In this document: positions 1 to 64,000 of the stretch, piece by piece
Numbering within the stretch: the first letter of the stretch is position 1
Layout of the letters: each line of letters opens with the position of its first letter
Assembly: GCA_037139975.1 (NCBI GenBank)
Contig: JBAXFJ010000001.1
Span: 48,586-112,585, forward strand
Direction: 5' to 3'
Source: a bacterium
Lineage (GTDB): Bacteria; Patescibacteriota; Minisyncoccia; Phycocordibacterales; SBAW01
DNA: 64,000 bases
Notes under the pieces: model-generated
The model's input: the letters and a program-made list of their open reading frames with translations, nothing else
Database searches by the model: none
What the model was told of the DNA's origin: nothing
Program-made: the position numbers and the translations under genes

Positions 1-887
1 GTGCGATTATGTGTCCCCCACAACTCTTTAAAGCCCTGTGGAAAATGAAAATATACATCGTGCGCCGCGGCAGCATAGTGTGCGCGCTCGTTTTCGGCAT
101 GCTCGTGCCACTGCAAGTTTTTTTCCTGCATACCGAGCGTGCCTACCAAAAAGCTCCATGCAAACTTTCTCCAAGACTCATACACCTCTGTTTGAGTTTC
201 AGGTCGAATAAAGTATTGCATCTCCATCTGTTCGAGTTCGCGGACGCGAAAGATAAAATCGCGCGGGCTGATTTCATTACGAAAGGCTTTGCCAATTTGC
301 GCGATACCAAAGGGCAGCTTCGCGCGACTTGTATCAAGCACACTTTTGTAATTCACAAAAATAGAACCAGCGGTCTCGGGGCGCAGGTAGGCAACTGATG
401 AATCGTCTTCAATGGGGCCGACCCACGTCTTCATCATCATGTTGTACTTGCGTGGAGGAGTCAGCGTCTTTTTGCCACATACCGGACAGGCAACACCGTC
501 GAGCAGCTTGGTGAGCTCGTCTATATCGGTTGAGTCGGTATTCGCAAGATGGTCGGCACGCAGGCGCGAACCGCAGTTCTTACAATCAACGAGCGGGTCA
601 GTAAAACCGGCAACGTGGCCGCTCGCCTCCCACAGCTTTGGGTTTTGTATAATCGCGCCGTCGATACCAAAAATATTGTCTTGGTCCTGAACCACTTTTC
701 GCCACCACAGAGCTTTCAGATTGTTGGCAAGTTCGACACCGAGCGGGCCATAGTCCCAAAAACCAGCCAGACCGCCATAGATTTCGCTCGCAGGGAACAC
801 AAACCCGCGGCGTTTGCAGAGCGAGATTATCTTTTCCATAAGGCCTGCCTGCGCAGGCAGGTTTTCTGATTGTTCTGATTTATCCAT
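1..887 (-). CDS. glyQS: Glycyl-tRNA synthetase (class II, dimeric GlyQS type), N-terminal part; gene continues past window start
   Basis: Manual translation of the minus strand from the ATG at 887 gives MDKSEQSENLPAQAGLMEKIISLCKRRGFVFPASEIYGGLAGFWDYGPLGVELANNLK...GIAQIGKAFRNEISPRDFIFRVRELEQMEMQYF, typical of GlyRS. It is absent from the ORF track because no stop falls inside the window. An alternative start is the Met at 839. Confidence 0.8.
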   Translation of the reverse strand, partial: MDKSEQSENLPAQAGLMEKIISLCKRRGFVFPASEIYGGLAGFWDYGPLGVELANNLKALWWRKVVQDQDNIFGIDGAIIQNPKLWEASGHVAGFTDPLVDCKNCGSRLRADHLANTDSTDIDELTKLLDGVACPVCGKKTLTPPRKYNMMMKTWVGPIEDDSSVAYLRPETAGSIFVNYKSVLDTSRAKLPFGIAQIGKAFRNEISPRDFIFRVRELEQMEMQYFIRPETQTEVYESWRKFAWSFLVGTLGMQEKNLQWHEHAENERAHYAAAAHDVYFHFPQGFKELWGTHNR

Positions 888-902
888 ACAAGTTATTTGA
901 GT

Positions 903-2858
903 TTATTGTTTTGGCGCGACTTGCCCCATACTGCTGGTAAACCCTGAGTCACCCAAAAGCGCGGTGGTGGGTGCTGACGCTTGAGCGTTTACCCCAACCT
1001 GAGCAAACCTGTCTTGACCCACAAGCGTCACGTCGCTGGTGAGTGCGGGCGCCTGACCCACTTGGCTCGCACTTGGCGACAAATTCACCTGAAAGCTGCC
1101 GGTGAGCGCGGGGGCACTGTAACCTACCCCCGCTTTGATGTTGCCGATGTTCCAAGATACTGTGCGACTTGATTTATCATAGGTGATGCCACTCATCCCA
1201 TCTGCCTGCCTAAATTGCACATAGGGCGGCAGCGTTGCCGACACCGCAGCGCCCCCAATACTATTGGAAGAATTACGTATCGTCCAGACGACCGTGTAAG
1301 ACGTGGTTTGCTCGGCCACCGGCGGCATAGGACCCGTGTTCTGGAAGGAACCCGAATAGTGGGTCGCACTTGCCGCAAGCGCAAGCGCTGAAGAGACGCT
1401 TACTTGTGTTGTGGCGGCAGAGGAAACCGTTTGTGGCACACCCGCATCACCCCCCTGCCGCGTGCCCGAGACCGCCACGTTCAAGTTGATGGTCGGGTTG
1501 GTATACACCGTGCCGCCCGCCCCCGGAGAAAGCACTGAAAAACTGAATGGGAACGAACCGCTGCCACCAGGAGGCACGTGCGCCAAGACATCAAGCTGGT
1601 CTTTGGACCAGGTGATCGTCGAATTTGCCGATTGATAAAAACCGCTGCTGGTTTGTATTGAACCCGCATCGAGCATCGGTCCCGCAAGAGAAAGCACGAG
1701 CTGCAGGTTGGAGACGGTGTCGGGTAAATTATTTTGCCAAGTGACCGCCCCCTGCACCACCTGCCCTGCAGACACGGCAACCGTCTTTGCAACAACCCCG
1801 TTGATGGCGATGTGCGCCGTGATGAACGATTGATGAACCGTGAGCGTTTGTGGCACCGACAAGAACGGCGTTTTGACGTGTGTGTCGGTCACGTCGCTGT
1901 CTGACCCAACCAAGAAGGTGAAAACGCGCTGGTCACCATCTTGCCCGTCAATGGACCCATCAAGATGGATTGTTTTTGATGCGCCCGACTCCAACGTACC
2001 CAGCCGCCAAAAGTTTTGTCCTACATCTGCGGCTGGAGTCGCTTGCATTGCCGCAAACCCAAACGGGTATTGCCCCTCAAGCACAGTGTCATGTATAGGC
2101 GCATTCGAGTTGTTGGTTATGGTTACATCCGACCCGAACTGCTGGTTTGCAATCGCCTCACTTGGCATCGACACAACCAGCGAGACTGGCGAAGAACCCA
2201 CGATGAAATCGAGCTCTGTTTGCTTGGTGAATATCGCATTTGAACCCGGGATGTTGTATTGAAGCGTTGCAAGCACTTTTTGCGAAGCCCCCTCCTGCCC
2301 ATAGAAAATAGCACTTGCCGTACGCTTGAGTGCTTGACCAGAAAAAACAGTTCCTAGTGACTGTCGTGCGTGTACCAGCGCCTGCGACTGGTCAGCAGGG
2401 TCGCGCGTCGTTTGAGGATAGTCGAGCAAAAGGTCGACCATCTGGAGCGGCACCTGGTTGCGATTGTTGATTAAAATCTGAAAGGTTGTTGGTTTGCCGC
2501 CGTCGATGACCGAGGGTGCGACAATCTGCATGTCGATATTCTGTGGTGAGATGGTGTTGCCTCCAAAGAAAAACATGTATGCCGCGACACCCATTGCACC
2601 AACAAAAAATAGGGCCGAGGTAATAAAAAACTTTGTGGCAAACGACACTTCTTGCTTCTTTTTCATCTGCATAAATTGAAGGATGTCTGATTTTTGATGT
2701 GGTTGTTCCCCTCCCCACGCGGTGGGTACGTGCACATCCTGCATCGAGAGCGATGTGCGTTGCACAGGGTCGATGTCGGGAGTCTCAGTGCGCGAGTAAA
2801 GCGCGCTCTTCAAGTCGTCCACCGCATCGGCATTCTTCTTCTTCTTTCTGAAGGCCAT
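903..2858 (-). CDS. Large membrane-anchored surface protein with repeated beta-rich (Ig/CARDB-like) domains, hypothetical
   Basis: ORF 903..3080 trimmed to the Met at 2858 (MAFRKKKKNADAVDD...). It has an N-terminal TM helix (FFITSALFFVGAMGVAAYMFFF) followed by a long Thr/Ser/Gly/Val-rich extracellular region. The upstream extension of the ORF would overlap recO. Confidence 0.55.
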   Translation of the reverse strand: MAFRKKKKNADAVDDLKSALYSRTETPDIDPVQRTSLSMQDVHVPTAWGGEQPHQKSDILQFMQMKKKQEVSFATKFFITSALFFVGAMGVAAYMFFFGGNTISPQNIDMQIVAPSVIDGGKPTTFQILINNRNQVPLQMVDLLLDYPQTTRDPADQSQALVHARQSLGTVFSGQALKRTASAIFYGQEGASQKVLATLQYNIPGSNAIFTKQTELDFIVGSSPVSLVVSMPSEAIANQQFGSDVTITNNSNAPIHDTVLEGQYPFGFAAMQATPAADVGQNFWRLGTLESGASKTIHLDGSIDGQDGDQRVFTFLVGSDSDVTDTHVKTPFLSVPQTLTVHQSFITAHIAINGVVAKTVAVSAGQVVQGAVTWQNNLPDTVSNLQLVLSLAGPMLDAGSIQTSSGFYQSANSTITWSKDQLDVLAHVPPGGSGSFPFSFSVLSPGAGGTVYTNPTINLNVAVSGTRQGGDAGVPQTVSSAATTQVSVSSALALAASATHYSGSFQNTGPMPPVAEQTTSYTVVWTIRNSSNSIGGAAVSATLPPYVQFRQADGMSGITYDKSSRTVSWNIGNIKAGVGYSAPALTGSFQVNLSPSASQVGQAPALTSDVTLVGQDRFAQVGVNAQASAPTTALLGDSGFTSSMGQVAPKQ

Positions 2859-2883
2859 TACACAGAAGTATACTACAGCCTCG

Positions 2884-3543
2884 CTAGAGCCCCGTAGCAG
2901 TGAGGCTCTCGTTAATAGTGCGGATGAGGAAGGGGCGCGAGCGCGCCACTTCATCGGCAAGTTCGAGTGAGAAGAATCCGCCAACTGGCGGACCGGCCGA
3001 AGGGTTCGGCATAAACGGTGCAAGTTCCGTTGTCTGTGGCAAGTAGCCAAGGTTAGCAAGGACGCGCAGCACCAGCACACATTCTATCGACTCGGCATCT
3101 TTTTGACTTTCGGCACGCGCAAGGTGCGTGAGGCCATCGGTGACCAGCGCATAGAGCTCGGGCACCGACTCTTCACCATGAATGAGGCGCAAAAGTAATT
3201 TTGTGATACGTGCGAGCGACGCACGGCGCTGCGTGTGGGTAAAAGAACCTTGCTCAGCACCTTCTGTTTCCGCATTCTCGCTATTTTTAGGCAAAACAAG
3301 CAGCGCGCGTTCGGGACCCTCGACCCCCACCAGCTTCCATTCGTAGCGGCCACGCACTAAAGAAAAGCGCGCTTGCGTGAGTGTCTCGAGCCCATAGCGC
3401 AGCTTTGACTTGGCGAGGCGCGCGGAGCGGGCTGACGCACGAATGAGCCCCAGCTCTTTGGTGAACAATGCGACCGTGGTATTGGCCTCGCCTGCTCCAC
3501 GCTTGACCAACACCAACCCCTCGGTGACAAAAATCTTATGCAT
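2884..3543 (-). CDS. recO: DNA repair protein RecO
   Basis: N-terminus MHKIFVTEGLVLVKRGAGEANTTVALFTKELGLIRA and overall length (219 aa) match RecO. Its start overlaps the ileS stop by 8 nt. Confidence 0.8.
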   Translation of the reverse strand: MHKIFVTEGLVLVKRGAGEANTTVALFTKELGLIRASARSARLAKSKLRYGLETLTQARFSLVRGRYEWKLVGVEGPERALLVLPKNSENAETEGAEQGSFTHTQRRASLARITKLLLRLIHGEESVPELYALVTDGLTHLARAESQKDAESIECVLVLRVLANLGYLPQTTELAPFMPNPSAGPPVGGFFSLELADEVARSRPFLIRTINESLTATGL

Positions 3544-6500
3544 TCTCTTCTACAATCGTCAGTTCTGAAAGTCCTGTTGCCACCACGAGCGCGGCTTTGT
3601 GTTTGTGTGCAACCGTGGCTTCTTTTTCTGACACAACCAACTCATACACAGGTCTGTCTGAAATCACTAAGCCCTGGGTCTTGCGCCAGCCCTGGATGCG
3701 CCTCGTGAGGTCGCGCACAATTCCCTCTTCTTCAAGTTCAGGGGTGAGTTCTGTATCCAACCCGACTTCGCTGTTCAGGTTTTTGTCCTCTACAATTTCT
3801 TTGACGTTTATTTCTTCGGCAATGATTGCGCACAGCTCAGGCGAAAGCGTGAGTGTTTTAACTGAAAGTTTAGCGAGTGGTTGGCGGACCTTGATGCCTG
3901 CTTTCTCACGCTCTTGCAGCCCCAAAGAAGAGAGCTCGCGCACTTGGTTCATGTCTTTCAAAAGTTGCTCGTCTACCACCCCAGCCACAGGCCAATGTGC
4001 CAAGTGCACACTTTCTGCTTCGGTCTCATCCTCACTTTTTACCTTTTGGAACAAGTCCTCAGCAAAAAACGGCATTGCGGGCGCCATCACCAATGCGGTC
4101 GTGTAGAGCACGTGGCGCAACGTCGCAAGCGCTTGTTGTTTGTCGTCGCCATCAACTTTAAACCTATCGCGCGAGCGGCGTACATACCACGTCGAGAGGT
4201 CATCGATGAAGCTGGCCAGCGGCCGCATCGCCACGTCGAGCTCATATTTTTCAAACCCACTTGTTGTGTCACGTACCAATTCACCCAAACGTGAAAGGAT
4301 CCATCGATCTAATACATACAGGTCCGCCGAAACACGTCCTGCGAAAAAGTCCTCGGGCCTCCCTCGCCCGTCTTTAGACGAGCTTCGAGCCAGACTATTT
4401 TCTCGGACATCTTTCGGCTCCCCCATGCGCGAAGAAACTTCCAGCGAAGTGGGTACATACAACTCATAAAAACTTCGCACATTGTCGAGCCGCATCAAAA
4501 GTTTCTTGGCCACTTCTTCGACACTGCGCATCGAAAAGTTGAAGTCCTCGGCGTGCACTACCGACGAGCTCAAAAGTGTGTAGCGCAGGGCGTCAGCGCC
4601 ACATGAAGCGACCACGTCCATCGGGTCAGGATAATTCTTGAGGCGCTTGCTCATCTTTTGACCGTCTTGCGCCAGGACCATGCCATTCACGATGACATTT
4701 TTGTAGGGACTTTTGCCAAAGAGCGCAGTGCCCAAAACGATGAGCGAATAGAACCATCCGCGTGTCTGGTCGAGCCCTTCAGCGATGAAGTCGGCGGGAT
4801 AGCCTTTGGAAAACAGCCCGAGCATGCGCGTGGGGTGGAAGCCTTTTTTATTGAATGGATAGTGCCCGCGTGCAAACGGCATCGAACCCGACTCAAACCA
4901 ACAATCAAAGACGTCCGTGACACGCTTCCACTCACCATGTACCGCGTCGCCCAGCGGTACCTCGTCGATGTAGGGCCGGTGCAGGTCGAGCGCAAACGTG
5001 GCGCTGTGCGGATAGGCAATGAAGTCTATTTTTTTATGTTCAGCAAGAGTAAACAGATGCCCACGGTGTGTGCGCGACTCCATGTCTTTGTGGTCCGAAA
5101 TCGCGGCAATTTCGGTCAGGAGCCACGCAGGAACTTCGTGCGTCACAATGAGGATAGTCTTGCCACTATAGCGCTGCTCGATGTCAAACAAGAAGTCTCC
5201 CACCCGTGTGCGCACAGCATTGTAGTTTTCAGCCCCAACCAGGGCATGATTAAACTTGTCTGATAGCGTGGCAAAGAGCCCACGCCACTCTTCGATGCGT
5301 TTGCCTTCATGTTCTCCAAACTGAGTCTCGACGAGGCGCGTGTCGGTCATCACGACCGAGTTTTGCAAACCAAGCTCACGGCAAACAATCTGTGCGGTCT
5401 CTTGCGTGCGGACCAAAGGCGAGACAACAACCATGTCGATGCCCATCTTTTTGAGCGTCTGCGCCGAAGTGCGCACCTGCTCCTTCCCCACTTCGGTCAG
5501 ATTATTTTCTATTTCATTGGTTGAGTTGACGAACCCCTCAACATTGCTCTTGGCTTCACCGTGTCGCATCACCACATAGGTGTTGCCTGAGCGACGCACG
5601 AGCGAGAGCAGCTCTTTCACCGAGCCCACCACTTTCAATTCCTTGGTTTTGCTGTGACGCCACACGGGAATGGGCGCACCCCAGTAGCGGCTGCGTGAAA
5701 TAGCCCAGTCGGGCGCCGAGGCCAAGCCGTTTTGAAAACGCCCCACGCCCACATGGCCCGGCACCCAGGTCACCCTTTTGTTTTGGGCCAGGAGTTTTGG
5801 CTTGATGCTTTGCACATTTACAAACCACGAGTTCGCCGCCCAATTGAGCAGCGGCGTATCGCAGCGCCAACAGTGTGGGTAGGAGTGCGTAACTTTTTCA
5901 CTATGGAAAAGCAACCCGCGCTCTTTTAAATTTTCGATAATTTTTGCATCAGTCTCCATGTGCCGCCCTTTTGGCTTCACGGGCAGGTGGGCAAAGTCAG
6001 TGACGGTTGCCACAAACTTGCCTTCGTCGGTCACGTGGTGAATGAGTGGGATCTTTTCTTTTTGTGCCAATTCCAAGTCCTCGGCACCATAGGCAGGCGC
6101 CAAGTGCACGATGCCGGTGCCGTCTTCGAGCGTCACATAGGGCGCGGCATACACACGCCACGCGTGCGTTTTGTGTTTGTGCAAGTCGCCCACAAAATAA
6201 TCAAATGGCGGCGTGTATCGCTTGCCCACCAAGTCCTTTCCCAAAATCTCGCCATGGACTTTCACGTCGGCACCCAAAACCTTTTCGGCAAGTGCTTTTG
6301 CCACCACCACAAACCCATCGCCCACTTTTGCTTTCACATATACCGCTTCGGCATTAACCGCAGCAGCGGTATTGCCGGGGAGCGTCCAGGGCGTCGTCGT
6401 CCAAATGAGCAGTGAGGTTTCGGGCTCGTCCACCAGCGGCAGTTTGACGGTGACCGCAAAATCCTCGATGTCCGCATACCCCTGAGCCACCTCAAAGTTG

Positions 6501-7102
6501 GAAAGTGTGGTCGAGCAGCGCGGGCACAAATGCATCGCCTTGAAGCCTTCGTAGATGAGCTTTTTGCTGTGCAGGCGCTTGAACGCCCACCACACCGACT
6601 CGGTATAGGTGGCGTCCATCGTTTTGTAGTCGTTTTCCATGTCGGCCCAGCGCCCCATGCGCGGGATGATGCGCCTCCAGTCAGAGACGTCCTGCATGAT
6701 GCTCTTTCGCGCGGTCTCGTTAAATTTAGCGATGCCGAACTCTTCGATGTCGCGCTTGTTTTTAAATCCGAGTTGCTTCTCGACTAAATTTTCAACCGGG
6801 AGGCCATGGCAGTCCCAGCCCCACTGACGCGGCACGCGGAAGCCCTGCATGGTGCGGTAGCGCGGGATGGCGTCTTTGATTGATGACGCCAAGATGTGCC
6901 CATAGTGCGGCAAGCCGTTGGCAAACGGTGGGCCGTCATAAAAAATATACTCACCCTTGGGCGCGGGCTTTTGCAGCGACTTTTCAAAAATGTGGTGATT
7001 GTTCCAAAACGCGAGCACTTTCTCCTCGCGCTTTGCAAATTCTGATTTTGGCTTTTCGGGTTCGTGATGCAATTCCTCCCCTCCCTGGCTTTGCGTATCC
7101 AT
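3536..7102 (-). CDS. ileS: Isoleucyl-tRNA synthetase with an inserted histidine-phosphatase-like domain
   Basis: Class I motifs are present (PPFANGLPHYGHIL = HIGH region; KMSKRLKNYPDP = KMSKS). The editing-domain block TPWTLPGN is present. The protein is 1188 aa. About 200 aa (roughly aa 505-705, nt 4990-5590) carrying an RHGE motif are inserted between PIPVW and LHRPYID. Confidence 0.95.
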   Translation of the reverse strand: MDTQSQGGEELHHEPEKPKSEFAKREEKVLAFWNNHHIFEKSLQKPAPKGEYIFYDGPPFANGLPHYGHILASSIKDAIPRYRTMQGFRVPRQWGWDCHGLPVENLVEKQLGFKNKRDIEEFGIAKFNETARKSIMQDVSDWRRIIPRMGRWADMENDYKTMDATYTESVWWAFKRLHSKKLIYEGFKAMHLCPRCSTTLSNFEVAQGYADIEDFAVTVKLPLVDEPETSLLIWTTTPWTLPGNTAAAVNAEAVYVKAKVGDGFVVVAKALAEKVLGADVKVHGEILGKDLVGKRYTPPFDYFVGDLHKHKTHAWRVYAAPYVTLEDGTGIVHLAPAYGAEDLELAQKEKIPLIHHVTDEGKFVATVTDFAHLPVKPKGRHMETDAKIIENLKERGLLFHSEKVTHSYPHCWRCDTPLLNWAANSWFVNVQSIKPKLLAQNKRVTWVPGHVGVGRFQNGLASAPDWAISRSRYWGAPIPVWRHSKTKELKVVGSVKELLSLVRRSGNTYVVMRHGEAKSNVEGFVNSTNEIENNLTEVGKEQVRTSAQTLKKMGIDMVVVSPLVRTQETAQIVCRELGLQNSVVMTDTRLVETQFGEHEGKRIEEWRGLFATLSDKFNHALVGAENYNAVRTRVGDFLFDIEQRYSGKTILIVTHEVPAWLLTEIAAISDHKDMESRTHRGHLFTLAEHKKIDFIAYPHSATFALDLHRPYIDEVPLGDAVHGEWKRVTDVFDCWFESGSMPFARGHYPFNKKGFHPTRMLGLFSKGYPADFIAEGLDQTRGWFYSLIVLGTALFGKSPYKNVIVNGMVLAQDGQKMSKRLKNYPDPMDVVASCGADALRYTLLSSSVVHAEDFNFSMRSVEEVAKKLLMRLDNVRSFYELYVPTSLEVSSRMGEPKDVRENSLARSSSKDGRGRPEDFFAGRVSADLYVLDRWILSRLGELVRDTTSGFEKYELDVAMRPLASFIDDLSTWYVRRSRDRFKVDGDDKQQALATLRHVLYTTALVMAPAMPFFAEDLFQKVKSEDETEAESVHLAHWPVAGVVDEQLLKDMNQVRELSSLGLQEREKAGIKVRQPLAKLSVKTLTLSPELCAIIAEEINVKEIVEDKNLNSEVGLDTELTPELEEEGIVRDLTRRIQGWRKTQGLVISDRPVYELVVSEKEATVAHKHKAALVVATGLSELTIVEENA

Positions 7103-7164
7103 AGCCTAAAATATAGCACTTTCATGAACTTTTTGCTTTCTTTGGATTTTGGAGTATAAAAGAA

Positions 7165-7530
7165 ATGGAGTGTCAGCGACGAAAGGAACCCAACATGCCG
7201 AACGGTCCCCAACCAGCTTCGAATTTTTGGAAGAAACAGGACGGAACGCAGGACGAAGAAAAGATTGCCTTGTTGACCGAACTGTGGAACGAGCGTGACC
7301 CCAACGACCCAAGCAAGCCGCGCTACCCCGCCTCTGAGATAGGCACAAAGATGGGCGCAACGGCGGAGGCTATTACCCAGAAAGCAAAGAGGCTCAACCT
7401 GTCTAGGCGCACATCATCAATTCCCAAAAAAACACCGAACCCAAGAGATGGTACGAGTCGGTCTCCTGGAAGTGGTCGAATTCTCGGATCAACCCTGGAC
7501 ATCCTACCAAGCCTACGTGGTCACCAATAA
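7165..7530 (+). CDS. Hypothetical protein with a GcrA-like N-terminal helix-turn-helix
   Basis: ALLTELWNERDPND...ASEIGTKMGATAEAITQKAKRLNL resembles the GcrA N-terminal HTH. The likely start is the Met at 7195. Confidence 0.35.
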   Translation: MECQRRKEPNMPNGPQPASNFWKKQDGTQDEEKIALLTELWNERDPNDPSKPRYPASEIGTKMGATAEAITQKAKRLNLSRRTSSIPKKTPNPRDGTSRSPGSGRILGSTLDILPSLRGHQ

Positions 7531-7552
7531 TCCTTGGTGACTTTTTCTTTTT

Positions 7553-9322
7553 TTACATCTCCTCGGGCGCAGGGATGCCGAGCAGGGTCAAACCATTCTT
7601 CAATACACTTTCAAATGCTTCGGTGAGCAAAAGCGCAGACTGCGGATTGGGGCCGCCCACCACACGCTCAACCATATACCAACTATTAAACGCCGAGGCA
7701 AGCTCGGTGAGATAGGTGGTAACGTAGTGGGGCTCAAGCTCGGCAGCAGCGCGCTCGACGACTTCAGTAAAGTGAATGAGCGTGCGCTCGAGCGTTACTC
7801 GTGGATTTATAGGCGAAGAAAAATCAGATGTCGCAGCGTTCCCTGACCAACCTGCAGCGGAGACAGGTGATTTTTCTTCGCCTGAGCCTGCTATGACGCC
7901 AGCTTCTTTTGCGGCCTTCATGATAGACAGTGCGCGCACGCGCGCGTATTGCAGGTACGGCCCCGAATCGCCCTGGAGCGAGAGCGATTTTTCAGGATCG
8001 AAGATAATATCTTTGCCGCTCCCCTGCTTGAGCACTGCATATTTAATCGCGCCCACCGCGATTTGCTCGGCGGTTTTTTCCACATCTTTTAATTCCCTCC
8101 CCTGCATCTTTTCTTTCGCCGCGTCTTTCAAATCCATCAAGAGTGACTCGCCGGTTATCGCATTACCCTTGCGCGACGACATTTTGCCAGTCGTGAGTTT
8201 AAGGAAGCCATGAAAGCGTCCAATCATCTTGCCCTCGAGGTCGGGAAAGACAAGTTCTGCCGCCTTACGCACCACTTTGAAATAATCTTGTATCTCGTTT
8301 GCGGTAACGGTAATAGACAGCGCGAAATCGCCTTTTTCTTTTTTTGCTTCAACCAGCCCAAGCTCTTTAGCCTCGTAGGTGGGCAGGCCCTTGCTGTTTA
8401 CAAACACGCGGGTATGCAGGCCATACTGCTCGCCTTTAAACACCACTGCGCCTTCGCTCTCTTCGAACACCTCTGGATGTTTTTTGACGATCTCTAAACC
8501 AACCGGCCCCACCTGACTCTCAAAAAAATAGTAGTCAAATTTTGTACCCAGCATCGCATAGAGTTTTTCAAAATGCTCCAGAGACTGCGCTCTGCCCGCT
8601 TCATACAGCGCGTTTACTGCGGCATCGGTTTTTTCATAAATAATTTTGTTGAGCTCGTCTACTTCCTCTTTGTGTGCGTCATAGCGTTCAGAGCCAAAGA
8701 CGTATGCCTCGCCCCACAAGCTTTCAGGCTTTTGCTGTTTGCCCCAAATGGCTTTGGCAACATGCACCCCCACGTCGCCTTGGTAGTTGGCGCGCGCGAC
8801 CGTGGCGCCGGCAGCTTCAAACAGATGCGCTATAGACTCGCCAATGGTGTTGGTCATTAAGTGGCCAATATGAAACTCTTTAAACGGGTTTGGATCGGTG
8901 TACTCCACCATCACCTTCTGGCCCTTGAGGTCTGATTTGATTTCACCAAATTCGCCCCCTGCGATTTTTTCTATCTCACTCGCGACAGCCTCGTGCGAAA
9001 GAAAGAAGTTAATGAACCCTGGGCCCGCGATTTCTATTTTTGAAATCCCTTCTAATGAAATGGAGGGGGAAACTTTCTGAAGAAAATGGTCTGGCCGAGC
9101 GGAGCGAGGAGATCCGAGGACCTTTTCGGAAGAAAGTTTCTCCTGAAGCATCTCGGCGATCTCCCGCGGATTCTTTTCGAGCTGTTTTGCAGCAATGAGA
9201 GCCGCATTGGTAGAGTAGTCGCCATGACTCATATCGCCGGGCCGCTCCACCACAAATGGTGCATCGGGTACGCCGAGCTCAACAAGGGCTTTTTGGATTG
9301 CGATGTATAGTGCTTCGCGCAT
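7553..9322 (-). CDS. argS: Arginyl-tRNA synthetase
   Basis: 589 aa with an ArgRS-like N-terminal domain, an ...HIGHLMTNTIGESI... HIGH-like block and the typical C-terminal anticodon-binding region. Confidence 0.9.
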   Translation of the reverse strand: MREALYIAIQKALVELGVPDAPFVVERPGDMSHGDYSTNAALIAAKQLEKNPREIAEMLQEKLSSEKVLGSPRSARPDHFLQKVSPSISLEGISKIEIAGPGFINFFLSHEAVASEIEKIAGGEFGEIKSDLKGQKVMVEYTDPNPFKEFHIGHLMTNTIGESIAHLFEAAGATVARANYQGDVGVHVAKAIWGKQQKPESLWGEAYVFGSERYDAHKEEVDELNKIIYEKTDAAVNALYEAGRAQSLEHFEKLYAMLGTKFDYYFFESQVGPVGLEIVKKHPEVFEESEGAVVFKGEQYGLHTRVFVNSKGLPTYEAKELGLVEAKKEKGDFALSITVTANEIQDYFKVVRKAAELVFPDLEGKMIGRFHGFLKLTTGKMSSRKGNAITGESLLMDLKDAAKEKMQGRELKDVEKTAEQIAVGAIKYAVLKQGSGKDIIFDPEKSLSLQGDSGPYLQYARVRALSIMKAAKEAGVIAGSGEEKSPVSAAGWSGNAATSDFSSPINPRVTLERTLIHFTEVVERAAAELEPHYVTTYLTELASAFNSWYMVERVVGGPNPQSALLLTEAFESVLKNGLTLLGIPAPEEM

Positions 9323-9340
9323 AAAAATTACAGTACCCGC

Positions 9341-10468
9341 CTAGAGCGTGGTTGTCGAGAGTGCGGGGGCAGACAGGCTCTCTGCCACCGTGAACGAGAT
9401 GCGCCCTACCAGCGCCCCGCGGCCGGTCTCGATGTTGCAGCGCCACGCGCCCGGCGTGAGGCTGTTTTCGATGCTGTAGCCGCGATAGCCACCATCGCGC
9501 CCGCCGTTTATCGGGAATGAAACAAGCGAGCGCGTCTCCCAGTTTTTATTCGCTGTATTGTATTTCTCCCACCGGTGCACAATAGGAGCCCCGAGCCCAC
9601 CGGGCGCAAAGACCGCGCTGTAGCAATAGGCGCTTTGGTAGCTGTTCAGGGAGCTAAGTGTAGTGAACTGCGCGCTCGTATCGCGCCAAAAGACATACCA
9701 CGCTGGTTTTTCATAACTCGCAGTGTAGATGTCCCCCGCACTGTTTGCCTCGGGCAATACCGCGAGCGAATGGTAGATGCCAATTTCTTTCAGCGACAGT
9801 GGCACGGGCGGAATAATATTTAAAAAATAGAGACCATTAAACACGAGGCAGATACCAAGCGCGATACCCGCCACCTCGCGCAGCTGCCCCCGCTCACTGC
9901 GGCGAAATACAAAATGATGAAGTAGCGAAAGAAACCCCAGGATGATGCCAAGGCTGAGCGCACTACTCATCAAAAAGACATCCGTCCCGATGCGGTGCAA
10001 CAGAAACGTCGGCACGGCGATGACGCAGTACGTCAGGAGCAGGAAATAATAGACGGCAACATTAAAGCGCAGTTGCTCGTAGCGGCCTTTCAAAAATTCG
10101 TTCCCGAGTGCAAACGCGAGTAAGATACCAACAAATAAAAAGCTTCCTCCGATGGTCCCACTCTTGCCATAGAGGATGAGCAGGTTGTTAGCCAACCCTC
10201 CAAAACAAAATTGCAAAATGAGCAGGAGCGCGAGCGGCTCGGCAGGGTTTTCTTTCTCCATGTTGCGCCGGAGCGTGCGCATATTGAGCGCGAGGATAAT
10301 CGCCGCAGCAAAGAAGAGATAGAAGAGAAGCAGAACATTGTCGGCGACGCTGTCGGGGCGCTTGGCCAAAAACAGGTCAAACGAGAAACCAAACGCCAAC
10401 CCACCGAGGCCAATATGCCGCTGATACTTTGCCCAAAAGGAAATGAAGCGAGCCCATGCTTTTTGCAT
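9341..10468 (-). CDS. Polytopic membrane protein with C-terminal extracellular domain, hypothetical
   Basis: About 8 predicted TM helices followed by a soluble C-terminal domain. No recognisable motif. Confidence 0.55.
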   Translation of the reverse strand: MQKAWARFISFWAKYQRHIGLGGLAFGFSFDLFLAKRPDSVADNVLLLFYLFFAAAIILALNMRTLRRNMEKENPAEPLALLLILQFCFGGLANNLLILYGKSGTIGGSFLFVGILLAFALGNEFLKGRYEQLRFNVAVYYFLLLTYCVIAVPTFLLHRIGTDVFLMSSALSLGIILGFLSLLHHFVFRRSERGQLREVAGIALGICLVFNGLYFLNIIPPVPLSLKEIGIYHSLAVLPEANSAGDIYTASYEKPAWYVFWRDTSAQFTTLSSLNSYQSAYCYSAVFAPGGLGAPIVHRWEKYNTANKNWETRSLVSFPINGGRDGGYRGYSIENSLTPGAWRCNIETGRGALVGRISFTVAESLSAPALSTTTL

Positions 10469-10821
10469 GAGTATATTGTACTCTACTCACTACAACAACT
10501 AGCAATATACCGACTCTTATCTACCCTTGTCGCTCACATACAACTGCGAAGTCCCGAGCAGAGTTCTGTTTTGATCATACACGAAGACCGTATACTGCCC
10601 TTCGGCAACTCCTGAGAGCGCGATCGACCAGGTATTTCCGGCTGTTGATTGAGGATAGGTACTGCCAGAGCGAACGGTGAAATTAGCGTTACCCTGCAAC
10701 CCCACAATACTCAACAAATCGGTAGCCCCAGAGTATCCCTGCGCTGTGCTACTTGCCTGATTTGCTACACCAACCCCTCACACACGGCGAGGGGCTGGTG
10801 TTGACAGCAAAAAGGTAGTTT

Positions 10822-11187
10822 TTAGAGTTCAATAAACGTCAATTCTTTTATCTTTCTGAAACCGCGATCTCGAGTAACAAGCGGAGACTGTCGAGCAAGT
10901 GCGGTGGCGGCAATGGCGGCATCAGGGAGCGAGAGTTTATACGTCCTTCGCAGCGCGGCTGCAGACTCAGCAAGTTCGTTATCGAAGGGCACTGAAATAA
11001 AGTTGTCTATAAACTCCTTCATGCGCTCAAAGTCAACCTTAGACAAACCAGGGAGCGAAAAAAGTTCGGCAACAGAAATCGAAGAGACGAAAAGCGCCCG
11101 ACCCATTTCTTTTTGCTCGAGCACAAAATCGACAACTGCTTGTTCCCCGTTCAGATATGCAATGAGGATATTTGTATCAAGTGTCAT
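10822..11187 (-). CDS. vapC: PIN-domain toxin VapC
   Basis: MTLDTNILIAYLNGE... with acidic PIN residues (D4, E..., D...). 121 aa. The antitoxin gene lies immediately upstream. Confidence 0.8.
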   Translation of the reverse strand: MTLDTNILIAYLNGEQAVVDFVLEQKEMGRALFVSSISVAELFSLPGLSKVDFERMKEFIDNFISVPFDNELAESAAALRRTYKLSLPDAAIAATALARQSPLVTRDRGFRKIKELTFIEL

Positions 11188-11211
11188 ACTAAAAAGTAGT
11201 ATGTGGCTGTA

Positions 11212-11385
11212 TTACCTGCGTTTTAGTTTTGCAGAACGCTTCTCCCATTCTTTGCGCATAGCTTTTTGATATTTCACTCCTTGGGGGAGCTTACCCTTGA
11301 GCATTCCAGCCGCAACAACGAGGCTTTTCGGCAATTGATACCGAATATTCCCTATTTCCATAGATTTTACCACCATTCCTTTCAT
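11212..11385 (-). CDS. Putative antitoxin (VapB-like) of the VapBC pair
   Basis: Manually found 57-aa ORF MKGMVVKSMEIGNIRYQLPKSLVVAAGMLKGKLPQGVKYQKAMRKEWEKRSAKLKRR. It ends 24 nt upstream of vapC and is too short for the ORF track. Confidence 0.5.
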   Translation of the reverse strand: MKGMVVKSMEIGNIRYQLPKSLVVAAGMLKGKLPQGVKYQKAMRKEWEKRSAKLKRR

Positions 11386-11425
11386 GACCTACAGTATATC
11401 ACAACCAGTAAGAGAAGTATTAATT

Positions 11426-12694
11426 TTATACAAACACCTCGGGGATTGGGAATTTGGCGCACATAGTTTTTATCTCTTGGTGGATTGCTTCGAGTTTTGT
11501 TTTGTCGTCTTTATTTCTCAGCGCTTCAAGCATAAGCTCTGCCACGCGCGCACTCTCCCTTTCCATAAACCCGCGCGTGGTGATAGCCGGCGTACCAAAA
11601 CGGATACCCGAAGGGTCCATGGGACTGCGCGGGTCGTCGGCGATCATATTTTTATTGAGTGTAATGCCCACGGTGTCGAGCACTTCTTCGGCCTCTTTGC
11701 CAGAAACACCGAGCGAGCCAAACACGTCGGCCAGAATGAGATGGTTGGAGGTGCCGCCCGCGAGCATGCGCACGCCTTCTGTATGCAGCACCTCTTCCAT
11801 CGCTTTTGCATTCTTAAGTATCTGCTGTGCGTAGGTTTTAAAGCTTGGCTGGAGCGCCTCGCCAAAGGCGACCGCCTTGGCCGCGATGGTGTGCATCAAG
11901 GGGCCACCTTGGAAGCCCGGGAACACCGCTTTGTCTATTTGTTTTGCCAGACTCTCTGACTCGCGGGTGAGGATGATGCCGCCGCGCGGGCCGCGCAGCG
12001 TCTTATGCGTGGTCGAGGTCATCACATCAAAGCCGTAGTCAAAGGGGTTTTTGACCGCGCCGCCCGCGATGAGCCCTGCAATGTGCGCCGCGTCCATCAC
12101 CGCATACGCCCCCACCTCTTTTGCAATTGCCGAAATTTTTGCATAGTCGAGCTCGCGGCTGTAGGCCGAGTATCCCGCGAGTACGATCTTGGGCCGCGTC
12201 TCTTTAGCGACGCGGAGCATGTCGTCGTAGTCGATCTCGCCGGTCTCCACGTCTTTCATTTTGTAGCGCACAAAGTTAAAAAACTTGGTGATATAGGTAA
12301 CCGGGTGGCCGTGGGTCAAGTGCCCGCCATGGCTCAGATCCATTCCCAAAACGGTGTCGCCCGGCTGCAAGAGCGCAAAGTACATGCCGATGTTGGCGTT
12401 GGCGCCCGCGTGTGGCTGAACGTTGGCAAAGCCTGCGCCAAAGAGCTTTTTAACCCGCTCAATGGCAAGCTCTTCGGCTTGGTCGGTAAACTCCTGGCCG
12501 CCATAGTACCGCTTGCCGGGGTAGCCTTCAGAATACTTGTTGGTCAATATTGACCCCTGCGCCTCACGCACTGCTTTTGAAACATAGTTTTCAGACGGAA
12601 TTAACTCCAACCCCTCTCGCTCGCGTGTCTCTTCACCCTCGATGATGTCGAATACCGCCTTGTCTTGATTCTTGATGTGTTCGTAGTCGCTCAT
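11426..12694 (-). CDS. glyA: Serine hydroxymethyltransferase
   Basis: SHMT signature, including the ...TTHKTLRGPRGG... PLP-lysine motif. 422 aa. Confidence 0.95.
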   Translation of the reverse strand: MSDYEHIKNQDKAVFDIIEGEETREREGLELIPSENYVSKAVREAQGSILTNKYSEGYPGKRYYGGQEFTDQAEELAIERVKKLFGAGFANVQPHAGANANIGMYFALLQPGDTVLGMDLSHGGHLTHGHPVTYITKFFNFVRYKMKDVETGEIDYDDMLRVAKETRPKIVLAGYSAYSRELDYAKISAIAKEVGAYAVMDAAHIAGLIAGGAVKNPFDYGFDVMTSTTHKTLRGPRGGIILTRESESLAKQIDKAVFPGFQGGPLMHTIAAKAVAFGEALQPSFKTYAQQILKNAKAMEEVLHTEGVRMLAGGTSNHLILADVFGSLGVSGKEAEEVLDTVGITLNKNMIADDPRSPMDPSGIRFGTPAITTRGFMERESARVAELMLEALRNKDDKTKLEAIHQEIKTMCAKFPIPEVFV

Positions 12695-12708
12695 ATAAAC
12701 AGTATATC

Positions 12709-13371
12709 TTAACGTTTAAGTAATTTCTGCACTTCTGCATACACACGCTCACGTATCACCTCGCGCGAAAGCACCCCCTCCTTATCAGAACAGTCTATTT
12801 TCTTCCACGCATTGTTTTTCTGTATCAGCTTAAGCGCTTCTTGCCCCGCATTCAAAAGATAGCGCTCGTTTTTTTCGGCAAGATCTTTCTTTTTTGTTTT
12901 CAAAAGCTGAAGCGAAAGTGCGATAGGCAGGTTAAGACACAGAATCATATCTGGCCGAGGAAGACCAAACACCCCGTGCTCCATTTTGTCGAGCCACACC
13001 AAAAACTCTGTGCGCTTTTTGGCGTCCTTAATTTTCCCACCCTGGTGCATCTGGTTTGCGCTCACATACCTATCAAGCACCACCACCTTCCCTGCCGCAA
13101 GCCACTTTTCTATTTTTGCTTTTGATTCAAAACGATCTGCCGCATACAAGACCGAGGCGATGTGCGCATCGAGCGCTATGAAGTCACCATACTTTCCTGC
13201 CAAACACTCGCCCAGAAGCTTTCCAAAAAGATTATTTTGATATTGCGGAAAATCGAGCGTCTCAGTCGGAATCTTTTCTTTTTTTAAACGCGCAACCAAA
13301 AGCTTGGTTTGTGTCGCCTTCCCCACTCCATCGGAGCCGTCAATTACAATGAGTTTTCCTTTTTTGTCCAT
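12709..13371 (-). CDS. tmk: Thymidylate kinase
   Basis: P-loop GSDGVGKATQ and DRY motif (VVLDRYVSANQ). Start trimmed to MDKKGKLIVIDG. Confidence 0.85.
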   Translation of the reverse strand: MDKKGKLIVIDGSDGVGKATQTKLLVARLKKEKIPTETLDFPQYQNNLFGKLLGECLAGKYGDFIALDAHIASVLYAADRFESKAKIEKWLAAGKVVVLDRYVSANQMHQGGKIKDAKKRTEFLVWLDKMEHGVFGLPRPDMILCLNLPIALSLQLLKTKKKDLAEKNERYLLNAGQEALKLIQKNNAWKKIDCSDKEGVLSREVIRERVYAEVQKLLKR

Positions 13372-13419
13372 AGTGTTTGCTCGTGTGCACATATGATACA
13401 GTGTGGGTACAAAAATACC

Positions 13420-14097
13420 ATGGCGCTTTCAGACAAACGGATACTCGAAGAAAAGAAAAAAGGCGATATTGTCATCGAGCCCTTCAAACGCGAAAACTTG
13501 GCGACCTCGAGCTATGACGTCACCCTGGGCGAGTGGTTCTTCCGCGAACAGCCCACCATCTACAACCACAGCCTCTACAATATTTGGAGCCAGTCGCACA
13601 TGGAGCACGTCTGGGGCGCAAAAAACGTCCAGCGCGCCATCCCCGCAAAAGAAGCATTCAAGAAATATAACTTTCGCTGGGAGGGCATCAGCCCAAACGA
13701 CAAGGTAATCATTTTGCGCCCCGGCGAAACCATTTTAGCCCACACCCAGGAGTTTATTGGTGGCAAAGACCACATCACGACCATGATGAAGGCGCGCTCT
13801 TCGATGGGCCGCAACTTTATCGAGGTGTGCAAATGTGCCGGCTGGGGCGATGTGGGCTACATCAACCGTTGGACCATGGAGGTTACCAACAATTCGAAAA
13901 ACTACATCATCCCCCTCGTGGTTGGCCGACGCATCGCGCAAATTATCTTTTTTGAAACAGGGCCAATCCTCGAAGCGAGCTATGCAAAAAGCGGCAAGTA
14001 CCAAAGCGGCGACTCACTCGCCAAGCTCAAAAAAGAATGGAAGCCTGAAATGATGTTGCCCAAGCTCTACCTCGACAGAGACGCTAAGAAAAAGTAG
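13420..14097 (+). CDS. dcd: dCTP deaminase / dUTPase-superfamily protein
   Basis: Start trimmed to MALSDKRILEE. The ...ILAHTQEFIGG... block is typical of dCTP deaminase. Confidence 0.75.
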   Translation: MALSDKRILEEKKKGDIVIEPFKRENLATSSYDVTLGEWFFREQPTIYNHSLYNIWSQSHMEHVWGAKNVQRAIPAKEAFKKYNFRWEGISPNDKVIILRPGETILAHTQEFIGGKDHITTMMKARSSMGRNFIEVCKCAGWGDVGYINRWTMEVTNNSKNYIIPLVVGRRIAQIIFFETGPILEASYAKSGKYQSGDSLAKLKKEWKPEMMLPKLYLDRDAKKK

Positions 14098-14138
14098 AGT
14101 AACCGAGGAAGAACATACCAAAATAGGAGAAAAACATC

Positions 14139-14966
14139 ATGCTGACCTACAACAACGTACTCCGAAAGATCATGGATGAAGGCGTCGATCGAGTTGGCCG
14201 CAATGCGACAACGCGAGCGCTCTTTGCCATACAAATGCGCTTCAAGATGTCTGACGGCTTCCCCGCCGTCACCACAAAAAGGCTCGCGTTCAAAGCAGTC
14301 AAAAGCGAGCTGTTGTGGTTTCTCGAAGGGAGTAGCGACGATAACAGGCTGAAAGAGCTCAATGGGAGTGACACTACCATCTGGACTGATAATGCGCAGG
14401 CTGACTACTGGAAGCCCAAGGCTAAGTTTGAGGGCGACCTCGGACGCATCTATGGCGTGCAATGGCGGAAATGGCAAACGGTAGACGGGCGGATAGTCGA
14501 CCAAATGGCCGATGCGGTAGAGAAAATTAAAAAATCTCCGGCCGACAGGCGCATCATTGTCACCGCATGGAACCCGGGCGAAATCGACCAAATGGGCCTA
14601 CCGCCGTGCCACATGCTGTTTCAGTTTTTTGTGGCAGATGGCAAGCTTTCACTCCATATGGTACAGCGTAGCTGCGACATGTTTTTGGGTGTGCCGTTTA
14701 ACATCGCCTCATATTCATTACTTCTACACATGATGGCTCAAGTAACCGGCACCGTGGCAGACGAATGCATTTTGACACTCAATGACGCACACATCTACCA
14801 CGAACACTTCGACGCGGTCAAAGAGCAGCTATCCCGCGAACCCATGAAGCTTTGCAACCTTTGGCTCAACCCCGAGGTCAAAAGCATCGACGGCTTCACT
14901 ATGGACGATATTCGGCTTGAAAATTACGAAAGCCATCCAAGTATTAAAGCTCGGATGATCGTCTAG
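14139..14966 (+). CDS. thyA: Thymidylate synthase
   Basis: ThyA motifs: ...LPPCHMLFQFFV... (catalytic Cys) and ...DMFLGVPFNIASY... Confidence 0.95.
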   Translation: MLTYNNVLRKIMDEGVDRVGRNATTRALFAIQMRFKMSDGFPAVTTKRLAFKAVKSELLWFLEGSSDDNRLKELNGSDTTIWTDNAQADYWKPKAKFEGDLGRIYGVQWRKWQTVDGRIVDQMADAVEKIKKSPADRRIIVTAWNPGEIDQMGLPPCHMLFQFFVADGKLSLHMVQRSCDMFLGVPFNIASYSLLLHMMAQVTGTVADECILTLNDAHIYHEHFDAVKEQLSREPMKLCNLWLNPEVKSIDGFTMDDIRLENYESHPSIKARMIV

Positions 14967-14968
14967 CT

Positions 14969-15487
14969 ATGGCAGCACGTATCAGCGCTCTTGTCGCGCT
15001 TGGCAAAAACCGCGTCATTGGCAAAGGAAACGAGCTGCTTTGGCACATTCCTGACGATCTTAAGCGGTTTAAAGCGCTTACCCTTGGGCGCCCAGTCATC
15101 ATGGGGCGCAAGACGTTTGAATCAATAGTTGCGGCAATAGGCAAGCCACTTCCCGGCCGCACCAACATCGTTGTAACACGCGACCCGAGCTTTGTATCAA
15201 GGTTAAACCTTGATATGAGCGATGTGCTTGTTGTTAGTTCGCTCAAAGAAGCGCTTGAGAAAGCGAGCACCATGGACCAAGAAGAAATCTTTATCGGGGG
15301 TGGCGCACAAATCTACGAGCAAGTCTTACCCAAGGTTGATCGTCTATATCTGACTCTCATTGACGGCGAGCAAGAGGGCGATACTTTCTTTCCGCCCTAT
15401 GAACACCTATTCACCAAAAAAGTTTTTGAGGAGGAGCACGAGTGGCAAGGCTTAAAGTACACCTGGGTTGATTTAGAGAAAGAGTAG
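14969..15487 (+). CDS. folA: Dihydrofolate reductase
   Basis: MAARISALVALGKNRVIGKGNELLWHIPDDLKRFKALTLGRPVIMGRKTFESI is a typical DHFR N-terminus. It is translationally coupled to thyA. Confidence 0.9.
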   Translation: MAARISALVALGKNRVIGKGNELLWHIPDDLKRFKALTLGRPVIMGRKTFESIVAAIGKPLPGRTNIVVTRDPSFVSRLNLDMSDVLVVSSLKEALEKASTMDQEEIFIGGGAQIYEQVLPKVDRLYLTLIDGEQEGDTFFPPYEHLFTKKVFEEEHEWQGLKYTWVDLEKE

Positions 15488-15554
15488 TACTAAAGAAAAT
15501 CCCGCACCAGAAATGGCGCGGGTACTTTTTTGCCCAACAAGCAAAAGAACAGGA

Positions 15555-15881
15555 CTACTTACTTTTCATTACTTCGGGGACCAACTCGCCGAGTACCCAC
15601 GGTTCGATCTCCAGAACCTCGGCGAGCTTCAGCGTATTCACGAGCATTTTCGCTATCGCGATACGCAAAGCGCCGATATCCATGAGGTCGCCGTGGTCGG
15701 CCGCTTCGCCCTGGGCAGCAATCGCTCCAACCGACTTCATCATGTGCAGAGCGCTGTGCTTTACCGCAAAAGCCGTGCGCTGCTCACCAACGAGCTGCAC
15801 GAGTTCTGGATAGTGTTCCGGTGTGAACTGATAACGCTCCCCAATGAGCCGCATAAGAGCCACAAGATCAGTGGCAGCCAT
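15555..15881 (-). CDS. Small all-alpha protein, possibly a MazG-like nucleotide pyrophosphohydrolase
   Basis: 108 aa, helical, next to the nucleotide-metabolism genes. The family assignment is weak. Confidence 0.3.
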   Translation of the reverse strand: MAATDLVALMRLIGERYQFTPEHYPELVQLVGEQRTAFAVKHSALHMMKSVGAIAAQGEAADHGDLMDIGALRIAIAKMLVNTLKLAEVLEIEPWVLGELVPEVMKSK

Positions 15882-15936
15882 GGCTTTATCTCCTGATTAT
15901 GTTCAGATCAAAATCTATCACATTTTAGGAAAACTT

Positions 15937-16971
15937 CTACTTCTCCAACGCCTTCAAAACCTTCAGATACAGCTCCTCAACTATTTTCTTTTGCTTTGCA
16001 CCAGTGGTCACATAATGGTCGAGGCCCGGGGCCGAGTTTATCTCGAGCACACAGTAATTGCGAACGTCTTTTTTGTTTTTTGGCCCAACTTTAGGCGCCT
16101 GTGCGATATCGCCCTCTATCATCAAGTCGACCCCACAGAGGCGCAGGCCCATGTCGCGGGTGATGTTTACGGCAAGCTTTTGAAACAGTGGGTGCGCGGT
16201 ACTGGTCACATCAACCGAGTCGCCCCCGGTCGAGAGGTTGGCGTTGTCGAGTAAAAATACCCGCTCTTCCACCTTGGGCTTTGAAGCGAGCGAGAGCTTT
16301 TGTTGCCCCAGCTTGCGTGCGATGCGTGGGTCAGTCGGCTTTATTTGTGTGTCGCGCCCTGCTTTTTTAAATTCTGCTTGTTTTTGCGCAAGTAGTTGTT
16401 TGATACTCGAGCGGCCATCCCCCATCACAGAGAGCGGCACGCGCTCATAGGCCGAGATTACTTCACCGTCGAGCACCACAAGGCGGTAGTCGCGACCGGT
16501 TACTACATTTTGCACAAGCATCACTTTGTCATATGCAAAGATACTTCGTACCGCGCGATAGAAGTCTGCTTTGGTGAACACTTTTTCGACCCCCCTGCCT
16601 TGGCTGCCGCTGTTGGGCTTCACGATAACCGGTAGGCCGAGTTTTTGCGCATACACCCACGCAGTGTGTATGTTTCTTTTGGAATGTATCGTTTTTGACC
16701 ATTCGTCAGAGAAAAAAGCACGGCTACCAGGCACTACGCAGTAGCCTTGGCTTTTAAGAAAGAAGTTTGCATAGTCTTTGTCTTTTGAAATTTCAGTTGC
16801 GCCCAAGGGGTTAAGGTCGATGCTGTTGTATCTAAAATATGATTTCGCGCCACTTTTAAAAACAATCTGCCCGACCACGCCCCACTCGGGCTCTAAAAAA
16901 ACTCGCGCCCCAATACGGGGAGCGAGTTTTTTTAAAAGCGGGCTCAAAAAAGGTTTGGACGCTTTAGACAC
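15937..16971 (-). CDS. ATP-grasp family ligase (RimK / cyanophycin-synthetase-N-like)
   Basis: 344 aa with an ATP-grasp fold signature (...LPVIVKPNSGSQGRGV..., ...LEINSAPGL...). Confidence 0.6.
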   Translation of the reverse strand: MSKASKPFLSPLLKKLAPRIGARVFLEPEWGVVGQIVFKSGAKSYFRYNSIDLNPLGATEISKDKDYANFFLKSQGYCVVPGSRAFFSDEWSKTIHSKRNIHTAWVYAQKLGLPVIVKPNSGSQGRGVEKVFTKADFYRAVRSIFAYDKVMLVQNVVTGRDYRLVVLDGEVISAYERVPLSVMGDGRSSIKQLLAQKQAEFKKAGRDTQIKPTDPRIARKLGQQKLSLASKPKVEERVFLLDNANLSTGGDSVDVTSTAHPLFQKLAVNITRDMGLRLCGVDLMIEGDIAQAPKVGPKNKKDVRNYCVLEINSAPGLDHYVTTGAKQKKIVEELYLKVLKALEK

Positions 16972-16979
16972 AGAAGTGA

Positions 16980-17402
16980 TTATTTAATATCAACGCCCAT
17001 GCTTCGCGCAGTGCCGGCGATAATATTCATCGCGCCTTCGATGTTCTTTGCATTAAGGTCAACCATCTTTTGCTCAGCAATGGCACGGAGTTGGTCTTTT
17101 GAAAGCACGCCCACCTTGGCGGTGTTGGGCTTGCCTGAACCTTTGTCTTTGCCTATAGCCTTCATGATGAGGCCGGAGGCCGGAGGCGTCTTGAGCACAA
17201 AGTCGTACGAGCGGTCATCGTAAATGGTGATGATGCAAGGAATAAGATTGCCGATCATCGGCTGGGTTGCATCGTTAAAACGCTTGACGAATTCACCAAT
17301 GTTGATACCCGCGGGGCCGAGCGTGGTGCCCAAAGGAGGCGCGGGCGTAGCCTTGCCTGCTGGGGCGATTACCTTTATTTTCTTTACTATTTTCTTTGCC
17401 AT
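16980..17402 (-). CDS. rplK: 50S ribosomal protein L11
   Basis: MAKKIVKKIKVIAPAGKATPAPPLGTTLGPAGINIGEFVKRFND... is a canonical L11. Confidence 0.95.
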   Translation of the reverse strand: MAKKIVKKIKVIAPAGKATPAPPLGTTLGPAGINIGEFVKRFNDATQPMIGNLIPCIITIYDDRSYDFVLKTPPASGLIMKAIGKDKGSGKPNTAKVGVLSKDQLRAIAEQKMVDLNAKNIEGAMNIIAGTARSMGVDIK

Positions 17403-17482
17403 GGTGATTTTTTTGTGTAATGAGATACTACCTTAGACCAGCTTAATCTGCAATCTTTTTTATTTATTTTTACAAATCAAAA

Positions 17483-18034
17483 TTAGATCCTTTTGATTTG
17501 TAGAAAATCCAATTCAACTGGGGTTTCGCGACCAAACATCGAAACCAGCACTTTGATCTTGCCGCGCGCCTCGTCAACCTCACCCACCTTGCCGTCGAGG
17601 TCCTTAAACGGCCCGTCGACAATCGAAACCGCGTCGCCCACAGCCACATCGATAGCGTGCGTGACAGAACCTTCTTTCTCTTGCATGCGACCCAAGAGCA
17701 CATCGACTTCGTGCTGTTGCAGCGGCACTGGGTTGACCCCCGAGCCCACAAAGCCAGTGACGCGCGGCGTGTTGCGCACCACATACCACGACTGATCGTC
17801 AACAATCATCTCAACCAAAACGTAGCCAGGATACACTTTTTCTTCTTCCTCAACACGACGGCCACCCTTGATCTTGATGGTGCGCTCAGTTGGGACGATG
17901 ACATTGAAGATTTTGTCGCCAAGACCAAGCGACTCGATGCGCTGCTTAAGGTTGCGGGCAACCGCGTTTTCATAGCCGGCGTAGGTGTGAATAGCGTACC
18001 ACGCGCGCCCCAGATTGCTTTCTTGTTTTGCCAT
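17483..18034 (-). CDS. nusG: Transcription termination/antitermination protein NusG
   Basis: WYAIHTYAGYENAVARNLKQRIE... with a KOW motif at the C-terminus. Confidence 0.95.
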   Translation of the reverse strand: MAKQESNLGRAWYAIHTYAGYENAVARNLKQRIESLGLGDKIFNVIVPTERTIKIKGGRRVEEEEKVYPGYVLVEMIVDDQSWYVVRNTPRVTGFVGSGVNPVPLQQHEVDVLLGRMQEKEGSVTHAIDVAVGDAVSIVDGPFKDLDGKVGEVDEARGKIKVLVSMFGRETPVELDFLQIKRI

Positions 18035-18076
18035 AAAATGTATAGATGCGTTAAAAGGGTAAAAGCTACACAGAAC

Positions 18077-18253
18077 TTAGATGATTTTCTTGATGATAGC
18101 CGCAAAGAGGTAGTCAAGCAGCCCAAGGTATACGGCCACGGCGATTGAGATGCCAATAACCATAACGGTGTAGACAATGGCCTGCTGGCGCGTCGGCCAC
18201 AACACGTGTTTCATCTCGCCTTTCACCTCCTTGAAATAGTTTGTTATAGCCAT
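18077..18253 (-). CDS. secE: Preprotein translocase subunit SecE
   Basis: Manually found 58-aa ORF MAITNYFKEVKGEMKHVLWPTRQQAIVYTVMVIGISIAVAVYLGLLDYLFAAIIKKII. It sits upstream of nusG-rplK in the conserved secE-nusG-rplK order. The overlapping track ORF 17806..18177 is in another frame. Confidence 0.7.
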   Translation of the reverse strand: MAITNYFKEVKGEMKHVLWPTRQQAIVYTVMVIGISIAVAVYLGLLDYLFAAIIKKII

Positions 18254-18299
18254 GGTGTTTTTTGGTTAACTTGTTTATGCCCTGATTTTCGGCAATTTT

Positions 18300-18320
18300 A
18301 AAAGCCCCGGGGGGCTTTTT
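18300..18320. terminator. Palindromic GC hairpin flanked by A/T runs (bidirectional intrinsic terminator)
   Basis: AAAAGCCCCGGGGGGCTTTTT between the SIMPL gene stop (18380) and the secE start (18253). Confidence 0.5.
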
Positions 18321-18379
18321 ATAGCCCTATAGTACGGTTTTTGGTTGAGAAGTCAAGATACCCCAAACACTCTCCTAGA

Positions 18380-19225
18380 CTAACGGATCTCGTAGGTAAT
18401 AGACACGTCGTCGGTCACTTTGTTTTGACCCACAGAGATTTCAGGAGTGGCTGCTTTGTCTGCGGTCGCGCCCATAGCCATGCTGTACGCCATCGGCGCT
18501 GGTTGGCCGCCCGCGCCATTTTCATTGAACGAGACAACGCGTACCAAGGAGACGCCGAGCTGCTTTGCAAGCGCTTCAGCCTTCTCTTTTGCATCAGTAA
18601 TAGCTTTGTCGCGCGCGCCGGTTTGCACGGCTGTTGGATCGTCAAAGACAAATTGGAGCCCTGACACTTCGGTTGCGCCCTTACCACCAACTCCCGCAAG
18701 GGTGTCCCCCGCTTTTTTGGTATCACGCACTTTCACCGTGGTTGTTTGGCGCACTTCGTAGCCCTTGAGCACCTGGCGCCCAGATGGGCAATAGATTGCT
18801 GAACCTCCGTTTGGAGCGCCTACCGAGACTGGGGCAACTTGTGGACACGTCGCATTTTGATATTCGTACTGTGGTTGGATGGAATAGTCGGTGGTTTGAA
18901 TGTCTTTCTCGTCGATGCCTGCGCTTTTCAAATATATGGTGAGTGTGTTTGCCTTGGTGGTAGCATCTGACTGAGCGTCAGCAACACTCGCCTTGTCGGA
19001 GACAACCGAGAAACTGAACGTTGCAACGTCGGGAACCGCCAGCATCTCGCCGTGACCCGAAACAACGATGGTGTTGGTTGCAGCAATGCCCGTGCCCACA
19101 TACTTGAGGCTCATCAACCCACTCACCACCTCGACACCCAAAAACGCCGCAAGGAACACACATGTCACCAGAACCATCTTTCGTATCCACGCACCAACCT
19201 GACCTTCAAACAATGAGTTATTCAT
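18380..19225 (-). CDS. SIMPL-domain (DUF541) periplasmic protein
   Basis: N-terminal TM anchor followed by a SIMPL-like domain (VSGHGEMLAVPDVATFSFSV...). Confidence 0.7.
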   Translation of the reverse strand: MNNSLFEGQVGAWIRKMVLVTCVFLAAFLGVEVVSGLMSLKYVGTGIAATNTIVVSGHGEMLAVPDVATFSFSVVSDKASVADAQSDATTKANTLTIYLKSAGIDEKDIQTTDYSIQPQYEYQNATCPQVAPVSVGAPNGGSAIYCPSGRQVLKGYEVRQTTTVKVRDTKKAGDTLAGVGGKGATEVSGLQFVFDDPTAVQTGARDKAITDAKEKAEALAKQLGVSLVRVVSFNENGAGGQPAPMAYSMAMGATADKAATPEISVGQNKVTDDVSITYEIR

Positions 19226-19249
19226 AGCGTGTTGATTACTACTAATATT

Positions 19250-19942
19250 TTATTTGATGGAGTTAATTGCAGTCATGAATTGTGCCTCGGGCAAAGCTCC
19301 TGAGAGAGCAACCATTTTCTTTGTCTTGGTGTTTATCACAATAGTGAATGGGGTTCCGTTGCCACCATTCGCCTCTGCCTCAGTGGTATCGGCGTCTATT
19401 TTACTTTGATATTTTGCAGACGCTATGCATGCGGTATATTTTACCGAGTCGGCCCCAAACTGTTTGGCGAGCGTTGCTGAATACTCGGGCGAAAGACTTG
19501 CCTGATTGGTAAACACCGCATCAGCATATTTCCAAAAACCTGTATTCCCTAATTGTTCGGCTATGCACTCGGACGCGAGCGCCGCTGGCCCCGCGTTGGG
19601 GTGGATGCTCGTGAGTGGAAGCTGACGATAGACCCAGGCAATTTGCCCATTTGAGTTGTCAACAATCTTTTTAAGTGTTGGGTACACCATCGAGCAGTAC
19701 GGACACTGGAAGTCAGAAAACTCAACCAGCACAATCGACGCGTTCGGTGAACCGGTGATGTGGTCGCTTGCGGACACAGGGCGGATGTTGAGCGCGGTGG
19801 GTGAAGGCGCCGCGCCGCCAAGCGCCACGGCCCCTGTTGGCTGCGCTGGGTGCATGTTTGCAAAGACAATTGCACCCGCAACGATCACCCCTGCAATGAT
19901 AATAGAAACTGAAGGACTTAATTCAAGTTTTTTGACTGACAT
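19250..19942 (-). CDS. Membrane-anchored DsbA-family thiol:disulfide oxidoreductase
   Basis: CPYC active site within a thioredoxin fold. N-terminal TM helix. Confidence 0.75.
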   Translation of the reverse strand: MSVKKLELSPSVSIIIAGVIVAGAIVFANMHPAQPTGAVALGGAAPSPTALNIRPVSASDHITGSPNASIVLVEFSDFQCPYCSMVYPTLKKIVDNSNGQIAWVYRQLPLTSIHPNAGPAALASECIAEQLGNTGFWKYADAVFTNQASLSPEYSATLAKQFGADSVKYTACIASAKYQSKIDADTTEAEANGGNGTPFTIVINTKTKKMVALSGALPEAQFMTAINSIK

Positions 19943-19983
19943 GCACTCAGTATAGCATCTTTCTTTTTTCTGCTATATTGTGA

Positions 19984-20409
19984 GTGCGCATGTTACAAGA
20001 ATTTAAACAGTTTTTGCTCCGAGGCAATGTGGTTGACCTGGCGGTGGGTGTTGTGGTCGGCGCGGCGTTTGGTGCAGTGGTGACCGCCCTTGTGGCCGAC
20101 CTCCTTACCCCTTCTATCGCCGCCATAGCAAAAGTGCCCGACTTTGGCGGCCTAAGCTTTACCCTTAACGGCAGCAAGTTTATGCTGGGGCACCTCATCA
20201 ACGCGCTCGTCTCATTCCTGCTTGTTGCATTCGCTGTCTTCTTTTTTATCGTCAAACCTATGAACTTGCTCGTGGGCCGAAGCCACACCGAAGCCCCCGC
20301 CGACCCCACCACAAAAAAGTGCTCCGAGTGCTTAAGCGAAATCCCCATCGCCGCAACACGTTGTGCCTATTGCACCCAAGCAGTCAAAGAAAGTAGCTCT
20401 GCTATTTAA
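19984..20409 (+). CDS. mscL: Large-conductance mechanosensitive channel
   Basis: MLQEFKQFLLRGNVVDLAVGVVVGAAFGAVVTALVADLL is the canonical MscL TM1. Confidence 0.9.
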   Translation: MRMLQEFKQFLLRGNVVDLAVGVVVGAAFGAVVTALVADLLTPSIAAIAKVPDFGGLSFTLNGSKFMLGHLINALVSFLLVAFAVFFFIVKPMNLLVGRSHTEAPADPTTKKCSECLSEIPIAATRCAYCTQAVKESSSAI

Positions 20410-21185
20410 AATTCATTCAATCGCGCATCAATCTCTGCCTCTTCACTTTCGGCTATGTGGTGTCGCCGAATGACGATGAAAAGCACCAGGGCAAGCAGGA
20501 CACCGAGCGCTGTTGGATAAAACGCCCACGGGTTACCCACAACATAGCGCACTCCCGTGAGGGTAAAAAGCAACGTTGCAACAGACGCGGTTGCAACGGC
20601 GCCATGCTTCTTCTTTGCGTGAGCGCTCGCGCGATTGACCGTACTACTTGCAGTTTGATTGTCCATCTGCCCAATCTGAGCATCTGTCTGATTGAGAAAT
20701 TCCTTCGACCAACCAATCCCCGCATCAAGCGCGCCAAGCGCCACCCTGCGGCCGCCATCAATAAAACTGAAGGCATCCCCCGTATACGCAAAAATAGCGC
20801 CCAACTCAGAACTTGTGCCGCCCGAGCCTGTATTATTTGCGGCGTTGCCAGAGTCACCACCAACAGTAGCGCTAGTTGAAGTGGACTGTGTGTTTTGACT
20901 AGCATTAGAAGAATCATTTCCTGGACTAACTGTTGGCTCTGTCGTCTGAGCAGGCACTTCGGGGGTTGTTGCGGGCGGATTATTCACTGGCTTTACAGGG
21001 GGTATGTTTGCAGGTGTGTTGTCAATTGGAATGATTTGATAGGTGGGCGGCGTTGGGTCGGGTGAGCCGGTCACATAGTAGCCAGCAACCGCGACCTTTG
21101 TTCCTTCTGTATTGAGCGCAAGTTTGTGCCACCGCGTCACGTCGACCTGCACCATGACTGGTTTTTGTATGGGCACATCTATCAT
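20406..21185 (-). CDS. Hypothetical low-complexity protein with C-terminal TM anchor
   Basis: Pro/Thr/Ser-rich central region and a C-terminal hydrophobic segment. Confidence 0.45.
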   Translation of the reverse strand: MIDVPIQKPVMVQVDVTRWHKLALNTEGTKVAVAGYYVTGSPDPTPPTYQIIPIDNTPANIPPVKPVNNPPATTPEVPAQTTEPTVSPGNDSSNASQNTQSTSTSATVGGDSGNAANNTGSGGTSSELGAIFAYTGDAFSFIDGGRRVALGALDAGIGWSKEFLNQTDAQIGQMDNQTASSTVNRASAHAKKKHGAVATASVATLLFTLTGVRYVVGNPWAFYPTALGVLLALVLFIVIRRHHIAESEEAEIDARLNEF

Positions 21186-21192
21186 GTTTCCA

Positions 21193-22365
21193 TTATACGA
21201 CCTCGCGGAACACGAGGTCGAGCCCTGCAGCGCTCGCTTCCAGCGTCAGCTGCCTACAAACAGCAAATCCTGCTTCACGTATTGTTTCTTTTTGTTTAGA
21301 TAAAAGTGTAAGGAGTGTTTGGTGTGCAGCTTTAATGCTTTCTTTGTTGGTGCCACAAAAAATACTTGTCTCGTCGGTCAGATAATCAGCCAAACCTCCC
21401 GCACGCGAGCTGAGCACTGTGCATCCCGCCGCCAAACCTTCAAGCCCTACGGTGCCAAACGGCTCGTGCAGCGATGGGACAATGAGCGCATCGGCAGCGC
21501 GCAGCGCGCGGATTTTGTCTGCATCATAGAGCGCGTCAAGCATGTAGACGTTATGCTCCCGACTCACTTTTTCTTTGATAGCTTGCAGACACGTTGGGCT
21601 GACCCCGTCTTTCGGGCCAATAAAAATTAGGTCGACTTCTTTGGGGACGCGCGCATCGCAGAGCGGGAGCACGCCCTTCACCTCTGCAAATCGCCCAAGA
21701 AAAACTATTTTAACTCTCCCCTTCCCACCTGGGAGCACATACGGCTTTTCTTCACGTCTCTTCTCATTCCATTTTTCAAAATCTATACCATTGCGCACCA
21801 GTCGTGTTTTTTTTGCAAATGGTAAAACTTTTTGGTGCTGTGCTGCGTACGCTTGTGATATCTGCACAACTCGGTCAGCGCGTCCTAGGCCGCGCACTTC
21901 CATCTCGCACAGGGCACTGTGTATTGCGCGCTCGGCTGGAACGTTGAGGTTGAGCCCAAACGTGTACCCCTCTTGTGCGAGCAGCACGGGCGAGAGAGAC
22001 ATGCGCACAACCAACGGCACATTAAAAAAATCCGCCGTCTCACTCGCGGCCTGATACACAGACCAGTCGTACGCATACACAAGATTTGGTTTGGGGAACG
22101 AGATAGCTTCAGCAAAGTAGTGTGCCTGGGCAAGCAGTGTATCGAGCGGTCCGAACTTTGTTTCAGTATAGGGCGAGAAAACTTCGTGGTACCCAACAAC
22201 AAAGCCAGGAGCTGCTGTGCCCCCCAACGGAAAACCAACCACATAAAATTCATACCCATATTTAGAAGAAAGCAATTCAAAAACAGGGGCAGCGTTGGCG
22301 CCCATACCGCCCGAAGCGCGCTGAAATCGGTCTGGAATTATAACCAGCACTTTTTTCTTTTGCAT
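21193..22365 (-). CDS. Glycosyltransferase family 1 (GT4-like)
   Basis: ...LIVPSLHEPFGTVGLEGLAAGCTVL... matches the GT1 EX7E region. 390 aa. Confidence 0.8.
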   Translation of the reverse strand: MQKKKVLVIIPDRFQRASGGMGANAAPVFELLSSKYGYEFYVVGFPLGGTAAPGFVVGYHEVFSPYTETKFGPLDTLLAQAHYFAEAISFPKPNLVYAYDWSVYQAASETADFFNVPLVVRMSLSPVLLAQEGYTFGLNLNVPAERAIHSALCEMEVRGLGRADRVVQISQAYAAQHQKVLPFAKKTRLVRNGIDFEKWNEKRREEKPYVLPGGKGRVKIVFLGRFAEVKGVLPLCDARVPKEVDLIFIGPKDGVSPTCLQAIKEKVSREHNVYMLDALYDADKIRALRAADALIVPSLHEPFGTVGLEGLAAGCTVLSSRAGGLADYLTDETSIFCGTNKESIKAAHQTLLTLLSKQKETIREAGFAVCRQLTLEASAAGLDLVFREVV

Positions 22366-22412
22366 TCACTAGATACTACCACCTGCACCGCACACAGTTG
22401 CTCGCTTGAAAA

Positions 22413-22988
22413 TTATTTTTTTAGATACTCCCCCGCAAAGTTCACGTTCATCCCCCACCCGCAACTCCAACTAGTATCTGTCTGTACCTGCAGCTTTTTC
22501 CCGCGGAAGATAAAACCAATAACACATGGTTCGTTGCCTGCGGGGCTGAAATCATACTTTGAAGAAACATAGTGCGCAACCCCATTCTGGACTGTGGTGG
22601 TGGCATTAAGGTCGCCCGTGTTGGTGTCCAACTGATTTCCATTTTCGTCATAGTAGGGATAAAAGGCTATGCCTGATATGTGCACCGTGGACCCTTCTAC
22701 AAAATCAACCGTGATTTCTGACCCTGTTCCATCCGAAGCAAGATACTCACCCTTGAGGCTGCTGTTGTCAGCAGTAACTACAGAAGAAACCGCTGGAGTG
22801 TTTTTTATTGTTGAAGCTTGCGTAGAAATTTTTACTTGCGCAGCGTGGCCGGCGTTTTCATGCGCAAGGATTGCTGCAACGAGCTTGGGCACCCAAAAAC
22901 TTTGCAGCGCAATAAGCCCAAGACCTATAAAAATCAGGGCGAGAAGAAACATACGAACCGCTTTCACCATATTCATGATTAGTATCAT
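22413..22988 (-). CDS. Hypothetical secreted/membrane-anchored protein
   Basis: N-terminal TM/signal sequence. No motif recognised. Confidence 0.45.
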   Translation of the reverse strand: MILIMNMVKAVRMFLLALIFIGLGLIALQSFWVPKLVAAILAHENAGHAAQVKISTQASTIKNTPAVSSVVTADNSSLKGEYLASDGTGSEITVDFVEGSTVHISGIAFYPYYDENGNQLDTNTGDLNATTTVQNGVAHYVSSKYDFSPAGNEPCVIGFIFRGKKLQVQTDTSWSCGWGMNVNFAGEYLKK

Positions 22989-23177
22989 ACACCAGTTAGA
23001 AAGAGCATGGTCGTGGGCGACACTTTTTCAATGTTTAAAAAAGTTCAATTAAGAACCATCAGGGGTGCCGTTGTAGAGGACGTTAGAACTGTTTTTGAGT
23101 TAAAAAATGATGCGACGGTGTATATCCCCGCATTCTATCCTACTCTTTGAGCCCTCGAACAAGCTTACACTTTGTTT

Positions 23178-23783
23178 TTAACGCCAGATCAATGTATTAA
23201 CCACTTCATTAAGTTGAGACTTCGTACCGTACCCATACATTACCATTCGCAAATACACTCCAGGATATCTCGGGATTTCTATAAAGTACATTGCGCCAAC
23301 CCCTTCGCCGCCAGGAGAGGTATAGGCCAGCTGACCTTTTATCGTCGTTGTGCTGAAAGTATAGCCATCAAGATCCTGTAACATAGAAGTTCTGTCTCGA
23401 ATAACTATTTCAATTTTGCTATTTCCTTTTCCAAAGGAGTCGTTTTGAGGTTGAGGACTTTCTTGATGATAAAGAGAAATGATCTCCGAAGGATGATTAG
23501 AGTCTCTTACCCACCAGTTGGAATATGCAAACGAGAACCCGTACTTACTATCTTCATATGTCCCGGGTCCGCGCATTCGGTTTGTGTCTGTAGTCTGCAC
23601 TACCTCACTCGGAGCAGGCATTTGAATAGTGTTTGTTATTTGTGTCGTCGTTACGGTTTTGTTGGTAGCAACAGATGGAGTTTTGTTTTTTTGTATATAA
23701 AAATACATGCCCCCGCCAACAACGAGAAATGCAACAACCGCAAGTACGATCGGCAGCAAAAAACCCTTTTTAAAATTTTTCAT
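23178..23783 (-). CDS. Hypothetical membrane-anchored protein
   Basis: N-terminal TM helix (LLPIVLAVVAFLVVGGGMYFYI). No motif recognised. Confidence 0.45.
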   Translation of the reverse strand: MKNFKKGFLLPIVLAVVAFLVVGGGMYFYIQKNKTPSVATNKTVTTTQITNTIQMPAPSEVVQTTDTNRMRGPGTYEDSKYGFSFAYSNWWVRDSNHPSEIISLYHQESPQPQNDSFGKGNSKIEIVIRDRTSMLQDLDGYTFSTTTIKGQLAYTSPGGEGVGAMYFIEIPRYPGVYLRMVMYGYGTKSQLNEVVNTLIWR

Positions 23784-23858
23784 GACTTTAGTCTAGCACT
23801 AGTTCGAACCTCAAAAAGGGCACCAAAAACACGCTTGCGAAACAACCCTCAAAAACGC

Positions 23859-23877
23859 TGGGTGGCTACAGGGAATC
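23859..23877 (-). repeat. Direct repeat of the 3'-terminal 19 nt of tRNA-His (tgggtggctacagggaatc)
   Basis: Identical to 24042..24060 and lies 183 bp away. The flanks (cgcttgcgaaacaaccc vs cgcgttgcgaaacagccc) are also partly duplicated. Confidence 0.6.
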
Positions 23878-24003
23878 CTCTTCCCCCGAAACGTTTCAGT
23901 CGCAGGGGCGACATAGAAACGCTTCTCCTCCAGAGCCGGCACGTTTGCTTCACCCTATCGGCGCAAACGTTGCTTTCGATTCCCTAACAACGCTCGCGTT
24001 GCG

Positions 24004-24034
24004 AAACAGCCCGACCAAAAGGCCGGGCTGTTTT
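24004..24034. terminator. 13-bp stem hairpin with AAAA loop and T-run, immediately 3' of tRNA-His
   Basis: AAACAGCCCGaCCAAAAGGcCGGGCTGTTTT. Confidence 0.5.
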
Positions 24035-24041
24035 ATCACCG

Positions 24042-24116
24042 TGGGTGGCTACAGGGAATCGAACCCTGATCGAGAGCTCCACAAGCTCCAGTGTTGACCG
24101 TTACACCATAGCCACC
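24042..24116 (-). tRNA. tRNA-His (anticodon GTG) with encoded G-1
   Basis: Manual fold: 8-bp acceptor stem including G-1:C73, U8, D-stem GTGT/ACAC, anticodon loop TTGTGGA, T-loop TTCGATT. CCA is only partly encoded. Confidence 0.85.
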
Positions 24117-24193
24117 ATATTACTTAGACCCCTCATGTCACACCCGCCCACCATATATACACGCTTACACTAGCACAAGAGCACTTTAGCAGA

Positions 24194-25239
24194 TTAGGGG
24201 TGAAAGAAAAAGGCGACCGCGATGATAGCGTATGCGATGAGCAGCTGCGCGCCCTCGAGCCAATTACTCTCGCCGTCGGCGACGACGAGGTTGACCATGA
24301 GCACCGAGAGGACAATCGCGATGAGCTCGAATATATTGAACACTAAGTTCATGGGGCTGTGGAAAAAGAGCGAGATGATGACGAGCAACGGAGCGACCAG
24401 CATCGCGATTTGCGTTGCCGAGCCGATGGTGATATTGAGCGCCAAGTCCATTCGATTTTTGAGCGCGACCGTGATAGCCGAAGCGTGCTCGGCGGCGTTG
24501 CCGATAATAGCTATAAAAATGACACCGACAAAAAGCTCGGTCCAGCCGAGCTGGAGCACCAGCGGCTCGATGGCGCCGACCAAGATTTCGCTCACCCACG
24601 AAACAAGAAGTGTCGCGACAAGGAGCGTGAGGACTGAGCGCAGCACGCTCCACCTTGGTTCATACTTCCCCACCTCTTCGGTGTAGAGGTGTTTGTGCGT
24701 GCGGAGCGAGAAGAAAAGCCCGGCCAGGTACATGAGGATGAGCGCGCATGAAACCCAAAGGCTTAGGTGCTCAATAATGCGCGTGCCAGCAGTAGGCGCA
24801 GTGAGCAAGAATATCGCCGGCATCACGAGCGCGATGACCGCCAAGAAGAGCGTCGAGCCACCCGCCACCGCGCCTGTTTTATTAAACGACTGCTTCTCGC
24901 GCTTCCAGCCGCCGGCAAACATCGCAAAACCAAGAACCAAGAGCAGGTTGCCGATTATCGAGCCGGTTATCGACGCTTTTACAACTTCAATCAATCCCGC
25001 CCGCAGGGCAAAGATGCCGATAATGAGTTCGGTAGCGTTACCAAACGTGGCGTTGAGGAGGCCACCAAGCGCGGAGTTTGTGCGCGAGGAGAGCTCCTCG
25101 GTTGCCTCGCCAATAAACTTGGCCAGCGGCACAATAGCAAGTGCGCAGAGAAAGAAAACAATGGTGGGCGAGATATGTAAAAAATGCGCCCCAATGGCGA
25201 CGGGCACAAACACAAGCAGGGCGAGAAAGAAATTTTGCA
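24194..25239 (-). CDS. cax: Ca2+/H+ antiporter (CaCA family)
   Basis: GNATELIIGIFALRAGLIEVVKASITGSIIGNLLLVLG and the second alpha-repeat GNAAEHASAITVALKNRMDLALNITIGSATQI. The start probably lies at MQNFFLALLVF; the track ORF begins at the GTG at 25336. My own count of the A-run near 25256 differs from the track by 1 nt, so the start is approximate. Confidence 0.8.
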
Positions 25240-25266
25240 TGGGGTAACTATAGCGCAAAAATATGT

Positions 25267-25285
25267 GTGCCCGGGAGAGGACTCG
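25267..25285 (-). repeat. 19-nt fragment identical to the 3' end of tRNA-Leu (putative distal att repeat)
   Basis: gtgcccgggagaggactcg matches 29680..29698 within tRNA-Leu, in the same orientation and 4.4 kb away. Confidence 0.6.
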
Positions 25286-25351
25286 GTCACAGATACTTTC
25301 TCGGCTCAGAAATTTCTGCGACCCCGCCTCAGTCACCTTCGCTCCTTCCGG
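25285..25351 (-). promoter_or_regulatory. Conserved intergenic module, copy a (upstream of cax)
   Basis: GGTCACA(A/G)AT - palindrome - TTCGCGACCCC..CTC... - TCGCTCC..CCGG. Copies b and c are at 31172 and 31391. Confidence 0.4.
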
Positions 25352-25366
25352 CCTTCGAGTCCTACG

Positions 25367-25414
25367 ACCAAAAAGTTAAAACCGGCACAAGGCCGGTTCT
25401 CAACTTTTCGGTGC
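25367..25414 (-). terminator. Copy of the tRNA-Leu trailer hairpin (AACCGGC-acaag-GCCGGTT plus T-run)
   Basis: 48-nt identity with 29635..29682. Reads as a terminator on the minus strand. Confidence 0.5.
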
Positions 25415-25770
25415 TGTAATTATACACTTTGCGCGAACCTTTTTCGAGCGGAAACTGGACGAATGAACCGAAGCCCCACGCACTGGCGAGTACGCCAGCA
25501 ACCCCGAAAGAAAAAATACTCCTTGCATTTCTGATTTGGCGGGGGTGAAATTTTTCTTGAAAAAGGAAAGGGTGTTTTTCTTTCGGGGTTCTGCCCTCCA
25601 AGTATTCGGGCAGTGCGTGGGGCTTCAATACGGACTCGGCAAAGCGAAAATCTGTTTTTCTGGAGAAAAGGATTTTTCGCTTTGCCTCGACTGATTTTCC
25701 GCCCGCAGGAGGGGTCTGGGGAGGAATGCGGGCGGGAATCCCAATTCGCTTTTTCGGAAAATTTTCCGCC
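25415..25770 (+). repeat. Repeat X (356 bp), copy 1, with nested perfect palindromes
   Basis: Perfect inverted copy at 27261..27616. Internally GAAGCCCCACGCACTG...CAGTGCGTGGGGCTTC (16 bp) encloses AACCCCGAAAGAAAAA...TTTTTCTTTCGGGGTT (16 bp). Track ORF 25362..25628 lies inside it. Confidence 0.7.
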
Positions 25771-25772
25771 CT

Positions 25773-26459
25773 CTAAGAATTAGCAGAAATTTTTCTTGGA
25801 AAGAGTTTACAAAAAATAAGTCCGAAAATTAAACCAGATAAATGTCCCCAATTATCAATTTCAAATGAATCTAACGCCTTTTTGTTTTCAGCAAAGCTGA
25901 AAATCAAAAATAAAAAGATGATCATACCAAAACCTAGTAGATATTCTTTGAATGTTAATTTTGGTATGTCTAACAAGTAAGCAGCGGCTAAACCAAATAA
26001 TCCAGCGGAAGCTCCTGCTGATACCATTGGGTTAGAAAAGAAAAATATTGAAATTGATGAGAGTACTCCACTAAAAATAAAGATTGACAAAAAACGACCA
26101 GCTTTTACGTTTCTTTCATAAAGCGACAATATTCCCAAGAATGATAAATTTGTCCATAGATGTAATAAGTTAAGGTGTATAAAATTGTGTGTGATTGTTT
26201 GTACGAACCACCAAGGAGTAAACGTGTATAAATTATTTACACCTAAAATTACAAACCAATTTTCATTCAACTCATTAAAAGTTCCACTAGAAAGGACGAA
26301 GAAAGTAACGATCAAAAGTATACCCAACCAGAATGTTGCTTGAATTTTTTTGAAACTTTCCCAATAACCTGGTATTTTGGCTTGTAAATCGTTAGGACTG
26401 GGTCGTAAGAAAAAAAGAGTAATGGTCCATACAAGTATGGTTAATAAAAACAGCGTCAT
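25773..26459 (-). CDS. Rhomboid-family intramembrane serine protease
   Basis: Six-TM protein with a GASAGLFGL (GxSx) motif and NWGHLSGLIFG (catalytic His). Confidence 0.65.
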   Translation of the reverse strand: MTLFLLTILVWTITLFFLRPSPNDLQAKIPGYWESFKKIQATFWLGILLIVTFFVLSSGTFNELNENWFVILGVNNLYTFTPWWFVQTITHNFIHLNLLHLWTNLSFLGILSLYERNVKAGRFLSIFIFSGVLSSISIFFFSNPMVSAGASAGLFGLAAAYLLDIPKLTFKEYLLGFGMIIFLFLIFSFAENKKALDSFEIDNWGHLSGLIFGLIFCKLFPRKISANS

Positions 26460-26462
26460 ATT

Positions 26463-26906
26463 TTAAGAAGACTTAGAAAGTAGAAATTCTCTTGTCTTGT
26501 CATCTAATTTTGCGAGCTTCTCAACCCCCTTTAGTTGTGCGTTAAGAATAAGTTTTCTACCGTTAGAAAAAACTAATTGCAAAGGAGCTTGCAGAAATCC
26601 CTTGCCAAGTTTCATTTTTGAAATTTCAGCATAAGAGAAAAAATTGTATGTTTCTGGCTTACCCCATAAACTTAGTTTATGAAGATGCATGCCGTTATTT
26701 GTAACTCCAACATAATAGATTCGCATACCAAAAAACATAAACGGACCAATCAAAAAGAACCACCAAATTGGAGGTGTGTAAGACGCTTGGAAAAAACCAA
26801 TTAGTTCTTCTCCTTGATTAAGACGTGGCAAGATAATATCGCTTTTAATTTGTTCTTTAGTCATATTTTTTATTAGGTAATAATTAAATTTATTTCTTTT
26901 CGACAA
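26463..26906 (-). CDS. Hypothetical membrane-associated protein (bacterial PH-domain-like)
   Basis: 147 aa with a central hydrophobic hairpin (PPIWWFFLIGPFMFFGMRIYYVG). Confidence 0.45.
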   Translation of the reverse strand: MSKRNKFNYYLIKNMTKEQIKSDIILPRLNQGEELIGFFQASYTPPIWWFFLIGPFMFFGMRIYYVGVTNNGMHLHKLSLWGKPETYNFFSYAEISKMKLGKGFLQAPLQLVFSNGRKLILNAQLKGVEKLAKLDDKTREFLLSKSS

Positions 26907-26948
26907 CGCTATTCATAAGTCTACCCCCCCCCGACACTTTTGCAATAC

Positions 26949-27155
26949 TCATTTTATCAAATCGTCAACGCTAATCTCAAGGGCTTTCGCGACCTTTTTT
27001 AGTGTTTCTAGTGTCGGGTTTTTATTTTCTCCAGACTCCATTTTGATAAGCGTATTATTGGCGACATCGGCCAGTCTTGCCAACTTCTCTTGCGAAAGCC
27101 CTTTGGCTTCCCTTAATCGCTTTATATTGTTTGATAAATTTTGGCTTGTTGACAT
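26949..27155 (-). CDS. XRE-family helix-turn-helix transcriptional regulator
   Basis: IKRLREAKGLSQEKLARLADVANNTLIKMESGENKNPTLETLKKVAKAL is a classic Cro/C1-type HTH. 68 aa. Confidence 0.75.
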   Translation of the reverse strand: MSTSQNLSNNIKRLREAKGLSQEKLARLADVANNTLIKMESGENKNPTLETLKKVAKALEISVDDLIK

Positions 27156-27260
27156 ATTACCATTAAGAGATTAACATTATAGTAGAGGTATCCATTTACC
27201 TGTTACTACTATGATGTTACACCAAAATTTTAAACAAATCAATATGTGGAATCTTTTTGT

Positions 27261-27616
27261 GGCGGAAAATTTTCCGAAAAAGCGAATTGGGATTCCCGCC
27301 CGCATTCCTCCCCAGACCCCTCCTGCGGGCGGAAAATCAGTCGAGGCAAAGCGAAAAATCCTTTTCTCCAGAAAAACAGATTTTCGCTTTGCCGAGTCCG
27401 TATTGAAGCCCCACGCACTGCCCGAATACTTGGAGGGCAGAACCCCGAAAGAAAAACACCCTTTCCTTTTTCAAGAAAAATTTCACCCCCGCCAAATCAG
27501 AAATGCAAGGAGTATTTTTTCTTTCGGGGTTGCTGGCGTACTCGCCAGTGCGTGGGGCTTCGGTTCATTCGTCCAGTTTCCGCTCGAAAAAGGTTCGCGC
27601 AAAGTGTATAATTACA
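27261..27616 (-). repeat. Repeat X, copy 2 (inverted relative to copy 1)
   Basis: Reverse complement of 25415..25770. Contains track ORF 27211..27708. Confidence 0.7.
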
Positions 27617-27664
27617 GCACCGAAAAGTTGAGAACCGGCCTTGTGCCGGTTTTAACTTTTTGGT
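27617..27664 (+). terminator. Trailer hairpin copy 2 (inverted orientation), shared junction between repeats X and Y
   Basis: Reverse complement of the 48-nt core at 25367..25414 and 29635..29682. Confidence 0.5.
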
Positions 27665-27910
27665 GTCTGTATTGTACCAAACTCGCACCTATTTCCAAAA
27701 CAAAGTGAGGTAATGACTTCGCACGCTCCGCGTGCGTGGTGACTTGAAACTAAATCGTACGCTCGGATTCTGCGCGCCTCGTCCGCTCCCTGCGGTCGCG
27801 GGAGCAAAAACCAAAAATTTTCCTTCCTTAATTTTAGATTTTCGGCGGGGGGTGTGGGGGGAGCCGACAAAAAATGGAAAGGAAATTTTTGGTTTTGCTT
27901 CGCCGTTTCA
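27665..27910 (+). repeat. Repeat Y (about 246 bp), copy 1, highly structured
   Basis: Inverted copy at 29385..29634. Internal ~21-bp stem AAAACCAAAAATTTTCCTTCC / GGAAAGGAAATTTTTGGTTTT plus hairpins CGCACGC-TCCG-CGTGCG and GCTCCC-N9-GGGAGC. Confidence 0.7.
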
Positions 27911-28140
27911 GTCTCCGAAAAGAGCATCATTATTTTATCATATTTTGATTGCTCTTTTCTCCGCCCTCACGGCGAGACGAGGCGCTTCCTCTCAGCGTTT
28001 GGTGGTAGTTTGAAACTCTGTGTCTTCGGTGACTGGTGGTGATAAACCAAGAAAGCGGAACCTCGCCATACAAAATTCTTTAAGGAATGGCGAGGCACAA
28101 ATCTATATGTGCTTGACCCACCCTCCCGTTCGCGCACAAC

Positions 28141-28183
28141 AATCCCCGCCGTTTTTAGGAAAAATTATAAAACGGCGGGGATT
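28141..28183. terminator. 15-bp perfect-stem hairpin downstream of the pilin gene
   Basis: AATCCCCGCCGTTTT-taggaaaaattat-AAAACGGCGGGGATT. Confidence 0.5.
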
Positions 28184-28209
28184 GCTCCCTTGAAAACCGA
28201 AACTACTAA

Positions 28210-28716
28210 CTACCAAGAGCTACATGCAGGTTCTCCACTGCATATCATCCATGCCCATGTCGGACGAACGGGGTCATAAAACGCCTGTCCTGAACTCGGA
28301 AAACTTTCAGGTCCATTTGCATGCGAGAGTAATTTATAATTTGTTCCATTAGACTGGTAAAGAAATCCAGACCAGCCACTCGTGTCACCACTCGGATCAG
28401 CAGGTAAAACCGAAATATATGTCGGGGTCAATCCGGGAATATAAGCATTTGCACCGCTTGTGGTTCGACTTCCGCCGTTGGCGCTCAATCCATACCAAAC
28501 GCCACTTGTTGATGGATACGAATTATTACTGTCCAGATAAAGTTCAAGTGCTGTTTGTAGTTGTTTCAGCTCCGATTTACGATAAGCATCTCTAGCTTTC
28601 CCTCTTGCACTGTTTAAGCTCGCGAGAACAACACTTGAAAGTATTCCGATGATAGCAATGACGACAAGAAGTTCGATGAGTGTAAAACCTTTTGAATTGT
28701 TTTTTTGTAAAAACAT
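28210..28716 (-). CDS. Type IV pilin (prepilin with N-terminal methylation motif)
   Basis: KGFTLIELLVVIAIIGILSSVVLASL is the class III signal peptide / pilin N-terminus. Confidence 0.8.
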   Translation of the reverse strand: MFLQKNNSKGFTLIELLVVIAIIGILSSVVLASLNSARGKARDAYRKSELKQLQTALELYLDSNNSYPSTSGVWYGLSANGGSRTTSGANAYIPGLTPTYISVLPADPSGDTSGWSGFLYQSNGTNYKLLSHANGPESFPSSGQAFYDPVRPTWAWMICSGEPACSSW

Positions 28717-28726
28717 AATTGAAATA

Positions 28727-29068
28727 TTAAAATCGTTCCTGCAAGCGCGGCGGCGCGTTTTCAGGATAGATTATTTTTTGACCCGGAGGTGCTTCGAGTT
28801 TCGCTTTGCTTCCTCCGCCACTAAACAGAAAAATAATCACGACAATAATCGCCACCGCTACAAATCCAATCAAAACATAATTTGCCTGCTTTTCGTCTTT
28901 GATATATCCGCCGGAATACTTGATGACCCACTGAACTATTTTGGGCGTTGGCGTTTGAAAAGATCGAGGTCGTTGAAACTCCTCGCCCTCAAACACTATT
29001 TTCCCCGGTTCGTTGTTTTGGTCCATAACTTTATAAAAAGTGTTGTTGCAGATTTTAGTTTTCCACAA
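28727..29068 (-). CDS. Hypothetical single-TM membrane protein
   Basis: 113 aa with a C-terminal TM helix (VLIGFVAVAIIVVIIFLF). Confidence 0.45.
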   Translation of the reverse strand: MWKTKICNNTFYKVMDQNNEPGKIVFEGEEFQRPRSFQTPTPKIVQWVIKYSGGYIKDEKQANYVLIGFVAVAIIVVIIFLFSGGGSKAKLEAPPGQKIIYPENAPPRLQERF

Positions 29069-29116
29069 CTATTTTAATTGTATCACTTACGCCCCCCCCG
29101 CAAACGAAAAAGGGGG

Positions 29117-29323
29117 CTACTTCAACAACTTATCCACTGAAACGCCGAGCGCTTGCGCCAATCGTTCCAATTGCTGGATAGTGATGTTTTTCTTGCCATT
29201 CTCGATTGCACTCATATAACTTCTGTCCATATCTAACTTACGACAAATATCGCCTTGCGACATTTTACGGCGAAGCCGTATCTGTTTGATATTCTGTCCG
29301 AGTTTTTTGGAAATTTGAGCCAT
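29117..29323 (-). CDS. XRE-family helix-turn-helix transcriptional regulator
   Basis: IKQIRLRRKMSQGDICRKLDMDRSYMSAIENGKKNITIQQLERLAQAL. 68 aa; paralogous in architecture to 26949..27155. Confidence 0.75.
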   Translation of the reverse strand: MAQISKKLGQNIKQIRLRRKMSQGDICRKLDMDRSYMSAIENGKKNITIQQLERLAQALGVSVDKLLK

Positions 29324-29384
29324 ATTTTAGATATCCACAGTTTAGCAATTATTGCTTTTTTATTCCATATGGTATTATAGTTCC

Positions 29385-29634
29385 ATATGACAACGGCGAA
29401 GCAAAACCAAAAATTTCCTTTCCATTTTTTGTCGGCTCCCCCCACACCCCCCGCCGAAAATCTAAAATTAAGGAAGGAAAATTTTTGGTTTTTGCTCCCG
29501 CGACCGCAGGGAGCGGACGAGGCGCGCAGAATCCGAGCGTACGATTTAGTTTCAAGTCACCACGCACGCGGAGCGTGCGAAGTCATTACCTCACTTTGTT
29601 TTGGAAATAGGTGCGAGTTTGGTACAATACAGAC
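29385..29634 (-). repeat. Repeat Y, copy 2 (inverted)
   Basis: Reverse complement of 27665..27910. Confidence 0.7.
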
Positions 29635-29677
29635 ACCAAAAAGTTAAAACCGGCACAAGGCCGGTTCTCAACTTTTC
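29635..29677 (-). terminator. Intrinsic terminator directly 3' of tRNA-Leu (original copy of the trailer hairpin)
   Basis: On the minus strand: GCACC-gaaaagttgag-AACCGGC-cttgt-GCCGGTT-TTAACTTTTT. Confidence 0.55.
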
Positions 29678-29763
29678 GGTGCCCGGGAGAGGACTCGAAC
29701 CTCCACGCCCGTGAGGGCTTATCCACCTCAAGGATAAATGTCTACCAATTTCAACACCCGGGC
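29678..29763 (-). tRNA. tRNA-Leu (anticodon GAG), long variable arm
   Basis: Manual fold: acceptor GCCCGGG/CCCGGGC, anticodon stem TATCC/GGATA with loop TTGAGGT, variable stem CCC-tcac-GGG, T-loop TTCGAGT, discriminator A. Confidence 0.85.
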
Positions 29764-29774
29764 AACAGGTGTAA

Positions 29775-30296
29775 TTATGCCGCAACTTCCTCCGTTTGTG
29801 GAGCTTCAGTAGCGACGTCTACCTCTACTGCTGGCGCAGTATCCAAAATTTCATCTTCAATCAATGGAGCAACTTCGGCACCTTTCTTTGCAGATGGCGC
29901 CATCTGCACCGACTTGCGCATCGCGCGCTTGACCTCGCGAGTGGCTTTGGTGCGGATGAAATAGAGCTTGGCGCGACGCACCTCGGCACGGCGAAGGATC
30001 TCGATGGAGTCGATCATAGGAGAATAGAGCGGAAAAATCTTTTCAGTCCCGACGCCGCTGGCAACCTTGCGGACGGTAAACATCGAGCCGGCCTCGGTGC
30101 CGTGCTTGACCGCCAAGATGAGCCCCTCGAACGCCTGGGTGCGGGCACTCTTGGTCAACACCTCTTTTTTGTTGGCGCCTTTGGTCTTTTTGAGTTCAAC
30201 GATTTTCTGCCAGACACGCACGGTGTCGCCCGAGCGGAGCCCAAGGCCTGCGCGCTCTTTCATATCAATTGGCGTTGTTTGTATTGCTGATTTCAT
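29775..30296 (-). CDS. rplS: 50S ribosomal protein L19 with C-terminal acidic extension
   Basis: ...RSGDTVRVWQKIVE..., ...FTVRKVASGVGTEKIFPLYSPMIDSIEI... is a canonical L19 core. Confidence 0.9.
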   Translation of the reverse strand: MKSAIQTTPIDMKERAGLGLRSGDTVRVWQKIVELKKTKGANKKEVLTKSARTQAFEGLILAVKHGTEAGSMFTVRKVASGVGTEKIFPLYSPMIDSIEILRRAEVRRAKLYFIRTKATREVKRAMRKSVQMAPSAKKGAEVAPLIEDEILDTAPAVEVDVATEAPQTEEVAA

Positions 30297-30414
30297 TGCT
30301 TAGAGACTGTACCACAGAGCAAAGCACTACGCAAAACACAAACCTTCAGGAGTACAAAAATTTCCTGCTGATAAATTTTCTCAATCCTCGCGCCGACGCG
30401 CTCAGAAGCCTCCT

Positions 30415-31152
30415 TTAGGCTTGTTTTTGCTCCGACAAAATCGCTTCTGCTGTCACAAAATCGGCGGGCAAGGGCGCGGCAAACGTCACCGTTTTGCCTG
30501 TTTTTGGATGTGTCAGGGTTACCGACAATGCATGGAGCGCAAGACGTTTGAACCCAAGCAAAGAAGCGCGCCCAGGCGCATACAGCCGGTCGCACACAAC
30601 AGGGCGCTGCAAAGAAGCAAAGTGCACGCGGATCTGGTGCGTGCGGCCCGTCTTGGGGAAGACTTCCGCATAGGAGACTTCGGGCGAACGGGCGATGATG
30701 CGAAACGTTGTGAGCGCATCGCGCATCAGGCCGTGCGCGCTTTTGGCTTTGACTGAACGAGGACCTGAACCACCGCGGCTGCTGCCGATGGGCTTGTCGA
30801 TGATCCCACGGTCGTCTTTGATGTTGCCATACACAAACACGCGATAGGTTTTTTGCACTTCCCTGTCATGAAACTGTGCCTTCAAATTCTCGTATGACTC
30901 CTGCGTACGAGCAACCAAAAGCACGCCCGACGTCTCGCGGTCGATGCGGTGTACGATGCCCGGCCGCTGAATAACCACCCCCGATTCGAGCGTTTGCTCT
31001 TCCCCCACACCCTCGAGCTCGGGATATTTGGGCAGGAGCCAATCCACCAGCGTGGACTTGGGTGACCGCCCATCAGCATGAACGCTTAAGCCCGCAGGCT
31101 TGTCTATAACGATAAGCGAGTCGTCTTCAAAAAGGATTATTGGTTCGGGCAT
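30415..31152 (-). CDS. RluA-family pseudouridine synthase
   Basis: ...HRIDRETSGVLLVAR... contains the catalytic Asp motif. Confidence 0.85.
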   Translation of the reverse strand: MPEPIILFEDDSLIVIDKPAGLSVHADGRSPKSTLVDWLLPKYPELEGVGEEQTLESGVVIQRPGIVHRIDRETSGVLLVARTQESYENLKAQFHDREVQKTYRVFVYGNIKDDRGIIDKPIGSSRGGSGPRSVKAKSAHGLMRDALTTFRIIARSPEVSYAEVFPKTGRTHQIRVHFASLQRPVVCDRLYAPGRASLLGFKRLALHALSVTLTHPKTGKTVTFAAPLPADFVTAEAILSEQKQA

Positions 31153-31171
31153 AGAGGTGTTGGAGGGACTC

Positions 31172-31250
31172 GGTCACAAATAAATTTTCTGCAGAAAATT
31201 TTTCGCGACCCCGGCTCGCGGTCTCGCCTGCTGGCTCGACATCGCTCCGG
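31172..31250 (-). promoter_or_regulatory. Conserved intergenic module, copy b (between tRNA-Val and the rluA-like gene)
   Basis: GGTCACAAAT-AAATTTTCTGCAGAAAATTT-TTCGCGACCCCGGCTCGCGGT...CATCGCTCCGG. Confidence 0.4.
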
Positions 31251-31285
31251 CTTTCTCGCCCCTCGGATAAATGCTATCGCATTTG

Positions 31286-31358
31286 TGCGCGGTGAGGGGC
31301 TCGAACCCCCGACCTTCTCTGTGTAAAAGAGTTGCTCTACCAACTGAGCTAACCGCGC
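31286..31358 (-). tRNA. tRNA-Val (anticodon TAC)
   Basis: Manual fold: acceptor GCGCGGT/ACCGCGC, D-arm GCTC-AGTTGGTA-GAGC, anticodon loop TTTACAC, T-loop TTCGAGC. CCA is not encoded. Confidence 0.85.
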
Positions 31359-31390
31359 ATTATTGTTTGTTTTGTGCCTTTTGCACACTT

Positions 31391-31479
31391 GGTCACAAAT
31401 ACATTTCTGACGAAATGTTTCGCGACCCCACCTCGCGGTTTTTGCCTTTCGCTACGCTCAAACAAAAACATCGCTCCGG
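31391..31479 (-). promoter_or_regulatory. Conserved intergenic module, copy c (between tRNA-Arg and tRNA-Val)
   Basis: GGTCACAAAT-ACATTTCTGACGAAATGT-TTCGCGACCCCACCTCGCGGT...CATCGCTCCGG. Confidence 0.4.
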
Positions 31480-31529
31480 TTCACAAACGCTAAAAAAGTA
31501 AACCAATTTACTTTTTCTTAACGCGTTTG

Positions 31530-31601
31530 TGCCCCCGCGAGGAATCGGACCTCGATAGCCGGCTTAGAAGTCCGGAGTTCTATCCATTAAACTACAGGGG
31601 C
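31530..31601 (-). tRNA. tRNA-Arg (anticodon TCT)
   Basis: Manual fold: acceptor GCCCCTG/CGGGGGC (U6-G67), anticodon loop CTTCTAA, T-arm CGAGG-TCCGATT-CCTCG. Confidence 0.8.
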
Positions 31602-31645
31602 GACTCTGGGGGCCTGCAGGTGTACAATACCATCACAACCCAATT

Positions 31646-32143
31646 ATGGCTACTTTTCTCAAACAAAAATATTGGCACGAGCTTTTTGAAGCGGGCGTTG
31701 CCTTTAAAGCACTCAACAGCGTGTGGGAGGTGCTGGGCGGCGTCTTTTTGCTCACCCGCCTGCACTTTTGGTTTACGCACCTGGTTGTCCACATCAGTAA
31801 CTCAGAATTCCTCGGCGAGCACGGCGACTTTTTGTCGCGCCTTCTAACCACTCAAGTGTCACACCTCGCGGCCGACTCAACACGTCTCTTTGTCGGTCTG
31901 TACCTCCTCTTCCACGGACTCATGAATGCTTTTTTGGCCTTTAACCTCTACCGCAATCGCCTGTGGTCGTACCCTGTCTCGATTGCCTTCACCTCACTTT
32001 TTCTTGTGTACCAAACATATCGACTGTTCCACACCCATTCCCCACTCCTGCTTTTCATCACCGTGCTCGATGTATTCTTCATCATCCTCACCTGGCATGA
32101 GTGGCAGTTTCAGAAACAAAAAGTAACGAGCAAAGAGAGTTGA
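31646..32143 (+). CDS. Hypothetical 4-TM membrane protein (DUF2127-like)
   Basis: 165 aa with four hydrophobic helices. Confidence 0.5.
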   Translation: MATFLKQKYWHELFEAGVAFKALNSVWEVLGGVFLLTRLHFWFTHLVVHISNSEFLGEHGDFLSRLLTTQVSHLAADSTRLFVGLYLLFHGLMNAFLAFNLYRNRLWSYPVSIAFTSLFLVYQTYRLFHTHSPLLLFITVLDVFFIILTWHEWQFQKQKVTSKES

Positions 32144-32149
32144 GTGACT

Positions 32150-32542
32150 TTAATGCGCCTGTGAGCCCGTGGGGGCATTTGATTCAAAAAGATAGAGAGG
32201 TTCGAAGCCGCCTTCGGGTAGCGGCTCGCCACCACTGGCCAGGATCATTGCCCGACTTTCAAGACCCATCATCGAGCGGGGCGCGAGGTTGGTTGCAAAT
32301 GCACATTTTTTACCCACCAACACCGTGGTATCGGGAAAATGCTTGGCGATGCCTGAAATTACCTGCCGCTCTTCGCTTCCAAAATCTACTTTAAGTTTTA
32401 AAAGTTTTTCCGAACCCTCCACTGGTTCGACAGAAAGAATCTCGCCCACGCGAATTTCTACTTTTTTAAAATCATCAATAGATATGTATGATGTTTTGGG
32501 CGTCTCTTCTTTCTGAATTTCTTTTTGTATTTCTTCTTCCAT
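32150..32542 (-). CDS. csaA: tRNA-binding protein (CsaA / EMAP-like OB-fold domain)
   Basis: ...IDDFKKVEIRVGEILSVEPVEGSEKLLKLKVDFGSEERQVISGIAKHF... matches the tRNA-binding arm family. Confidence 0.7.
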   Translation of the reverse strand: MEEEIQKEIQKEETPKTSYISIDDFKKVEIRVGEILSVEPVEGSEKLLKLKVDFGSEERQVISGIAKHFPDTTVLVGKKCAFATNLAPRSMMGLESRAMILASGGEPLPEGGFEPLYLFESNAPTGSQAH

Positions 32543-32596
32543 ATTTGTTTTGGTTTTAAAGGCGACTCCTCAGCTTTGGGAGGTGTTGCCTTGATT

Positions 32597-33022
32597 CTAG
32601 CTGTTTCTTTGGTTTCGGTCGAGATAACTCTGCAAAATTAGTGCCGCAGCAGAGGCATCGAGCTTTACATGTGATGGGTTTTCTTTTCTTGACCCGTCGG
32701 GTGCAAACTGCCGGGCCGCAGCCATGCTCGTCAAAAATTCTTTTTCATACACAACTGGAACACCTGCAAGCTCTGGTAAATTTTCAAGACTTTTTTTAAA
32801 CTCAGCAACCTTTTCCATCACCGTGTTTGCTTCGCCCTGGAAGTTGTGCGACTCGCCCACCACCACTTGCCCCACCCCCTCTTTTTTTACAATATCCACA
32901 ATCTCCTCAAGCGCACTTGGCCCCGCCTTCACCGTGCTGTGAGGAAACGCAAGCGTCCCCGTCTCATCTGAGACAGCCACACCGATGCGCTTTGTGCCAA
33001 AGTCTATACCAAGGGATTTCAT
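32597..33022 (-). CDS. ruvX: Holliday-junction resolvase-like RNase H-fold protein RuvX/YqgF
   Basis: MKSLGIDFGTKRIGVAVSDETGTLAFP is the canonical YqgF N-terminus. Confidence 0.85.
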   Translation of the reverse strand: MKSLGIDFGTKRIGVAVSDETGTLAFPHSTVKAGPSALEEIVDIVKKEGVGQVVVGESHNFQGEANTVMEKVAEFKKSLENLPELAGVPVVYEKEFLTSMAAARQFAPDGSRKENPSHVKLDASAAALILQSYLDRNQRNS

Positions 33023-33023
33023 G

Positions 33024-33110
33024 GGCGGAGGAGGTGAGATTCGAACTCACGGTACCTTGCGGCACTCCTGTTTTCAAGACAGGTGCACTAAACCACTATG
33101 CGACTCCTCC
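33024..33110 (-). tRNA. tRNA-Ser (anticodon TGA), long variable arm
   Basis: Manual fold: acceptor GGAGGAG/CTCCTCC, anticodon stem CCTGT/ACAGG with loop CTTGAAA, T-arm GTGAG-TTCGAAT-CTCAC, discriminator G. Confidence 0.85.
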
Positions 33111-33183
33111 AATAAAACACACAATACACTTTTTATGTGCTGCGTGCCACATCCATTCGAGAATTTACTTGTATACTAAAGCT

Positions 33184-33648
33184 ATGGCAGATGGGACTAT
33201 TTCCTGGCAGGTAGCAACACACACGCACTATGAACGCTCGCCCGACTGGTATTGGACACTCGGCGTTGTGGCAGTGGTGGGTGCGGGCATCTCCATCTAT
33301 TTCAGCAACATGCTTTTTGCGCTCATCTTGTTGATTGGCGCAAGCTCGGTCGGCATGCTCGTGGCGCGTGGACCGCGCGAACACCTCGTCTCGCTTGGTG
33401 CGCGCGGCGTTTCGATGGACGGAACACTCTACCCTTACGAATCGGTACAGTCGTTTTGGGTCGAACAGCACGTTGAGACCCCTCGACTTTTTTTGACCAC
33501 ATCAAACTTTCTACACCCACACATCATCATCCCGCTTGATTCCGTCGCACACGGTGAAGAAGTGCGTGGCCACCTCGCACAATATGCCGAAGAAACAGAG
33601 CGCCTCCCCCGCTTTAGCGAAGAGGTCGCAGAAATCTTCGGATTGTAG
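33184..33648 (+). CDS. Hypothetical 2-TM membrane protein
   Basis: Track ORF 32827..33648 trimmed to the Met at 33184 (MADGTISWQ...); the upstream part would overlap tRNA-Ser and ruvX. Confidence 0.45.
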   Translation: MADGTISWQVATHTHYERSPDWYWTLGVVAVVGAGISIYFSNMLFALILLIGASSVGMLVARGPREHLVSLGARGVSMDGTLYPYESVQSFWVEQHVETPRLFLTTSNFLHPHIIIPLDSVAHGEEVRGHLAQYAEETERLPRFSEEVAEIFGL

Positions 33649-33662
33649 TAGTGTGTTGATAC

Positions 33663-33737
33663 GCTCCCGTCGTTCAACGGATAGGACGCATCCTTGCGGA
33701 GGATGCAATGTAGGTTCGATTCCTGCCGGGAGCACCA
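33663..33737 (+). tRNA. tRNA-Arg (anticodon GCG), CCA encoded
   Basis: Manual fold: acceptor GCTCCCG/CGGGAGC, anticodon stem CATCC/GGATG with loop TTGCGGA, T-arm GTAGG-TTCGATT-CCTGC, 3' end ACCA. Confidence 0.8.
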
Positions 33738-33831
33738 AGTAGGAAATTGCAAGGTGGAGCTCGCCGCCGCGTCGGACGCGGCGGCTCGCGCGTACTGTGT
33801 TTTGGGCTCGAATTCAAATTGGCGATTTCGC
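33732..33831 (+). repeat. IR1-left: 100-bp perfect terminal inverted repeat, starting inside the tRNA-Arg 3' end
   Basis: gcaccaagtaggaaattgcaagg...ggcgatttcgc. Exact reverse complement at 35257..35356. Contains the GC palindrome GCCGCCGCG-tcgga-CGCGGCGGC. Confidence 0.8.
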
Positions 33832-35201
33832 AGAGAATGGTTCGCGCCGATGTTTTTCAGAAATGCTGTCATTCCGCTCAAGTCATTGTGGGAAAGCAGA
33901 TTCGCGGCTTGATTCAAGGACTTTACAAACTCACGAGCTGGTTCGAGCCAAGACACGCCCCTTTGTTCGATGTCGGTGATTTTTTCCTCAACCCTCACTT
34001 TTTGAGATATGAGGATATTCTTTTTGGCGGCGTACTCTGCTGTGGATAGCGCGTCGGCGAGGTAGAGGTTGAGCAACTTTTCTAGTTGGTTGTCCAGTGT
34101 GGTGAGTTCGGTTTTCAAGTTCTCCGCTTCTAGCTTTGCCTCCTCTTTTGCTTTCGTTTCCTCGCTCTCCAACGCCGCCAAAACTTTCTGCGTGTCTTGG
34201 CTCGATAAAGAAACTTTTTGCAGAAACGATTTGATTTGGTTTTCAAGCACATCTTCGCGCAAATATTTCTCGGTACATGCGCCTCGTTTTTTGGTACAGC
34301 GATAGTAGGTGTAGATTCCGCCGTTTCCTTTTGCATATTGCGCTGTAATGCTTGCTCCGCACGAGGCGCACTTCATTAGTCCGAGAAATGCGAATTTGTG
34401 CTTTTTCGTTTCGTGTGTGTTGCCGCGCTTGCTCATCATTTCTTGGCATAAATCAAAAAGTTTCTTTGCAACCAACGGCTCGTGAGTTCCCTCAAAGATT
34501 TCCGCCTTGTATCTCATCAGGCCGATGTAGAACGGATTTTGTAGAATATGCTGAACATTGCTTAATGACACGGGGTTGTTCGCGTTCGTTTTGAGGTCTT
34601 GTTCGGCGCACCAATTTGCGAGAGATTTTAGCGTGTAAGCTCCAGTGGAATACAGTTCGAATAGTTTTTGTACTTTTGGAGCGTTGATGCTGTCCACGTC
34701 AATTCCCCGTGTCTTGGGGTTGTTTATGTATCCCACCGGAGCCCAACCGGGCCAGACGCCGTTCCGTATCTTTTGCCGCAAACCTCGTTTTACGTTTTCT
34801 CGCAAATTGTCGGAGAAATATTTGCTCTGTCCAAAAGCAATATTCAGCATGAACAAACCTTGTGGCGTTGGTTCAAACCAGTGGGTCGGAAATTTGAGGG
34901 AACGAATCAAGCCGCGATCCACCATGTGGATTATCTTGCCCCCGTCTACTGAATTACGCGCGAGACGGTCGGGGTGCCAAGATATGATGCCGTCTGCTTT
35001 CCCACGCTCAATGAATGACAGCATTTCTGCGAACCCTGTTCGCCCGGGCTCTTTTGCGGTTTTCGCCTCGTAGAACGAGGCGACAATATCAAATTTTTCT
35101 TTGGCGGAATACGAAAAAAGCTCAGCAAGCTGAGCTTGGATGCTTAGGACTTGGCGGTCATCTTCTTCGGTGCTTTTCCTTGCGTAGATTACATATTTCA
35201 T
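33832..35201 (-). CDS. Large serine recombinase (resolvase/integrase family); 3' end uncertain
   Basis: MKYVIYARKSTEEDDRQVLSIQAQ... is the catalytic-Ser N-terminus (S10). A recombinase domain, Cys4 zinc ribbon (CASCGAS...CTKKRGAC) and coiled coil follow. The ORF stays open through IR1-left and the tRNA antisense down to 33435. Confidence 0.8.
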
Positions 35202-35256
35202 ATCTCGTTGTGATTACTTGCTAAAGGAATGCCAAAAAGTTTTCTTTTTCCCGAAA

Positions 35257-35356
35257 GCGAAATCGCCAATTTGAATTCGAGCCCAAAACACAGTACGCGC
35301 GAGCCGCCGCGTCCGACGCGGCGGCGAGCTCCACCTTGCAATTTCCTACTTGGTGC
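35257..35356 (-). repeat. IR1-right (inverted copy of 33732..33831)
   Basis: Perfect 100-bp match. Includes cctacttggtgc, the antisense of the tRNA-Arg 3' end. Confidence 0.8.
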
Positions 35357-35449
35357 AGGATACTTGAATTAGTGCGAACCAGCTTCCGCGCCGCCGAAGG
35401 CGGCGCAAACCCCCCGCAGAAAATGCAGGCGGCGAAGCCGCACCGCTCG
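35353..35449 (+). repeat. IR2-left: about 97-bp perfect inverted repeat abutting IR1-right
   Basis: gtgcaggatacttgaattagtgcgaacc...gccgcaccgct. Reverse complement at 36418..36513. Contains GCGCCGCC-gaag-GCGGCGC. Confidence 0.8.
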
Positions 35450-35587
35450 AAAACCGCAAAAGAGCCCGGTGAAAAACATCGGCGCAAACCATTCTCTTTC
35501 GGTGCGGGCGAAGCCCGCTCTGAATTTGTTTCGGGAAAAAGAAAACTTTTTGTCATACAATTTATTTATTAACTCGTTGCTAATTTT

Positions 35588-36340
35588 ATGAATCGAGGAT
35601 TTGCGAACATTGCTTTGATAATCGCTCTAGTCGTTGCCATTATTGGCGGCGCAAGTTATTGGGCTTGGTCGCAAAAGTCGAGCGCGCCTGAAACTTCCGC
35701 AACGACTAAACTGCCAAGTCCACAGCCGAAACCGAACGTAACGAATCAAGTTTCAAATCAGCCAATAAAAACGCAGTACGATGTTGAAACTGATGGTGGA
35801 TTTGGGAATGTTTGCGGAACGTCAACCCAGAGACTTGTGCGAGCGACGTTCGATGGTAAAAAATGGGCCACCACAACACTCTCGGAGTTAGGAACACCAG
35901 GGAAAGACGCCCCACTTTACTGGTTCTTTTCAGCTCCCACAAAAAGCAATCTAATTTTCTTAGGTTCTGCGCATTGTTTTACTGAAGGCGGAGGAGGTGG
36001 TATTTGGTCTTACAGTCTAAAAACCGGTGCGCTCGATGCACTGAGCTTTCCCTACGGCAACCGAGCTCCCACCGATGTATCGCCAGATGGTGCAAGAGTC
36101 GTACAAGTACAAGCGGACATACGGTCTGAAAATCAGACTCTGAGTCTTCTTGACCTCGTCAAAAATACTTCCACTGTGTTGGTGACACTTCCGCAGGGAA
36201 AACATTTTGAGTTTGGTTGCGAACCACTTTCTCCTTGTACGACATCCTCATTACACTGGGTAGATAATTCAACGGTCGAGTACAGTGTCTATGAATCTTC
36301 GCAGACTCCAATAGAGACACATCGGATCAACCTTCCGTAG
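35588..36340 (+). CDS. Hypothetical secreted protein (N-terminal signal/TM anchor)
   Basis: 250 aa. Sole gene between IR2-left and IR2-right. Confidence 0.5.
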   Translation: MNRGFANIALIIALVVAIIGGASYWAWSQKSSAPETSATTKLPSPQPKPNVTNQVSNQPIKTQYDVETDGGFGNVCGTSTQRLVRATFDGKKWATTTLSELGTPGKDAPLYWFFSAPTKSNLIFLGSAHCFTEGGGGGIWSYSLKTGALDALSFPYGNRAPTDVSPDGARVVQVQADIRSENQTLSLLDLVKNTSTVLVTLPQGKHFEFGCEPLSPCTTSSLHWVDNSTVEYSVYESSQTPIETHRINLP

Positions 36341-36417
36341 AACTTCTAATTTCAAAGAACGATGGTGCGTGCTCCGCACGCGCGTACCTAGTCCGCCAAA
36401 GAAAAATTTGATATTGT

Positions 36418-36513
36418 CAGCGGTGCGGCTTCGCCGCCTGCATTTTCTGCGGGGGGTTTGCGCCGCCTTCGGCGGCGCGGAAGCTGGTTCGCACTAATTC
36501 AAGTATCCTGCAC
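36418..36513 (-). repeat. IR2-right
   Basis: Reverse complement of 35353..35449. Confidence 0.8.
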
Positions 36514-36524
36514 AGATTAAAAAG

Positions 36525-36549
36525 AAAAATCCCCATTCCGGGGATTTTC
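36525..36549. terminator. Bidirectional hairpin AAAATCCCC-attcc-GGGGATTTT
   Basis: Lies between IR2-right and the rpsT stop. Confidence 0.6.
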
Positions 36550-36567
36550 TGATTTATGTAAAGACTT

Positions 36568-36837
36568 TTATTTAGAAACCTTGAGCATTTTTGCCACACT
36601 TGCCTTGCGGCGAGCCGCGGTGTTCTTCTTTATTACCCCGCGCTTGAGCGCCTTGTCGATTGCTTTGTATGCCGTGGCGAGGGCCACGACTCCTTCTTTG
36701 CCTGCGCCCGTGCCAGCTTCCTTAACTGCGCGGACACCTTTAATACCTGCACGCATAGCCAACTTGCGCCCGATATTCATCGACTTTTTGCGCAGCGACT
36801 GGCGATGCGCCTTCTTTGCTCCTCTGGTGATTGCCAT
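36568..36837 (-). CDS. rpsT: 30S ribosomal protein S20
   Basis: MAITRGAKKAHRQSLRKK... Confidence 0.9.
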   Translation of the reverse strand: MAITRGAKKAHRQSLRKKSMNIGRKLAMRAGIKGVRAVKEAGTGAGKEGVVALATAYKAIDKALKRGVIKKNTAARRKASVAKMLKVSK

Positions 36838-36900
36838 AGAAAGAGATTACCCTACCCCGCCCCAAAAGACAAGTTTCTCCTTACCTTGTATAGTTATCGC

Positions 36901-37494
36901 ATGATAGGAAAACTCACGGGCCAGTTTGGCGGCACCACACTCGAAGAGTGTGTGGTTGTGGACGTCGCGGGCGTCGGGTATGTTGTGCGGGTCCCCACCG
37001 CGACCCGAGAATGGTGCGTCAAAGCCCATAAGGACCCGGTCTTGGGACTCCTCTCACTCTATATACACACCGCAGTGCGCGAAGACGCCATCGACCTCTA
37101 TGGTTTCCCCACCGAAGCAGAGCTCAGCTTTTTTAAACAGCTCATGAGCGTCTCGGGCATCGGCCCAAAAACTGCGTTGGGGATTTTTGACAAGGCCGAC
37201 GTGAGCGGGCTCGAGAGAGCCATCCGCGCAAGCGACATGGCGACGCTCACCAACGCATTTGGTATCAGCAAAAAGCTCGCCGAGCGCCTGGTGGTTGAGC
37301 TGCGCGACAAAATCAAAGCCACCACCCCCTCGCACGATGCGTTGCAGGCACAAGGCAAAAATAATGACGCTGAGGTCATCGAGGCGCTCATGGCGCTGGG
37401 CTACAATGCCGCCGAGAGTCGCGCCGCACTCAAGAACATTCCTCCTGCCGAGGATATGCGCGAGCGCCTGGGCAAAGCACTCAGAAATATATGA
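36901..37494 (+). CDS. ruvA: Holliday junction branch-migration protein RuvA
   Basis: MIGKLTGQF...VDVAGVGYVVRV...LMSVSGIGPKTALGI. Confidence 0.9.
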   Translation: MIGKLTGQFGGTTLEECVVVDVAGVGYVVRVPTATREWCVKAHKDPVLGLLSLYIHTAVREDAIDLYGFPTEAELSFFKQLMSVSGIGPKTALGIFDKADVSGLERAIRASDMATLTNAFGISKKLAERLVVELRDKIKATTPSHDALQAQGKNNDAEVIEALMALGYNAAESRAALKNIPPAEDMRERLGKALRNI

Positions 37495-38807
37495 AATCTT
37501 TCATCAAAAAACTCATTCCCCAAAAGCTGCTCGAACTCTACCACCTGGCGTTCGCCTATGGCGGCGCAGCGTGGTATCGCTTTCCTTCCCGCACGCTTTT
37601 TGTGATAGGCATCACCGGCACTAAAGGCAAGTCGACCACATCAGAACTTGTCGCTGCTGTTTTGAGAGAAGCTGGGCACACGGTTGCAGTGGCTTCGACT
37701 ATCCATTTTGAAATTGATGCGGCTGATGGCTGTGGTAATCACACGAGCACGCGCGAGCCAAACTTGTTTAAAATGACAATGCCTGGGCGCGCCTACCTGC
37801 AAAAATTTATGCGCCGCGCAGTCGACGCAGGCTGCACTCACGCGGTCATCGAGATGACCTCGGAAGGCGCACGACAATTTCGCCACAAAGGCATTGCACT
37901 CGACGCGCTTGTCTTTACCAACCTGCAGCCTGAACACATCGAGTCACACGGCAGCCTTGAGGCGTATGCTGCGGCAAAGCTTTCGCTCGCACAAAGCCTC
38001 GAGCACTCGCCCAAGCGCCCACGCATCATGGTCGCGAACGCCGACGATGCGTACGGCGAGAAGTTTCTGGAGACAGACGTCGAGCTGCGCGTGCCATTTT
38101 CTCTGCATGATGCCGACCCATGCACCGTCGACGACACCAGCATGCGCTTTTTGTATAAACCTGCCGGCCATTCTGGCGGGAAAGGTGAATTATTTACTGT
38201 ACCGTTGCCCGGCCTCTTTAACCTGAGAAATATTTTAGGCGTACTGGCTTTGGGTGACGCAATGCACATCTCTCTTGCGACCATGAAACGCGCGCTCGAG
38301 CACATCGCTCCTGTTGCGGGCCGTGCCGAACGTGTTGAACGAGGACAGAGTTTTGCTGTGGTGGTTGATTATGCACACACGCCTGACTCATTGCGGGCGC
38401 TCATAGAAGCGTATCGGCCTCCTGAAAAAGAAGAGGCTCTGAAAAGAAAAATAATTTGTATTATGGGTTCGACTGGTGGCGGCCGCGACCAGTGGAAGCG
38501 CCCACTCATGGGGAAAATTGCTGACGAGCTGTGCGACAGCGTCTATCTGACCAACGAAGACCCCTATGACGAAGATCCACAGAAAATAGTGACTGCTATC
38601 AAAGCGGGCTTCACCACACAAACGCCACACGTCGTGCTCGACCGCCGCGAGGCCGTTCGCGCAGCACTGAAAGAAGCGCGCGAGGGTGATGTGGTTTTAA
38701 TCACCGGCAAAGGCACCGACCCCTATATCATGGGCCCCCACGGCTCAAAACAAGACTGGAGCGACAAGCGAGTTGCTGAGGAAGAACTGGATAACTTGCT
38801 TCACTAA
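37491..38807 (+). CDS. Mur-ligase-family protein (MurE-like; no N-terminal domain)
   Basis: GITGTKGKSTT P-loop, Mur-ligase central and C-terminal domains (DYAHTPDSL). Confidence 0.7.
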   Translation: MKSFIKKLIPQKLLELYHLAFAYGGAAWYRFPSRTLFVIGITGTKGKSTTSELVAAVLREAGHTVAVASTIHFEIDAADGCGNHTSTREPNLFKMTMPGRAYLQKFMRRAVDAGCTHAVIEMTSEGARQFRHKGIALDALVFTNLQPEHIESHGSLEAYAAAKLSLAQSLEHSPKRPRIMVANADDAYGEKFLETDVELRVPFSLHDADPCTVDDTSMRFLYKPAGHSGGKGELFTVPLPGLFNLRNILGVLALGDAMHISLATMKRALEHIAPVAGRAERVERGQSFAVVVDYAHTPDSLRALIEAYRPPEKEEALKRKIICIMGSTGGGRDQWKRPLMGKIADELCDSVYLTNEDPYDEDPQKIVTAIKAGFTTQTPHVVLDRREAVRAALKEAREGDVVLITGKGTDPYIMGPHGSKQDWSDKRVAEEELDNLLH

Positions 38808-38835
38808 TATCCCAAAAGTACGATACTATACACGC

Positions 38836-39069
38836 ATGGCAGGAGGAGAAGACAAACCAGCACCCATGAACCCTTGGGAGCCTGTGCTTTTGCTTGTGGG
38901 GGCTTTAATCATTGGTACGGTGTTGATCTGGCAACGTGGTGGATTCTCGGGCGTACGAAGCGCTGGCAGCGTTCTGATCAACCCACCCCAAACAAATACT
39001 ATTGAGCCCAATACACAAACAACACCAACAGACGCCTCAAGCACTCAAACAACACAGCCAACGCCTTAA
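38836..39069 (+). CDS. Small hypothetical membrane protein
   Basis: MAGGEDKPAPMNPWEPVLLLVGALIIGTVLIW..., trimmed from track ORF 38773..39069. Confidence 0.3.
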   Translation: MAGGEDKPAPMNPWEPVLLLVGALIIGTVLIWQRGGFSGVRSAGSVLINPPQTNTIEPNTQTTPTDASSTQTTQPTP

Positions 39070-39087
39070 TCACCCAACACTATAGAC

Positions 39088-39489
39088 ATGCTCAACCCGT
39101 TCCCCCACTTGCTCAACTATGGTTTTTTTGCGCCGACGCTTTTGCGCGTGACCGTGGCGTGCCTTATGTTCTTTATTGCACAACAGGCGTGGCTCGGAGC
39201 AAAAACTATTGCGGCAATACCCTTTCCTCTGGTTGGAAAAACAAAACCCTGGGTGATACACATTGCCGCAGGCATCACCGCGCTCGTGGGACTTACTCTG
39301 TTTTTTGGATACAACACCCAGTGGGCCGCACTGGTGGGCATCCTCATTGCAATCAAGCTCACTTATTTTAGAAAACAGCTCGGACAAACCATCGGGCTTC
39401 CTGTTTTAGCATATGCTTTTTTGGTTATACTCTGCGCATCGCTTCTCCTCACGGGCGCAGGAGCACTCGCGTTTGACCTGCCGTTGTAA
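39088..39489 (+). CDS. Hypothetical 4-TM membrane protein
   Basis: 133 aa, hydrophobic. Confidence 0.45.
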   Translation: MLNPFPHLLNYGFFAPTLLRVTVACLMFFIAQQAWLGAKTIAAIPFPLVGKTKPWVIHIAAGITALVGLTLFFGYNTQWAALVGILIAIKLTYFRKQLGQTIGLPVLAYAFLVILCASLLLTGAGALAFDLPL

Positions 39490-39509
39490 AAATACGAGGC
39501 GGTGGTAGT

Positions 39510-39992
39510 TTGTGGAGGCATATGATTTTAATTCTCCACAACATTCGCAGTGTCCATAATGTGGGCTCAATTTTTCGTACTGCAGATGCAGCAGGTGTCT
39601 CTCGCATCATCCTGTCGGGATATACCCCAACCCCGCTCGACCGTTTTGGCCGCGAACGCAGCGACTTTGCGAAGGTGTCGTTGGGCGCCGAAAAAACCGT
39701 TGCTTGGACTCAGGTGAAGACACTTGGGGCAACGCTCACAAAACTTAAAAAAGAGCATTGCTGCGTTGTGGCAATTGAGCAAGACAAGCGCTCGGTTCCC
39801 CTCTTTGGTTTCACCCCACACAAAGAACAAGAGTTGGTGGTCATTGTGGGAAACGAAGTGCGCGGCATCTCAAAACCACTGCTCAAAAAGTGCGACGCCA
39901 TTCTCGAGATCCCCATGCACGGCACAAAAGAATCACTCAACGTCTCGGTCACCGCCGGCATCGCCCTGTTCGTGCTCACCCAAAAAATCTAA
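39510..39992 (+). CDS. SpoU-family (TrmH/TrmL-like) RNA 2'-O-methyltransferase
   Basis: ...IRSVHNVGSIFRTADAAGV... and ...VIVGNEVRGIS...ILEIPMHGTKESLNVSVTAGIALFVL form the SPOUT knot. Confidence 0.8.
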   Translation: MWRHMILILHNIRSVHNVGSIFRTADAAGVSRIILSGYTPTPLDRFGRERSDFAKVSLGAEKTVAWTQVKTLGATLTKLKKEHCCVVAIEQDKRSVPLFGFTPHKEQELVVIVGNEVRGISKPLLKKCDAILEIPMHGTKESLNVSVTAGIALFVLTQKI

Positions 39993-40052
39993 TTTGGTCC
40001 GCCCTGTTGAAATTCGTAAATAGAACCATTGTCTGCTATACTACAAAGGTAT

Positions 40053-40125
40053 CCGCCCATAGCTCAGTTGGTAGAGCAATTCCCTTTTAAGGAAGTGGTC
40101 CTTGGTTCGAATCCAAGTGGGCGGA
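40053..40125 (+). tRNA. tRNA-Lys (anticodon TTT)
   Basis: Manual fold: acceptor CCGCCCA/TGGGCGG, U8, D-arm GCTC-AGTTGGTA-GAGC, anticodon loop CTTTTAA, T-arm CTTGG-TTCGAAT-CCAAG, discriminator A. CCA not encoded. Confidence 0.85.
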
Positions 40126-40126
40126 C

Positions 40127-40954
40127 ATGAATGATTTCAGACAGCAGTGCATTGAACTAAGAGACAAAGACTACACACTTCCTGAAATTGTGCGCATGAC
40201 GGGAAGAGCAAAGAGTTCGGTCTATTTCCATATACGGAACCTTCCACTCAGCGCACTGAAACAGCAAAATATTAAGGAACGCTCTCGGAAACAGGCGTCA
40301 CAAATCGCCCTCGCGAGAAAAGGGAAAAGTATTCGTATCTTTCGGCCTTTTTCAACATGGGACGTACCGACCGTATGTCTTGTGTCCCACCTGCTTTTTG
40401 ACGGAGAAGTAAATAATCGTGGATGTACCTATAATAATAGAAATATTTCGTTACTAAAACGCGTAGAGGCGTGCATGAAGGGAGTGTATGATTTTGAACC
40501 AAAGAAGTATAAAAATACATTAACTGGCGTACTACGAATTAGTTATTACAACGTTGCCTTGGGCGCATATATGCAACAGAAATCTTTGCAACTACTCGAT
40601 GAGATTGTTGAAGCGCCGAAAGAACTCAAGCGTGAATTCCTTCGAGCGTTTTTTGATGACGAAGGATGTATGGACTTTAGACCAAAAGAGAGACGGCGAG
40701 GAGTGCGCGGGTATCAAAAAAATACCAGGATATTAAAGAGTATACAAACACTTCTCGCAGATTTTTACATTACCGCAACACTCAAACTCCCCAATGAAGT
40801 TGTGGTTACCGGTAAAAATAACCTTCAAAAGTTCCAACAAGAAATCAACTTTTCTCCAGGAATTTTTATAAACGGAGAACGATCAAACAGTATTTGGAAA
40901 GAAAATTTAGAGAAACGAGAATTACTCATTCGCGCACTCAATTCGTTCAAGTAA
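40127..40954 (+). CDS. Free-standing LAGLIDADG-type (double-motif) endonuclease-like protein with N-terminal HTH
   Basis: Two LAGLIDADG-like motifs (HLLFDGEVNNRG and AFFDDEGCMD). The start is 2 nt after the tRNA-Lys 3' end. Confidence 0.55.
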   Translation: MNDFRQQCIELRDKDYTLPEIVRMTGRAKSSVYFHIRNLPLSALKQQNIKERSRKQASQIALARKGKSIRIFRPFSTWDVPTVCLVSHLLFDGEVNNRGCTYNNRNISLLKRVEACMKGVYDFEPKKYKNTLTGVLRISYYNVALGAYMQQKSLQLLDEIVEAPKELKREFLRAFFDDEGCMDFRPKERRRGVRGYQKNTRILKSIQTLLADFYITATLKLPNEVVVTGKNNLQKFQQEINFSPGIFINGERSNSIWKENLEKRELLIRALNSFK

Positions 40955-40985
40955 CCAACGCTCTTGTGAATCAGCGCAGGACTAT

Positions 40986-41669
40986 TTAAAGCGTGAGCGC
41001 GAAACGCTCAAGCAAGAGCGCGAGGTCACCTGCGCCGCGGTGAGAGTCATGATAGAGCGAGACGAGCGTTCGAGATAATTTGTGTAACTCGGCTTTTGCA
41101 TATTTCGAGCTCGGGCCGCTGGTGAGCATTTGTCGCACCTTCCACACCAAGATGCCCGCAGTGGCCTCGGGCTTCTCCCCCGCTGCAGATGACTTCACAA
41201 TGCCAAGCCAGAGCCGCTTTCTGTCACGACTCGCGAGCGCCGCAGTGACACTAAACGGATCAAAGCCTTTGTCTTTTTTGACTGGCGCTTTGTGCACTTC
41301 TATTTTTGCACCAGTCTTTTCAAGCACAGTGGTTGGGCCTTTCAACAACTTTTCTTCTTCAAAGAGAAAGAGGTGTGCTGACACTTGCAATTCTTTTGCC
41401 AATTTCAAAAACTCCTCCCCCCGTTCGCCCGCGAGTGCGCCCGAAAAGCGAAATGCGAGCACCCCACCAAAAAGCGTCTCGGTCCGCGCAAGCGAAAGCA
41501 TTTCTTCTGCGTTCAGATTCTGCCAATCCAAGTCTTCGGGCGTAGCCGAAGCAAAAACTTCTTGAGGAAATGGTCTGGCCCGAAGCTCGCCCGAAAGCGA
41601 GCGAGGGAGGCCCGAGGACCTTTCTGAAAGAAGTTTTTGCGGAGGATTTCCAACAACAACATGTATCAT
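40986..41669 (-). CDS. holA: DNA polymerase III delta-subunit-like protein (short)
   Basis: The C-terminal helical domain resembles HolA. ATGA overlap with the polA stop. The start was chosen as MIHVVVG. Confidence 0.35.
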   Translation of the reverse strand: MIHVVVGNPPQKLLSERSSGLPRSLSGELRARPFPQEVFASATPEDLDWQNLNAEEMLSLARTETLFGGVLAFRFSGALAGERGEEFLKLAKELQVSAHLFLFEEEKLLKGPTTVLEKTGAKIEVHKAPVKKDKGFDPFSVTAALASRDRKRLWLGIVKSSAAGEKPEATAGILVWKVRQMLTSGPSSKYAKAELHKLSRTLVSLYHDSHRGAGDLALLLERFALTL

Positions 41670-44050
41670 AGTTTCAATTCGTGCATGTCGCCCCAATTTT
41701 TGCCGCGCTTCCCTTCCACCGTAAATGGGATGCCTCGGCTTTTTTGACGTGAGACGATTCCTTCCATAATTTCTCTAACCTTTGGCGCATACGTGGCGAC
41801 TTTTTCTTCTGTAACCTCAAACACTAACTCGTCATGCACGTGCAACAGCAGGTGCACTGTGTCGTCGAGCTTCTCTTTCTCTATCCATGCACCCATTGCA
41901 ACCATCGCCAACTTGTTGATGTCGGCCGAAGTTCCCTGAATGGGCGCGTTGATGGCCATGCGCTCCGCAGACGCGCGCACAAAGGGAATGGTTGACTGAA
42001 TGCCTTCAAAATATCTGCGGCGACCAAAAAGTGTCTCGGTGTAACCTAAGCGCGCCGCGTCTTGTTTAACGCCCTCAAGATAGCTCGCCAGGCGTGGAAA
42101 CGCGGCAAAGTACTGATTAAAAAATTCTTGTGCCTCTGCGCGACTGGTTCCCAAAGACTCGCGCAGCGCACTCACCCCCATGCCATAGAGGATGCCAAAG
42201 TTGATGATTTTTGCACGACGGCGCTGTTCATAGGTGACGTTGTCCTGTGCCACCCCAAAAACCCGGGCCGCAACTTCAGCATGAACATCGCGACCATTTT
42301 TAAATATCTCAGTAAGTGCGTCATCTTCAGAAAGAAGCGCAGCGATGCGCAGCTCTATTTGCGAGTAATCAAACGAGACCAGCTCCATCCCCTCGCTCGC
42401 CACAAAGGCATGACGAATAGCCCGACCAAGTTCGGTTTTAATGGGAATGTTTTGGAGGTTTGGGTCTTTGGAGGCAACTCTCCCTGTGGTGGTTCCTGTT
42501 TGTATGTATGTCGTGTGGAGCTTTTTGTGGTCATCAAGCAGTGTGGGGATGGTGTCGATATAGGTCGAAAGCAGTTTTTGTAATTCGCGATGCGCCAGGA
42601 TGTCGGCGATGGCAGGGTGCAGATCGCGCATCTTTTCGAGCTCAGACTCGCGCGTCGAACGTTGTCCAGTGGCTGTCTTTTTTTGGTTTTTAGGCACCAA
42701 GAGCAGCCGGTCAAACAACACTTCACCAAGCTGCTTGGGCGAATTGATGTTGAATTCACCCCCCGCTGCTTCATAGATGCGTGCGGCTATTTTTTTGAGT
42801 TCTGCTGAATAGGTCTCTGAAAGCTGTTTCAAAAAGTCGGTGTCGATGGTGACGCCCCACGTCTCCATTGTGCGCAGCACCGGCGCCAGTGGCAGCTCTA
42901 TCTTTTCATATACAAAACCAAGGCTATTTTCTTGTATCTGCTCCAGAATATTCTTTCTCGCCTCTTCAAAGACACGGCTCTTGCCTGCGTTGTATACATC
43001 ATCAAGGTCGGGACTGCTGATGTTTGAGTCCAACACCCAGACCGCAAGCGCTATTTTTTGCAGCTCGCGCGGGTCAACGGCCTCAACTTGTGCGTGTTCG
43101 GCAGCGTCTTCTTCAAGAAGTAGCCCCGGCTGCAGCAGCGCCTTGACCCTTCCCACCAGTGCGCGAAATTCAAGTTCAGACAACAAAGCAAACACCTTGT
43201 CTGTCTCAAGACTCTCGCGCCACTCGCGCTCCGGGAGCGAAAAGTTGATAGGCGCGTCGCGCCGAATGGTCGCCAATTCTCTTGAAAAGAGAGCGTCTTT
43301 TTCGTGGTTGGCTACCAACTCAGCAAAACGCTTTTGTATGCCTGACTGCTTTGCTACCGCTTCTACCCCCTCTTTCTCTATTGCTTGATATATTTTCTCG
43401 ATACTGCCAAACGTCCCAAGCAGCTTCATCGCGCTCCCCTCGCCCACACCAGGCACGCCTTTGATGTTATCGCTCGCGTCACCCATAATGCCCTTGAGGT
43501 CGGGTATCGCGTGCGGCCCAAAACCAAAACGCTCCACGATTGCCGCTTCGTCATACAGAATGGTTTCAGACAAACCTTTCTTAAAGGTAAAGACGCGCAC
43601 GCGTTCGTCGTCGATGAGCTGCAGCATATCCATGTCGCCCGAGGCGATGACCACGTCAACGTCGTGTTGCTTCATCTCCTCGGTCACTGTGCCGATGACG
43701 TCGTCGGCCTCAAACCCAGGCGCTTCATACCACGGAATATTAAATGCCCTGAGCACGTCGCGCGACCGACCAAACTGCGCCACCAGCGCGTCGTCGGTTT
43801 TGGCCCGATGCGCTTTATAGTCTTCATACACTTCGTGCCGATGTGTCGGGCCTGCCAAGTCATATGCCGCGACAATATAGTCGGGTTTCAAGTCACTGAC
43901 TGCTTTCAGTAGAATCGAGACCAATCCATAGAGCGCGCCTGTTGGCTCTCCCGCCTTGGTCGAAAAGTCGGGCAGCGCGTGGTATGCCCGATGCAAAATG
44001 CCGTGCATGTCGAGCAGCACCAACCGCTTTTTGTCTTTCTGCCCTTTCAT
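41666..44050 (-). CDS. polA: DNA polymerase I (5'-3' exonuclease + polymerase)
   Basis: FEN-like N-terminus (...LVLLDMHGILHRAYHAL...) and PolA motifs A/B/C (...DYSQIELRIAA..., ...RRRAKIINFGILYG..., ...LLHVHDELVFE...). Confidence 0.95.
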   Translation of the reverse strand: MKGQKDKKRLVLLDMHGILHRAYHALPDFSTKAGEPTGALYGLVSILLKAVSDLKPDYIVAAYDLAGPTHRHEVYEDYKAHRAKTDDALVAQFGRSRDVLRAFNIPWYEAPGFEADDVIGTVTEEMKQHDVDVVIASGDMDMLQLIDDERVRVFTFKKGLSETILYDEAAIVERFGFGPHAIPDLKGIMGDASDNIKGVPGVGEGSAMKLLGTFGSIEKIYQAIEKEGVEAVAKQSGIQKRFAELVANHEKDALFSRELATIRRDAPINFSLPEREWRESLETDKVFALLSELEFRALVGRVKALLQPGLLLEEDAAEHAQVEAVDPRELQKIALAVWVLDSNISSPDLDDVYNAGKSRVFEEARKNILEQIQENSLGFVYEKIELPLAPVLRTMETWGVTIDTDFLKQLSETYSAELKKIAARIYEAAGGEFNINSPKQLGEVLFDRLLLVPKNQKKTATGQRSTRESELEKMRDLHPAIADILAHRELQKLLSTYIDTIPTLLDDHKKLHTTYIQTGTTTGRVASKDPNLQNIPIKTELGRAIRHAFVASEGMELVSFDYSQIELRIAALLSEDDALTEIFKNGRDVHAEVAARVFGVAQDNVTYEQRRRAKIINFGILYGMGVSALRESLGTSRAEAQEFFNQYFAAFPRLASYLEGVKQDAARLGYTETLFGRRRYFEGIQSTIPFVRASAERMAINAPIQGTSADINKLAMVAMGAWIEKEKLDDTVHLLLHVHDELVFEVTEEKVATYAPKVREIMEGIVSRQKSRGIPFTVEGKRGKNWGDMHELKL

Positions 44051-44544
44051 ACCACTTCAATATACCGCGAATCATCGCTCGCAACGCCCTCCGTCTCGCC
44101 CAAGGGCGGGTCGGACGAAAAGCTGAGGGTCAGGTCGGGTTTGGGCAGCACACCCGCGAGCCGCTCGGGCCACTCGACACACACTAAGTTTCTAGAGTCA
44201 CGTAAGAACTCTTCAGGTTTTAGTGTTTGAAATTCTTCTGGTGTATTTAAGCGATACGCATCAATATGTATCAGCTTCCTGAAAGGCGACGCCTTGGAGA
44301 GGTTGGGGGCTAAGGCGTTGCCTTGGGAGATTTCATACGATTTCATCAAAACATACGTTGGACTTTGAACCACACCCTCAACACCCAGTGCTTTTGCGAG
44401 TGCCTGCATGAAAGTAGTTTTTCCTGCCCCTAGGTTGCCCGACAGCGCTAAAAGATACGCTCCATTCTCTTGAGGAGTCTGTTTAATTTTTTTTAAAATC
44501 TGCCTAGCAAAATCCCCTAACTCTTCCAATCGTACCTTTTGCAT
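44047..44544 (-). CDS. tsaE: tRNA threonylcarbamoyladenosine biosynthesis ATPase TsaE
   Basis: ...LLALSGNLGAGKTTFMQALAKALGV... is the P-loop. Confidence 0.8.
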   Translation of the reverse strand: MQKVRLEELGDFARQILKKIKQTPQENGAYLLALSGNLGAGKTTFMQALAKALGVEGVVQSPTYVLMKSYEISQGNALAPNLSKASPFRKLIHIDAYRLNTPEEFQTLKPEEFLRDSRNLVCVEWPERLAGVLPKPDLTLSFSSDPPLGETEGVASDDSRYIEVV

Positions 44545-44618
44545 AAAAGTAGCCTAGCACAACTCACTCAAGGCGACACCTTCCAGAGCTAAGGAGTCGC
44601 CTTAAAACCAAAACATCA

Positions 44619-46310
44619 GTGTACAATAGACATATGGTAGTTTTTGCAGATGCAGAACAAGAAAAACACCTCGACTTTCTCAAACGGCACGAGGAGGAAG
44701 AGTTGGCACAGATGCTCTCGCACAAGTATGGCGTCGAATACATCGACCTGTCACTCGTTTCCATCAACACTGACGCACTGCGTCTGGTGCCCGAACAAGA
44801 AGCACGCACCATCGAAGCCGCTGCCTTTGGCCAGGTGGGTAAACGCCTCAGCCTCGCGGTACGCGCACCCGAAAGTGTGGCCGCAAAAGAGCTCATCGAA
44901 AAACTTAAAAATCTTGGATACACGATCACCGTGTTTATGTGTTCACAAGAAAGTCTTAAGCACGCCTTTGAGCGTTATGCCGACCTTTCGTATGCGTCGA
45001 GCAGTAAAGCGGGAGTGCTCGAACTCTCGAGCGCTGACCTTGAAGCATTACTCACCAAAGTCGGCAACCTCGGTGACATCAGCAGACTCATCAACGAAGC
45101 AATCAGCATGAAGCGTACCTATCGCATCTCTCGCATCCTGCAAGTTGTCCTCGCGGGCGGCCTCGCGATGAACGCTTCCGACATCCACCTTGAACCAGAA
45201 GAATTGACGGTTCGCCTGCGGTACCGACTCGACGGCATCTTGATTGACGTGCTCACCTTTGACCATGAAACCTACCACCTGGTGCTGTCTCGCCTCAAAC
45301 TCATCTCAGGCCTCAAACTCAACGTCACGGGCGAAGCTCAAGACGGACGCTTCAGCATCAAGCTTCACGGCGACGACGTCGAAATGCGCACGTCGATCCT
45401 CCCCAGCAATTATGGCGAAGCGGTGGTGATGCGTATCCTTAACCCAAAAGCTATTGGCGTCCCCCTCAACGAGCTGGGAATTGAACCAAAACTCCTTACA
45501 CGACTCGAACAGGAGATCCAAAAACCAAACGGCATGATCCTCACCACCGGCCCCACCGGCTCAGGCAAGACCACCACACTCTATGCCTTTTTGCGACGCG
45601 TCAACGAACCAGGGACAAAAATAATTACTATTGAAGACCCAATTGAGTATCACCTTCCCATCGTGCAAACACAGGTGGAAAAAGGCTACACCTTTGCCGA
45701 AGGTCTGCGCAGCGCGCTGCGTGCCGACCCAGACGTCATCATGGTGGGTGAGATCCGCGACGGCGAAGTGGCGACCACCGCCATCAACGCGGCGCTCACG
45801 GGGCACTTGGTTTTTTCGACACTGCACACCAACAACGCGGCGGGTGCCTTCCCCCGCCTCATCGACATGGGGATAAATGAAAAAGTAATCAGTTCGGCCG
45901 TCACCGTCGCGATGGCACAGCGACTCATCCGCACGCTCTGTGTAAAATGTAAAAAAGTCCGCCCCCTTGAACCCAAAGAACAGGAGTTGATTGACGCCTA
46001 CATGAAAGGCCTAGTTGACCAGGCGCTCGTCCCACAAAACACCAAAGAGGTGTCTGACGCAAACAAGGGCGGCTGCGAGGCGTGTGGGGGCCGCGGCTAC
46101 AAAGGCCGCATCGGCATCTATGAAGCGATTTTTATGGATTCAAAAATTGAAGACGTGTTGCGCAGCAAACCAAGCGAGCGTGAGATCTTGGCGGCTTCTC
46201 GGGCACAAGGCATCCCCACCATGCAAGAAGACGGTATCTTAAAAGTCCTTAGAGGTGTCACGTCGCTCAGCGAGCTTGGTCGCGTCATCGACTACAACCA
46301 AGCCTTGTAA
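44619..46310 (+). CDS. pilB: Type IV pilus / type II secretion assembly ATPase (PilB/GspE family)
   Basis: GSPII_E N-terminal domain, Walker A GPTGSGKTT, and the Cys tetrad (CVKCKK...CEACGGRG). Confidence 0.9.
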   Translation: MYNRHMVVFADAEQEKHLDFLKRHEEEELAQMLSHKYGVEYIDLSLVSINTDALRLVPEQEARTIEAAAFGQVGKRLSLAVRAPESVAAKELIEKLKNLGYTITVFMCSQESLKHAFERYADLSYASSSKAGVLELSSADLEALLTKVGNLGDISRLINEAISMKRTYRISRILQVVLAGGLAMNASDIHLEPEELTVRLRYRLDGILIDVLTFDHETYHLVLSRLKLISGLKLNVTGEAQDGRFSIKLHGDDVEMRTSILPSNYGEAVVMRILNPKAIGVPLNELGIEPKLLTRLEQEIQKPNGMILTTGPTGSGKTTTLYAFLRRVNEPGTKIITIEDPIEYHLPIVQTQVEKGYTFAEGLRSALRADPDVIMVGEIRDGEVATTAINAALTGHLVFSTLHTNNAAGAFPRLIDMGINEKVISSAVTVAMAQRLIRTLCVKCKKVRPLEPKEQELIDAYMKGLVDQALVPQNTKEVSDANKGGCEACGGRGYKGRIGIYEAIFMDSKIEDVLRSKPSEREILAASRAQGIPTMQEDGILKVLRGVTSLSELGRVIDYNQAL

Positions 46311-46673
46311 CCCCCACACAAGAAGGCGCGGAGGTGCAGCTGCATCGTAAAAGCACTGAGACACGCAGAAAAAATAGGTCAACTTGGCGAGAGCAAAAGA
46401 GAAGAGTAAACTAGAGAGCAGTTCAAGCTGGCGTACCTCTAAGCAATACTATTTTTGATAAATCAAAAATCGGAAGGCTGCTAATAAGGATGACCTCCGC
46501 AACCCATCCAAAGATGGGCACCGAGGAGTCCTCGAAGTAGTTCCAAAAACCCGTGAAGGCCATATTGCTTAGAGATATGCACGCTCGAATCAAAATCGTA
46601 AGCGGGATGCTGGTTCAAATGCGAACTACGAACACGCGAGTACCTAAGAGAAGGTTAGCATACTAATTATTTT

Positions 46674-47717
46674 ATGTCAAGCGAGCCAGAAATCAGCCAG
46701 GAGCCTAGCCCCGCGCAACAAAAAGAGCCTTCAAACAATACCTTTCTTGATCAAACCTTGCGCCCCGCTTCATGGAGTGAATATGTGGGCCAGGACGCCA
46801 TTAAAAACAACCTTCAAATTCTGATTTCAGCTGCCCGCGAGCGCAAACACCCGCCCGAGCACATTCTTTTCTATGGCCCACCAGGACTCGGCAAGACCAC
46901 CCTCGCGCACCTCATCGCCGAGGAGCAGGGAGCGGCACTGCGCTCAACATCAGGCCCCGCCATCGAGCGCGTGGGCGACCTGGCTGCCTTGCTCAACAAC
47001 TTAAACTCGGGCGATATTTTATTTATCGATGAGATTCACCGCCTCTCGCGCGCAATCGAAGAAGTCCTCTACCCCGCGATGGAGTCGGGCGTTTTGAATA
47101 TTATGATCGGTAAGGGCCCTTCTGCCAGAACAGTTGAACTGCCGCTGCCGCCGTTTACTTTGATAGCCGCCACCACACGCATCGCAAGCCTCTCGGCACC
47201 ACTGCGCTCGCGCTTCTCGGGCGGCGTCTTTCGACTTGAGTTTTATTCAGACACCGACATCGAGCGCATCGTTGCCCGCTCGGCAAAGATTTTGGGCGTC
47301 GAGGTCGAGGCAAGCGGCGTGAGCGAAATCGCAAAGCGCAGCCGCTTTACCCCGCGCACGGCCAACTATTTGCTCAAGCGGGCGCGCGACTATGCCCAGC
47401 TGCAAAAAGTCCCGCTTTCAAAAAAAGTAGTTGACGAAGCCTTGGCGATGCTTGAGGTCGACTCACTTGGACTCACCCCGCTCGACCGACGCCTACTCGA
47501 AGTGCTCATAACACGCTTCCACGGCGGCCCCGCGGGTGTTTCTTCTTTGGCCGCAGCCTTGGCCGAAGAACCCGCCACTGTGTCTGAAGTCCACGAACCC
47601 TTTCTCCTACAACTCGGCCTCATCGAACGCACCCCTCGCGGCCGCGTCGCCACCAAAAAAGCATATGAGCATTTAGGAAAAGAAGTCCCGCGGGATTTGA
47701 GTGAAAAGTTGCTATAA
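46674..47717 (+). CDS. ruvB: Holliday junction ATP-dependent DNA helicase RuvB
   Basis: ...ILFYGPPGLGKTTLAHLIA..., ...ILFIDEIHRL... Confidence 0.95.
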   Translation: MSSEPEISQEPSPAQQKEPSNNTFLDQTLRPASWSEYVGQDAIKNNLQILISAARERKHPPEHILFYGPPGLGKTTLAHLIAEEQGAALRSTSGPAIERVGDLAALLNNLNSGDILFIDEIHRLSRAIEEVLYPAMESGVLNIMIGKGPSARTVELPLPPFTLIAATTRIASLSAPLRSRFSGGVFRLEFYSDTDIERIVARSAKILGVEVEASGVSEIAKRSRFTPRTANYLLKRARDYAQLQKVPLSKKVVDEALAMLEVDSLGLTPLDRRLLEVLITRFHGGPAGVSSLAAALAEEPATVSEVHEPFLLQLGLIERTPRGRVATKKAYEHLGKEVPRDLSEKLL

Positions 47718-47762
47718 GAGTGCCTACTTTTTCTTTTTTAAAAGAGCGAGTATATTGTCTAC

Positions 47763-48293
47763 ATGTCCGGACACAACAAGTGGAGCAAGATAAAGCACAA
47801 AAAGGCGGCGACTGATGCGCGCAAGAGCAAGGTGTTTTCAAAAATGGTGCGGTTTATTACCGTTGAGGCCAAAAAAGCCAAAGGCGACAAAAACTCGCCC
47901 GGCCTCCGGCTCGCTATAGAAAAAGCACGGGCCGAGAATATGCCCGCCGACAACATCGAGCGCGCCATCTCCAAAGCCTCGGCTTCGTCGGACAACCTCG
48001 AGCAGGTGGTATACGAAGCATATGGACCGGGCGGCGCGGCTATTGTGATAGAGGGCTACACCGATAATAAAAACCGTACCGTGCAAGAAATCAAACACAT
48101 TTTGAGCAAAAACGACGGCTCGTTTGCCGCCCAGGGCGCGGCGATGTGGGCGTTCCAGAAAAACGCCGAGGGTAAACTCGAGCCCCTCTCCCCGGTCGAC
48201 CTCTCGGACGACGACCTCGAAAAACTCGCGGTCATCATCGACGAGCTTGAAGAACAAGACGACGTGAGCGAGGTATATACGAACGCCGCCTAG
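47763..48293 (+). CDS. yebC: YebC/PmpR-family transcriptional regulator (short form)
   Basis: MSGHNKWSKIKHKKAATDARKSKVFSKM is the canonical YebC N-terminus. Confidence 0.85.
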   Translation: MSGHNKWSKIKHKKAATDARKSKVFSKMVRFITVEAKKAKGDKNSPGLRLAIEKARAENMPADNIERAISKASASSDNLEQVVYEAYGPGGAAIVIEGYTDNKNRTVQEIKHILSKNDGSFAAQGAAMWAFQKNAEGKLEPLSPVDLSDDDLEKLAVIIDELEEQDDVSEVYTNAA

Positions 48294-48341
48294 TTCAAAC
48301 TCTTTTTAGGAACTACGTTGTGCTTGGTTTATGATTAGCCT

Positions 48342-48836
48342 ATGAGAGTCCTCGCATTTGACCCGGGGTTTGAGCGGCTGGGGGCCGCAGTTTTGGAGAA
48401 AAATCCGCCAGCTGGCGGAGTCGGCAAAGATGTCCTTCTACATTCCGAGTGTATCCACACCAGCCCCAAACTTAGCTTTGAAGAGCGGCTTTTACTGCTC
48501 GGCAAAGAGACTGAGGGTTTAATTACAAAGTGGCAGCCGGACATGGTCGCCATTGAGGACGTATATTTTGAAAACAACGCTAAGACCGCTATGCAGGTGG
48601 CCGAGGTGTGCGGCATGCTCAAATACATTGCTTTGTCACACGGCGCGCCCCTCACCCACTACTCACCGTTACAGGTGAAAGTCGCGATTACTGGCTATGG
48701 CAAAAGCGACAAGGTGGCGGTGGCGCACATGGTTGCACGGCTCGTTGCTCTGCCCGAAAAAAAACGCCTTGACGACGAAATCGATGCAATTGCAGTGGGT
48801 TTGACATGCTTGGCCTCCACTCGTTTGCCTTCATAG
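48342..48836 (+). CDS. ruvC: Crossover junction endodeoxyribonuclease RuvC
   Basis: MRVLAFDPGFERLGAAVLE...MVAIEDVYFENNAKTAMQVAE is the catalytic DEDD scaffold. Confidence 0.9.
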   Translation: MRVLAFDPGFERLGAAVLEKNPPAGGVGKDVLLHSECIHTSPKLSFEERLLLLGKETEGLITKWQPDMVAIEDVYFENNAKTAMQVAEVCGMLKYIALSHGAPLTHYSPLQVKVAITGYGKSDKVAVAHMVARLVALPEKKRLDDEIDAIAVGLTCLASTRLPS

Positions 48837-48967
48837 AAATATCAAAAAGATTACGGTATTCTGCGACTATCCACAGGGCTCTAGAATACGACTTGCAAAG
48901 GATATCAGATTTGGTACAACACTGATGTTACGGGCACATTCGTGATTACTAAATAAAAACAGTATAT

Positions 48968-49099
48968 ATGTTTGATGAGTTTGAGCCGGGGGCAGAGTTT
49001 GCCGCGCTTGAAGACGAGCTTGATGAAGACACTGAGCTCGATGATGAAGAAACAGATGATGATGTTGACGACGAAGATTTAGAAGACGAAGAGATATAG
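48968..49099 (+). CDS. Small highly acidic peptide (43 aa), hypothetical
   Basis: MFDEFEPGAEFAALEDELDEDTELDDEETDDDVDDEDLEDEEI, followed immediately by a strong terminator. Confidence 0.25.
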   Translation: MFDEFEPGAEFAALEDELDEDTELDDEETDDDVDDEDLEDEEI

Positions 49100-49100
49100 G

Positions 49101-49135
49101 AAAAACGCGCTCTGCAATCAGAGCGCGTTTTTTTG
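49101..49135. terminator. Strong bidirectional intrinsic terminator
   Basis: AAAAACGCGCTCTG-caat-CAGAGCGCGTTTTTTT. Confidence 0.75.
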
Positions 49136-49150
49136 AATCTTATTTCACCT

Positions 49151-50308
49151 TTATTTTACGGTTATTTTTAAGAATCGGTGTTTACCGATGCGTAGCGTTG
49201 TATCTTTTGTGATAGCGGCTGTCCCCTCAGTTAGTTTTTCACCTTCTACTTCCCCCACCGCACCCGCTTCAAGCAGGCGGCGCAACTCACTTTTTGAATC
49301 ACCAAGTGTGGTGAGCGCGTCCAAAAGAGTGCTTCCTTTCTCAACAACTACTTCAGGAATGTTTTCTGGCACGCCGCCGTCTGAAAACGTATTGGTGAAG
49401 TCTTCTTCTGCCTTCTGTGCTGCTTCAGTGTTGTGGTACATCGTCACAATCTCGCGCGCCAAGCGCATCTTGGCTTCTTTAGGGTGGCCTGCGAGGATTT
49501 GTTTGATCTCACCTTCGGGCACATCGGTGCATATTTCAAAGTAGCCTGGCACGAGCTCGTCTTTAAGCGACATAAGTTTGCCATACATGTCTGCTGGGAC
49601 ATCGTCGAGATAGACGCAGTTGTTGTATGACTTACTCATCTTGCGGCCATCGAGGCCTTCAATAAGGCGGAGCGTGAGCACAAACTTCTCCCGCTTACCA
49701 AACGCACGCTGCAAGTGTCGTCCTGCAAGCATGTTGAATTCTTGGTCCGAGCCGCCCAACTCGCAGTCAACGTCGAGCATAACTGAGTCGTAGCCCACCA
49801 TGAGCGGGTAAAGAAACTCGTGCAGAGCAATTGGCTTGCCTTCTTCCATCCGTTTTTGAAACATGTCGCGCTGGAGCATCTGCTGCACGGTGAAATTGCT
49901 TGCGAGATTTACAATTTCAGAAAAGTTTAGCGGCTGGAGCCATTCATCATTGTAGCGAACTTCAACTTTTGAAAAATCGAGAATTTTTGAAGCTTGTTCT
50001 TTGTAAGTTTGGAAATTCTGTTCTACTTGGTCTTTCGTGAGCGAGACCCGAGCGGCGTCGCGACCTGTGGGGTCGCCGATCATTGCAGTGAAACTTCCTA
50101 CGAGAAATATCACATGGTGTCCCGCATCGGTAAAACTCTTTAATTTTCGCAGTGGTACTGCGTGCCCAAGGTGTATCCGAGCACCCGTTGGGTCAATCCC
50201 CCAGTAGATACGCAACGGCTCGCCCGATGCCAGTTTTTTGACTGCAAGTTCTTTTGGAATCACATTTTCCACACTCCGTGTAAGCAAGTTTGCGTTCATA
50301 CGCAACAC
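49151..50308 (-). CDS. tyrS: Tyrosyl-tRNA synthetase
   Basis: Class I motifs (GIDPTGARIHLGH, KMSKS) plus a C-terminal S4-like RNA-binding domain. 385 aa. Confidence 0.8.
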   Translation of the reverse strand: MLRMNANLLTRSVENVIPKELAVKKLASGEPLRIYWGIDPTGARIHLGHAVPLRKLKSFTDAGHHVIFLVGSFTAMIGDPTGRDAARVSLTKDQVEQNFQTYKEQASKILDFSKVEVRYNDEWLQPLNFSEIVNLASNFTVQQMLQRDMFQKRMEEGKPIALHEFLYPLMVGYDSVMLDVDCELGGSDQEFNMLAGRHLQRAFGKREKFVLTLRLIEGLDGRKMSKSYNNCVYLDDVPADMYGKLMSLKDELVPGYFEICTDVPEGEIKQILAGHPKEAKMRLAREIVTMYHNTEAAQKAEEDFTNTFSDGGVPENIPEVVVEKGSTLLDALTTLGDSKSELRRLLEAGAVGEVEGEKLTEGTAAITKDTTLRIGKHRFLKITVK

Positions 50309-50342
50309 TGTACCACAGCCGTGCGCGTGATAGAATGCCGCT

Positions 50343-52493
50343 ATGAAGAAGCCTTATGCAGTGCGACATTGGCGCGGAATTATTCTGTGGCTTCTGAGCC
50401 TCTGCTTCTTGTTGGGGGGTGGCCTATTCTTGTGGGCGGCGACCCTACAGTTGCCCGACATCACCTCGATTGAAAATCGCAAGATGGACCAATCCCTCAA
50501 AATATATGACAAGACGGGTAGCGTCTTGCTCTATAACATGAACAGCGGTGCACAACGCACCGTGGTGACGCTCGACAACATCTCGCCCAACATCCAAAAC
50601 GCCACCATTTCAATTGAGGACCCAAACTTTTATACCAACCATGGCATTGAGGTGCGGGCAATCCTGCGAGCGCTTCTGGCAGACCTCACGCCAGGGGGTG
50701 TCACCCAAGGTGGCTCAACCATCACCCAACAGGTGATCAAAATGTCGGTTCTCACCACCGACAAAACAATTACACGCAAACTCAAGGAGTGGGTGCTTGC
50801 ACTCAAGATAGAAAAAGTGCTTTCAAAACAGCAAATCTTGCAACTCTATCTCAACCAAGCATCCTATGGCGGCAACATGTATGGTGTTGAGCAAGCGTCC
50901 GAAACCTTTTTTGGCAAACATGCCAGCGAGGTAACGGTTCCCGAGGCAGCCTACTTGGCAGCAATCATCAATGCGCCCACCTTCTATTCGCCCTATGGGA
51001 GCCACAAAAAGGCCTTGGACGCGCGTAAAGACCTTGTGCTCGATGAAATGTTCAAGCACGGCTACATAAACACACAACAACGAGACGAGGCCAAGAAAAC
51101 CCTGGTGACATTCTTAACTCCAAAAATATCATCAATCACCGCGCCGCACTTTGTCTTTTACGTGCAGCAATATCTGGAAAATAAATACGGTGAAAGTGTT
51201 CTTGAAGAGGGTGGTTGGAGCGTCATCACCTCACTCGACGCCGACCTGCAGGCAAAAGCCGAAGAAGTGGTGCAGGCACATGCGCAAAGCAACCAGACAG
51301 ACTTTAACGCATCAAATGCTGGGCTCATTGCCCTTGACCCGCAGACGGGGCAGATCCTTGCGATGGTTGGTTCACGAAACTATTTTGACACCACCATCGA
51401 TGGTAACTTCAACGTGACTCTGGCAGCACGCCAACCGGGCTCAGCGTTCAAGCCATTTGCGTATGCTGAAGCATTCACAAAAGGATATACGCCCGATACG
51501 GTGGTATTCGATGTACATACTCAGTTTTCAACTTCATGTAAACCAGATGACTTTAGCAGCACGCCACCCTGTTACTCTCCGGTAAACTACGATAATGCAT
51601 TCTTAGGTCCCATGACACTCCGAAACGCACTCGCGCAGTCAAGAAACGTCCCCGCCGTTAAAACCCTCTACCTTGCAGGACTTCCCGATACACTCAAACT
51701 TGCAAAGTCTATGGGCATCACAACCCTAGGAGACCCAAATCAGTATGGTCTCACACTCGTGCTGGGTGGTGGTGAAGTGCGGCTCCTTGATATGGCGAGC
51801 GCGTATGGCACCTTTGCACAAAATGGCGTTCACCACACTCCTGTGTCCGTACTGCAGATCAAAGATGCGGGCGGTACAATCATTGAAGACAATACACAAA
51901 ATCCTGGTGACCAGGTGTTGCCGGGTGTCGTGGCTGAACAGGTGAACGACATACTTTCCGACTCAGTTGCACGCGCGCCACTGAACGAGAATGACCTACT
52001 TTCCTTTCCTGGTCGTGATGTGGCAGTTAAAACCGGTACCACCAATAATTACAAAGATGCGTGGACTGTTGGCTATACCCCCAACTTGGTCGTCGGTATG
52101 TGGGCAGGAAACAATAACAACACCCCTATGGTGCGTAAGGTGTCTGGTTTTATTGTTGGGCCTATGTGGCACGAATTTATGGCCTATGCGCTTACCAAAA
52201 CACCCAACCAATCCTTCACTCGCACCGAGCACGATATAAGTGCTCTGAAGCCCGTTTTGCGCGGTGTGTGGCAAACTCCAGGCACGGACGGACAAGTCCA
52301 CGAGATACTGTATTGGGTAAATAAAGATGATCCAAATGGATCCATACCAAACAACCCTGCGGGTGATTCACAATTTACCCTCTGGGACATTCCTGTTCAA
52401 AACTGGGTCGCCCAGCACAGCATTCCCCTTCCATCCGTAACAATTTCACCAACAAATCAAAACCTTGGGCCTTTGGTGCAACCAATACAATAA
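50343..52493 (+). CDS. Bifunctional class A penicillin-binding protein (transglycosylase + transpeptidase)
   Basis: GT51 motifs (...GGSTITQQVIK..., ...EIENRF..-like block) and transpeptidase SAFKPF (SxxK) and KTGTT. Confidence 0.9.
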   Translation: MKKPYAVRHWRGIILWLLSLCFLLGGGLFLWAATLQLPDITSIENRKMDQSLKIYDKTGSVLLYNMNSGAQRTVVTLDNISPNIQNATISIEDPNFYTNHGIEVRAILRALLADLTPGGVTQGGSTITQQVIKMSVLTTDKTITRKLKEWVLALKIEKVLSKQQILQLYLNQASYGGNMYGVEQASETFFGKHASEVTVPEAAYLAAIINAPTFYSPYGSHKKALDARKDLVLDEMFKHGYINTQQRDEAKKTLVTFLTPKISSITAPHFVFYVQQYLENKYGESVLEEGGWSVITSLDADLQAKAEEVVQAHAQSNQTDFNASNAGLIALDPQTGQILAMVGSRNYFDTTIDGNFNVTLAARQPGSAFKPFAYAEAFTKGYTPDTVVFDVHTQFSTSCKPDDFSSTPPCYSPVNYDNAFLGPMTLRNALAQSRNVPAVKTLYLAGLPDTLKLAKSMGITTLGDPNQYGLTLVLGGGEVRLLDMASAYGTFAQNGVHHTPVSVLQIKDAGGTIIEDNTQNPGDQVLPGVVAEQVNDILSDSVARAPLNENDLLSFPGRDVAVKTGTTNNYKDAWTVGYTPNLVVGMWAGNNNNTPMVRKVSGFIVGPMWHEFMAYALTKTPNQSFTRTEHDISALKPVLRGVWQTPGTDGQVHEILYWVNKDDPNGSIPNNPAGDSQFTLWDIPVQNWVAQHSIPLPSVTISPTNQNLGPLVQPIQ

Positions 52494-52496
52494 AAT

Positions 52497-53600
52497 CTAA
52501 CGGTTCATTGGCATCACGAGGTATAGAAACGATTCATCAACCGCATCTTTAACCAAAATTGGTTTACCTGGGCCGTTTGCAAAAATCCGGATACTGTCAC
52601 CTACAATAGGCAGGATACTGTCAGCTAAGTAGCGACTATTGAACGACATTGAGAGTTCGTTGCCTTTAACTGTAGCGCGCACTGTTGAAGTCTGCTCCCC
52701 CACATCTGAGTTCTTTGAAGAAAGCATGATCGCTTTTTTTGTAGGGTCAATAACCATTGTTACTTGTAAAAATTTATCGGCAAAAATAGCAAGCGACTTG
52801 AGCGCGCTAGACACTTCTTCACGAAGAACCACCCCCTCGGTAGTAAATTCTTTTGGAATAATTTGTGTGTAGTTTGGAAACGAACCATCGATAATACGAC
52901 TTGTGTAATAGGTGTTTTCAATGTGCGCTGAAATTTGATTTTCGTTGTAATAGATATCTATATCGCCTGACACACCTTCCAAAATACGCATAAGCTCTGC
53001 GGCATTGCGCGCAGGAAAGAGTAGTTGTGGCACCACACCCCCAGAGCGTAGTGGTATTGTCTTCTCAGCAAGACGAAAAGAGTCGGTTGCCACTGCGGTG
53101 AGCTTTCTTCCATCACCACATAACAATACGCTTTGTAGTTCTGGTTTAACCGTCGAGGTTGATGCACATCCAACGACATTCTTGATAGCACGCGCCAAAT
53201 CTGCACTTTTTATGGTAAATGATTTGTCTGCAGAAACCCTTGGAAGCACCGGAAAATCTTCAGTAGGGAGTGTTTTGATTGATGCAGCAACACGCTCTGT
53301 TTCCAGCCGCAACGACTCCCCAACCAACGAACCAACTATTGTTTTCCCTTGAGCGTTATGAATAAAACCTACAAGAACAACAGCAGGCACCGCAACCGTA
53401 CCATTCTCCAACACTTTTGCAGGAACCACAATTTCAACACCGCACTCGAGGTTGGTTGCACGTAGTAGTAATCGACCGTTTTCAGCGATGAGCAACACCG
53501 CACCAAGAACAGGTAGGTTTGCGCGTTTCTCTGCAAACCGAGCTGCAACTGCAACCGCCTTCATGAGTTGTTCTGTTGTTGTTTCAAATTTCATATACAA
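52497..53600 (-). CDS. dnaN: DNA polymerase III beta sliding clamp
   Basis: MKFETTTEQLMKAVAVAARFAEKRANLPVLGAVLL... Three-domain length. Downstream of dnaA. Confidence 0.9.
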   Translation of the reverse strand: MYMKFETTTEQLMKAVAVAARFAEKRANLPVLGAVLLIAENGRLLLRATNLECGVEIVVPAKVLENGTVAVPAVVLVGFIHNAQGKTIVGSLVGESLRLETERVAASIKTLPTEDFPVLPRVSADKSFTIKSADLARAIKNVVGCASTSTVKPELQSVLLCGDGRKLTAVATDSFRLAEKTIPLRSGGVVPQLLFPARNAAELMRILEGVSGDIDIYYNENQISAHIENTYYTSRIIDGSFPNYTQIIPKEFTTEGVVLREEVSSALKSLAIFADKFLQVTMVIDPTKKAIMLSSKNSDVGEQTSTVRATVKGNELSMSFNSRYLADSILPIVGDSIRIFANGPGKPILVKDAVDESFLYLVMPMNR

Positions 53601-53858
53601 AAAATCTATTATTACTAGGGGTGTGGATTACTCGGATAAGTCCATAATAGCCTTACAGGACTTTGTGGTTTTGTGTGTGCCGCATTGTGTCATAACTGTA
53701 TAGAGATGTGTGGATGTGTGGATAAAGTAAGTTACGTTTTGTTTTTTATAGGGAGAGCGTTTTTTTCCCGACTTGTACACGGTGTATTCCAATGCTGTCC
53801 CCATAGATATTCTTTTGTTATACACAGGGTTATACATACAGTGTCCACACAAGCATGC
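53601..53858. promoter_or_regulatory. Candidate chromosomal origin (oriC): DnaA-box cluster plus AT-rich tract in the dnaA-dnaN spacer
   Basis: DnaA-box-like 9-mers: tgtggatta (53622), tgtggatgt (53710), tgtggataa (53718, a perfect TTATCCACA complement) and tgtccacac (53842). AT-rich tract gttttgttttttatagg... Confidence 0.5.
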
Positions 53859-55199
53859 CTACTTCAACATGAGGCGAATTTGATGCAGTTCTTGTGAGAG
53901 AATACTGTCGTTCAATATATCGCTGCGTATTTTATCACATGAGTGGATCACTGTGGTGTGGTCACGACCACCAAGCTTCTCCCCTATGGTTGGAAACGAT
54001 ATTTTAAAATCCTCACGCAAGATAAACATAATCATCTGTCGCGGACGCACCACCTCTTTGCGCCGTGTTTTCTCATACACACTCGCTTCATCAATGCCGT
54101 AGAAGCTTGCTATGGTGCGCACCACTTCCTGCACAGAAATAGCTTTTTTTGCAAGGGTGCCAGCGCTACGTAAGAGGTTTTTTGCATCAACAATAGTGAG
54201 TGGAATATTGCGTAGTTCGAACTGTATCAACAGAAGATTGAGTGCACCCTCGAGTTCACGCACGTTGCCTTCTATGGTCTCCGCCAGGTAGGCAAGCACC
54301 TCGTCTGGTAAAAGTACGTTGTGTGCGGCTGTTTTTGCGCGTACGATGGCATAGCGGGATTCGTGGTCAGGTGGCGTCACCGAGACAACCATCCCTGACC
54401 CAAGACGCGACTTGATGCGGTCTTCGAGGTTTTGAATCATGTTTGGGTGTTGATCGGACGAAAAAACCAGCTGTTTATTGCCATCATGCAGGTAGTTGAA
54501 TAGGTGAAAAAACTCTTCTTTTGTTTTTTCCATTTTTGCCAGGAACTGGATGTCGTCCATGATGAGTAGATCGTATTGACGATATTTTTCTTTAAAACTA
54601 TTCACCTTTCCAGACTGCACGGAATTGATGTAGTCCATGGAAAACTTCTCGGAGGTAAGATAGAGCACTTTTCGGTCTGGTGTGTTGACGCGGAAATGGT
54701 TGCCAATGGCTTGTATCAGGTGTGTTTTACCCAAACCAGTAGGTCCATAGATCAACAGAGGGTTATACGCACTTCCCGGTCGCTTGATGACGGCTTGTGC
54801 TGCGGCGTGGGCCAGTTCATTGAACGGACCGACCACAAATGACGCTAAAGAAAAGCGCGGATTTAGGTTGGTTTTTGCGTGAACGCTCTCAAGAGGTAGT
54901 TCAAAAGGGGTCGTGGGTGGATGGAGTATTTCATCAGCTTGTTTTTTTGGGTTGCGAGAAATGCTGTATTCAACTGAACGAACACTGCTCTCGAGTCCAC
55001 GCAATGAACGTAAAACATCTTTATGAAATTTTGTTGAAAGCCAGTCTCGAGCAAATTGACTAGGGACTCCAAGAGAAACAACTCCATCTTCAACGCGCAG
55101 AATGTGTGTATCTTTGAACCAGGTGTTGAAGTTTGGTTTAGAAATGCTCAGCTCCAGCTCAACAAGTGCATTTTCCCAAAGTTCTTTTGTGGTGGTCAT
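53859..55199 (-). CDS. dnaA: Chromosomal replication initiator protein DnaA
   Basis: Start trimmed to MTTTKELWENALVELE. AAA+ Walker A IYGPTGLGKTHL. C-terminal DnaA-box-binding HTH. Confidence 0.9.
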   Translation of the reverse strand: MTTTKELWENALVELELSISKPNFNTWFKDTHILRVEDGVVSLGVPSQFARDWLSTKFHKDVLRSLRGLESSVRSVEYSISRNPKKQADEILHPPTTPFELPLESVHAKTNLNPRFSLASFVVGPFNELAHAAAQAVIKRPGSAYNPLLIYGPTGLGKTHLIQAIGNHFRVNTPDRKVLYLTSEKFSMDYINSVQSGKVNSFKEKYRQYDLLIMDDIQFLAKMEKTKEEFFHLFNYLHDGNKQLVFSSDQHPNMIQNLEDRIKSRLGSGMVVSVTPPDHESRYAIVRAKTAAHNVLLPDEVLAYLAETIEGNVRELEGALNLLLIQFELRNIPLTIVDAKNLLRSAGTLAKKAISVQEVVRTIASFYGIDEASVYEKTRRKEVVRPRQMIMFILREDFKISFPTIGEKLGGRDHTTVIHSCDKIRSDILNDSILSQELHQIRLMLK

Positions 55200-55367
55200 A
55201 GTAAAAGGTGTGCGTATGAGTACTCTAAGAGTACGGGAGTGTGGACGCACAGTCAAAAGAAGCATTTGTGTGCACAAGTTGTGCGTAAGATGGGGACAGT
55301 GTAGTATTGACACATGTCGCAAACATACCAACCAAAAAAGAGGAAGCGAGCCAGAACGCATGGTTTT

Positions 55368-55463
55368 TTGAAGCGCACCGCAAGCCCAACAGGCGCAAAG
55401 GTGCTTCTGCGCCGACGTCGCAAAGGTCGTGCAAAACTCACGGTTTCTCGCAAGGTAAAATAG
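55368..55463 (+). CDS. rpmH: 50S ribosomal protein L34, internally shortened (31 aa, TTG start)
   Basis: Manual ORF (M)[30 protein letters not shown]. The MKRT N-terminus and GRxVLxRRRxKGRxxLTV C-terminus match L34, but the central ~15 aa (THGFRARM block) are absent. Directly upstream of rnpA. Confidence 0.5.
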
Positions 55464-55481
55464 CATCAAACAAAATCTCTT

Positions 55482-55811
55482 ATGCTTGCGCGAAAGAGCC
55501 GCATAGGCAAACAAGGGCTCGCTGAGGTATTCCGTGTCGGAAAACCCTTTCGTACAAGCCTACTTTCCATCAAATACCTCCCCTCCCCTGGCGTACTTCA
55601 GTGTGCGGTGGTGATATCTAAAAAGGTGGCAAAGAAAGCGGTCGAGAGAAACCGTGTTCGTCGGGCAGTATATCGAGCGCTCGTGCCCTCTGTTGCGCAA
55701 GAAAACAAAAAGCACGGTAAACTGGTAGTGTTCGTGCAAAAAATCCCTGCCGACCCGCTCACGCCAGCTTTTGTGGCTGATATGGAAAGTGTGTGGAAAA
55801 AAATAAACTAA
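55482..55811 (+). CDS. rnpA: Ribonuclease P protein component
   Basis: ...KKAVERNRVRRAVYRAL... is the RNR motif. 109 aa. rpmH-rnpA-yidC order. Confidence 0.8.
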   Translation: MLARKSRIGKQGLAEVFRVGKPFRTSLLSIKYLPSPGVLQCAVVISKKVAKKAVERNRVRRAVYRALVPSVAQENKKHGKLVVFVQKIPADPLTPAFVADMESVWKKIN

Positions 55812-55827
55812 CTCATAATTTTGAAAC

Positions 55828-56556
55828 ATGTTTGAAACTGTTTTGGTACAACCAATATACAATGTGTTTGTTTTTTTAATTGGCGTGATGCCCGGCGGCA
55901 GCGTTGGGCTCGCTATTATTGCACTTACGCTACTCATTCGCGCGCTATTTTATCCTGCATTCACCGCTTCCATCCGCACCCAGATGGGTATGCAGGCGCT
56001 GCAGGGCGAACTGGATGATATAAACACACAATACCCCGGCAAAGAAAAAGCAGAAGAACGAGCAAAAAAGACTATGGAGCTCTACAAAGAGCACAAAGTG
56101 CACCCGTTTGCTGGTTTCTTGGCGCTGCTCGTACAAATTCCCGTCTTTATTGCGCTCTATTTTGCTTTTTTTCGCCAAGGACTACCCCACATCGCAGAGC
56201 GCTTGCTCTACCCCTTTGTACACGCGCCGAGCGTTGTGCAGGTGGACTTCTTTGGCCTCATGAACTTGCTCTCGCCCCACAACATCATGCTTTCGGTGCT
56301 GGTTGTTTTGTTGCAGGGTGCTGTGGCATACCTCTCACTTGGGCGTATGAGTAATAGTGGTACAAAGACTGCTCCAGAAAAACAAGCAGCACAGAGGCTC
56401 CAACAACAGATGATGCTCTACTTTCTCCCCGCTCTGATGGGGGTTGTGTCCTACTCGCTCCCGGCTGCTGTGGGGCTCTATTTTGCTACTACAAACGCGG
56501 TTTCTGTTGGTCAAGAATGGCTCATTCGCCGTCAAAACAACTCCACACTCAAGTAA
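55828..56556 (+). CDS. yidC: Membrane protein insertase YidC (short, SpoIIIJ-like form)
   Basis: Five-TM core with ...MQALQGELDDINTQYPGKEKAEERAKKTMELYKEHKVHPFAGFLALLVQIPVFIALY... Confidence 0.9.
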   Translation: MFETVLVQPIYNVFVFLIGVMPGGSVGLAIIALTLLIRALFYPAFTASIRTQMGMQALQGELDDINTQYPGKEKAEERAKKTMELYKEHKVHPFAGFLALLVQIPVFIALYFAFFRQGLPHIAERLLYPFVHAPSVVQVDFFGLMNLLSPHNIMLSVLVVLLQGAVAYLSLGRMSNSGTKTAPEKQAAQRLQQQMMLYFLPALMGVVSYSLPAAVGLYFATTNAVSVGQEWLIRRQNNSTLK

Positions 56557-56603
56557 AAGGCACAAGATTTGCCCACCTACCCAGCCTGGAGTATTGTGGG
56601 TGT

Positions 56604-57083
56604 ATGAGTCCTGAGAATCTTAAACAGCTCACTAAAAAAATGTTAGAGCTCCTCGGTGCAGAAGAAGTTTCAATAGTAGTCACCACTGGGCACAGAACCG
56701 TGGTAGCAGTGATCACACAAGAGAAAGACGCTGAACGGTTTGTTGGAAAAGATGGTGAGCATCTGCGCGCGCTCAACAACGTGATGCGCCGCCTGGTTGA
56801 AAAAGAGCATAACCTGCCCGAACGTCAGGCGGGCGAAAAGTCCCCAGGCTTTTTGATTGATATAAACGGCCACCACGAAGCAGAAGCTGAAAAGGTCCGC
56901 ACTGGTGCGCGGGTTTTGGCGCAACGTGTGCGCCTGTTTAAACACGATATCGAGATGGAGCCCATGTCCTCCTATGAGCGCCTCGTGGTGCACGAGCTGT
57001 TTGCTGAAGACTCTGAAATCAAAACTGAATCAGCAGGTGAAGGAAAATTCCGCCACATCGTCTTGAAATACGCTAAAGCCTAA
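56604..57083 (+). CDS. jag: Jag/KhpB-like R3H-domain RNA-binding protein
   Basis: KH-like domain plus R3H (...YERLVVHELF...). Start chosen at MSPENLKQL, after the yidC stop. Confidence 0.65.
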   Translation: MSPENLKQLTKKMLELLGAEEVSIVVTTGHRTVVAVITQEKDAERFVGKDGEHLRALNNVMRRLVEKEHNLPERQAGEKSPGFLIDINGHHEAEAEKVRTGARVLAQRVRLFKHDIEMEPMSSYERLVVHELFAEDSEIKTESAGEGKFRHIVLKYAKA

Positions 57084-58323
57084 CGCCCCAGAGGGAGCGG
57101 TCGCCGCGGGTGATGTAGAGCAAATATTTGCCATCTTGTGAGAGCGCCACTTGAGTGATGTCGGCCCTCTCTCCGCCTTGCTTACTGCCGGGGAGAGCGA
57201 GCAAGCTGGTGACACCGTACTGCACATCGAAACTAAAGATGCCGTCTTGGCTGTGGGCAAGCCCCATGTGCCATAGGTCGAGGTAGTCGGGTGAGACGCT
57301 CGCGAGCGGTGCCGCGCACACGGCAACCACAGTGTTGAGTGGATTCCACACACAGCGCTCGGGAAATGGGTTGAATGGAAGTGGTGCGTCACGCCCGGTC
57401 TGTACGTCGTGGACAAAGCTGGCGGGCAACGCTCCCCCACCCTCGTTTTTTTGGAACAGTACTTTTGAAAAGTCGTTGTTGGCGCTGGCGGTGAGACCAG
57501 GCGCAGTGACGAGCAGCGAGGTGCCTCCTGTTTTGACTGAGACCGAGAAGGTGACCCCCAGCAGGCCCGCTGCTGACTTGCTTTGTGCAAGGAGGATGCC
57601 CGCACTTGGCCACGACACCACGAGTTCCTCGAGTGGCAGTGAAAAAAGTTTTTTACTATTAAAGCTATTAGTGTTGGTCACATACCCGCCCGAACCCACA
57701 CCCTCTTGCAGGAGGTATGTAATTGACTGCCCGTCGGGAGAAACAGCAAGACTCGTGATGCCGGCTGGTAAAAAGTGCACCCGTGGTGGCGTCTGCCCCG
57801 CCGCAAGCGAGCTCGATGCTACAGGGAAGCCAACATACACCGTTTTGACCGTGCCGCCCTCAGTGTATTGAGCCACCATACCACCCCCCTGCCCCAACCA
57901 AAGCTCTGTTGCGAGGCCAGGGATGGTGGTGTTGGAGACGATACGGGCAATGGCGCCCGGCACGTCGAGCGGTATGTCAAATGTGTGGCCGTTGTCCGCC
58001 ATGGTATAGCGCGCGAGCGTGGTGGTGGGGTTGCTTGTCTGTATAAAAGTCGCACCAATCACAGGGCCCTCAGCGATTTTAAAGATTTTGCTTGTGGGCA
58101 CCGCTTGCCCAGCATACGTACCGTCCTGCACCACGTTGGTACTGGTGCTGTTGCCGCCGGTTGAAAAAGTCACGCTGTTGCTGCTGCCAAACAGCCCGCC
58201 CACAGCCTTGATGGGGCTTGGAGCCGTCTTTGGAGACACCAACGCCCACAGGAGCCACAGTAAAAACACCGCCCCCAGAAGCGCAACCGACCAAGTGATT
58301 ATTTTTTTTAATGTTTTGGACAT
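57073..58323 (-). CDS. Secreted beta-propeller (TolB/PD40-like repeats) protein
   Basis: Signal anchor MSKTLKKIITWSVALLGAVFLLWLLWAL, then repeated ...SPDG..I.Y... units (AVSPDGQSITYL, LSQDGKYLLYI). Confidence 0.5.
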   Translation of the reverse strand: MSKTLKKIITWSVALLGAVFLLWLLWALVSPKTAPSPIKAVGGLFGSSNSVTFSTGGNSTSTNVVQDGTYAGQAVPTSKIFKIAEGPVIGATFIQTSNPTTTLARYTMADNGHTFDIPLDVPGAIARIVSNTTIPGLATELWLGQGGGMVAQYTEGGTVKTVYVGFPVASSSLAAGQTPPRVHFLPAGITSLAVSPDGQSITYLLQEGVGSGGYVTNTNSFNSKKLFSLPLEELVVSWPSAGILLAQSKSAAGLLGVTFSVSVKTGGTSLLVTAPGLTASANNDFSKVLFQKNEGGGALPASFVHDVQTGRDAPLPFNPFPERCVWNPLNTVVAVCAAPLASVSPDYLDLWHMGLAHSQDGIFSFDVQYGVTSLLALPGSKQGGERADITQVALSQDGKYLLYITRGDRSLWGVRL

Positions 58324-58328
58324 GTTTT

Positions 58329-59270
58329 TTAAGGTGCCACACCAATTCCACCACCGTTTGTTGGAATAACGGAAGAACAAATGCCAGTTTGCATCTTTTG
58401 ACACGCTGGTTGACTGCCCGTAAAAGTTCCTTTGAAAATAGTCCCCACAAAATGAAAGAACCCCTGAGGACAATCAAGATTCTGGTTTGGGTTGCTTGGA
58501 TTTGCAATAGTAAAAATTCCATTACCCTGGGAGCATAAATTGGCGTCTAATTGTGTTTGTGTGTAGTTTGGTTGCCCAGCAATGGTGACAACAGAGTTAT
58601 TTGTCACAGGATTAAGGGCTTGGTTGCAGCTGATGAGTTGTGGGTTGATGGTGTTGAGGATGATGTACGAACCAAGCAACAGGAGCAGTCCCCACACCGA
58701 CGTCTGCAAGCTCATCTTTGCAGCAGCCTTGGTGCCCACCACTGCTGAGGTCATGTACATGATGCCCGAGTAGACAAACGACACCACGGCCATCAGCCCA
58801 CCGAGGAATATAGTCAAACGCAGCAACCCATTCAAAAGTGCACAAAAATTTGCCTGCCCACCTTGGGGGATGAAAGGCAGCGGCTCAAGTGGGCGGTAGG
58901 TTATAAGAATACTTGTCTGAGTGTCGTTTGCACCGTTGGTTTGGTGAACAGTGCCGTCAGGACACCCCCCGCTTTGAAGAGAGTAGACTGGTAAAAATGT
59001 ACCATTGTCTTGCTTACTAGCACACCCAGTTATTCCAGAGGGAGTTATTGGAGGCACAACTATAGGTGTTGTTGCTGGTGCGGTGACAATTGGAGGAGCT
59101 GGAGGTGTTGGTAATGCAGACGCTGGTGTGCCATTAGGAAAAATACTGCATGTGCCGTCAGGTTGGGAGTACATCCCATTAGCACAGGCATATGCTGACG
59201 TAGGAGAAATAAATAAGACCGAACTAAACAATACTGCACTTAATCCAACCTGTGTAATGAAGTTTTTCAT
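58329..59270 (-). CDS. Hypothetical secreted protein: Pro/Thr-rich linker, paired TM helices, Cys-rich C-terminus
   Basis: Start chosen at MKNFITQVGLSAVLF. Two hydrophobic helices separated by a short GTKAAAK loop resemble a VirB2/TrbC pilin core; this is speculative. Confidence 0.4.
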   Translation of the reverse strand: MKNFITQVGLSAVLFSSVLFISPTSAYACANGMYSQPDGTCSIFPNGTPASALPTPPAPPIVTAPATTPIVVPPITPSGITGCASKQDNGTFLPVYSLQSGGCPDGTVHQTNGANDTQTSILITYRPLEPLPFIPQGGQANFCALLNGLLRLTIFLGGLMAVVSFVYSGIMYMTSAVVGTKAAAKMSLQTSVWGLLLLLGSYIILNTINPQLISCNQALNPVTNNSVVTIAGQPNYTQTQLDANLCSQGNGIFTIANPSNPNQNLDCPQGFFHFVGTIFKGTFTGSQPACQKMQTGICSSVIPTNGGGIGVAP

Positions 59271-60340
59271 AGTCCAAAGAGTGATGAGAAGAGCGATTTG
59301 GCGGCTTGGCCAAAGGTGATTTGCAGATTGTTTTGCGCTGCTTGGACGAGCTTGCTGTTGTCGGTGTTTTGAATAGACACGCCCACCGCGGCGGCGCCTG
59401 CCCCCTGCCCCGTCTGGCGCAAGGTGAGCATGCCGCGCGCGCTGTCGGGGCCGTTTGCGTCTTGCCCGCCGAGCGTCCACGCATAGAGGAGGTTGCCGTT
59501 TTGGACGCTCGAGTTTGCAAAGTAGTAGGGCTGTGCCTGCAGGGTCACCTCGCTCTGACCCAGCGAGAGGTTGTTTTGGAACGCGCCGTCGAGCAGCTCG
59601 CCGCGCAGCGCATCGTGGTCATAGATTACTACCTGTGGGTTGCTTGCAGGAATGACAATGTCGGCCTGCCCCACTTTTTTGCCATTAAACAAGACGTCCA
59701 CGCTCACCGCTTCTTCGCTGTGCAACTGGCTGCCATCAAACCCAAAGACGTTGCGCCCCAGGCCTGAACTTGCGGGTTGCGCGTCCCCATTCAATTTCCA
59801 TTGAAACGAAAGTTTGTCGACTCCAAGCAGCGAGCGGCCCGAGACGATGGTAGGGAACGCCACCACACGCACATGCGAACCGGCGCTGTAGAGCGCTTTG
59901 CCCAAGTAGAGTGGTGGTACCGAGGTGTCTGCCTCCCACAGCAGGTTGACTGTGGACGGTGCAAAGACAAAGTCTTTGCTGAATGAGCCGTTGGTGGGCG
60001 ACTTGATGTCGACGTGGATGTGCGTGGCGCTCCCGACGCCACCAGTCATAAACTTGAGTGTCGACTGCCCCACCCCGCTTTGTACTACTTTGTCGTTCAT
60101 ACTCCAGGTGATCTGTGAGTCGCCCAAGAACGTGCCCACACCGTTTATTTCAATATATTCCAGTGCGTTGGGGCCAGGGGTTTCGGGTGAGAGGATATAT
60201 TGCAACGGGTCGGGCGCTGCCCCGCCCCCGCTGCCCGAGATCTGTGCGTGGGCGAGGTGCCCGCCCATAAGCGCAAAGAAAAAGAAGGTTGGTATGAAAA
60301 GAAGCGAGAGGAAAAATGTGTATGGGTGTTTGTGGTGCAT
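59267..60340 (-). CDS. Hypothetical secreted protein
   Basis: Start chosen at MHHKHPYTFFLSLLFIPTFFFFALMG (signal peptide). No motif recognised. Confidence 0.4.
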   Translation of the reverse strand: MHHKHPYTFFLSLLFIPTFFFFALMGGHLAHAQISGSGGGAAPDPLQYILSPETPGPNALEYIEINGVGTFLGDSQITWSMNDKVVQSGVGQSTLKFMTGGVGSATHIHVDIKSPTNGSFSKDFVFAPSTVNLLWEADTSVPPLYLGKALYSAGSHVRVVAFPTIVSGRSLLGVDKLSFQWKLNGDAQPASSGLGRNVFGFDGSQLHSEEAVSVDVLFNGKKVGQADIVIPASNPQVVIYDHDALRGELLDGAFQNNLSLGQSEVTLQAQPYYFANSSVQNGNLLYAWTLGGQDANGPDSARGMLTLRQTGQGAGAAAVGVSIQNTDNSKLVQAAQNNLQITFGQAAKSLFSSLFGL

Positions 60341-60341
60341 A

Positions 60342-61085
60342 TTATGCGGCGCGTGCAAAAGGAGCACGGTTTACTGCGGTTGGGGCATTAGCATTTGCTG
60401 GCGGTGCTTTTTGGGTGATACCATCGAACGAATTTTTGAAATTCAGAGGCGTTCTTTGGGCTACGGCACTGTTTCGCTGATTGTCGTTTGCAGGAGTTTG
60501 CCCACCAAGTGTGCGCGCCACTTGTGCCCCAGCGGACACCGCTCCTGCAACTGCCCCGACCCCGCCCTTTGATGTCACTGCAGTGGCGACTTTTGCCACA
60601 GCAGACAGCACACCGTTTCCCTCTTTTGCTTTGGCTTTGAGGACACAGCGCACCGCCATCACCGTCCAACCCGGGGCCACATCGAGCCCGGGTATCAATT
60701 CAAACAAACTGCCACCCACAACACTAGTGAGGTCAAACATTCCAAACATCCCAAGTGCCGTCACTAATGCTGAACCAAACACAATGCTGACGCAGATGTT
60801 TATTGCTATCCCAACCCCGATGCCGAGGGGTACGCCAAAAGGGCTTGCGAGCGCAAAGGTCGCACCCGCTATTGCGCCACACTTTACGGCATCGATGACG
60901 CCTGAAATAACATTGCCCGCAGAGTTGTAGCAGACAGCTGCCCCGGCGGCTGCTCCTGCTGCGCCCGCGCCAATAGGTGTTGCTGCGGTTAAAGCACTCC
61001 CCATCGTCAAAAACGCCCAGCTGAGTGCTGCTTGCAAGCCGTCTATAAATAGTGCAAATAAAATAACGAGCCCACCTTTTGCCAT
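60342..61085 (-). CDS. Gly/Ala-rich polytopic membrane protein (possible VirB6/TrbL-like channel component)
   Basis: Multiple TM helices rich in G/A/V. Immediately downstream of the VirB4-like ATPase. Confidence 0.4.
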   Translation of the reverse strand: MAKGGLVILFALFIDGLQAALSWAFLTMGSALTAATPIGAGAAGAAAGAAVCYNSAGNVISGVIDAVKCGAIAGATFALASPFGVPLGIGVGIAINICVSIVFGSALVTALGMFGMFDLTSVVGGSLFELIPGLDVAPGWTVMAVRCVLKAKAKEGNGVLSAVAKVATAVTSKGGVGAVAGAVSAGAQVARTLGGQTPANDNQRNSAVAQRTPLNFKNSFDGITQKAPPANANAPTAVNRAPFARAA

Positions 61086-61118
61086 GCTCCTATTGTACCC
61101 TCTATTTTCTTTCCTGTT

Positions 61119-62966
61119 TTATTTTGTTGCGGGTGTCTGTGGAGTAGTGGATGTTGTGGGGGCAAGGTCGGCGCGCTGTTTGCGCAGGGCAAGCACCTGT
61201 GACGGGTCTGAGGTGATGATTTGGTCTTCGGTGTATGAGGCGATGACTTTGATGGCCACGTGTTTGAGTCCTGCAAAGAAAATCCCCTCCCCCACGTCTG
61301 ACTCGAGCAACAGGTATTTCTCTTCGTCCGAAAGATTAAACGTTTTTTGCAGATTGTCGATGGTTGAAGGCGACTGTTTGAGGAGAATTTGAATGCTGGA
61401 GTTGGTGATCATGGGCAGCCCATAGGGGCTTTTGAGGAAGTCGTCGACGTCTTGGGTGATGGTGGCAAGCCCGAGGAAGTATTTGCGACCGCGCTTGGCG
61501 AGCCCATAGAGGAAGCTCGCGGTGTCGTCGCTCTTCATCATCCACCACGCCTCGTCAATGACCAGCAAGCGTTTCTTGAGGTTTTTGCGCACGACGTTCC
61601 AGATGAAATGGGTGATGAGGTACATCGCCACGGGCTTGAGGTCATCTTCCATGTCGCGGACCGAAAAGACCACGAACTTTTTATTGAGGTCGACGTTGGT
61701 TGGCTCGTTGATGAAGCCCGACCAGGTACCCTTGGTGTACTTGGAAAGACGCTGCACCAAAGAGTCTGACCCTTCCATGCCCGAGAGCACCAGTTCAAAG
61801 TCAGAGAGCAGTGGCGGCTCCACCTCGGCAAAATTGCTGTCGACGGTGATGTCTTTGAGCGCATAGGTCTCGGTGATGGCGCGGTCGATGATGGCGTCTT
61901 CTTCGGGGGTGAGGCCACCAAGCATGAGGCGAAAGAGTCCCACCAGTGCCACGATGTTGGAACGCAAGATGTCTGCGGCGCTTTCGTCTTCACGCGGTGG
62001 GGTGAGGTCAAAGGGGTTGATGTGGTGTTCGGAGTTAAGGCTGATGTTGAAATAGCGCCCCCCCACCGTAGTGGCCAGGAATTCATATTCGCGCTCGGGG
62101 TCGATGACGATAACGTCGGTGTCGAACATCAATGTGCGAAGGATCTCGAGTTTTGTGGAATAGGATTTACCAGAACCCGACTTGGCAAAAATCACCGAGT
62201 TGTAGTTTTCGAGCGAAAAGCGGTCAAACAAGACGAGTGACGCGTTGTGCCGGTTGACGCCATAGAGGATGCCTTTGTTGGAGGTGAGATCAAACGAGAC
62301 AAACGGAAAGATGGATGACAAAGGACTGGAGTTGAGTTTGGAGTTGACCGAGATTTCGTCGAGACCAAGCGGCAAGGTGCTGCGGAAACCCTCCACCTGC
62401 TGAAAGAGCGCTGGTTTTATATAAATCAGACGTGACTCAAGCATCGACTTGATCTCAGACTCGGCTTTGTTGAGATCTTCCAGGTTGTTGCCATAGAGCG
62501 TGATGTATACGCCCACATCAAAGATCTTTTCTTGTGCTTGCTGCAGTTGGTCGCGCAGCGTCTCGAGGTCTTGGTGGGCGGTGTCGAGCATCGGGTCGCG
62601 CACCAACCCTTTTTCCTCGCGTGCCATGATCTGTGACTGTACCTCAGCAACCTTTTTTTGGAACTTTTTGAGAATATCGCCCGAGTCGATGGGGTGGATA
62701 AATACTGAAATGTCGAACACGCGGTCGAGGTTGATGATGGGCGAAAACCATGAGTCGGTCAGCGTGCGTGGGTAGGACATCACGAAAAATGTGCGTGCTA
62801 TTTTGTCGCCCAGGTTGATCTCGCGCGGCGTCACCTTGAGCGCCGAGGGGGCGATGACGTCTTGCAGCTCCAACACGCCCTGCTTGTAGATCTGCTCGGG
62901 CAGGATGGACGCCATACCAACGGGTGCGTTATTGTTTTTTGGTTTTAAAAAGTCGAGTAGTGCCAT
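61119..62966 (-). CDS. virB4: VirB4/TrbE-family type IV secretion ATPase (C-terminal ATPase part)
   Basis: Walker A FAKSGSGKS, Walker B LLVIDEAWWMM, conserved ...GLATITQDVDDF... Confidence 0.8.
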   Translation of the reverse strand: MALLDFLKPKNNNAPVGMASILPEQIYKQGVLELQDVIAPSALKVTPREINLGDKIARTFFVMSYPRTLTDSWFSPIINLDRVFDISVFIHPIDSGDILKKFQKKVAEVQSQIMAREEKGLVRDPMLDTAHQDLETLRDQLQQAQEKIFDVGVYITLYGNNLEDLNKAESEIKSMLESRLIYIKPALFQQVEGFRSTLPLGLDEISVNSKLNSSPLSSIFPFVSFDLTSNKGILYGVNRHNASLVLFDRFSLENYNSVIFAKSGSGKSYSTKLEILRTLMFDTDVIVIDPEREYEFLATTVGGRYFNISLNSEHHINPFDLTPPREDESAADILRSNIVALVGLFRLMLGGLTPEEDAIIDRAITETYALKDITVDSNFAEVEPPLLSDFELVLSGMEGSDSLVQRLSKYTKGTWSGFINEPTNVDLNKKFVVFSVRDMEDDLKPVAMYLITHFIWNVVRKNLKKRLLVIDEAWWMMKSDDTASFLYGLAKRGRKYFLGLATITQDVDDFLKSPYGLPMITNSSIQILLKQSPSTIDNLQKTFNLSDEEKYLLLESDVGEGIFFAGLKHVAIKVIASYTEDQIITSDPSQVLALRKQRADLAPTTSTTPQTPATK

Positions 62967-62987
62967 GATGTATTTGTTTAGTATGCG

Positions 62988-63668
62988 CTATTGTTTTGCC
63001 AGCTCGGTGATCTGAAGTGGTTTTTCAAGTTCGCCCGGGTTGAAGAGTTTGTAGAAGAGCTCAATAATCTCTTCAGTGCCGAGGCTGGCAACGCGTACCC
63101 CTGTGCGCACCAGGCCTTGTTCGATGACCGCAACACGCTCTTCTATTTGAGCACGATATTGTTCAAACACCTCGTCGGGTATGGTACTGCTCGTGCCGTT
63201 GCTGCCGCTTTTGCCGCTCGAAAAGAAACTGCCCAGCGCCCCAAGCGCGCCACCCTTGCGCGCGAGTAGCGCGGGGTCATAGGACACAATCACAAAGAAG
63301 TTCTTGGTCATGATGTTTGCACGCTCGGTAAAGTCTTTGATGAACGAAATGTATTCGCGCACCTGGATCTTCATCAGGTCGTCGAGTGTTGCTGCGTAGC
63401 GCTCCTCAAGCAGGGCGACATAGGGGCGGATGTCGAGGGCGCGTGATTCAACAAAAAACTGGACCGTAAACTCGAGCGAGTTGAGGAAGTTTTGGAACTG
63501 TCCAATGACCGCCTCTTGTTCGTCGGCAGACTTGAGCGCCAGGTTGATGGACGACGCCATCAAAATGGCGCGCAACGAGCCGTCTTTAAGCACCACGATG
63601 CCGCCCCGCACCTCCTTGAGGGGAACGAAGTCCTGAGTTGCTTGTGCGTTTTGTGCTTGGTTGGCCAT
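62988..63668 (-). CDS. VirB4-like N-terminal domain encoded as a separate ORF
   Basis: ...VPLKEVRGGIVVLKDGSLRAILMASSINLALKSADEQE... resembles the CagE/TrbE/VirB4 N-terminal region. The ORF ends 22 nt before the ATPase ORF. Confidence 0.5.
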   Translation of the reverse strand: MANQAQNAQATQDFVPLKEVRGGIVVLKDGSLRAILMASSINLALKSADEQEAVIGQFQNFLNSLEFTVQFFVESRALDIRPYVALLEERYAATLDDLMKIQVREYISFIKDFTERANIMTKNFFVIVSYDPALLARKGGALGALGSFFSSGKSGSNGTSSTIPDEVFEQYRAQIEERVAVIEQGLVRTGVRVASLGTEEIIELFYKLFNPGELEKPLQITELAKQ

Positions 63669-63670
63669 GG

Positions 63671-64000
63671 TTATATTTCAAATACGGTGGGGATGGTTTT
63701 GCTCGTCCCCACGTCTGAGCGGTCTTTGATGTTGAGCGACCACGCCAAGTCTCGCAGTTTGCTTTCAGTGACATGAGGGACGTCCATGACGCGGGATTCT
63801 GGCGCGGGGCTTGGCCGCGCTGTGGGCTCTACTGTGGATACGCGCTGCTTCCAGATGTAGAGCTTCTTGCTTATGAAGAATCGAAACGCGTGTTCAACTG
63901 CAACAATAAATGGCCGATCATTGACCGTATAAAATGCAAAAATTAGTGCCAGCACCACAAACGGCGTTGCCGCCAATAGCGCAAAGAAAAATGGGAGCAA
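63671..64000 (-). CDS. Small 2-TM membrane protein (VirB3-like?), 5' end beyond window
   Basis: Hydrophobic N-terminal part LPFFFALLAATPFVVLALIFAFYTV. The reading frame is still open at the window edge. Confidence 0.35.
   Translation of the reverse strand: MLPFFFALLAATPFVVLALIFAFYTVNDRPFIVAVEHAFRFFISKKLYIWKQRVSTVEPTARPSPAPESRVMDVPHVTESKLRDLAWSLNIKDRSDVGTSKTIPTVFEI

Follow-up and report, generated by a model that had tools for sequence, protein, structure and literature searches.

A probable integrative element run by a large serine recombinase, with two arm-bracketed modules, at a tRNA-Arg gene of Patescibacteria

What is a gene for a large serine recombinase (LSR) doing between perfect inverted repeats that begin inside a tRNA gene, next to a second pair of repeats that encloses a single further gene? 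Such an arrangement is found in the window, by which we mean the whole stretch of 64,000 nucleotides that was analysed. Here, positions 33732-36513 are read as probably being a single inserted copy of an LSR-driven integrative element of 2.8 kb, a reading that is built on sequence comparison. One module would hold the recombinase gene between two A arms; the other would hold one cargo gene between two E arms. The features of the locus, and of a related island at tRNA-Leu, are collected in Table 1.

Table 1. Positions of the features discussed, numbered from the first nucleotide of the window.
Feature	Position	Strand	Remarks
Recombinase-less array (tRNA-Leu island)	25367-29682		same junction rule
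48-nt quasi-palindrome A*	25367-25414, 27617-27664 (inverted), 29635-29682
Arms of cassette P	25415-25770 and 27261-27616
Arms of cassette Q	27665-27907 and 29392-29634
tRNA-Leu(gag)	29678-29763	-
tRNA-Arg(gcg), target gene	33663-33737	+	tRNA call
LSR gene	33732-35201	-	490 aa to W-C; from ORF and domains
GCAC core, attL-type junction tRNA/A arm	33732-33735	+
A arm, tRNA side (IR1 left)	33732-33831		encodes recombinase residues 458-490 on - strand
Segment b	33832-33859	-	recombinase codons about 448-457; inverted copy 35470-35497
Segments c and I3	35044-35111	-	c, codons 46-53 (35044-35065); I3, codons 31-40 (35082-35111)
Segment d	35229-35256	-	directly upstream of recombinase gene; inverted copy 35529-35556 upstream of cargo
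A arm, non-coding copy 5' of recombinase gene (IR1 right)	35257-35356
Core GTGC, internal A/E junction	35353-35356		putative attP-like site, intact; orientation opposite to that of attL and attR
E arm adjoining recombinase module (IR2 left)	35353-35447
Conserved cassette frame, cargo 5' side	35448-35556	+	c' 35448-35469, b' 35470-35497, hairpin 35498-35528, d' 35529-35556
Cargo gene	35588-36340	+	250 aa; N-terminal hydrophobic segment; no Pfam match
Conserved cassette frame, cargo 3' side	36365-36418	+	hairpin 36365-36379, I3g 36389-36418
Distal E arm (IR2 right)	36419-36513		ends in GCAC core of attR-type junction (36510-36513)
Flank F	36514-36549		A-rich tRNA trailer and bidirectional terminator before rpsT

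The A arms (IR1) are 100 nt each and the E arms (IR2) 95 nt each, and both pairs are 100% complementary, a figure that may mask a few differences because de Bruijn assemblers collapse near-identical repeats. The initial annotation had IR1 right, both in its extent and in its start 6 nt before the 3' end of tRNA-Arg(gcg). It was also right that IR2 abuts IR1 with a 4-nt overlap (GTGC) and encloses a single gene, although the lengths of 97 and 96 nt that it gave for the IR2 arms were not. The product of this gene has an N-terminal hydrophobic segment. Throughout the window, 21-nt probes derived from the arms match only the two arm positions, where chance would give no match at all. The source contig is a short-read metaSPAdes assembly. 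Logan unitigs from run SRR12676966 stop exactly 30 nt (k-1) inside the IR2 arms (35418-36448 and 36484-40089); since these unitigs come from reads, IR2 is present in the read graph.

Arm hairpins were judged sequence by sequence; RNAalifold gave no consensus structure for a mixed A-arm alignment, because its subfamilies misalign. The A arm on the tRNA side holds a 10-bp GC hairpin and a terminator-like site that points into the element, and the non-coding A arm has a terminator-like site that points into the recombinase module. The E arm next to that module carries the T-loop mimic GGTTCG 24 nt from the core, together with a terminator-like hairpin that points out of the cassette. An Rfam scan returned tRNAs only. 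The last 6 nt of tRNA-Arg(gcg), GCACCA, fall within the A arm, and the encoded CCA thus comes from that arm; the unoccupied tRNAs of the window end in GCAC followed by AAA, with no encoded CCA.

The recombinase itself is readily placed. Its Resolvase domain (PF00239, residues 4-150, E 2.3e-21) has a nucleophilic-serine catalytic motif, YARKSTEE, at residues 6-13, and is joined by a Recombinase domain (PF07508, E 6.9e-17) and a zinc ribbon (Zn_ribbon_recom, PF13408, E 1.9e-11). A charged, heptad-like stretch is visible in the translation at about residues 335-400. The nearest solved structures are the SPbeta and A118 integrases (E about 1e-9 to PDB chains). Among NCBIfam models the best similarity is to CcrB, CcrA and CcrC; there is also a match to XisF, and these matches are below threshold. 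The CcrB model scores 107 bits against a cut-off of 900. No candidate gene for a recombination directionality factor (RDF) lies within the 2.8 kb. IMG/VR holds no relatives of the element, and thus there is no sign of a phage origin.

How does this gene end? Its open frame (33435-35201, minus strand, 588 aa) does run through IR1 and the antisense strand of the tRNA with no stop before IR1, as had been reported. The A arm on the tRNA side encodes the final 33 residues, RNRQFEFEPK...LQFPTWC, whose last two codons, W-C, read GCACCA of the tRNA in antisense. This tail recurs in the family, and its frame is open in 19 of 19 diverse arms (allowing for four coordinate offsets), while stops interrupt the other two frames in 14 and 8 of these arms. 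Among the 120 closest homologues, 69 continue into an antisense tRNA, and in 20 the frame closes no more than 3 residues from W-C. The missing stop is thus a family trait, since the arm encodes a tail ending in W-C. This supports the earlier suggestion that the repeat encodes the C-terminus, and does not support the alternative that a sequence error had removed the stop.

The junctions carry the argument further. Read in one orientation, all three (tRNA/A, E/A and E/trailer) have the GCAC core in common, which is direct at the two outer junctions and inverted at the internal one. The outer left junction reads CCGGGA-GCAC-CAAGTAGG, the internal one, on the reverse strand, GTATCCT-GCAC-CAAGTAGG, and the outer right GTATCCT-GCAC-AGATT. 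This is a short polar core without long identity, which is the att logic of serine integrases. Because GCAC is also found once at the internal A/E junction, the copies that border the composite are a shared crossover core and not a target-site duplication of the sort that marks a transposon with terminal inverted repeats (TIR). There is a reasonable probability, judging from these strings, that tRNA/A is attL, that E/trailer is attR, and that the internal A/E is an intact attP-like site, inverted. Neither A/trailer nor tRNA/E junctions occur among the flanks examined.

The position of the T-loop motif points the same way. When E arm and tRNA are compared within each locus, it is in the E arm that GTTCG lies farther from the junction, by 5 bp in 17 of 20 loci and by 4 bp in 3 of 20 (a script gave +5 in 15 of 20, and two outliers were re-read by eye). 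In serine integrases, the zinc-ribbon-domain (ZD) motifs are 5 bp nearer to the centre in attB than in attP (Rutherford et al., 2013, PMC3783163). As far as motif spacing goes, the register of the mimic is a match to this published attP-versus-attB signature, and it is so in the tRNA-like half only; the right halves (A arm versus trailer) are not classifiable, because trailers are not conserved.

From these pieces a mechanism can be proposed. The arms would be att half-sites fused to terminator-like hairpins. Each junction would then join a tRNA-like half to an A-type half across a short polar core, here GCAC. The tRNA-like half could be the 3' end of a real tRNA or an E arm with its T-loop mimic; the A-type half could be an A arm or the native tRNA trailer. 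By crossover in the core, the LSR would insert itself, together with an exchangeable cassette of one gene, at the 3' end of a tRNA. Because the end of the recombinase gene falls within its att site, the stop would be supplied by the DNA on the far side of the crossover. Arrays may also be built at such junctions, by integration, excision or exchange.

This proposal has its difficulties, of course. The internal A/E junction would be a second intact attP, inverted, and an excised circle would carry two inverted attP copies. Canonical serine integrases would have no need of such a second site and are not known to possess one, and this counts against the proposal. A single-stranded circle whose two attP copies anneal into one duplex site was considered and rejected on logic; its recombination with a chromosome would give hairpin-capped broken ends. 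Canonical LSRs cannot re-use attL and attR without an RDF. Arrays would require re-use of attL- and attR-type sites and there is no RDF gene, which also counts against the proposal.

Such an array lies at tRNA-Leu, in the island whose description as cassettes within perfect inverted repeats holds. Its repeats, of 404 and 291 nt, have the 48-nt A* unit in common, which ends 5 nt inside tRNA-Leu. In kind of site, the arms of its cassettes match those of IR2, and in other genomes these cassette types directly adjoin a recombinase tail. The initial annotation had suggested one recombinase for both islands. Matching arms, and cassettes beside recombinase tails, do support one system; action in trans on the Leu island, by this recombinase or a related one, is plausible, since the arm type is shared and the same cassettes stand beside recombinases elsewhere. 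The recombinase-less A* units may have arisen by deletion between the palindromic hairpins of two A arms, which are direct repeats. Arrays are also seen in loci L056 and L057, and a solo A*-type unit in L061. A reading of the island's left border as a pseudo-tRNA half-site was dropped, since its motif register is 14 nt where 18 are expected.

Within the second module, comparison between genomes indicates that the cargo gene is the variable part of the element. Cargo genes are unrelated from one genome to the next; they include a HAD hydrolase, a DKNYY protein and an HNH protein, and many are secreted, with function unassigned. Some have PsbP-like matches, which are weak and below threshold. 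In 20 of 21 cassettes, cargo and recombinase genes are divergently oriented.

The frame around the cargo is conserved, and it holds near-exact inverted copies of short segments of the recombinase gene, segments that are themselves under strong synonymous constraint. Segment I3, copied as I3g, is the strongest peak of that constraint; segment b is likewise strongly constrained. A hairpin with a 9-bp stem lies at about 35066-35086, between c and I3, and the inverted copies of c and I3 adjoin the two E arms. The hairpin on the cargo's 3' side differs in sequence between loci while its pairing is kept. Segments d and d' may be a shared promoter region, and a sigma-70 consensus scan found no convincing promoter in either. 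Antisense RNA was considered as the reason for the copies. Their 21 mismatches in 1523 nt divide into classes of 6, 8 and, for neither, 7, and RNA pairing is not supported because the mismatches have no G.U bias on either strand. The proposed mechanism does not account for these copies.

If the locus is an element, it should of course be found elsewhere, and it is. The layout flank / E arm-one cargo gene-E arm / A arm-recombinase-A arm / tRNA recurs in dozens of independent Patescibacteria assemblies, made in different projects and with different assemblers (IDBA, MEGAHIT, SPAdes), at no fewer than, that is at least, 15 different tRNAs. Of the related loci, 37 have 250 nt or more on either side; the A inverted repeat is present in 32 of these and a convergent tRNA at the tail in 26. 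The repeat overlaps the 3' end of an ARAGORN-called tRNA by 2-5 nt, usually 5, in 18 loci. An abutting E-type cassette is found in 18 of the 23 loci with enough upstream sequence, and the overlap of A and E repeats across loci is 0-11 nt, mostly 2-4 nt. Orientation is fixed: the recombinase tail is flipped relative to the tRNA in none of the 37 loci with enough flank, and the cassette frame has the same orientation in 14 of the 14 loci examined. Such recurrence does not support the recent inversion or rearrangement that had been suspected. The fallback of an ordinary integrase-at-tRNA remnant fares no better; the element is intact and unusually organised.

The search that had been suggested, for tRNA-Arg loci lacking the element, yielded an empty attB site in relatives. 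In L061 and L068, whose rpsT is 88-91% identical, the same terminator of rpsT, with the trailer, leads through GCAC straight into the 3' end of a tRNA-Arg. Here, however, the tRNA is tRNA-Arg(ccg), while attL of the window is tRNA-Arg(gcg); flank F is homologous to the tRNA-Arg(ccg) trailer in close relatives that have no element at that tRNA. Because the window joins tRNA-Arg(gcg) to the trailer of its relatives' tRNA-Arg(ccg), at least one extra deletion or non-canonical event must be added. In L062-L067 (rpsT 97% identical), GTGC follows the terminator and is itself followed by a glycosyltransferase gene; a crossover product was considered, and the observation is left as a possible coincidence. 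The element's DNA is 85-88% identical to copies at tRNA-Arg(gcg) and tRNA-Arg(tct), where flanking genes are only 66-72% identical. Taken as sequence comparisons, these data favour, with some confidence, a small mobile element that is common in Patescibacteria and sits at the 3' ends of tRNA genes.

Could the locus instead be two independent TIR transposon-like units, inserted successively at the tRNA? The autonomous A unit would then use the LSR as its transposase and mobilise a MITE-like E cassette in trans, and each unit would excise as a circle with a perfectly palindromic joint. Perfect terminal repeats on each module would fit, as would the P and Q cassettes, which have no recombinase beside them in the Leu island and, in L056 and L057, stand on the tail side of one. 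Modules also seem to re-assort (L005 has an L006-type cassette frame, L060 two different A arms), and they resemble one backbone opened at two alternative hairpin positions. However, the recombinase module is never alone; its upstream A arm adjoins an E-type arm in every flank examined. E arms never follow a tRNA directly, A and E alternate strictly, as a single polar two-half site predicts, and the cassette frame tracks the sequence of its partner recombinase. We judge two successive transposons unlikely, although worth keeping in mind.

Much less probable is a Hin/Gin-like system (the initial annotation had noted a resemblance to a Hin-like segment), in which the recombinase would flip the IR1 or IR2 interval to switch expression. 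The gene does lie between perfect inverted repeats, each with a complete recombination junction, and about 8 of roughly 100 homologue tails adjoin an E-, P- or Q-type arm and not a tRNA; in L055 the cassette is on the tail side. The Fis-bound enhancer of hin and gin sits in the 5' part of those genes, and the 5' part of this recombinase gene has its synonymous-constraint elements. Flipping, however, would alter no gene product, as the same recombinase is encoded either way, and the cassette, with its own upstream region d' and terminator-like hairpins, offers no obvious output. Every scorable locus has the single orientation described above. Further, the enzyme is a 490-aa LSR and not a small recombinase with a C-terminal helix-turn-helix, and the arms are tRNA-linked att sites with empty counterparts in relatives. 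It is hardly credible that the structure arose in assembly, or by a unique, recent rearrangement of what was an ordinary tRNA-integrated element. The source is, of course, a short-read metagenome in which near-identical repeats collapse, and where repeats exceed the insert length, as do those of 404 and 291 nt in the Leu island, assemblers are unable to orient what lies between them. Against this, three assemblers give the same architecture in dozens of assemblies, independent raw-read unitigs break exactly at arm borders, and the 20-30-nt segments cannot be collapse artefacts because they are smaller than the k-mer size.

The integrative element that we favour has partial counterparts among known systems. 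Phage-type large serine integrases (A118/LI, SPbeta SprA, Bxb1, phiC31) have the same catalytic, recombinase and zinc-ribbon domains, a short polar core and, in one half-site, a motif that lies 5 bp farther out in the element's site than in the host's. They differ in that similarity of sequence is distant. Here, the targets are tRNA 3' ends, recognised through T-loop mimicry; the element, at only 2.8 kb, has no RDF gene, its att arms are perfect inverted repeats of about 100 bp, a second inverted attP is kept, and the recombinase gene ends in its own att site. The SCC elements of staphylococci and enterococci likewise place LSR (Ccr) cassettes at the 3' end of a conserved gene and can stack them into composite arrays, and Ccr recombinases function without a separate RDF. 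SCC, however, targets rlmH and not a tRNA, and the score noted above is far from making this recombinase an equivalog. Here, cassettes of 1-3 genes lie in long perfect inverted arms, with recombinase-type and cassette-type units alternating.

The tycheposons of Prochlorococcus also carry cargo, integrate at tRNA genes and build adjoining islands. Tyrosine recombinases are found in 910 of their 937 elements and LSRs in a minority; partial tRNA direct repeats mark their ends, replication genes are often present, and no inverted-arm architecture is described (bioRxiv 10.1101/2020.12.28.424599). Integrons are alike in concept, with arrays of small cassettes, hairpin-forming sites, a site-specific recombinase and a fixed platform. 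They use a tyrosine recombinase, attI and single-stranded attC, and promoterless cassettes in direct orientation; here, the sole recombinase is of the serine type, the platform is a tRNA, and cassettes have their own upstream region and terminator-like hairpins. The Hin, Gin and Cin invertases also keep a serine recombinase gene between inverted repeats that bear the crossover sites, but they are small, with 26-bp sites and both orientations giving differing output, in contrast with the fixed orientation and att-arm repeats found here. Literature searches, including those for serine recombinases of Parcubacteria and the Candidate Phyla Radiation, returned no description of the element.

A more ambitious reading takes four properties jointly, and we offer it tentatively, as doubtful but possible: an LSR-based, integron-like cassette system of Patescibacteria. 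Here, a single tRNA-mimicking half-site would set attP-like or attB-like identity; product sites would then stay reactive, which would allow integration, excision, inversion and array growth without a directionality factor. The C-terminus and stop codon of the recombinase would vary with the state of integration. Each cassette would be built on an inverted copy of the recombinase module, gutted and circularly permuted. Last, some process at the DNA level, tied to long-range inverted repeats that are conserved within the recombinase ORF, would keep the short copied segments near-identical to the active gene.

Why does this matter? As a system without an RDF, minimal in size and with many tRNA-end specificities (GCACCA, CCGCCA and others), it could interest genome engineers. 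It would be an unusual LSR case, in which tRNA genes are recognised by T-loop mimicry, and it would provide a natural test of the 5-bp register model for attP/attB discrimination. Patescibacteria make up a very large uncultured part of bacterial diversity, and little has been described of their mobile elements. The present one appears to be widespread among them, moving single accessory genes, many of them for secreted or surface proteins, between tRNA loci and lineages. Given the internal inverted attP, the recombinase would be expected to invert or delete DNA between tRNA genes; the loss of tRNA-Arg(ccg) at this locus is likely an example of such an event.

The two abutting pairs of perfect inverted repeats that the initial annotation had noticed at tRNA-Arg(gcg) were confirmed by a repeat finder, ARAGORN and Rfam; the arms of the second pair come to 95 nt. 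The first pair (IR1, the A arms) brackets a recombinase gene. The second (IR2, the E arms) brackets a cargo cassette, here holding a 250-aa ORF with a hydrophobic segment at its N-terminus. The pairs share 4 nt, and the called tRNA 3' end sits 6 nt past the start of IR1. Probes made from the arms gave no further matches within the window.

Features of the tRNA-Arg(gcg) element (window positions; graph assemblers collapse near-identical repeats, and "100%" could mask a few differences)
Feature	Position	Strand	Details
tRNA-Arg(gcg)	33663-33737	+	ARAGORN and Rfam
Recombinase ORF	33435-35201	-	588 aa; no stop ahead of IR1 entry
IR1 (A arms)	33732-33831 and 35257-35356		100 nt, 100%; repeat finder
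IR2 (E arms)	35353-35447 and 36419-36513		95 nt, 100%; repeat finder
Intragenic perfect inverted repeat	33858-33874 and 35013-35029		17 nt; codons 443-448 and 58-63
Intragenic perfect inverted repeat	33943-33958 and 34190-34205		16 nt; codons 414-419 and 332-337
Terminator-like hairpin	35118-35137	-	8-bp stem, then T-run; sense strand, recombinase codons 22-30
tRNA/A junction			CCGGGA-GCAC-CAAGTAGG; attL counterpart
E/A internal junction		reverse	GTATCCT-GCAC-CAAGTAGG; attP counterpart
E/flank junction			GTATCCT-GCAC-AGATT; attR counterpart
Segment I3g			matches recombinase codons 31-40
Segment c'			matches recombinase codons 46-53
Segment b'			matches recombinase codons 448-457
Segment d'			matches region upstream of recombinase gene

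The window derives from a metaSPAdes contig (NODE_6_length_247420, ENA assembly ERZ4222710). Logan unitigs, built independently (run SRR12676966), map to 35418-36448 and 36484-40089. Both break exactly 30 nt (k-1) within the IR2 arms, the pattern that a real inverted repeat leaves in a read graph; the rpsT-side unitig has no branch at the border of flank and arm. Identity between arms is not obligatory: the A arms of one related locus (L005) are ~90% identical, and the arms of another (L060) only 77%, with different hairpin variants.

Forty-nine loci encoding relatives, taken from species-representative genomes, were compared together with several metagenome loci. These assemblies came from different assembly programs, and a few bins are labelled as other phyla, possibly through mis-binning. 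A arms, as an inverted repeat around the recombinase gene with its tail included, are found in 32 of the 37 loci that have at least 250 nt on both sides, and a convergent tRNA stands at the recombinase tail in 26 of the 37. In 18 loci, the A repeat reaches 2-5 nt (usually 5 nt) into the 3' end of the called tRNA. A second pair, abutting the first and enclosing 0.6-1.7 kb, is present in 18 of the 23 loci with enough upstream sequence; the overlap between pairs is 0-11 nt across loci, mostly 2-4 nt. The target tRNAs include Arg, Leu, Val, Gly, Lys, Glu, Ser, Ala, Phe and Pro. The same layout across loci from differently made assemblies rules out an assembly artefact, and its recurrence in many independent assemblies disposes of the recent inversion or rearrangement that had been suggested for the window.

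The recombinase carries Resolvase, Recombinase and Zn_ribbon_recom domains. Its nearest solved structures are the SPbeta integrase (9dxh, E 8e-10) and the A118/LI integrase (4kis, E 2.5e-8), and its NCBIfam matches (CcrB, XisF, CcrA, CcrC) are all sub-threshold. Judged by sequence, the window protein is a genuine large serine recombinase (LSR) outside every named family. Database search returns homologues by the thousand, the best 120 being 70-92% identical and distributed over many Patescibacteria lineages.

The recombinase ORF was earlier thought perhaps to take its C-terminus from the repeat itself, and this alternative is borne out. Most homologue C-termini extend beyond the point where the window ORF enters IR1, via the tail ...RNREFVFTPK...L-x-F-P-x-W-C, and then diverge. 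Here, TGG TGC, coding for W-C, is the tRNA's GCACCA in antisense. Among the best 120 homologues, 69 continue beyond W-C into a translated antisense tRNA T-arm (x-S-N-x), 20 meet a stop within three residues of the tail, and 8 have tails entering sequence that matches either an IR2 arm of the window or arms from the tRNA-Leu island, a recombinase-less cassette array at 25367-29682. The coding frame of the tail is open in 19 of 19 diverse arms (four coordinate offsets allowed for), with stops in the other two frames in 14 and 8 of the 19. Because the tail recurs and its frame is open across arms, the run-on ORF is evidently a family trait, not a sequence error. The terminator-like hairpin early in the gene may be an attenuator.

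With the internal junction read on the reverse strand, the GCAC core has one polarity at all three window junctions. These junctions would be the attL, attP and attR of a conservative recombinase, with a predicted attB in which the tRNA is joined through GCAC to an A-rich trailer. Of the three, the internal attP-like junction alone lies in the opposite orientation, which is why a tRNA terminus appears in inverted orientation beyond the recombinase gene. Unoccupied tRNAs in the window end in GCAC followed by AAA, and GCACCA is found only at the occupied tRNA-Arg(gcg), where the A arm supplies it; all window tRNA genes outside the Arg element (24043, 29678, 31285, 31529, 33022, 40053) are without an encoded CCA. 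GCAC ends are found in four of the seven window tRNA genes (Val, Arg-tct, Leu, Arg-gcg), and tRNAs ending this way are potential targets of this element subfamily. In subfamilies that target tRNA-Ser, the arm tip is CCGCCA, not GCACCA; thus, the tip matches the end of the target tRNA.

The outer ~25 nt of the E arms mimic an antisense tRNA T-arm (GGTTCG and GAAT motifs). Compared with the tRNA of the same locus, the distance from GTTCG to the junction in the E arm is longer by 5 bp in 17 of 20 loci and by 4 bp in three (a script gave +5 in 15 of 20, and two outliers, where an earlier motif had been matched, were re-read by eye). In serine integrases, zinc-ribbon-domain (ZD) motifs lie 5 bp closer to the crossover in attB than in attP (Rutherford et al., 2013, PMC3783163). 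By this rule, the tRNA half would behave as attB-type, and the E-arm half as attP-type.

One might, of course, propose that two transposons inserted here independently. Yet in every flank printed, the neighbour of the upstream A arm is an E-type arm, and junctions of A arm with trailer, or of tRNA with E arm, are absent among those flanks. A single polar site made of two halves predicts exactly these E-only neighbours; two independent transposons would not predict so strict a partner. A Hin-like invertible segment, to which the arrangement had been likened, fares no better. Cargo gene and recombinase point away from each other in 20 of 21 cassettes, the cassette frame has the same orientation in 14 of 14 loci examined, and the recombinase tail is never flipped relative to the tRNA among the loci compared. 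Because orientation is constant across the assembled loci, and because flipping a module would alter neither protein, such a switch is unsupported.

The frame of the cassette is conserved, in the order E arm, c', b', small hairpin (0-31 nt), d', cargo, a variable hairpin whose pairing is kept, I3g, E arm. The cargo genes differ even between close elements. They range over a HAD hydrolase, a DKNYY protein, an HNH protein and weak, sub-threshold PsbP-like matches, and many of the proteins are secreted or membrane-anchored and without known family. Terminator-like hairpins in the A arms point into the recombinase module, and those in the E arms point out of the cassette; by these directions, the arms would in addition keep the transcription of each module separate.

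The cassette frame reproduces the recombinase module in inverted form, gutted and circularly permuted, with four segments involved (I3g, c', b' and d'). At the position of the cassette's E arms, the intact gene has a hairpin with a 9-bp stem (z -5.2); at that of the recombinase module's A arms, the cassette has a small hairpin (z -3.9). The four segments lie at the same places in every examined locus of the closer subfamilies, and in a distant subfamily the E arms are flanked instead by fragments of the recombinase C-terminal region. Segment copies are 98.6% identical within a locus (21 mismatches in 1523 nt) and 84-92% identical between loci. RNA pairing of the copies was considered and is disfavoured, the mismatches having no G.U bias.

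Across 30 genes aligned by codon, the mean synonymous-codon identity is 0.61. Peaks of 0.89-0.98 fall on codons 29-40 and 443-457, and peaks of 0.85-0.92 on codons 327-335 and 415-420; segment c has no such peak in this alignment. Most of the peaks fall on segments whose inverted partner lies either in the cassette or within the gene itself, and the segments are therefore functional elements at the DNA or RNA level within the ORF, not decaying debris. Two perfect inverted repeats, nested in the recombinase ORF, overlap the peaks at least partly (30 homologues), which suggests a conserved long-range structure of RNA or single-stranded DNA.

The tRNA-Leu island holds two cassettes, P (a rhomboid, a 147-aa protein and an XRE-HTH protein) and Q (a type IV pilin-like protein, a 113-aa protein and an XRE-HTH protein). 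Its arm tips are E-arm-like, with GGTTCGCG or GGTGCGAG ~25 nt from the core. A 48-nt quasi-palindrome, A*, separates P from Q and the cassettes from tRNA-Leu; it reads ...LTFWC in translation and folds into a strong hairpin (z -6.0). In the A arm, the GC hairpin is itself palindromic, and the two A-arm hairpins are therefore direct repeats. Deletion between them would drop the recombinase and leave exactly a solo A*-like unit. In two related loci, L056 and L057, the recombinase has an E cassette towards its promoter and a Q- or P-type cassette towards its tail, and the three-gene cassette of the window also occurs in L057. Thus, there are arrays that alternate A-type units and cassettes, and the Leu island is such an array lacking a recombinase. 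The earlier idea of a shared enzyme is thereby supported, in the sense that this recombinase or a relative may serve both islands. Arrays would grow most simply by repeated insertion at the tRNA/A junction, which would need product sites that are still reactive, unlike those of canonical serine integrases.

At 6560-6796 of L056, the Q-type cassette borders, through its distal arm, on an A arm that belongs to the tRNA-Ser subfamily (core CCGCCA) and on the first part of another recombinase gene; therefore, recombinases of two subfamilies can share one array. The two ends of this cassette differ, each matching its neighbour. In the window, a 20-nt direct duplicate of the tRNA-Leu 3' end (GTGCCCGGGAGAGGACTCG, 25267-25286; compare 29679-29698) lies ~80 nt outside the island, beside an A/T-rich trailer and the start of a cation antiporter gene. 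It looks like a displaced native end, left by an older integration with its crossover within the tRNA, unlike the LSR junctions. GC is 0.337 over 26001-27000, within the first cassette of the island (25771-27260), against ~0.51 in the surrounding genome, which is consistent with foreign origin.

Relatives were looked up through rpsT. In L068 (rpsT 91% identical) and L061 (88%), the window's rpsT terminator and A-rich trailer are present, and GCAC links the trailer straight to tRNA-Arg(ccg) at its 3' end, where no element is present. The empty tRNA-Arg locus that the initial annotation had proposed to look for thus exists, but at tRNA-Arg(ccg), whereas the tRNA at the window's attL is Arg(gcg). 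From these junctions, the window flank is a genuine tRNA trailer, and the crossover probably lies at GCAC. In L061, tRNA-Arg(gcg), 98.7% identical to the window copy, lies ~180 nt beyond tRNA-Arg(ccg). The window junctions link tRNA-Arg(gcg) with the tRNA-Arg(ccg) trailer, implying at least one deletion between neighbouring tRNA sites during or after integration, caused either by the recombinase or by homologous recombination between the nearly identical tRNA 3' halves. Between the two L061 tRNAs (5400-5581), a 38-nt GCAC...GTGC quasi-palindrome beside tRNA-Arg(gcg) resembles a collapsed A-arm pair and is followed by a pseudo-tRNA 3' end split by a hairpin; together they look like scars of past element activity at this "empty" locus.

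The element DNA is 85-88% identical to the copies in four related loci (L004, L005, L059, L060), where the flanking housekeeping genes are only 66-72% identical, and close copies occupy tRNA-Arg(gcg) in some genomes and tRNA-Arg(tct) in others. This indicates that the element has moved between sites and lineages. In the window, tRNA-Val(tac) and tRNA-Arg(tct) form a tandem (31285-31601). In L004 (858-943), the two genes are convergent and enclose the element, whose E arm is only 9 nt from tRNA-Val; the difference may reflect a recombinase-linked inversion of a tRNA gene. A 275-aa ORF (40127-40954, plus strand; GC low at 0.416; weak LAGLIDADG_3 match), starting 1 nt past tRNA-Lys(ttt), is possibly a further case of a mobile insertion at the 3' end of a tRNA.

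The element fails the defining tests of Hin-type invertases, Ccr equivalogs, integrons and target-duplicating transposons. Phage-type serine integrases, which have the same domains and a polar core and whose 5-bp register is paralleled in the tRNA-like half-site, are its nearest mechanistic relatives; SCC/Ccr elements, tycheposons and integrons are nearest in life-style. Literature searches found no description of this element, and IMG/VR held no relatives of it. It is best described as an LSR integrative element that mimics the tRNA T-loop, has inverted att arms of ~100 bp, keeps an inverted attP, ends its recombinase gene within the att site of the element itself, and carries exchangeable cassettes able to form arrays.
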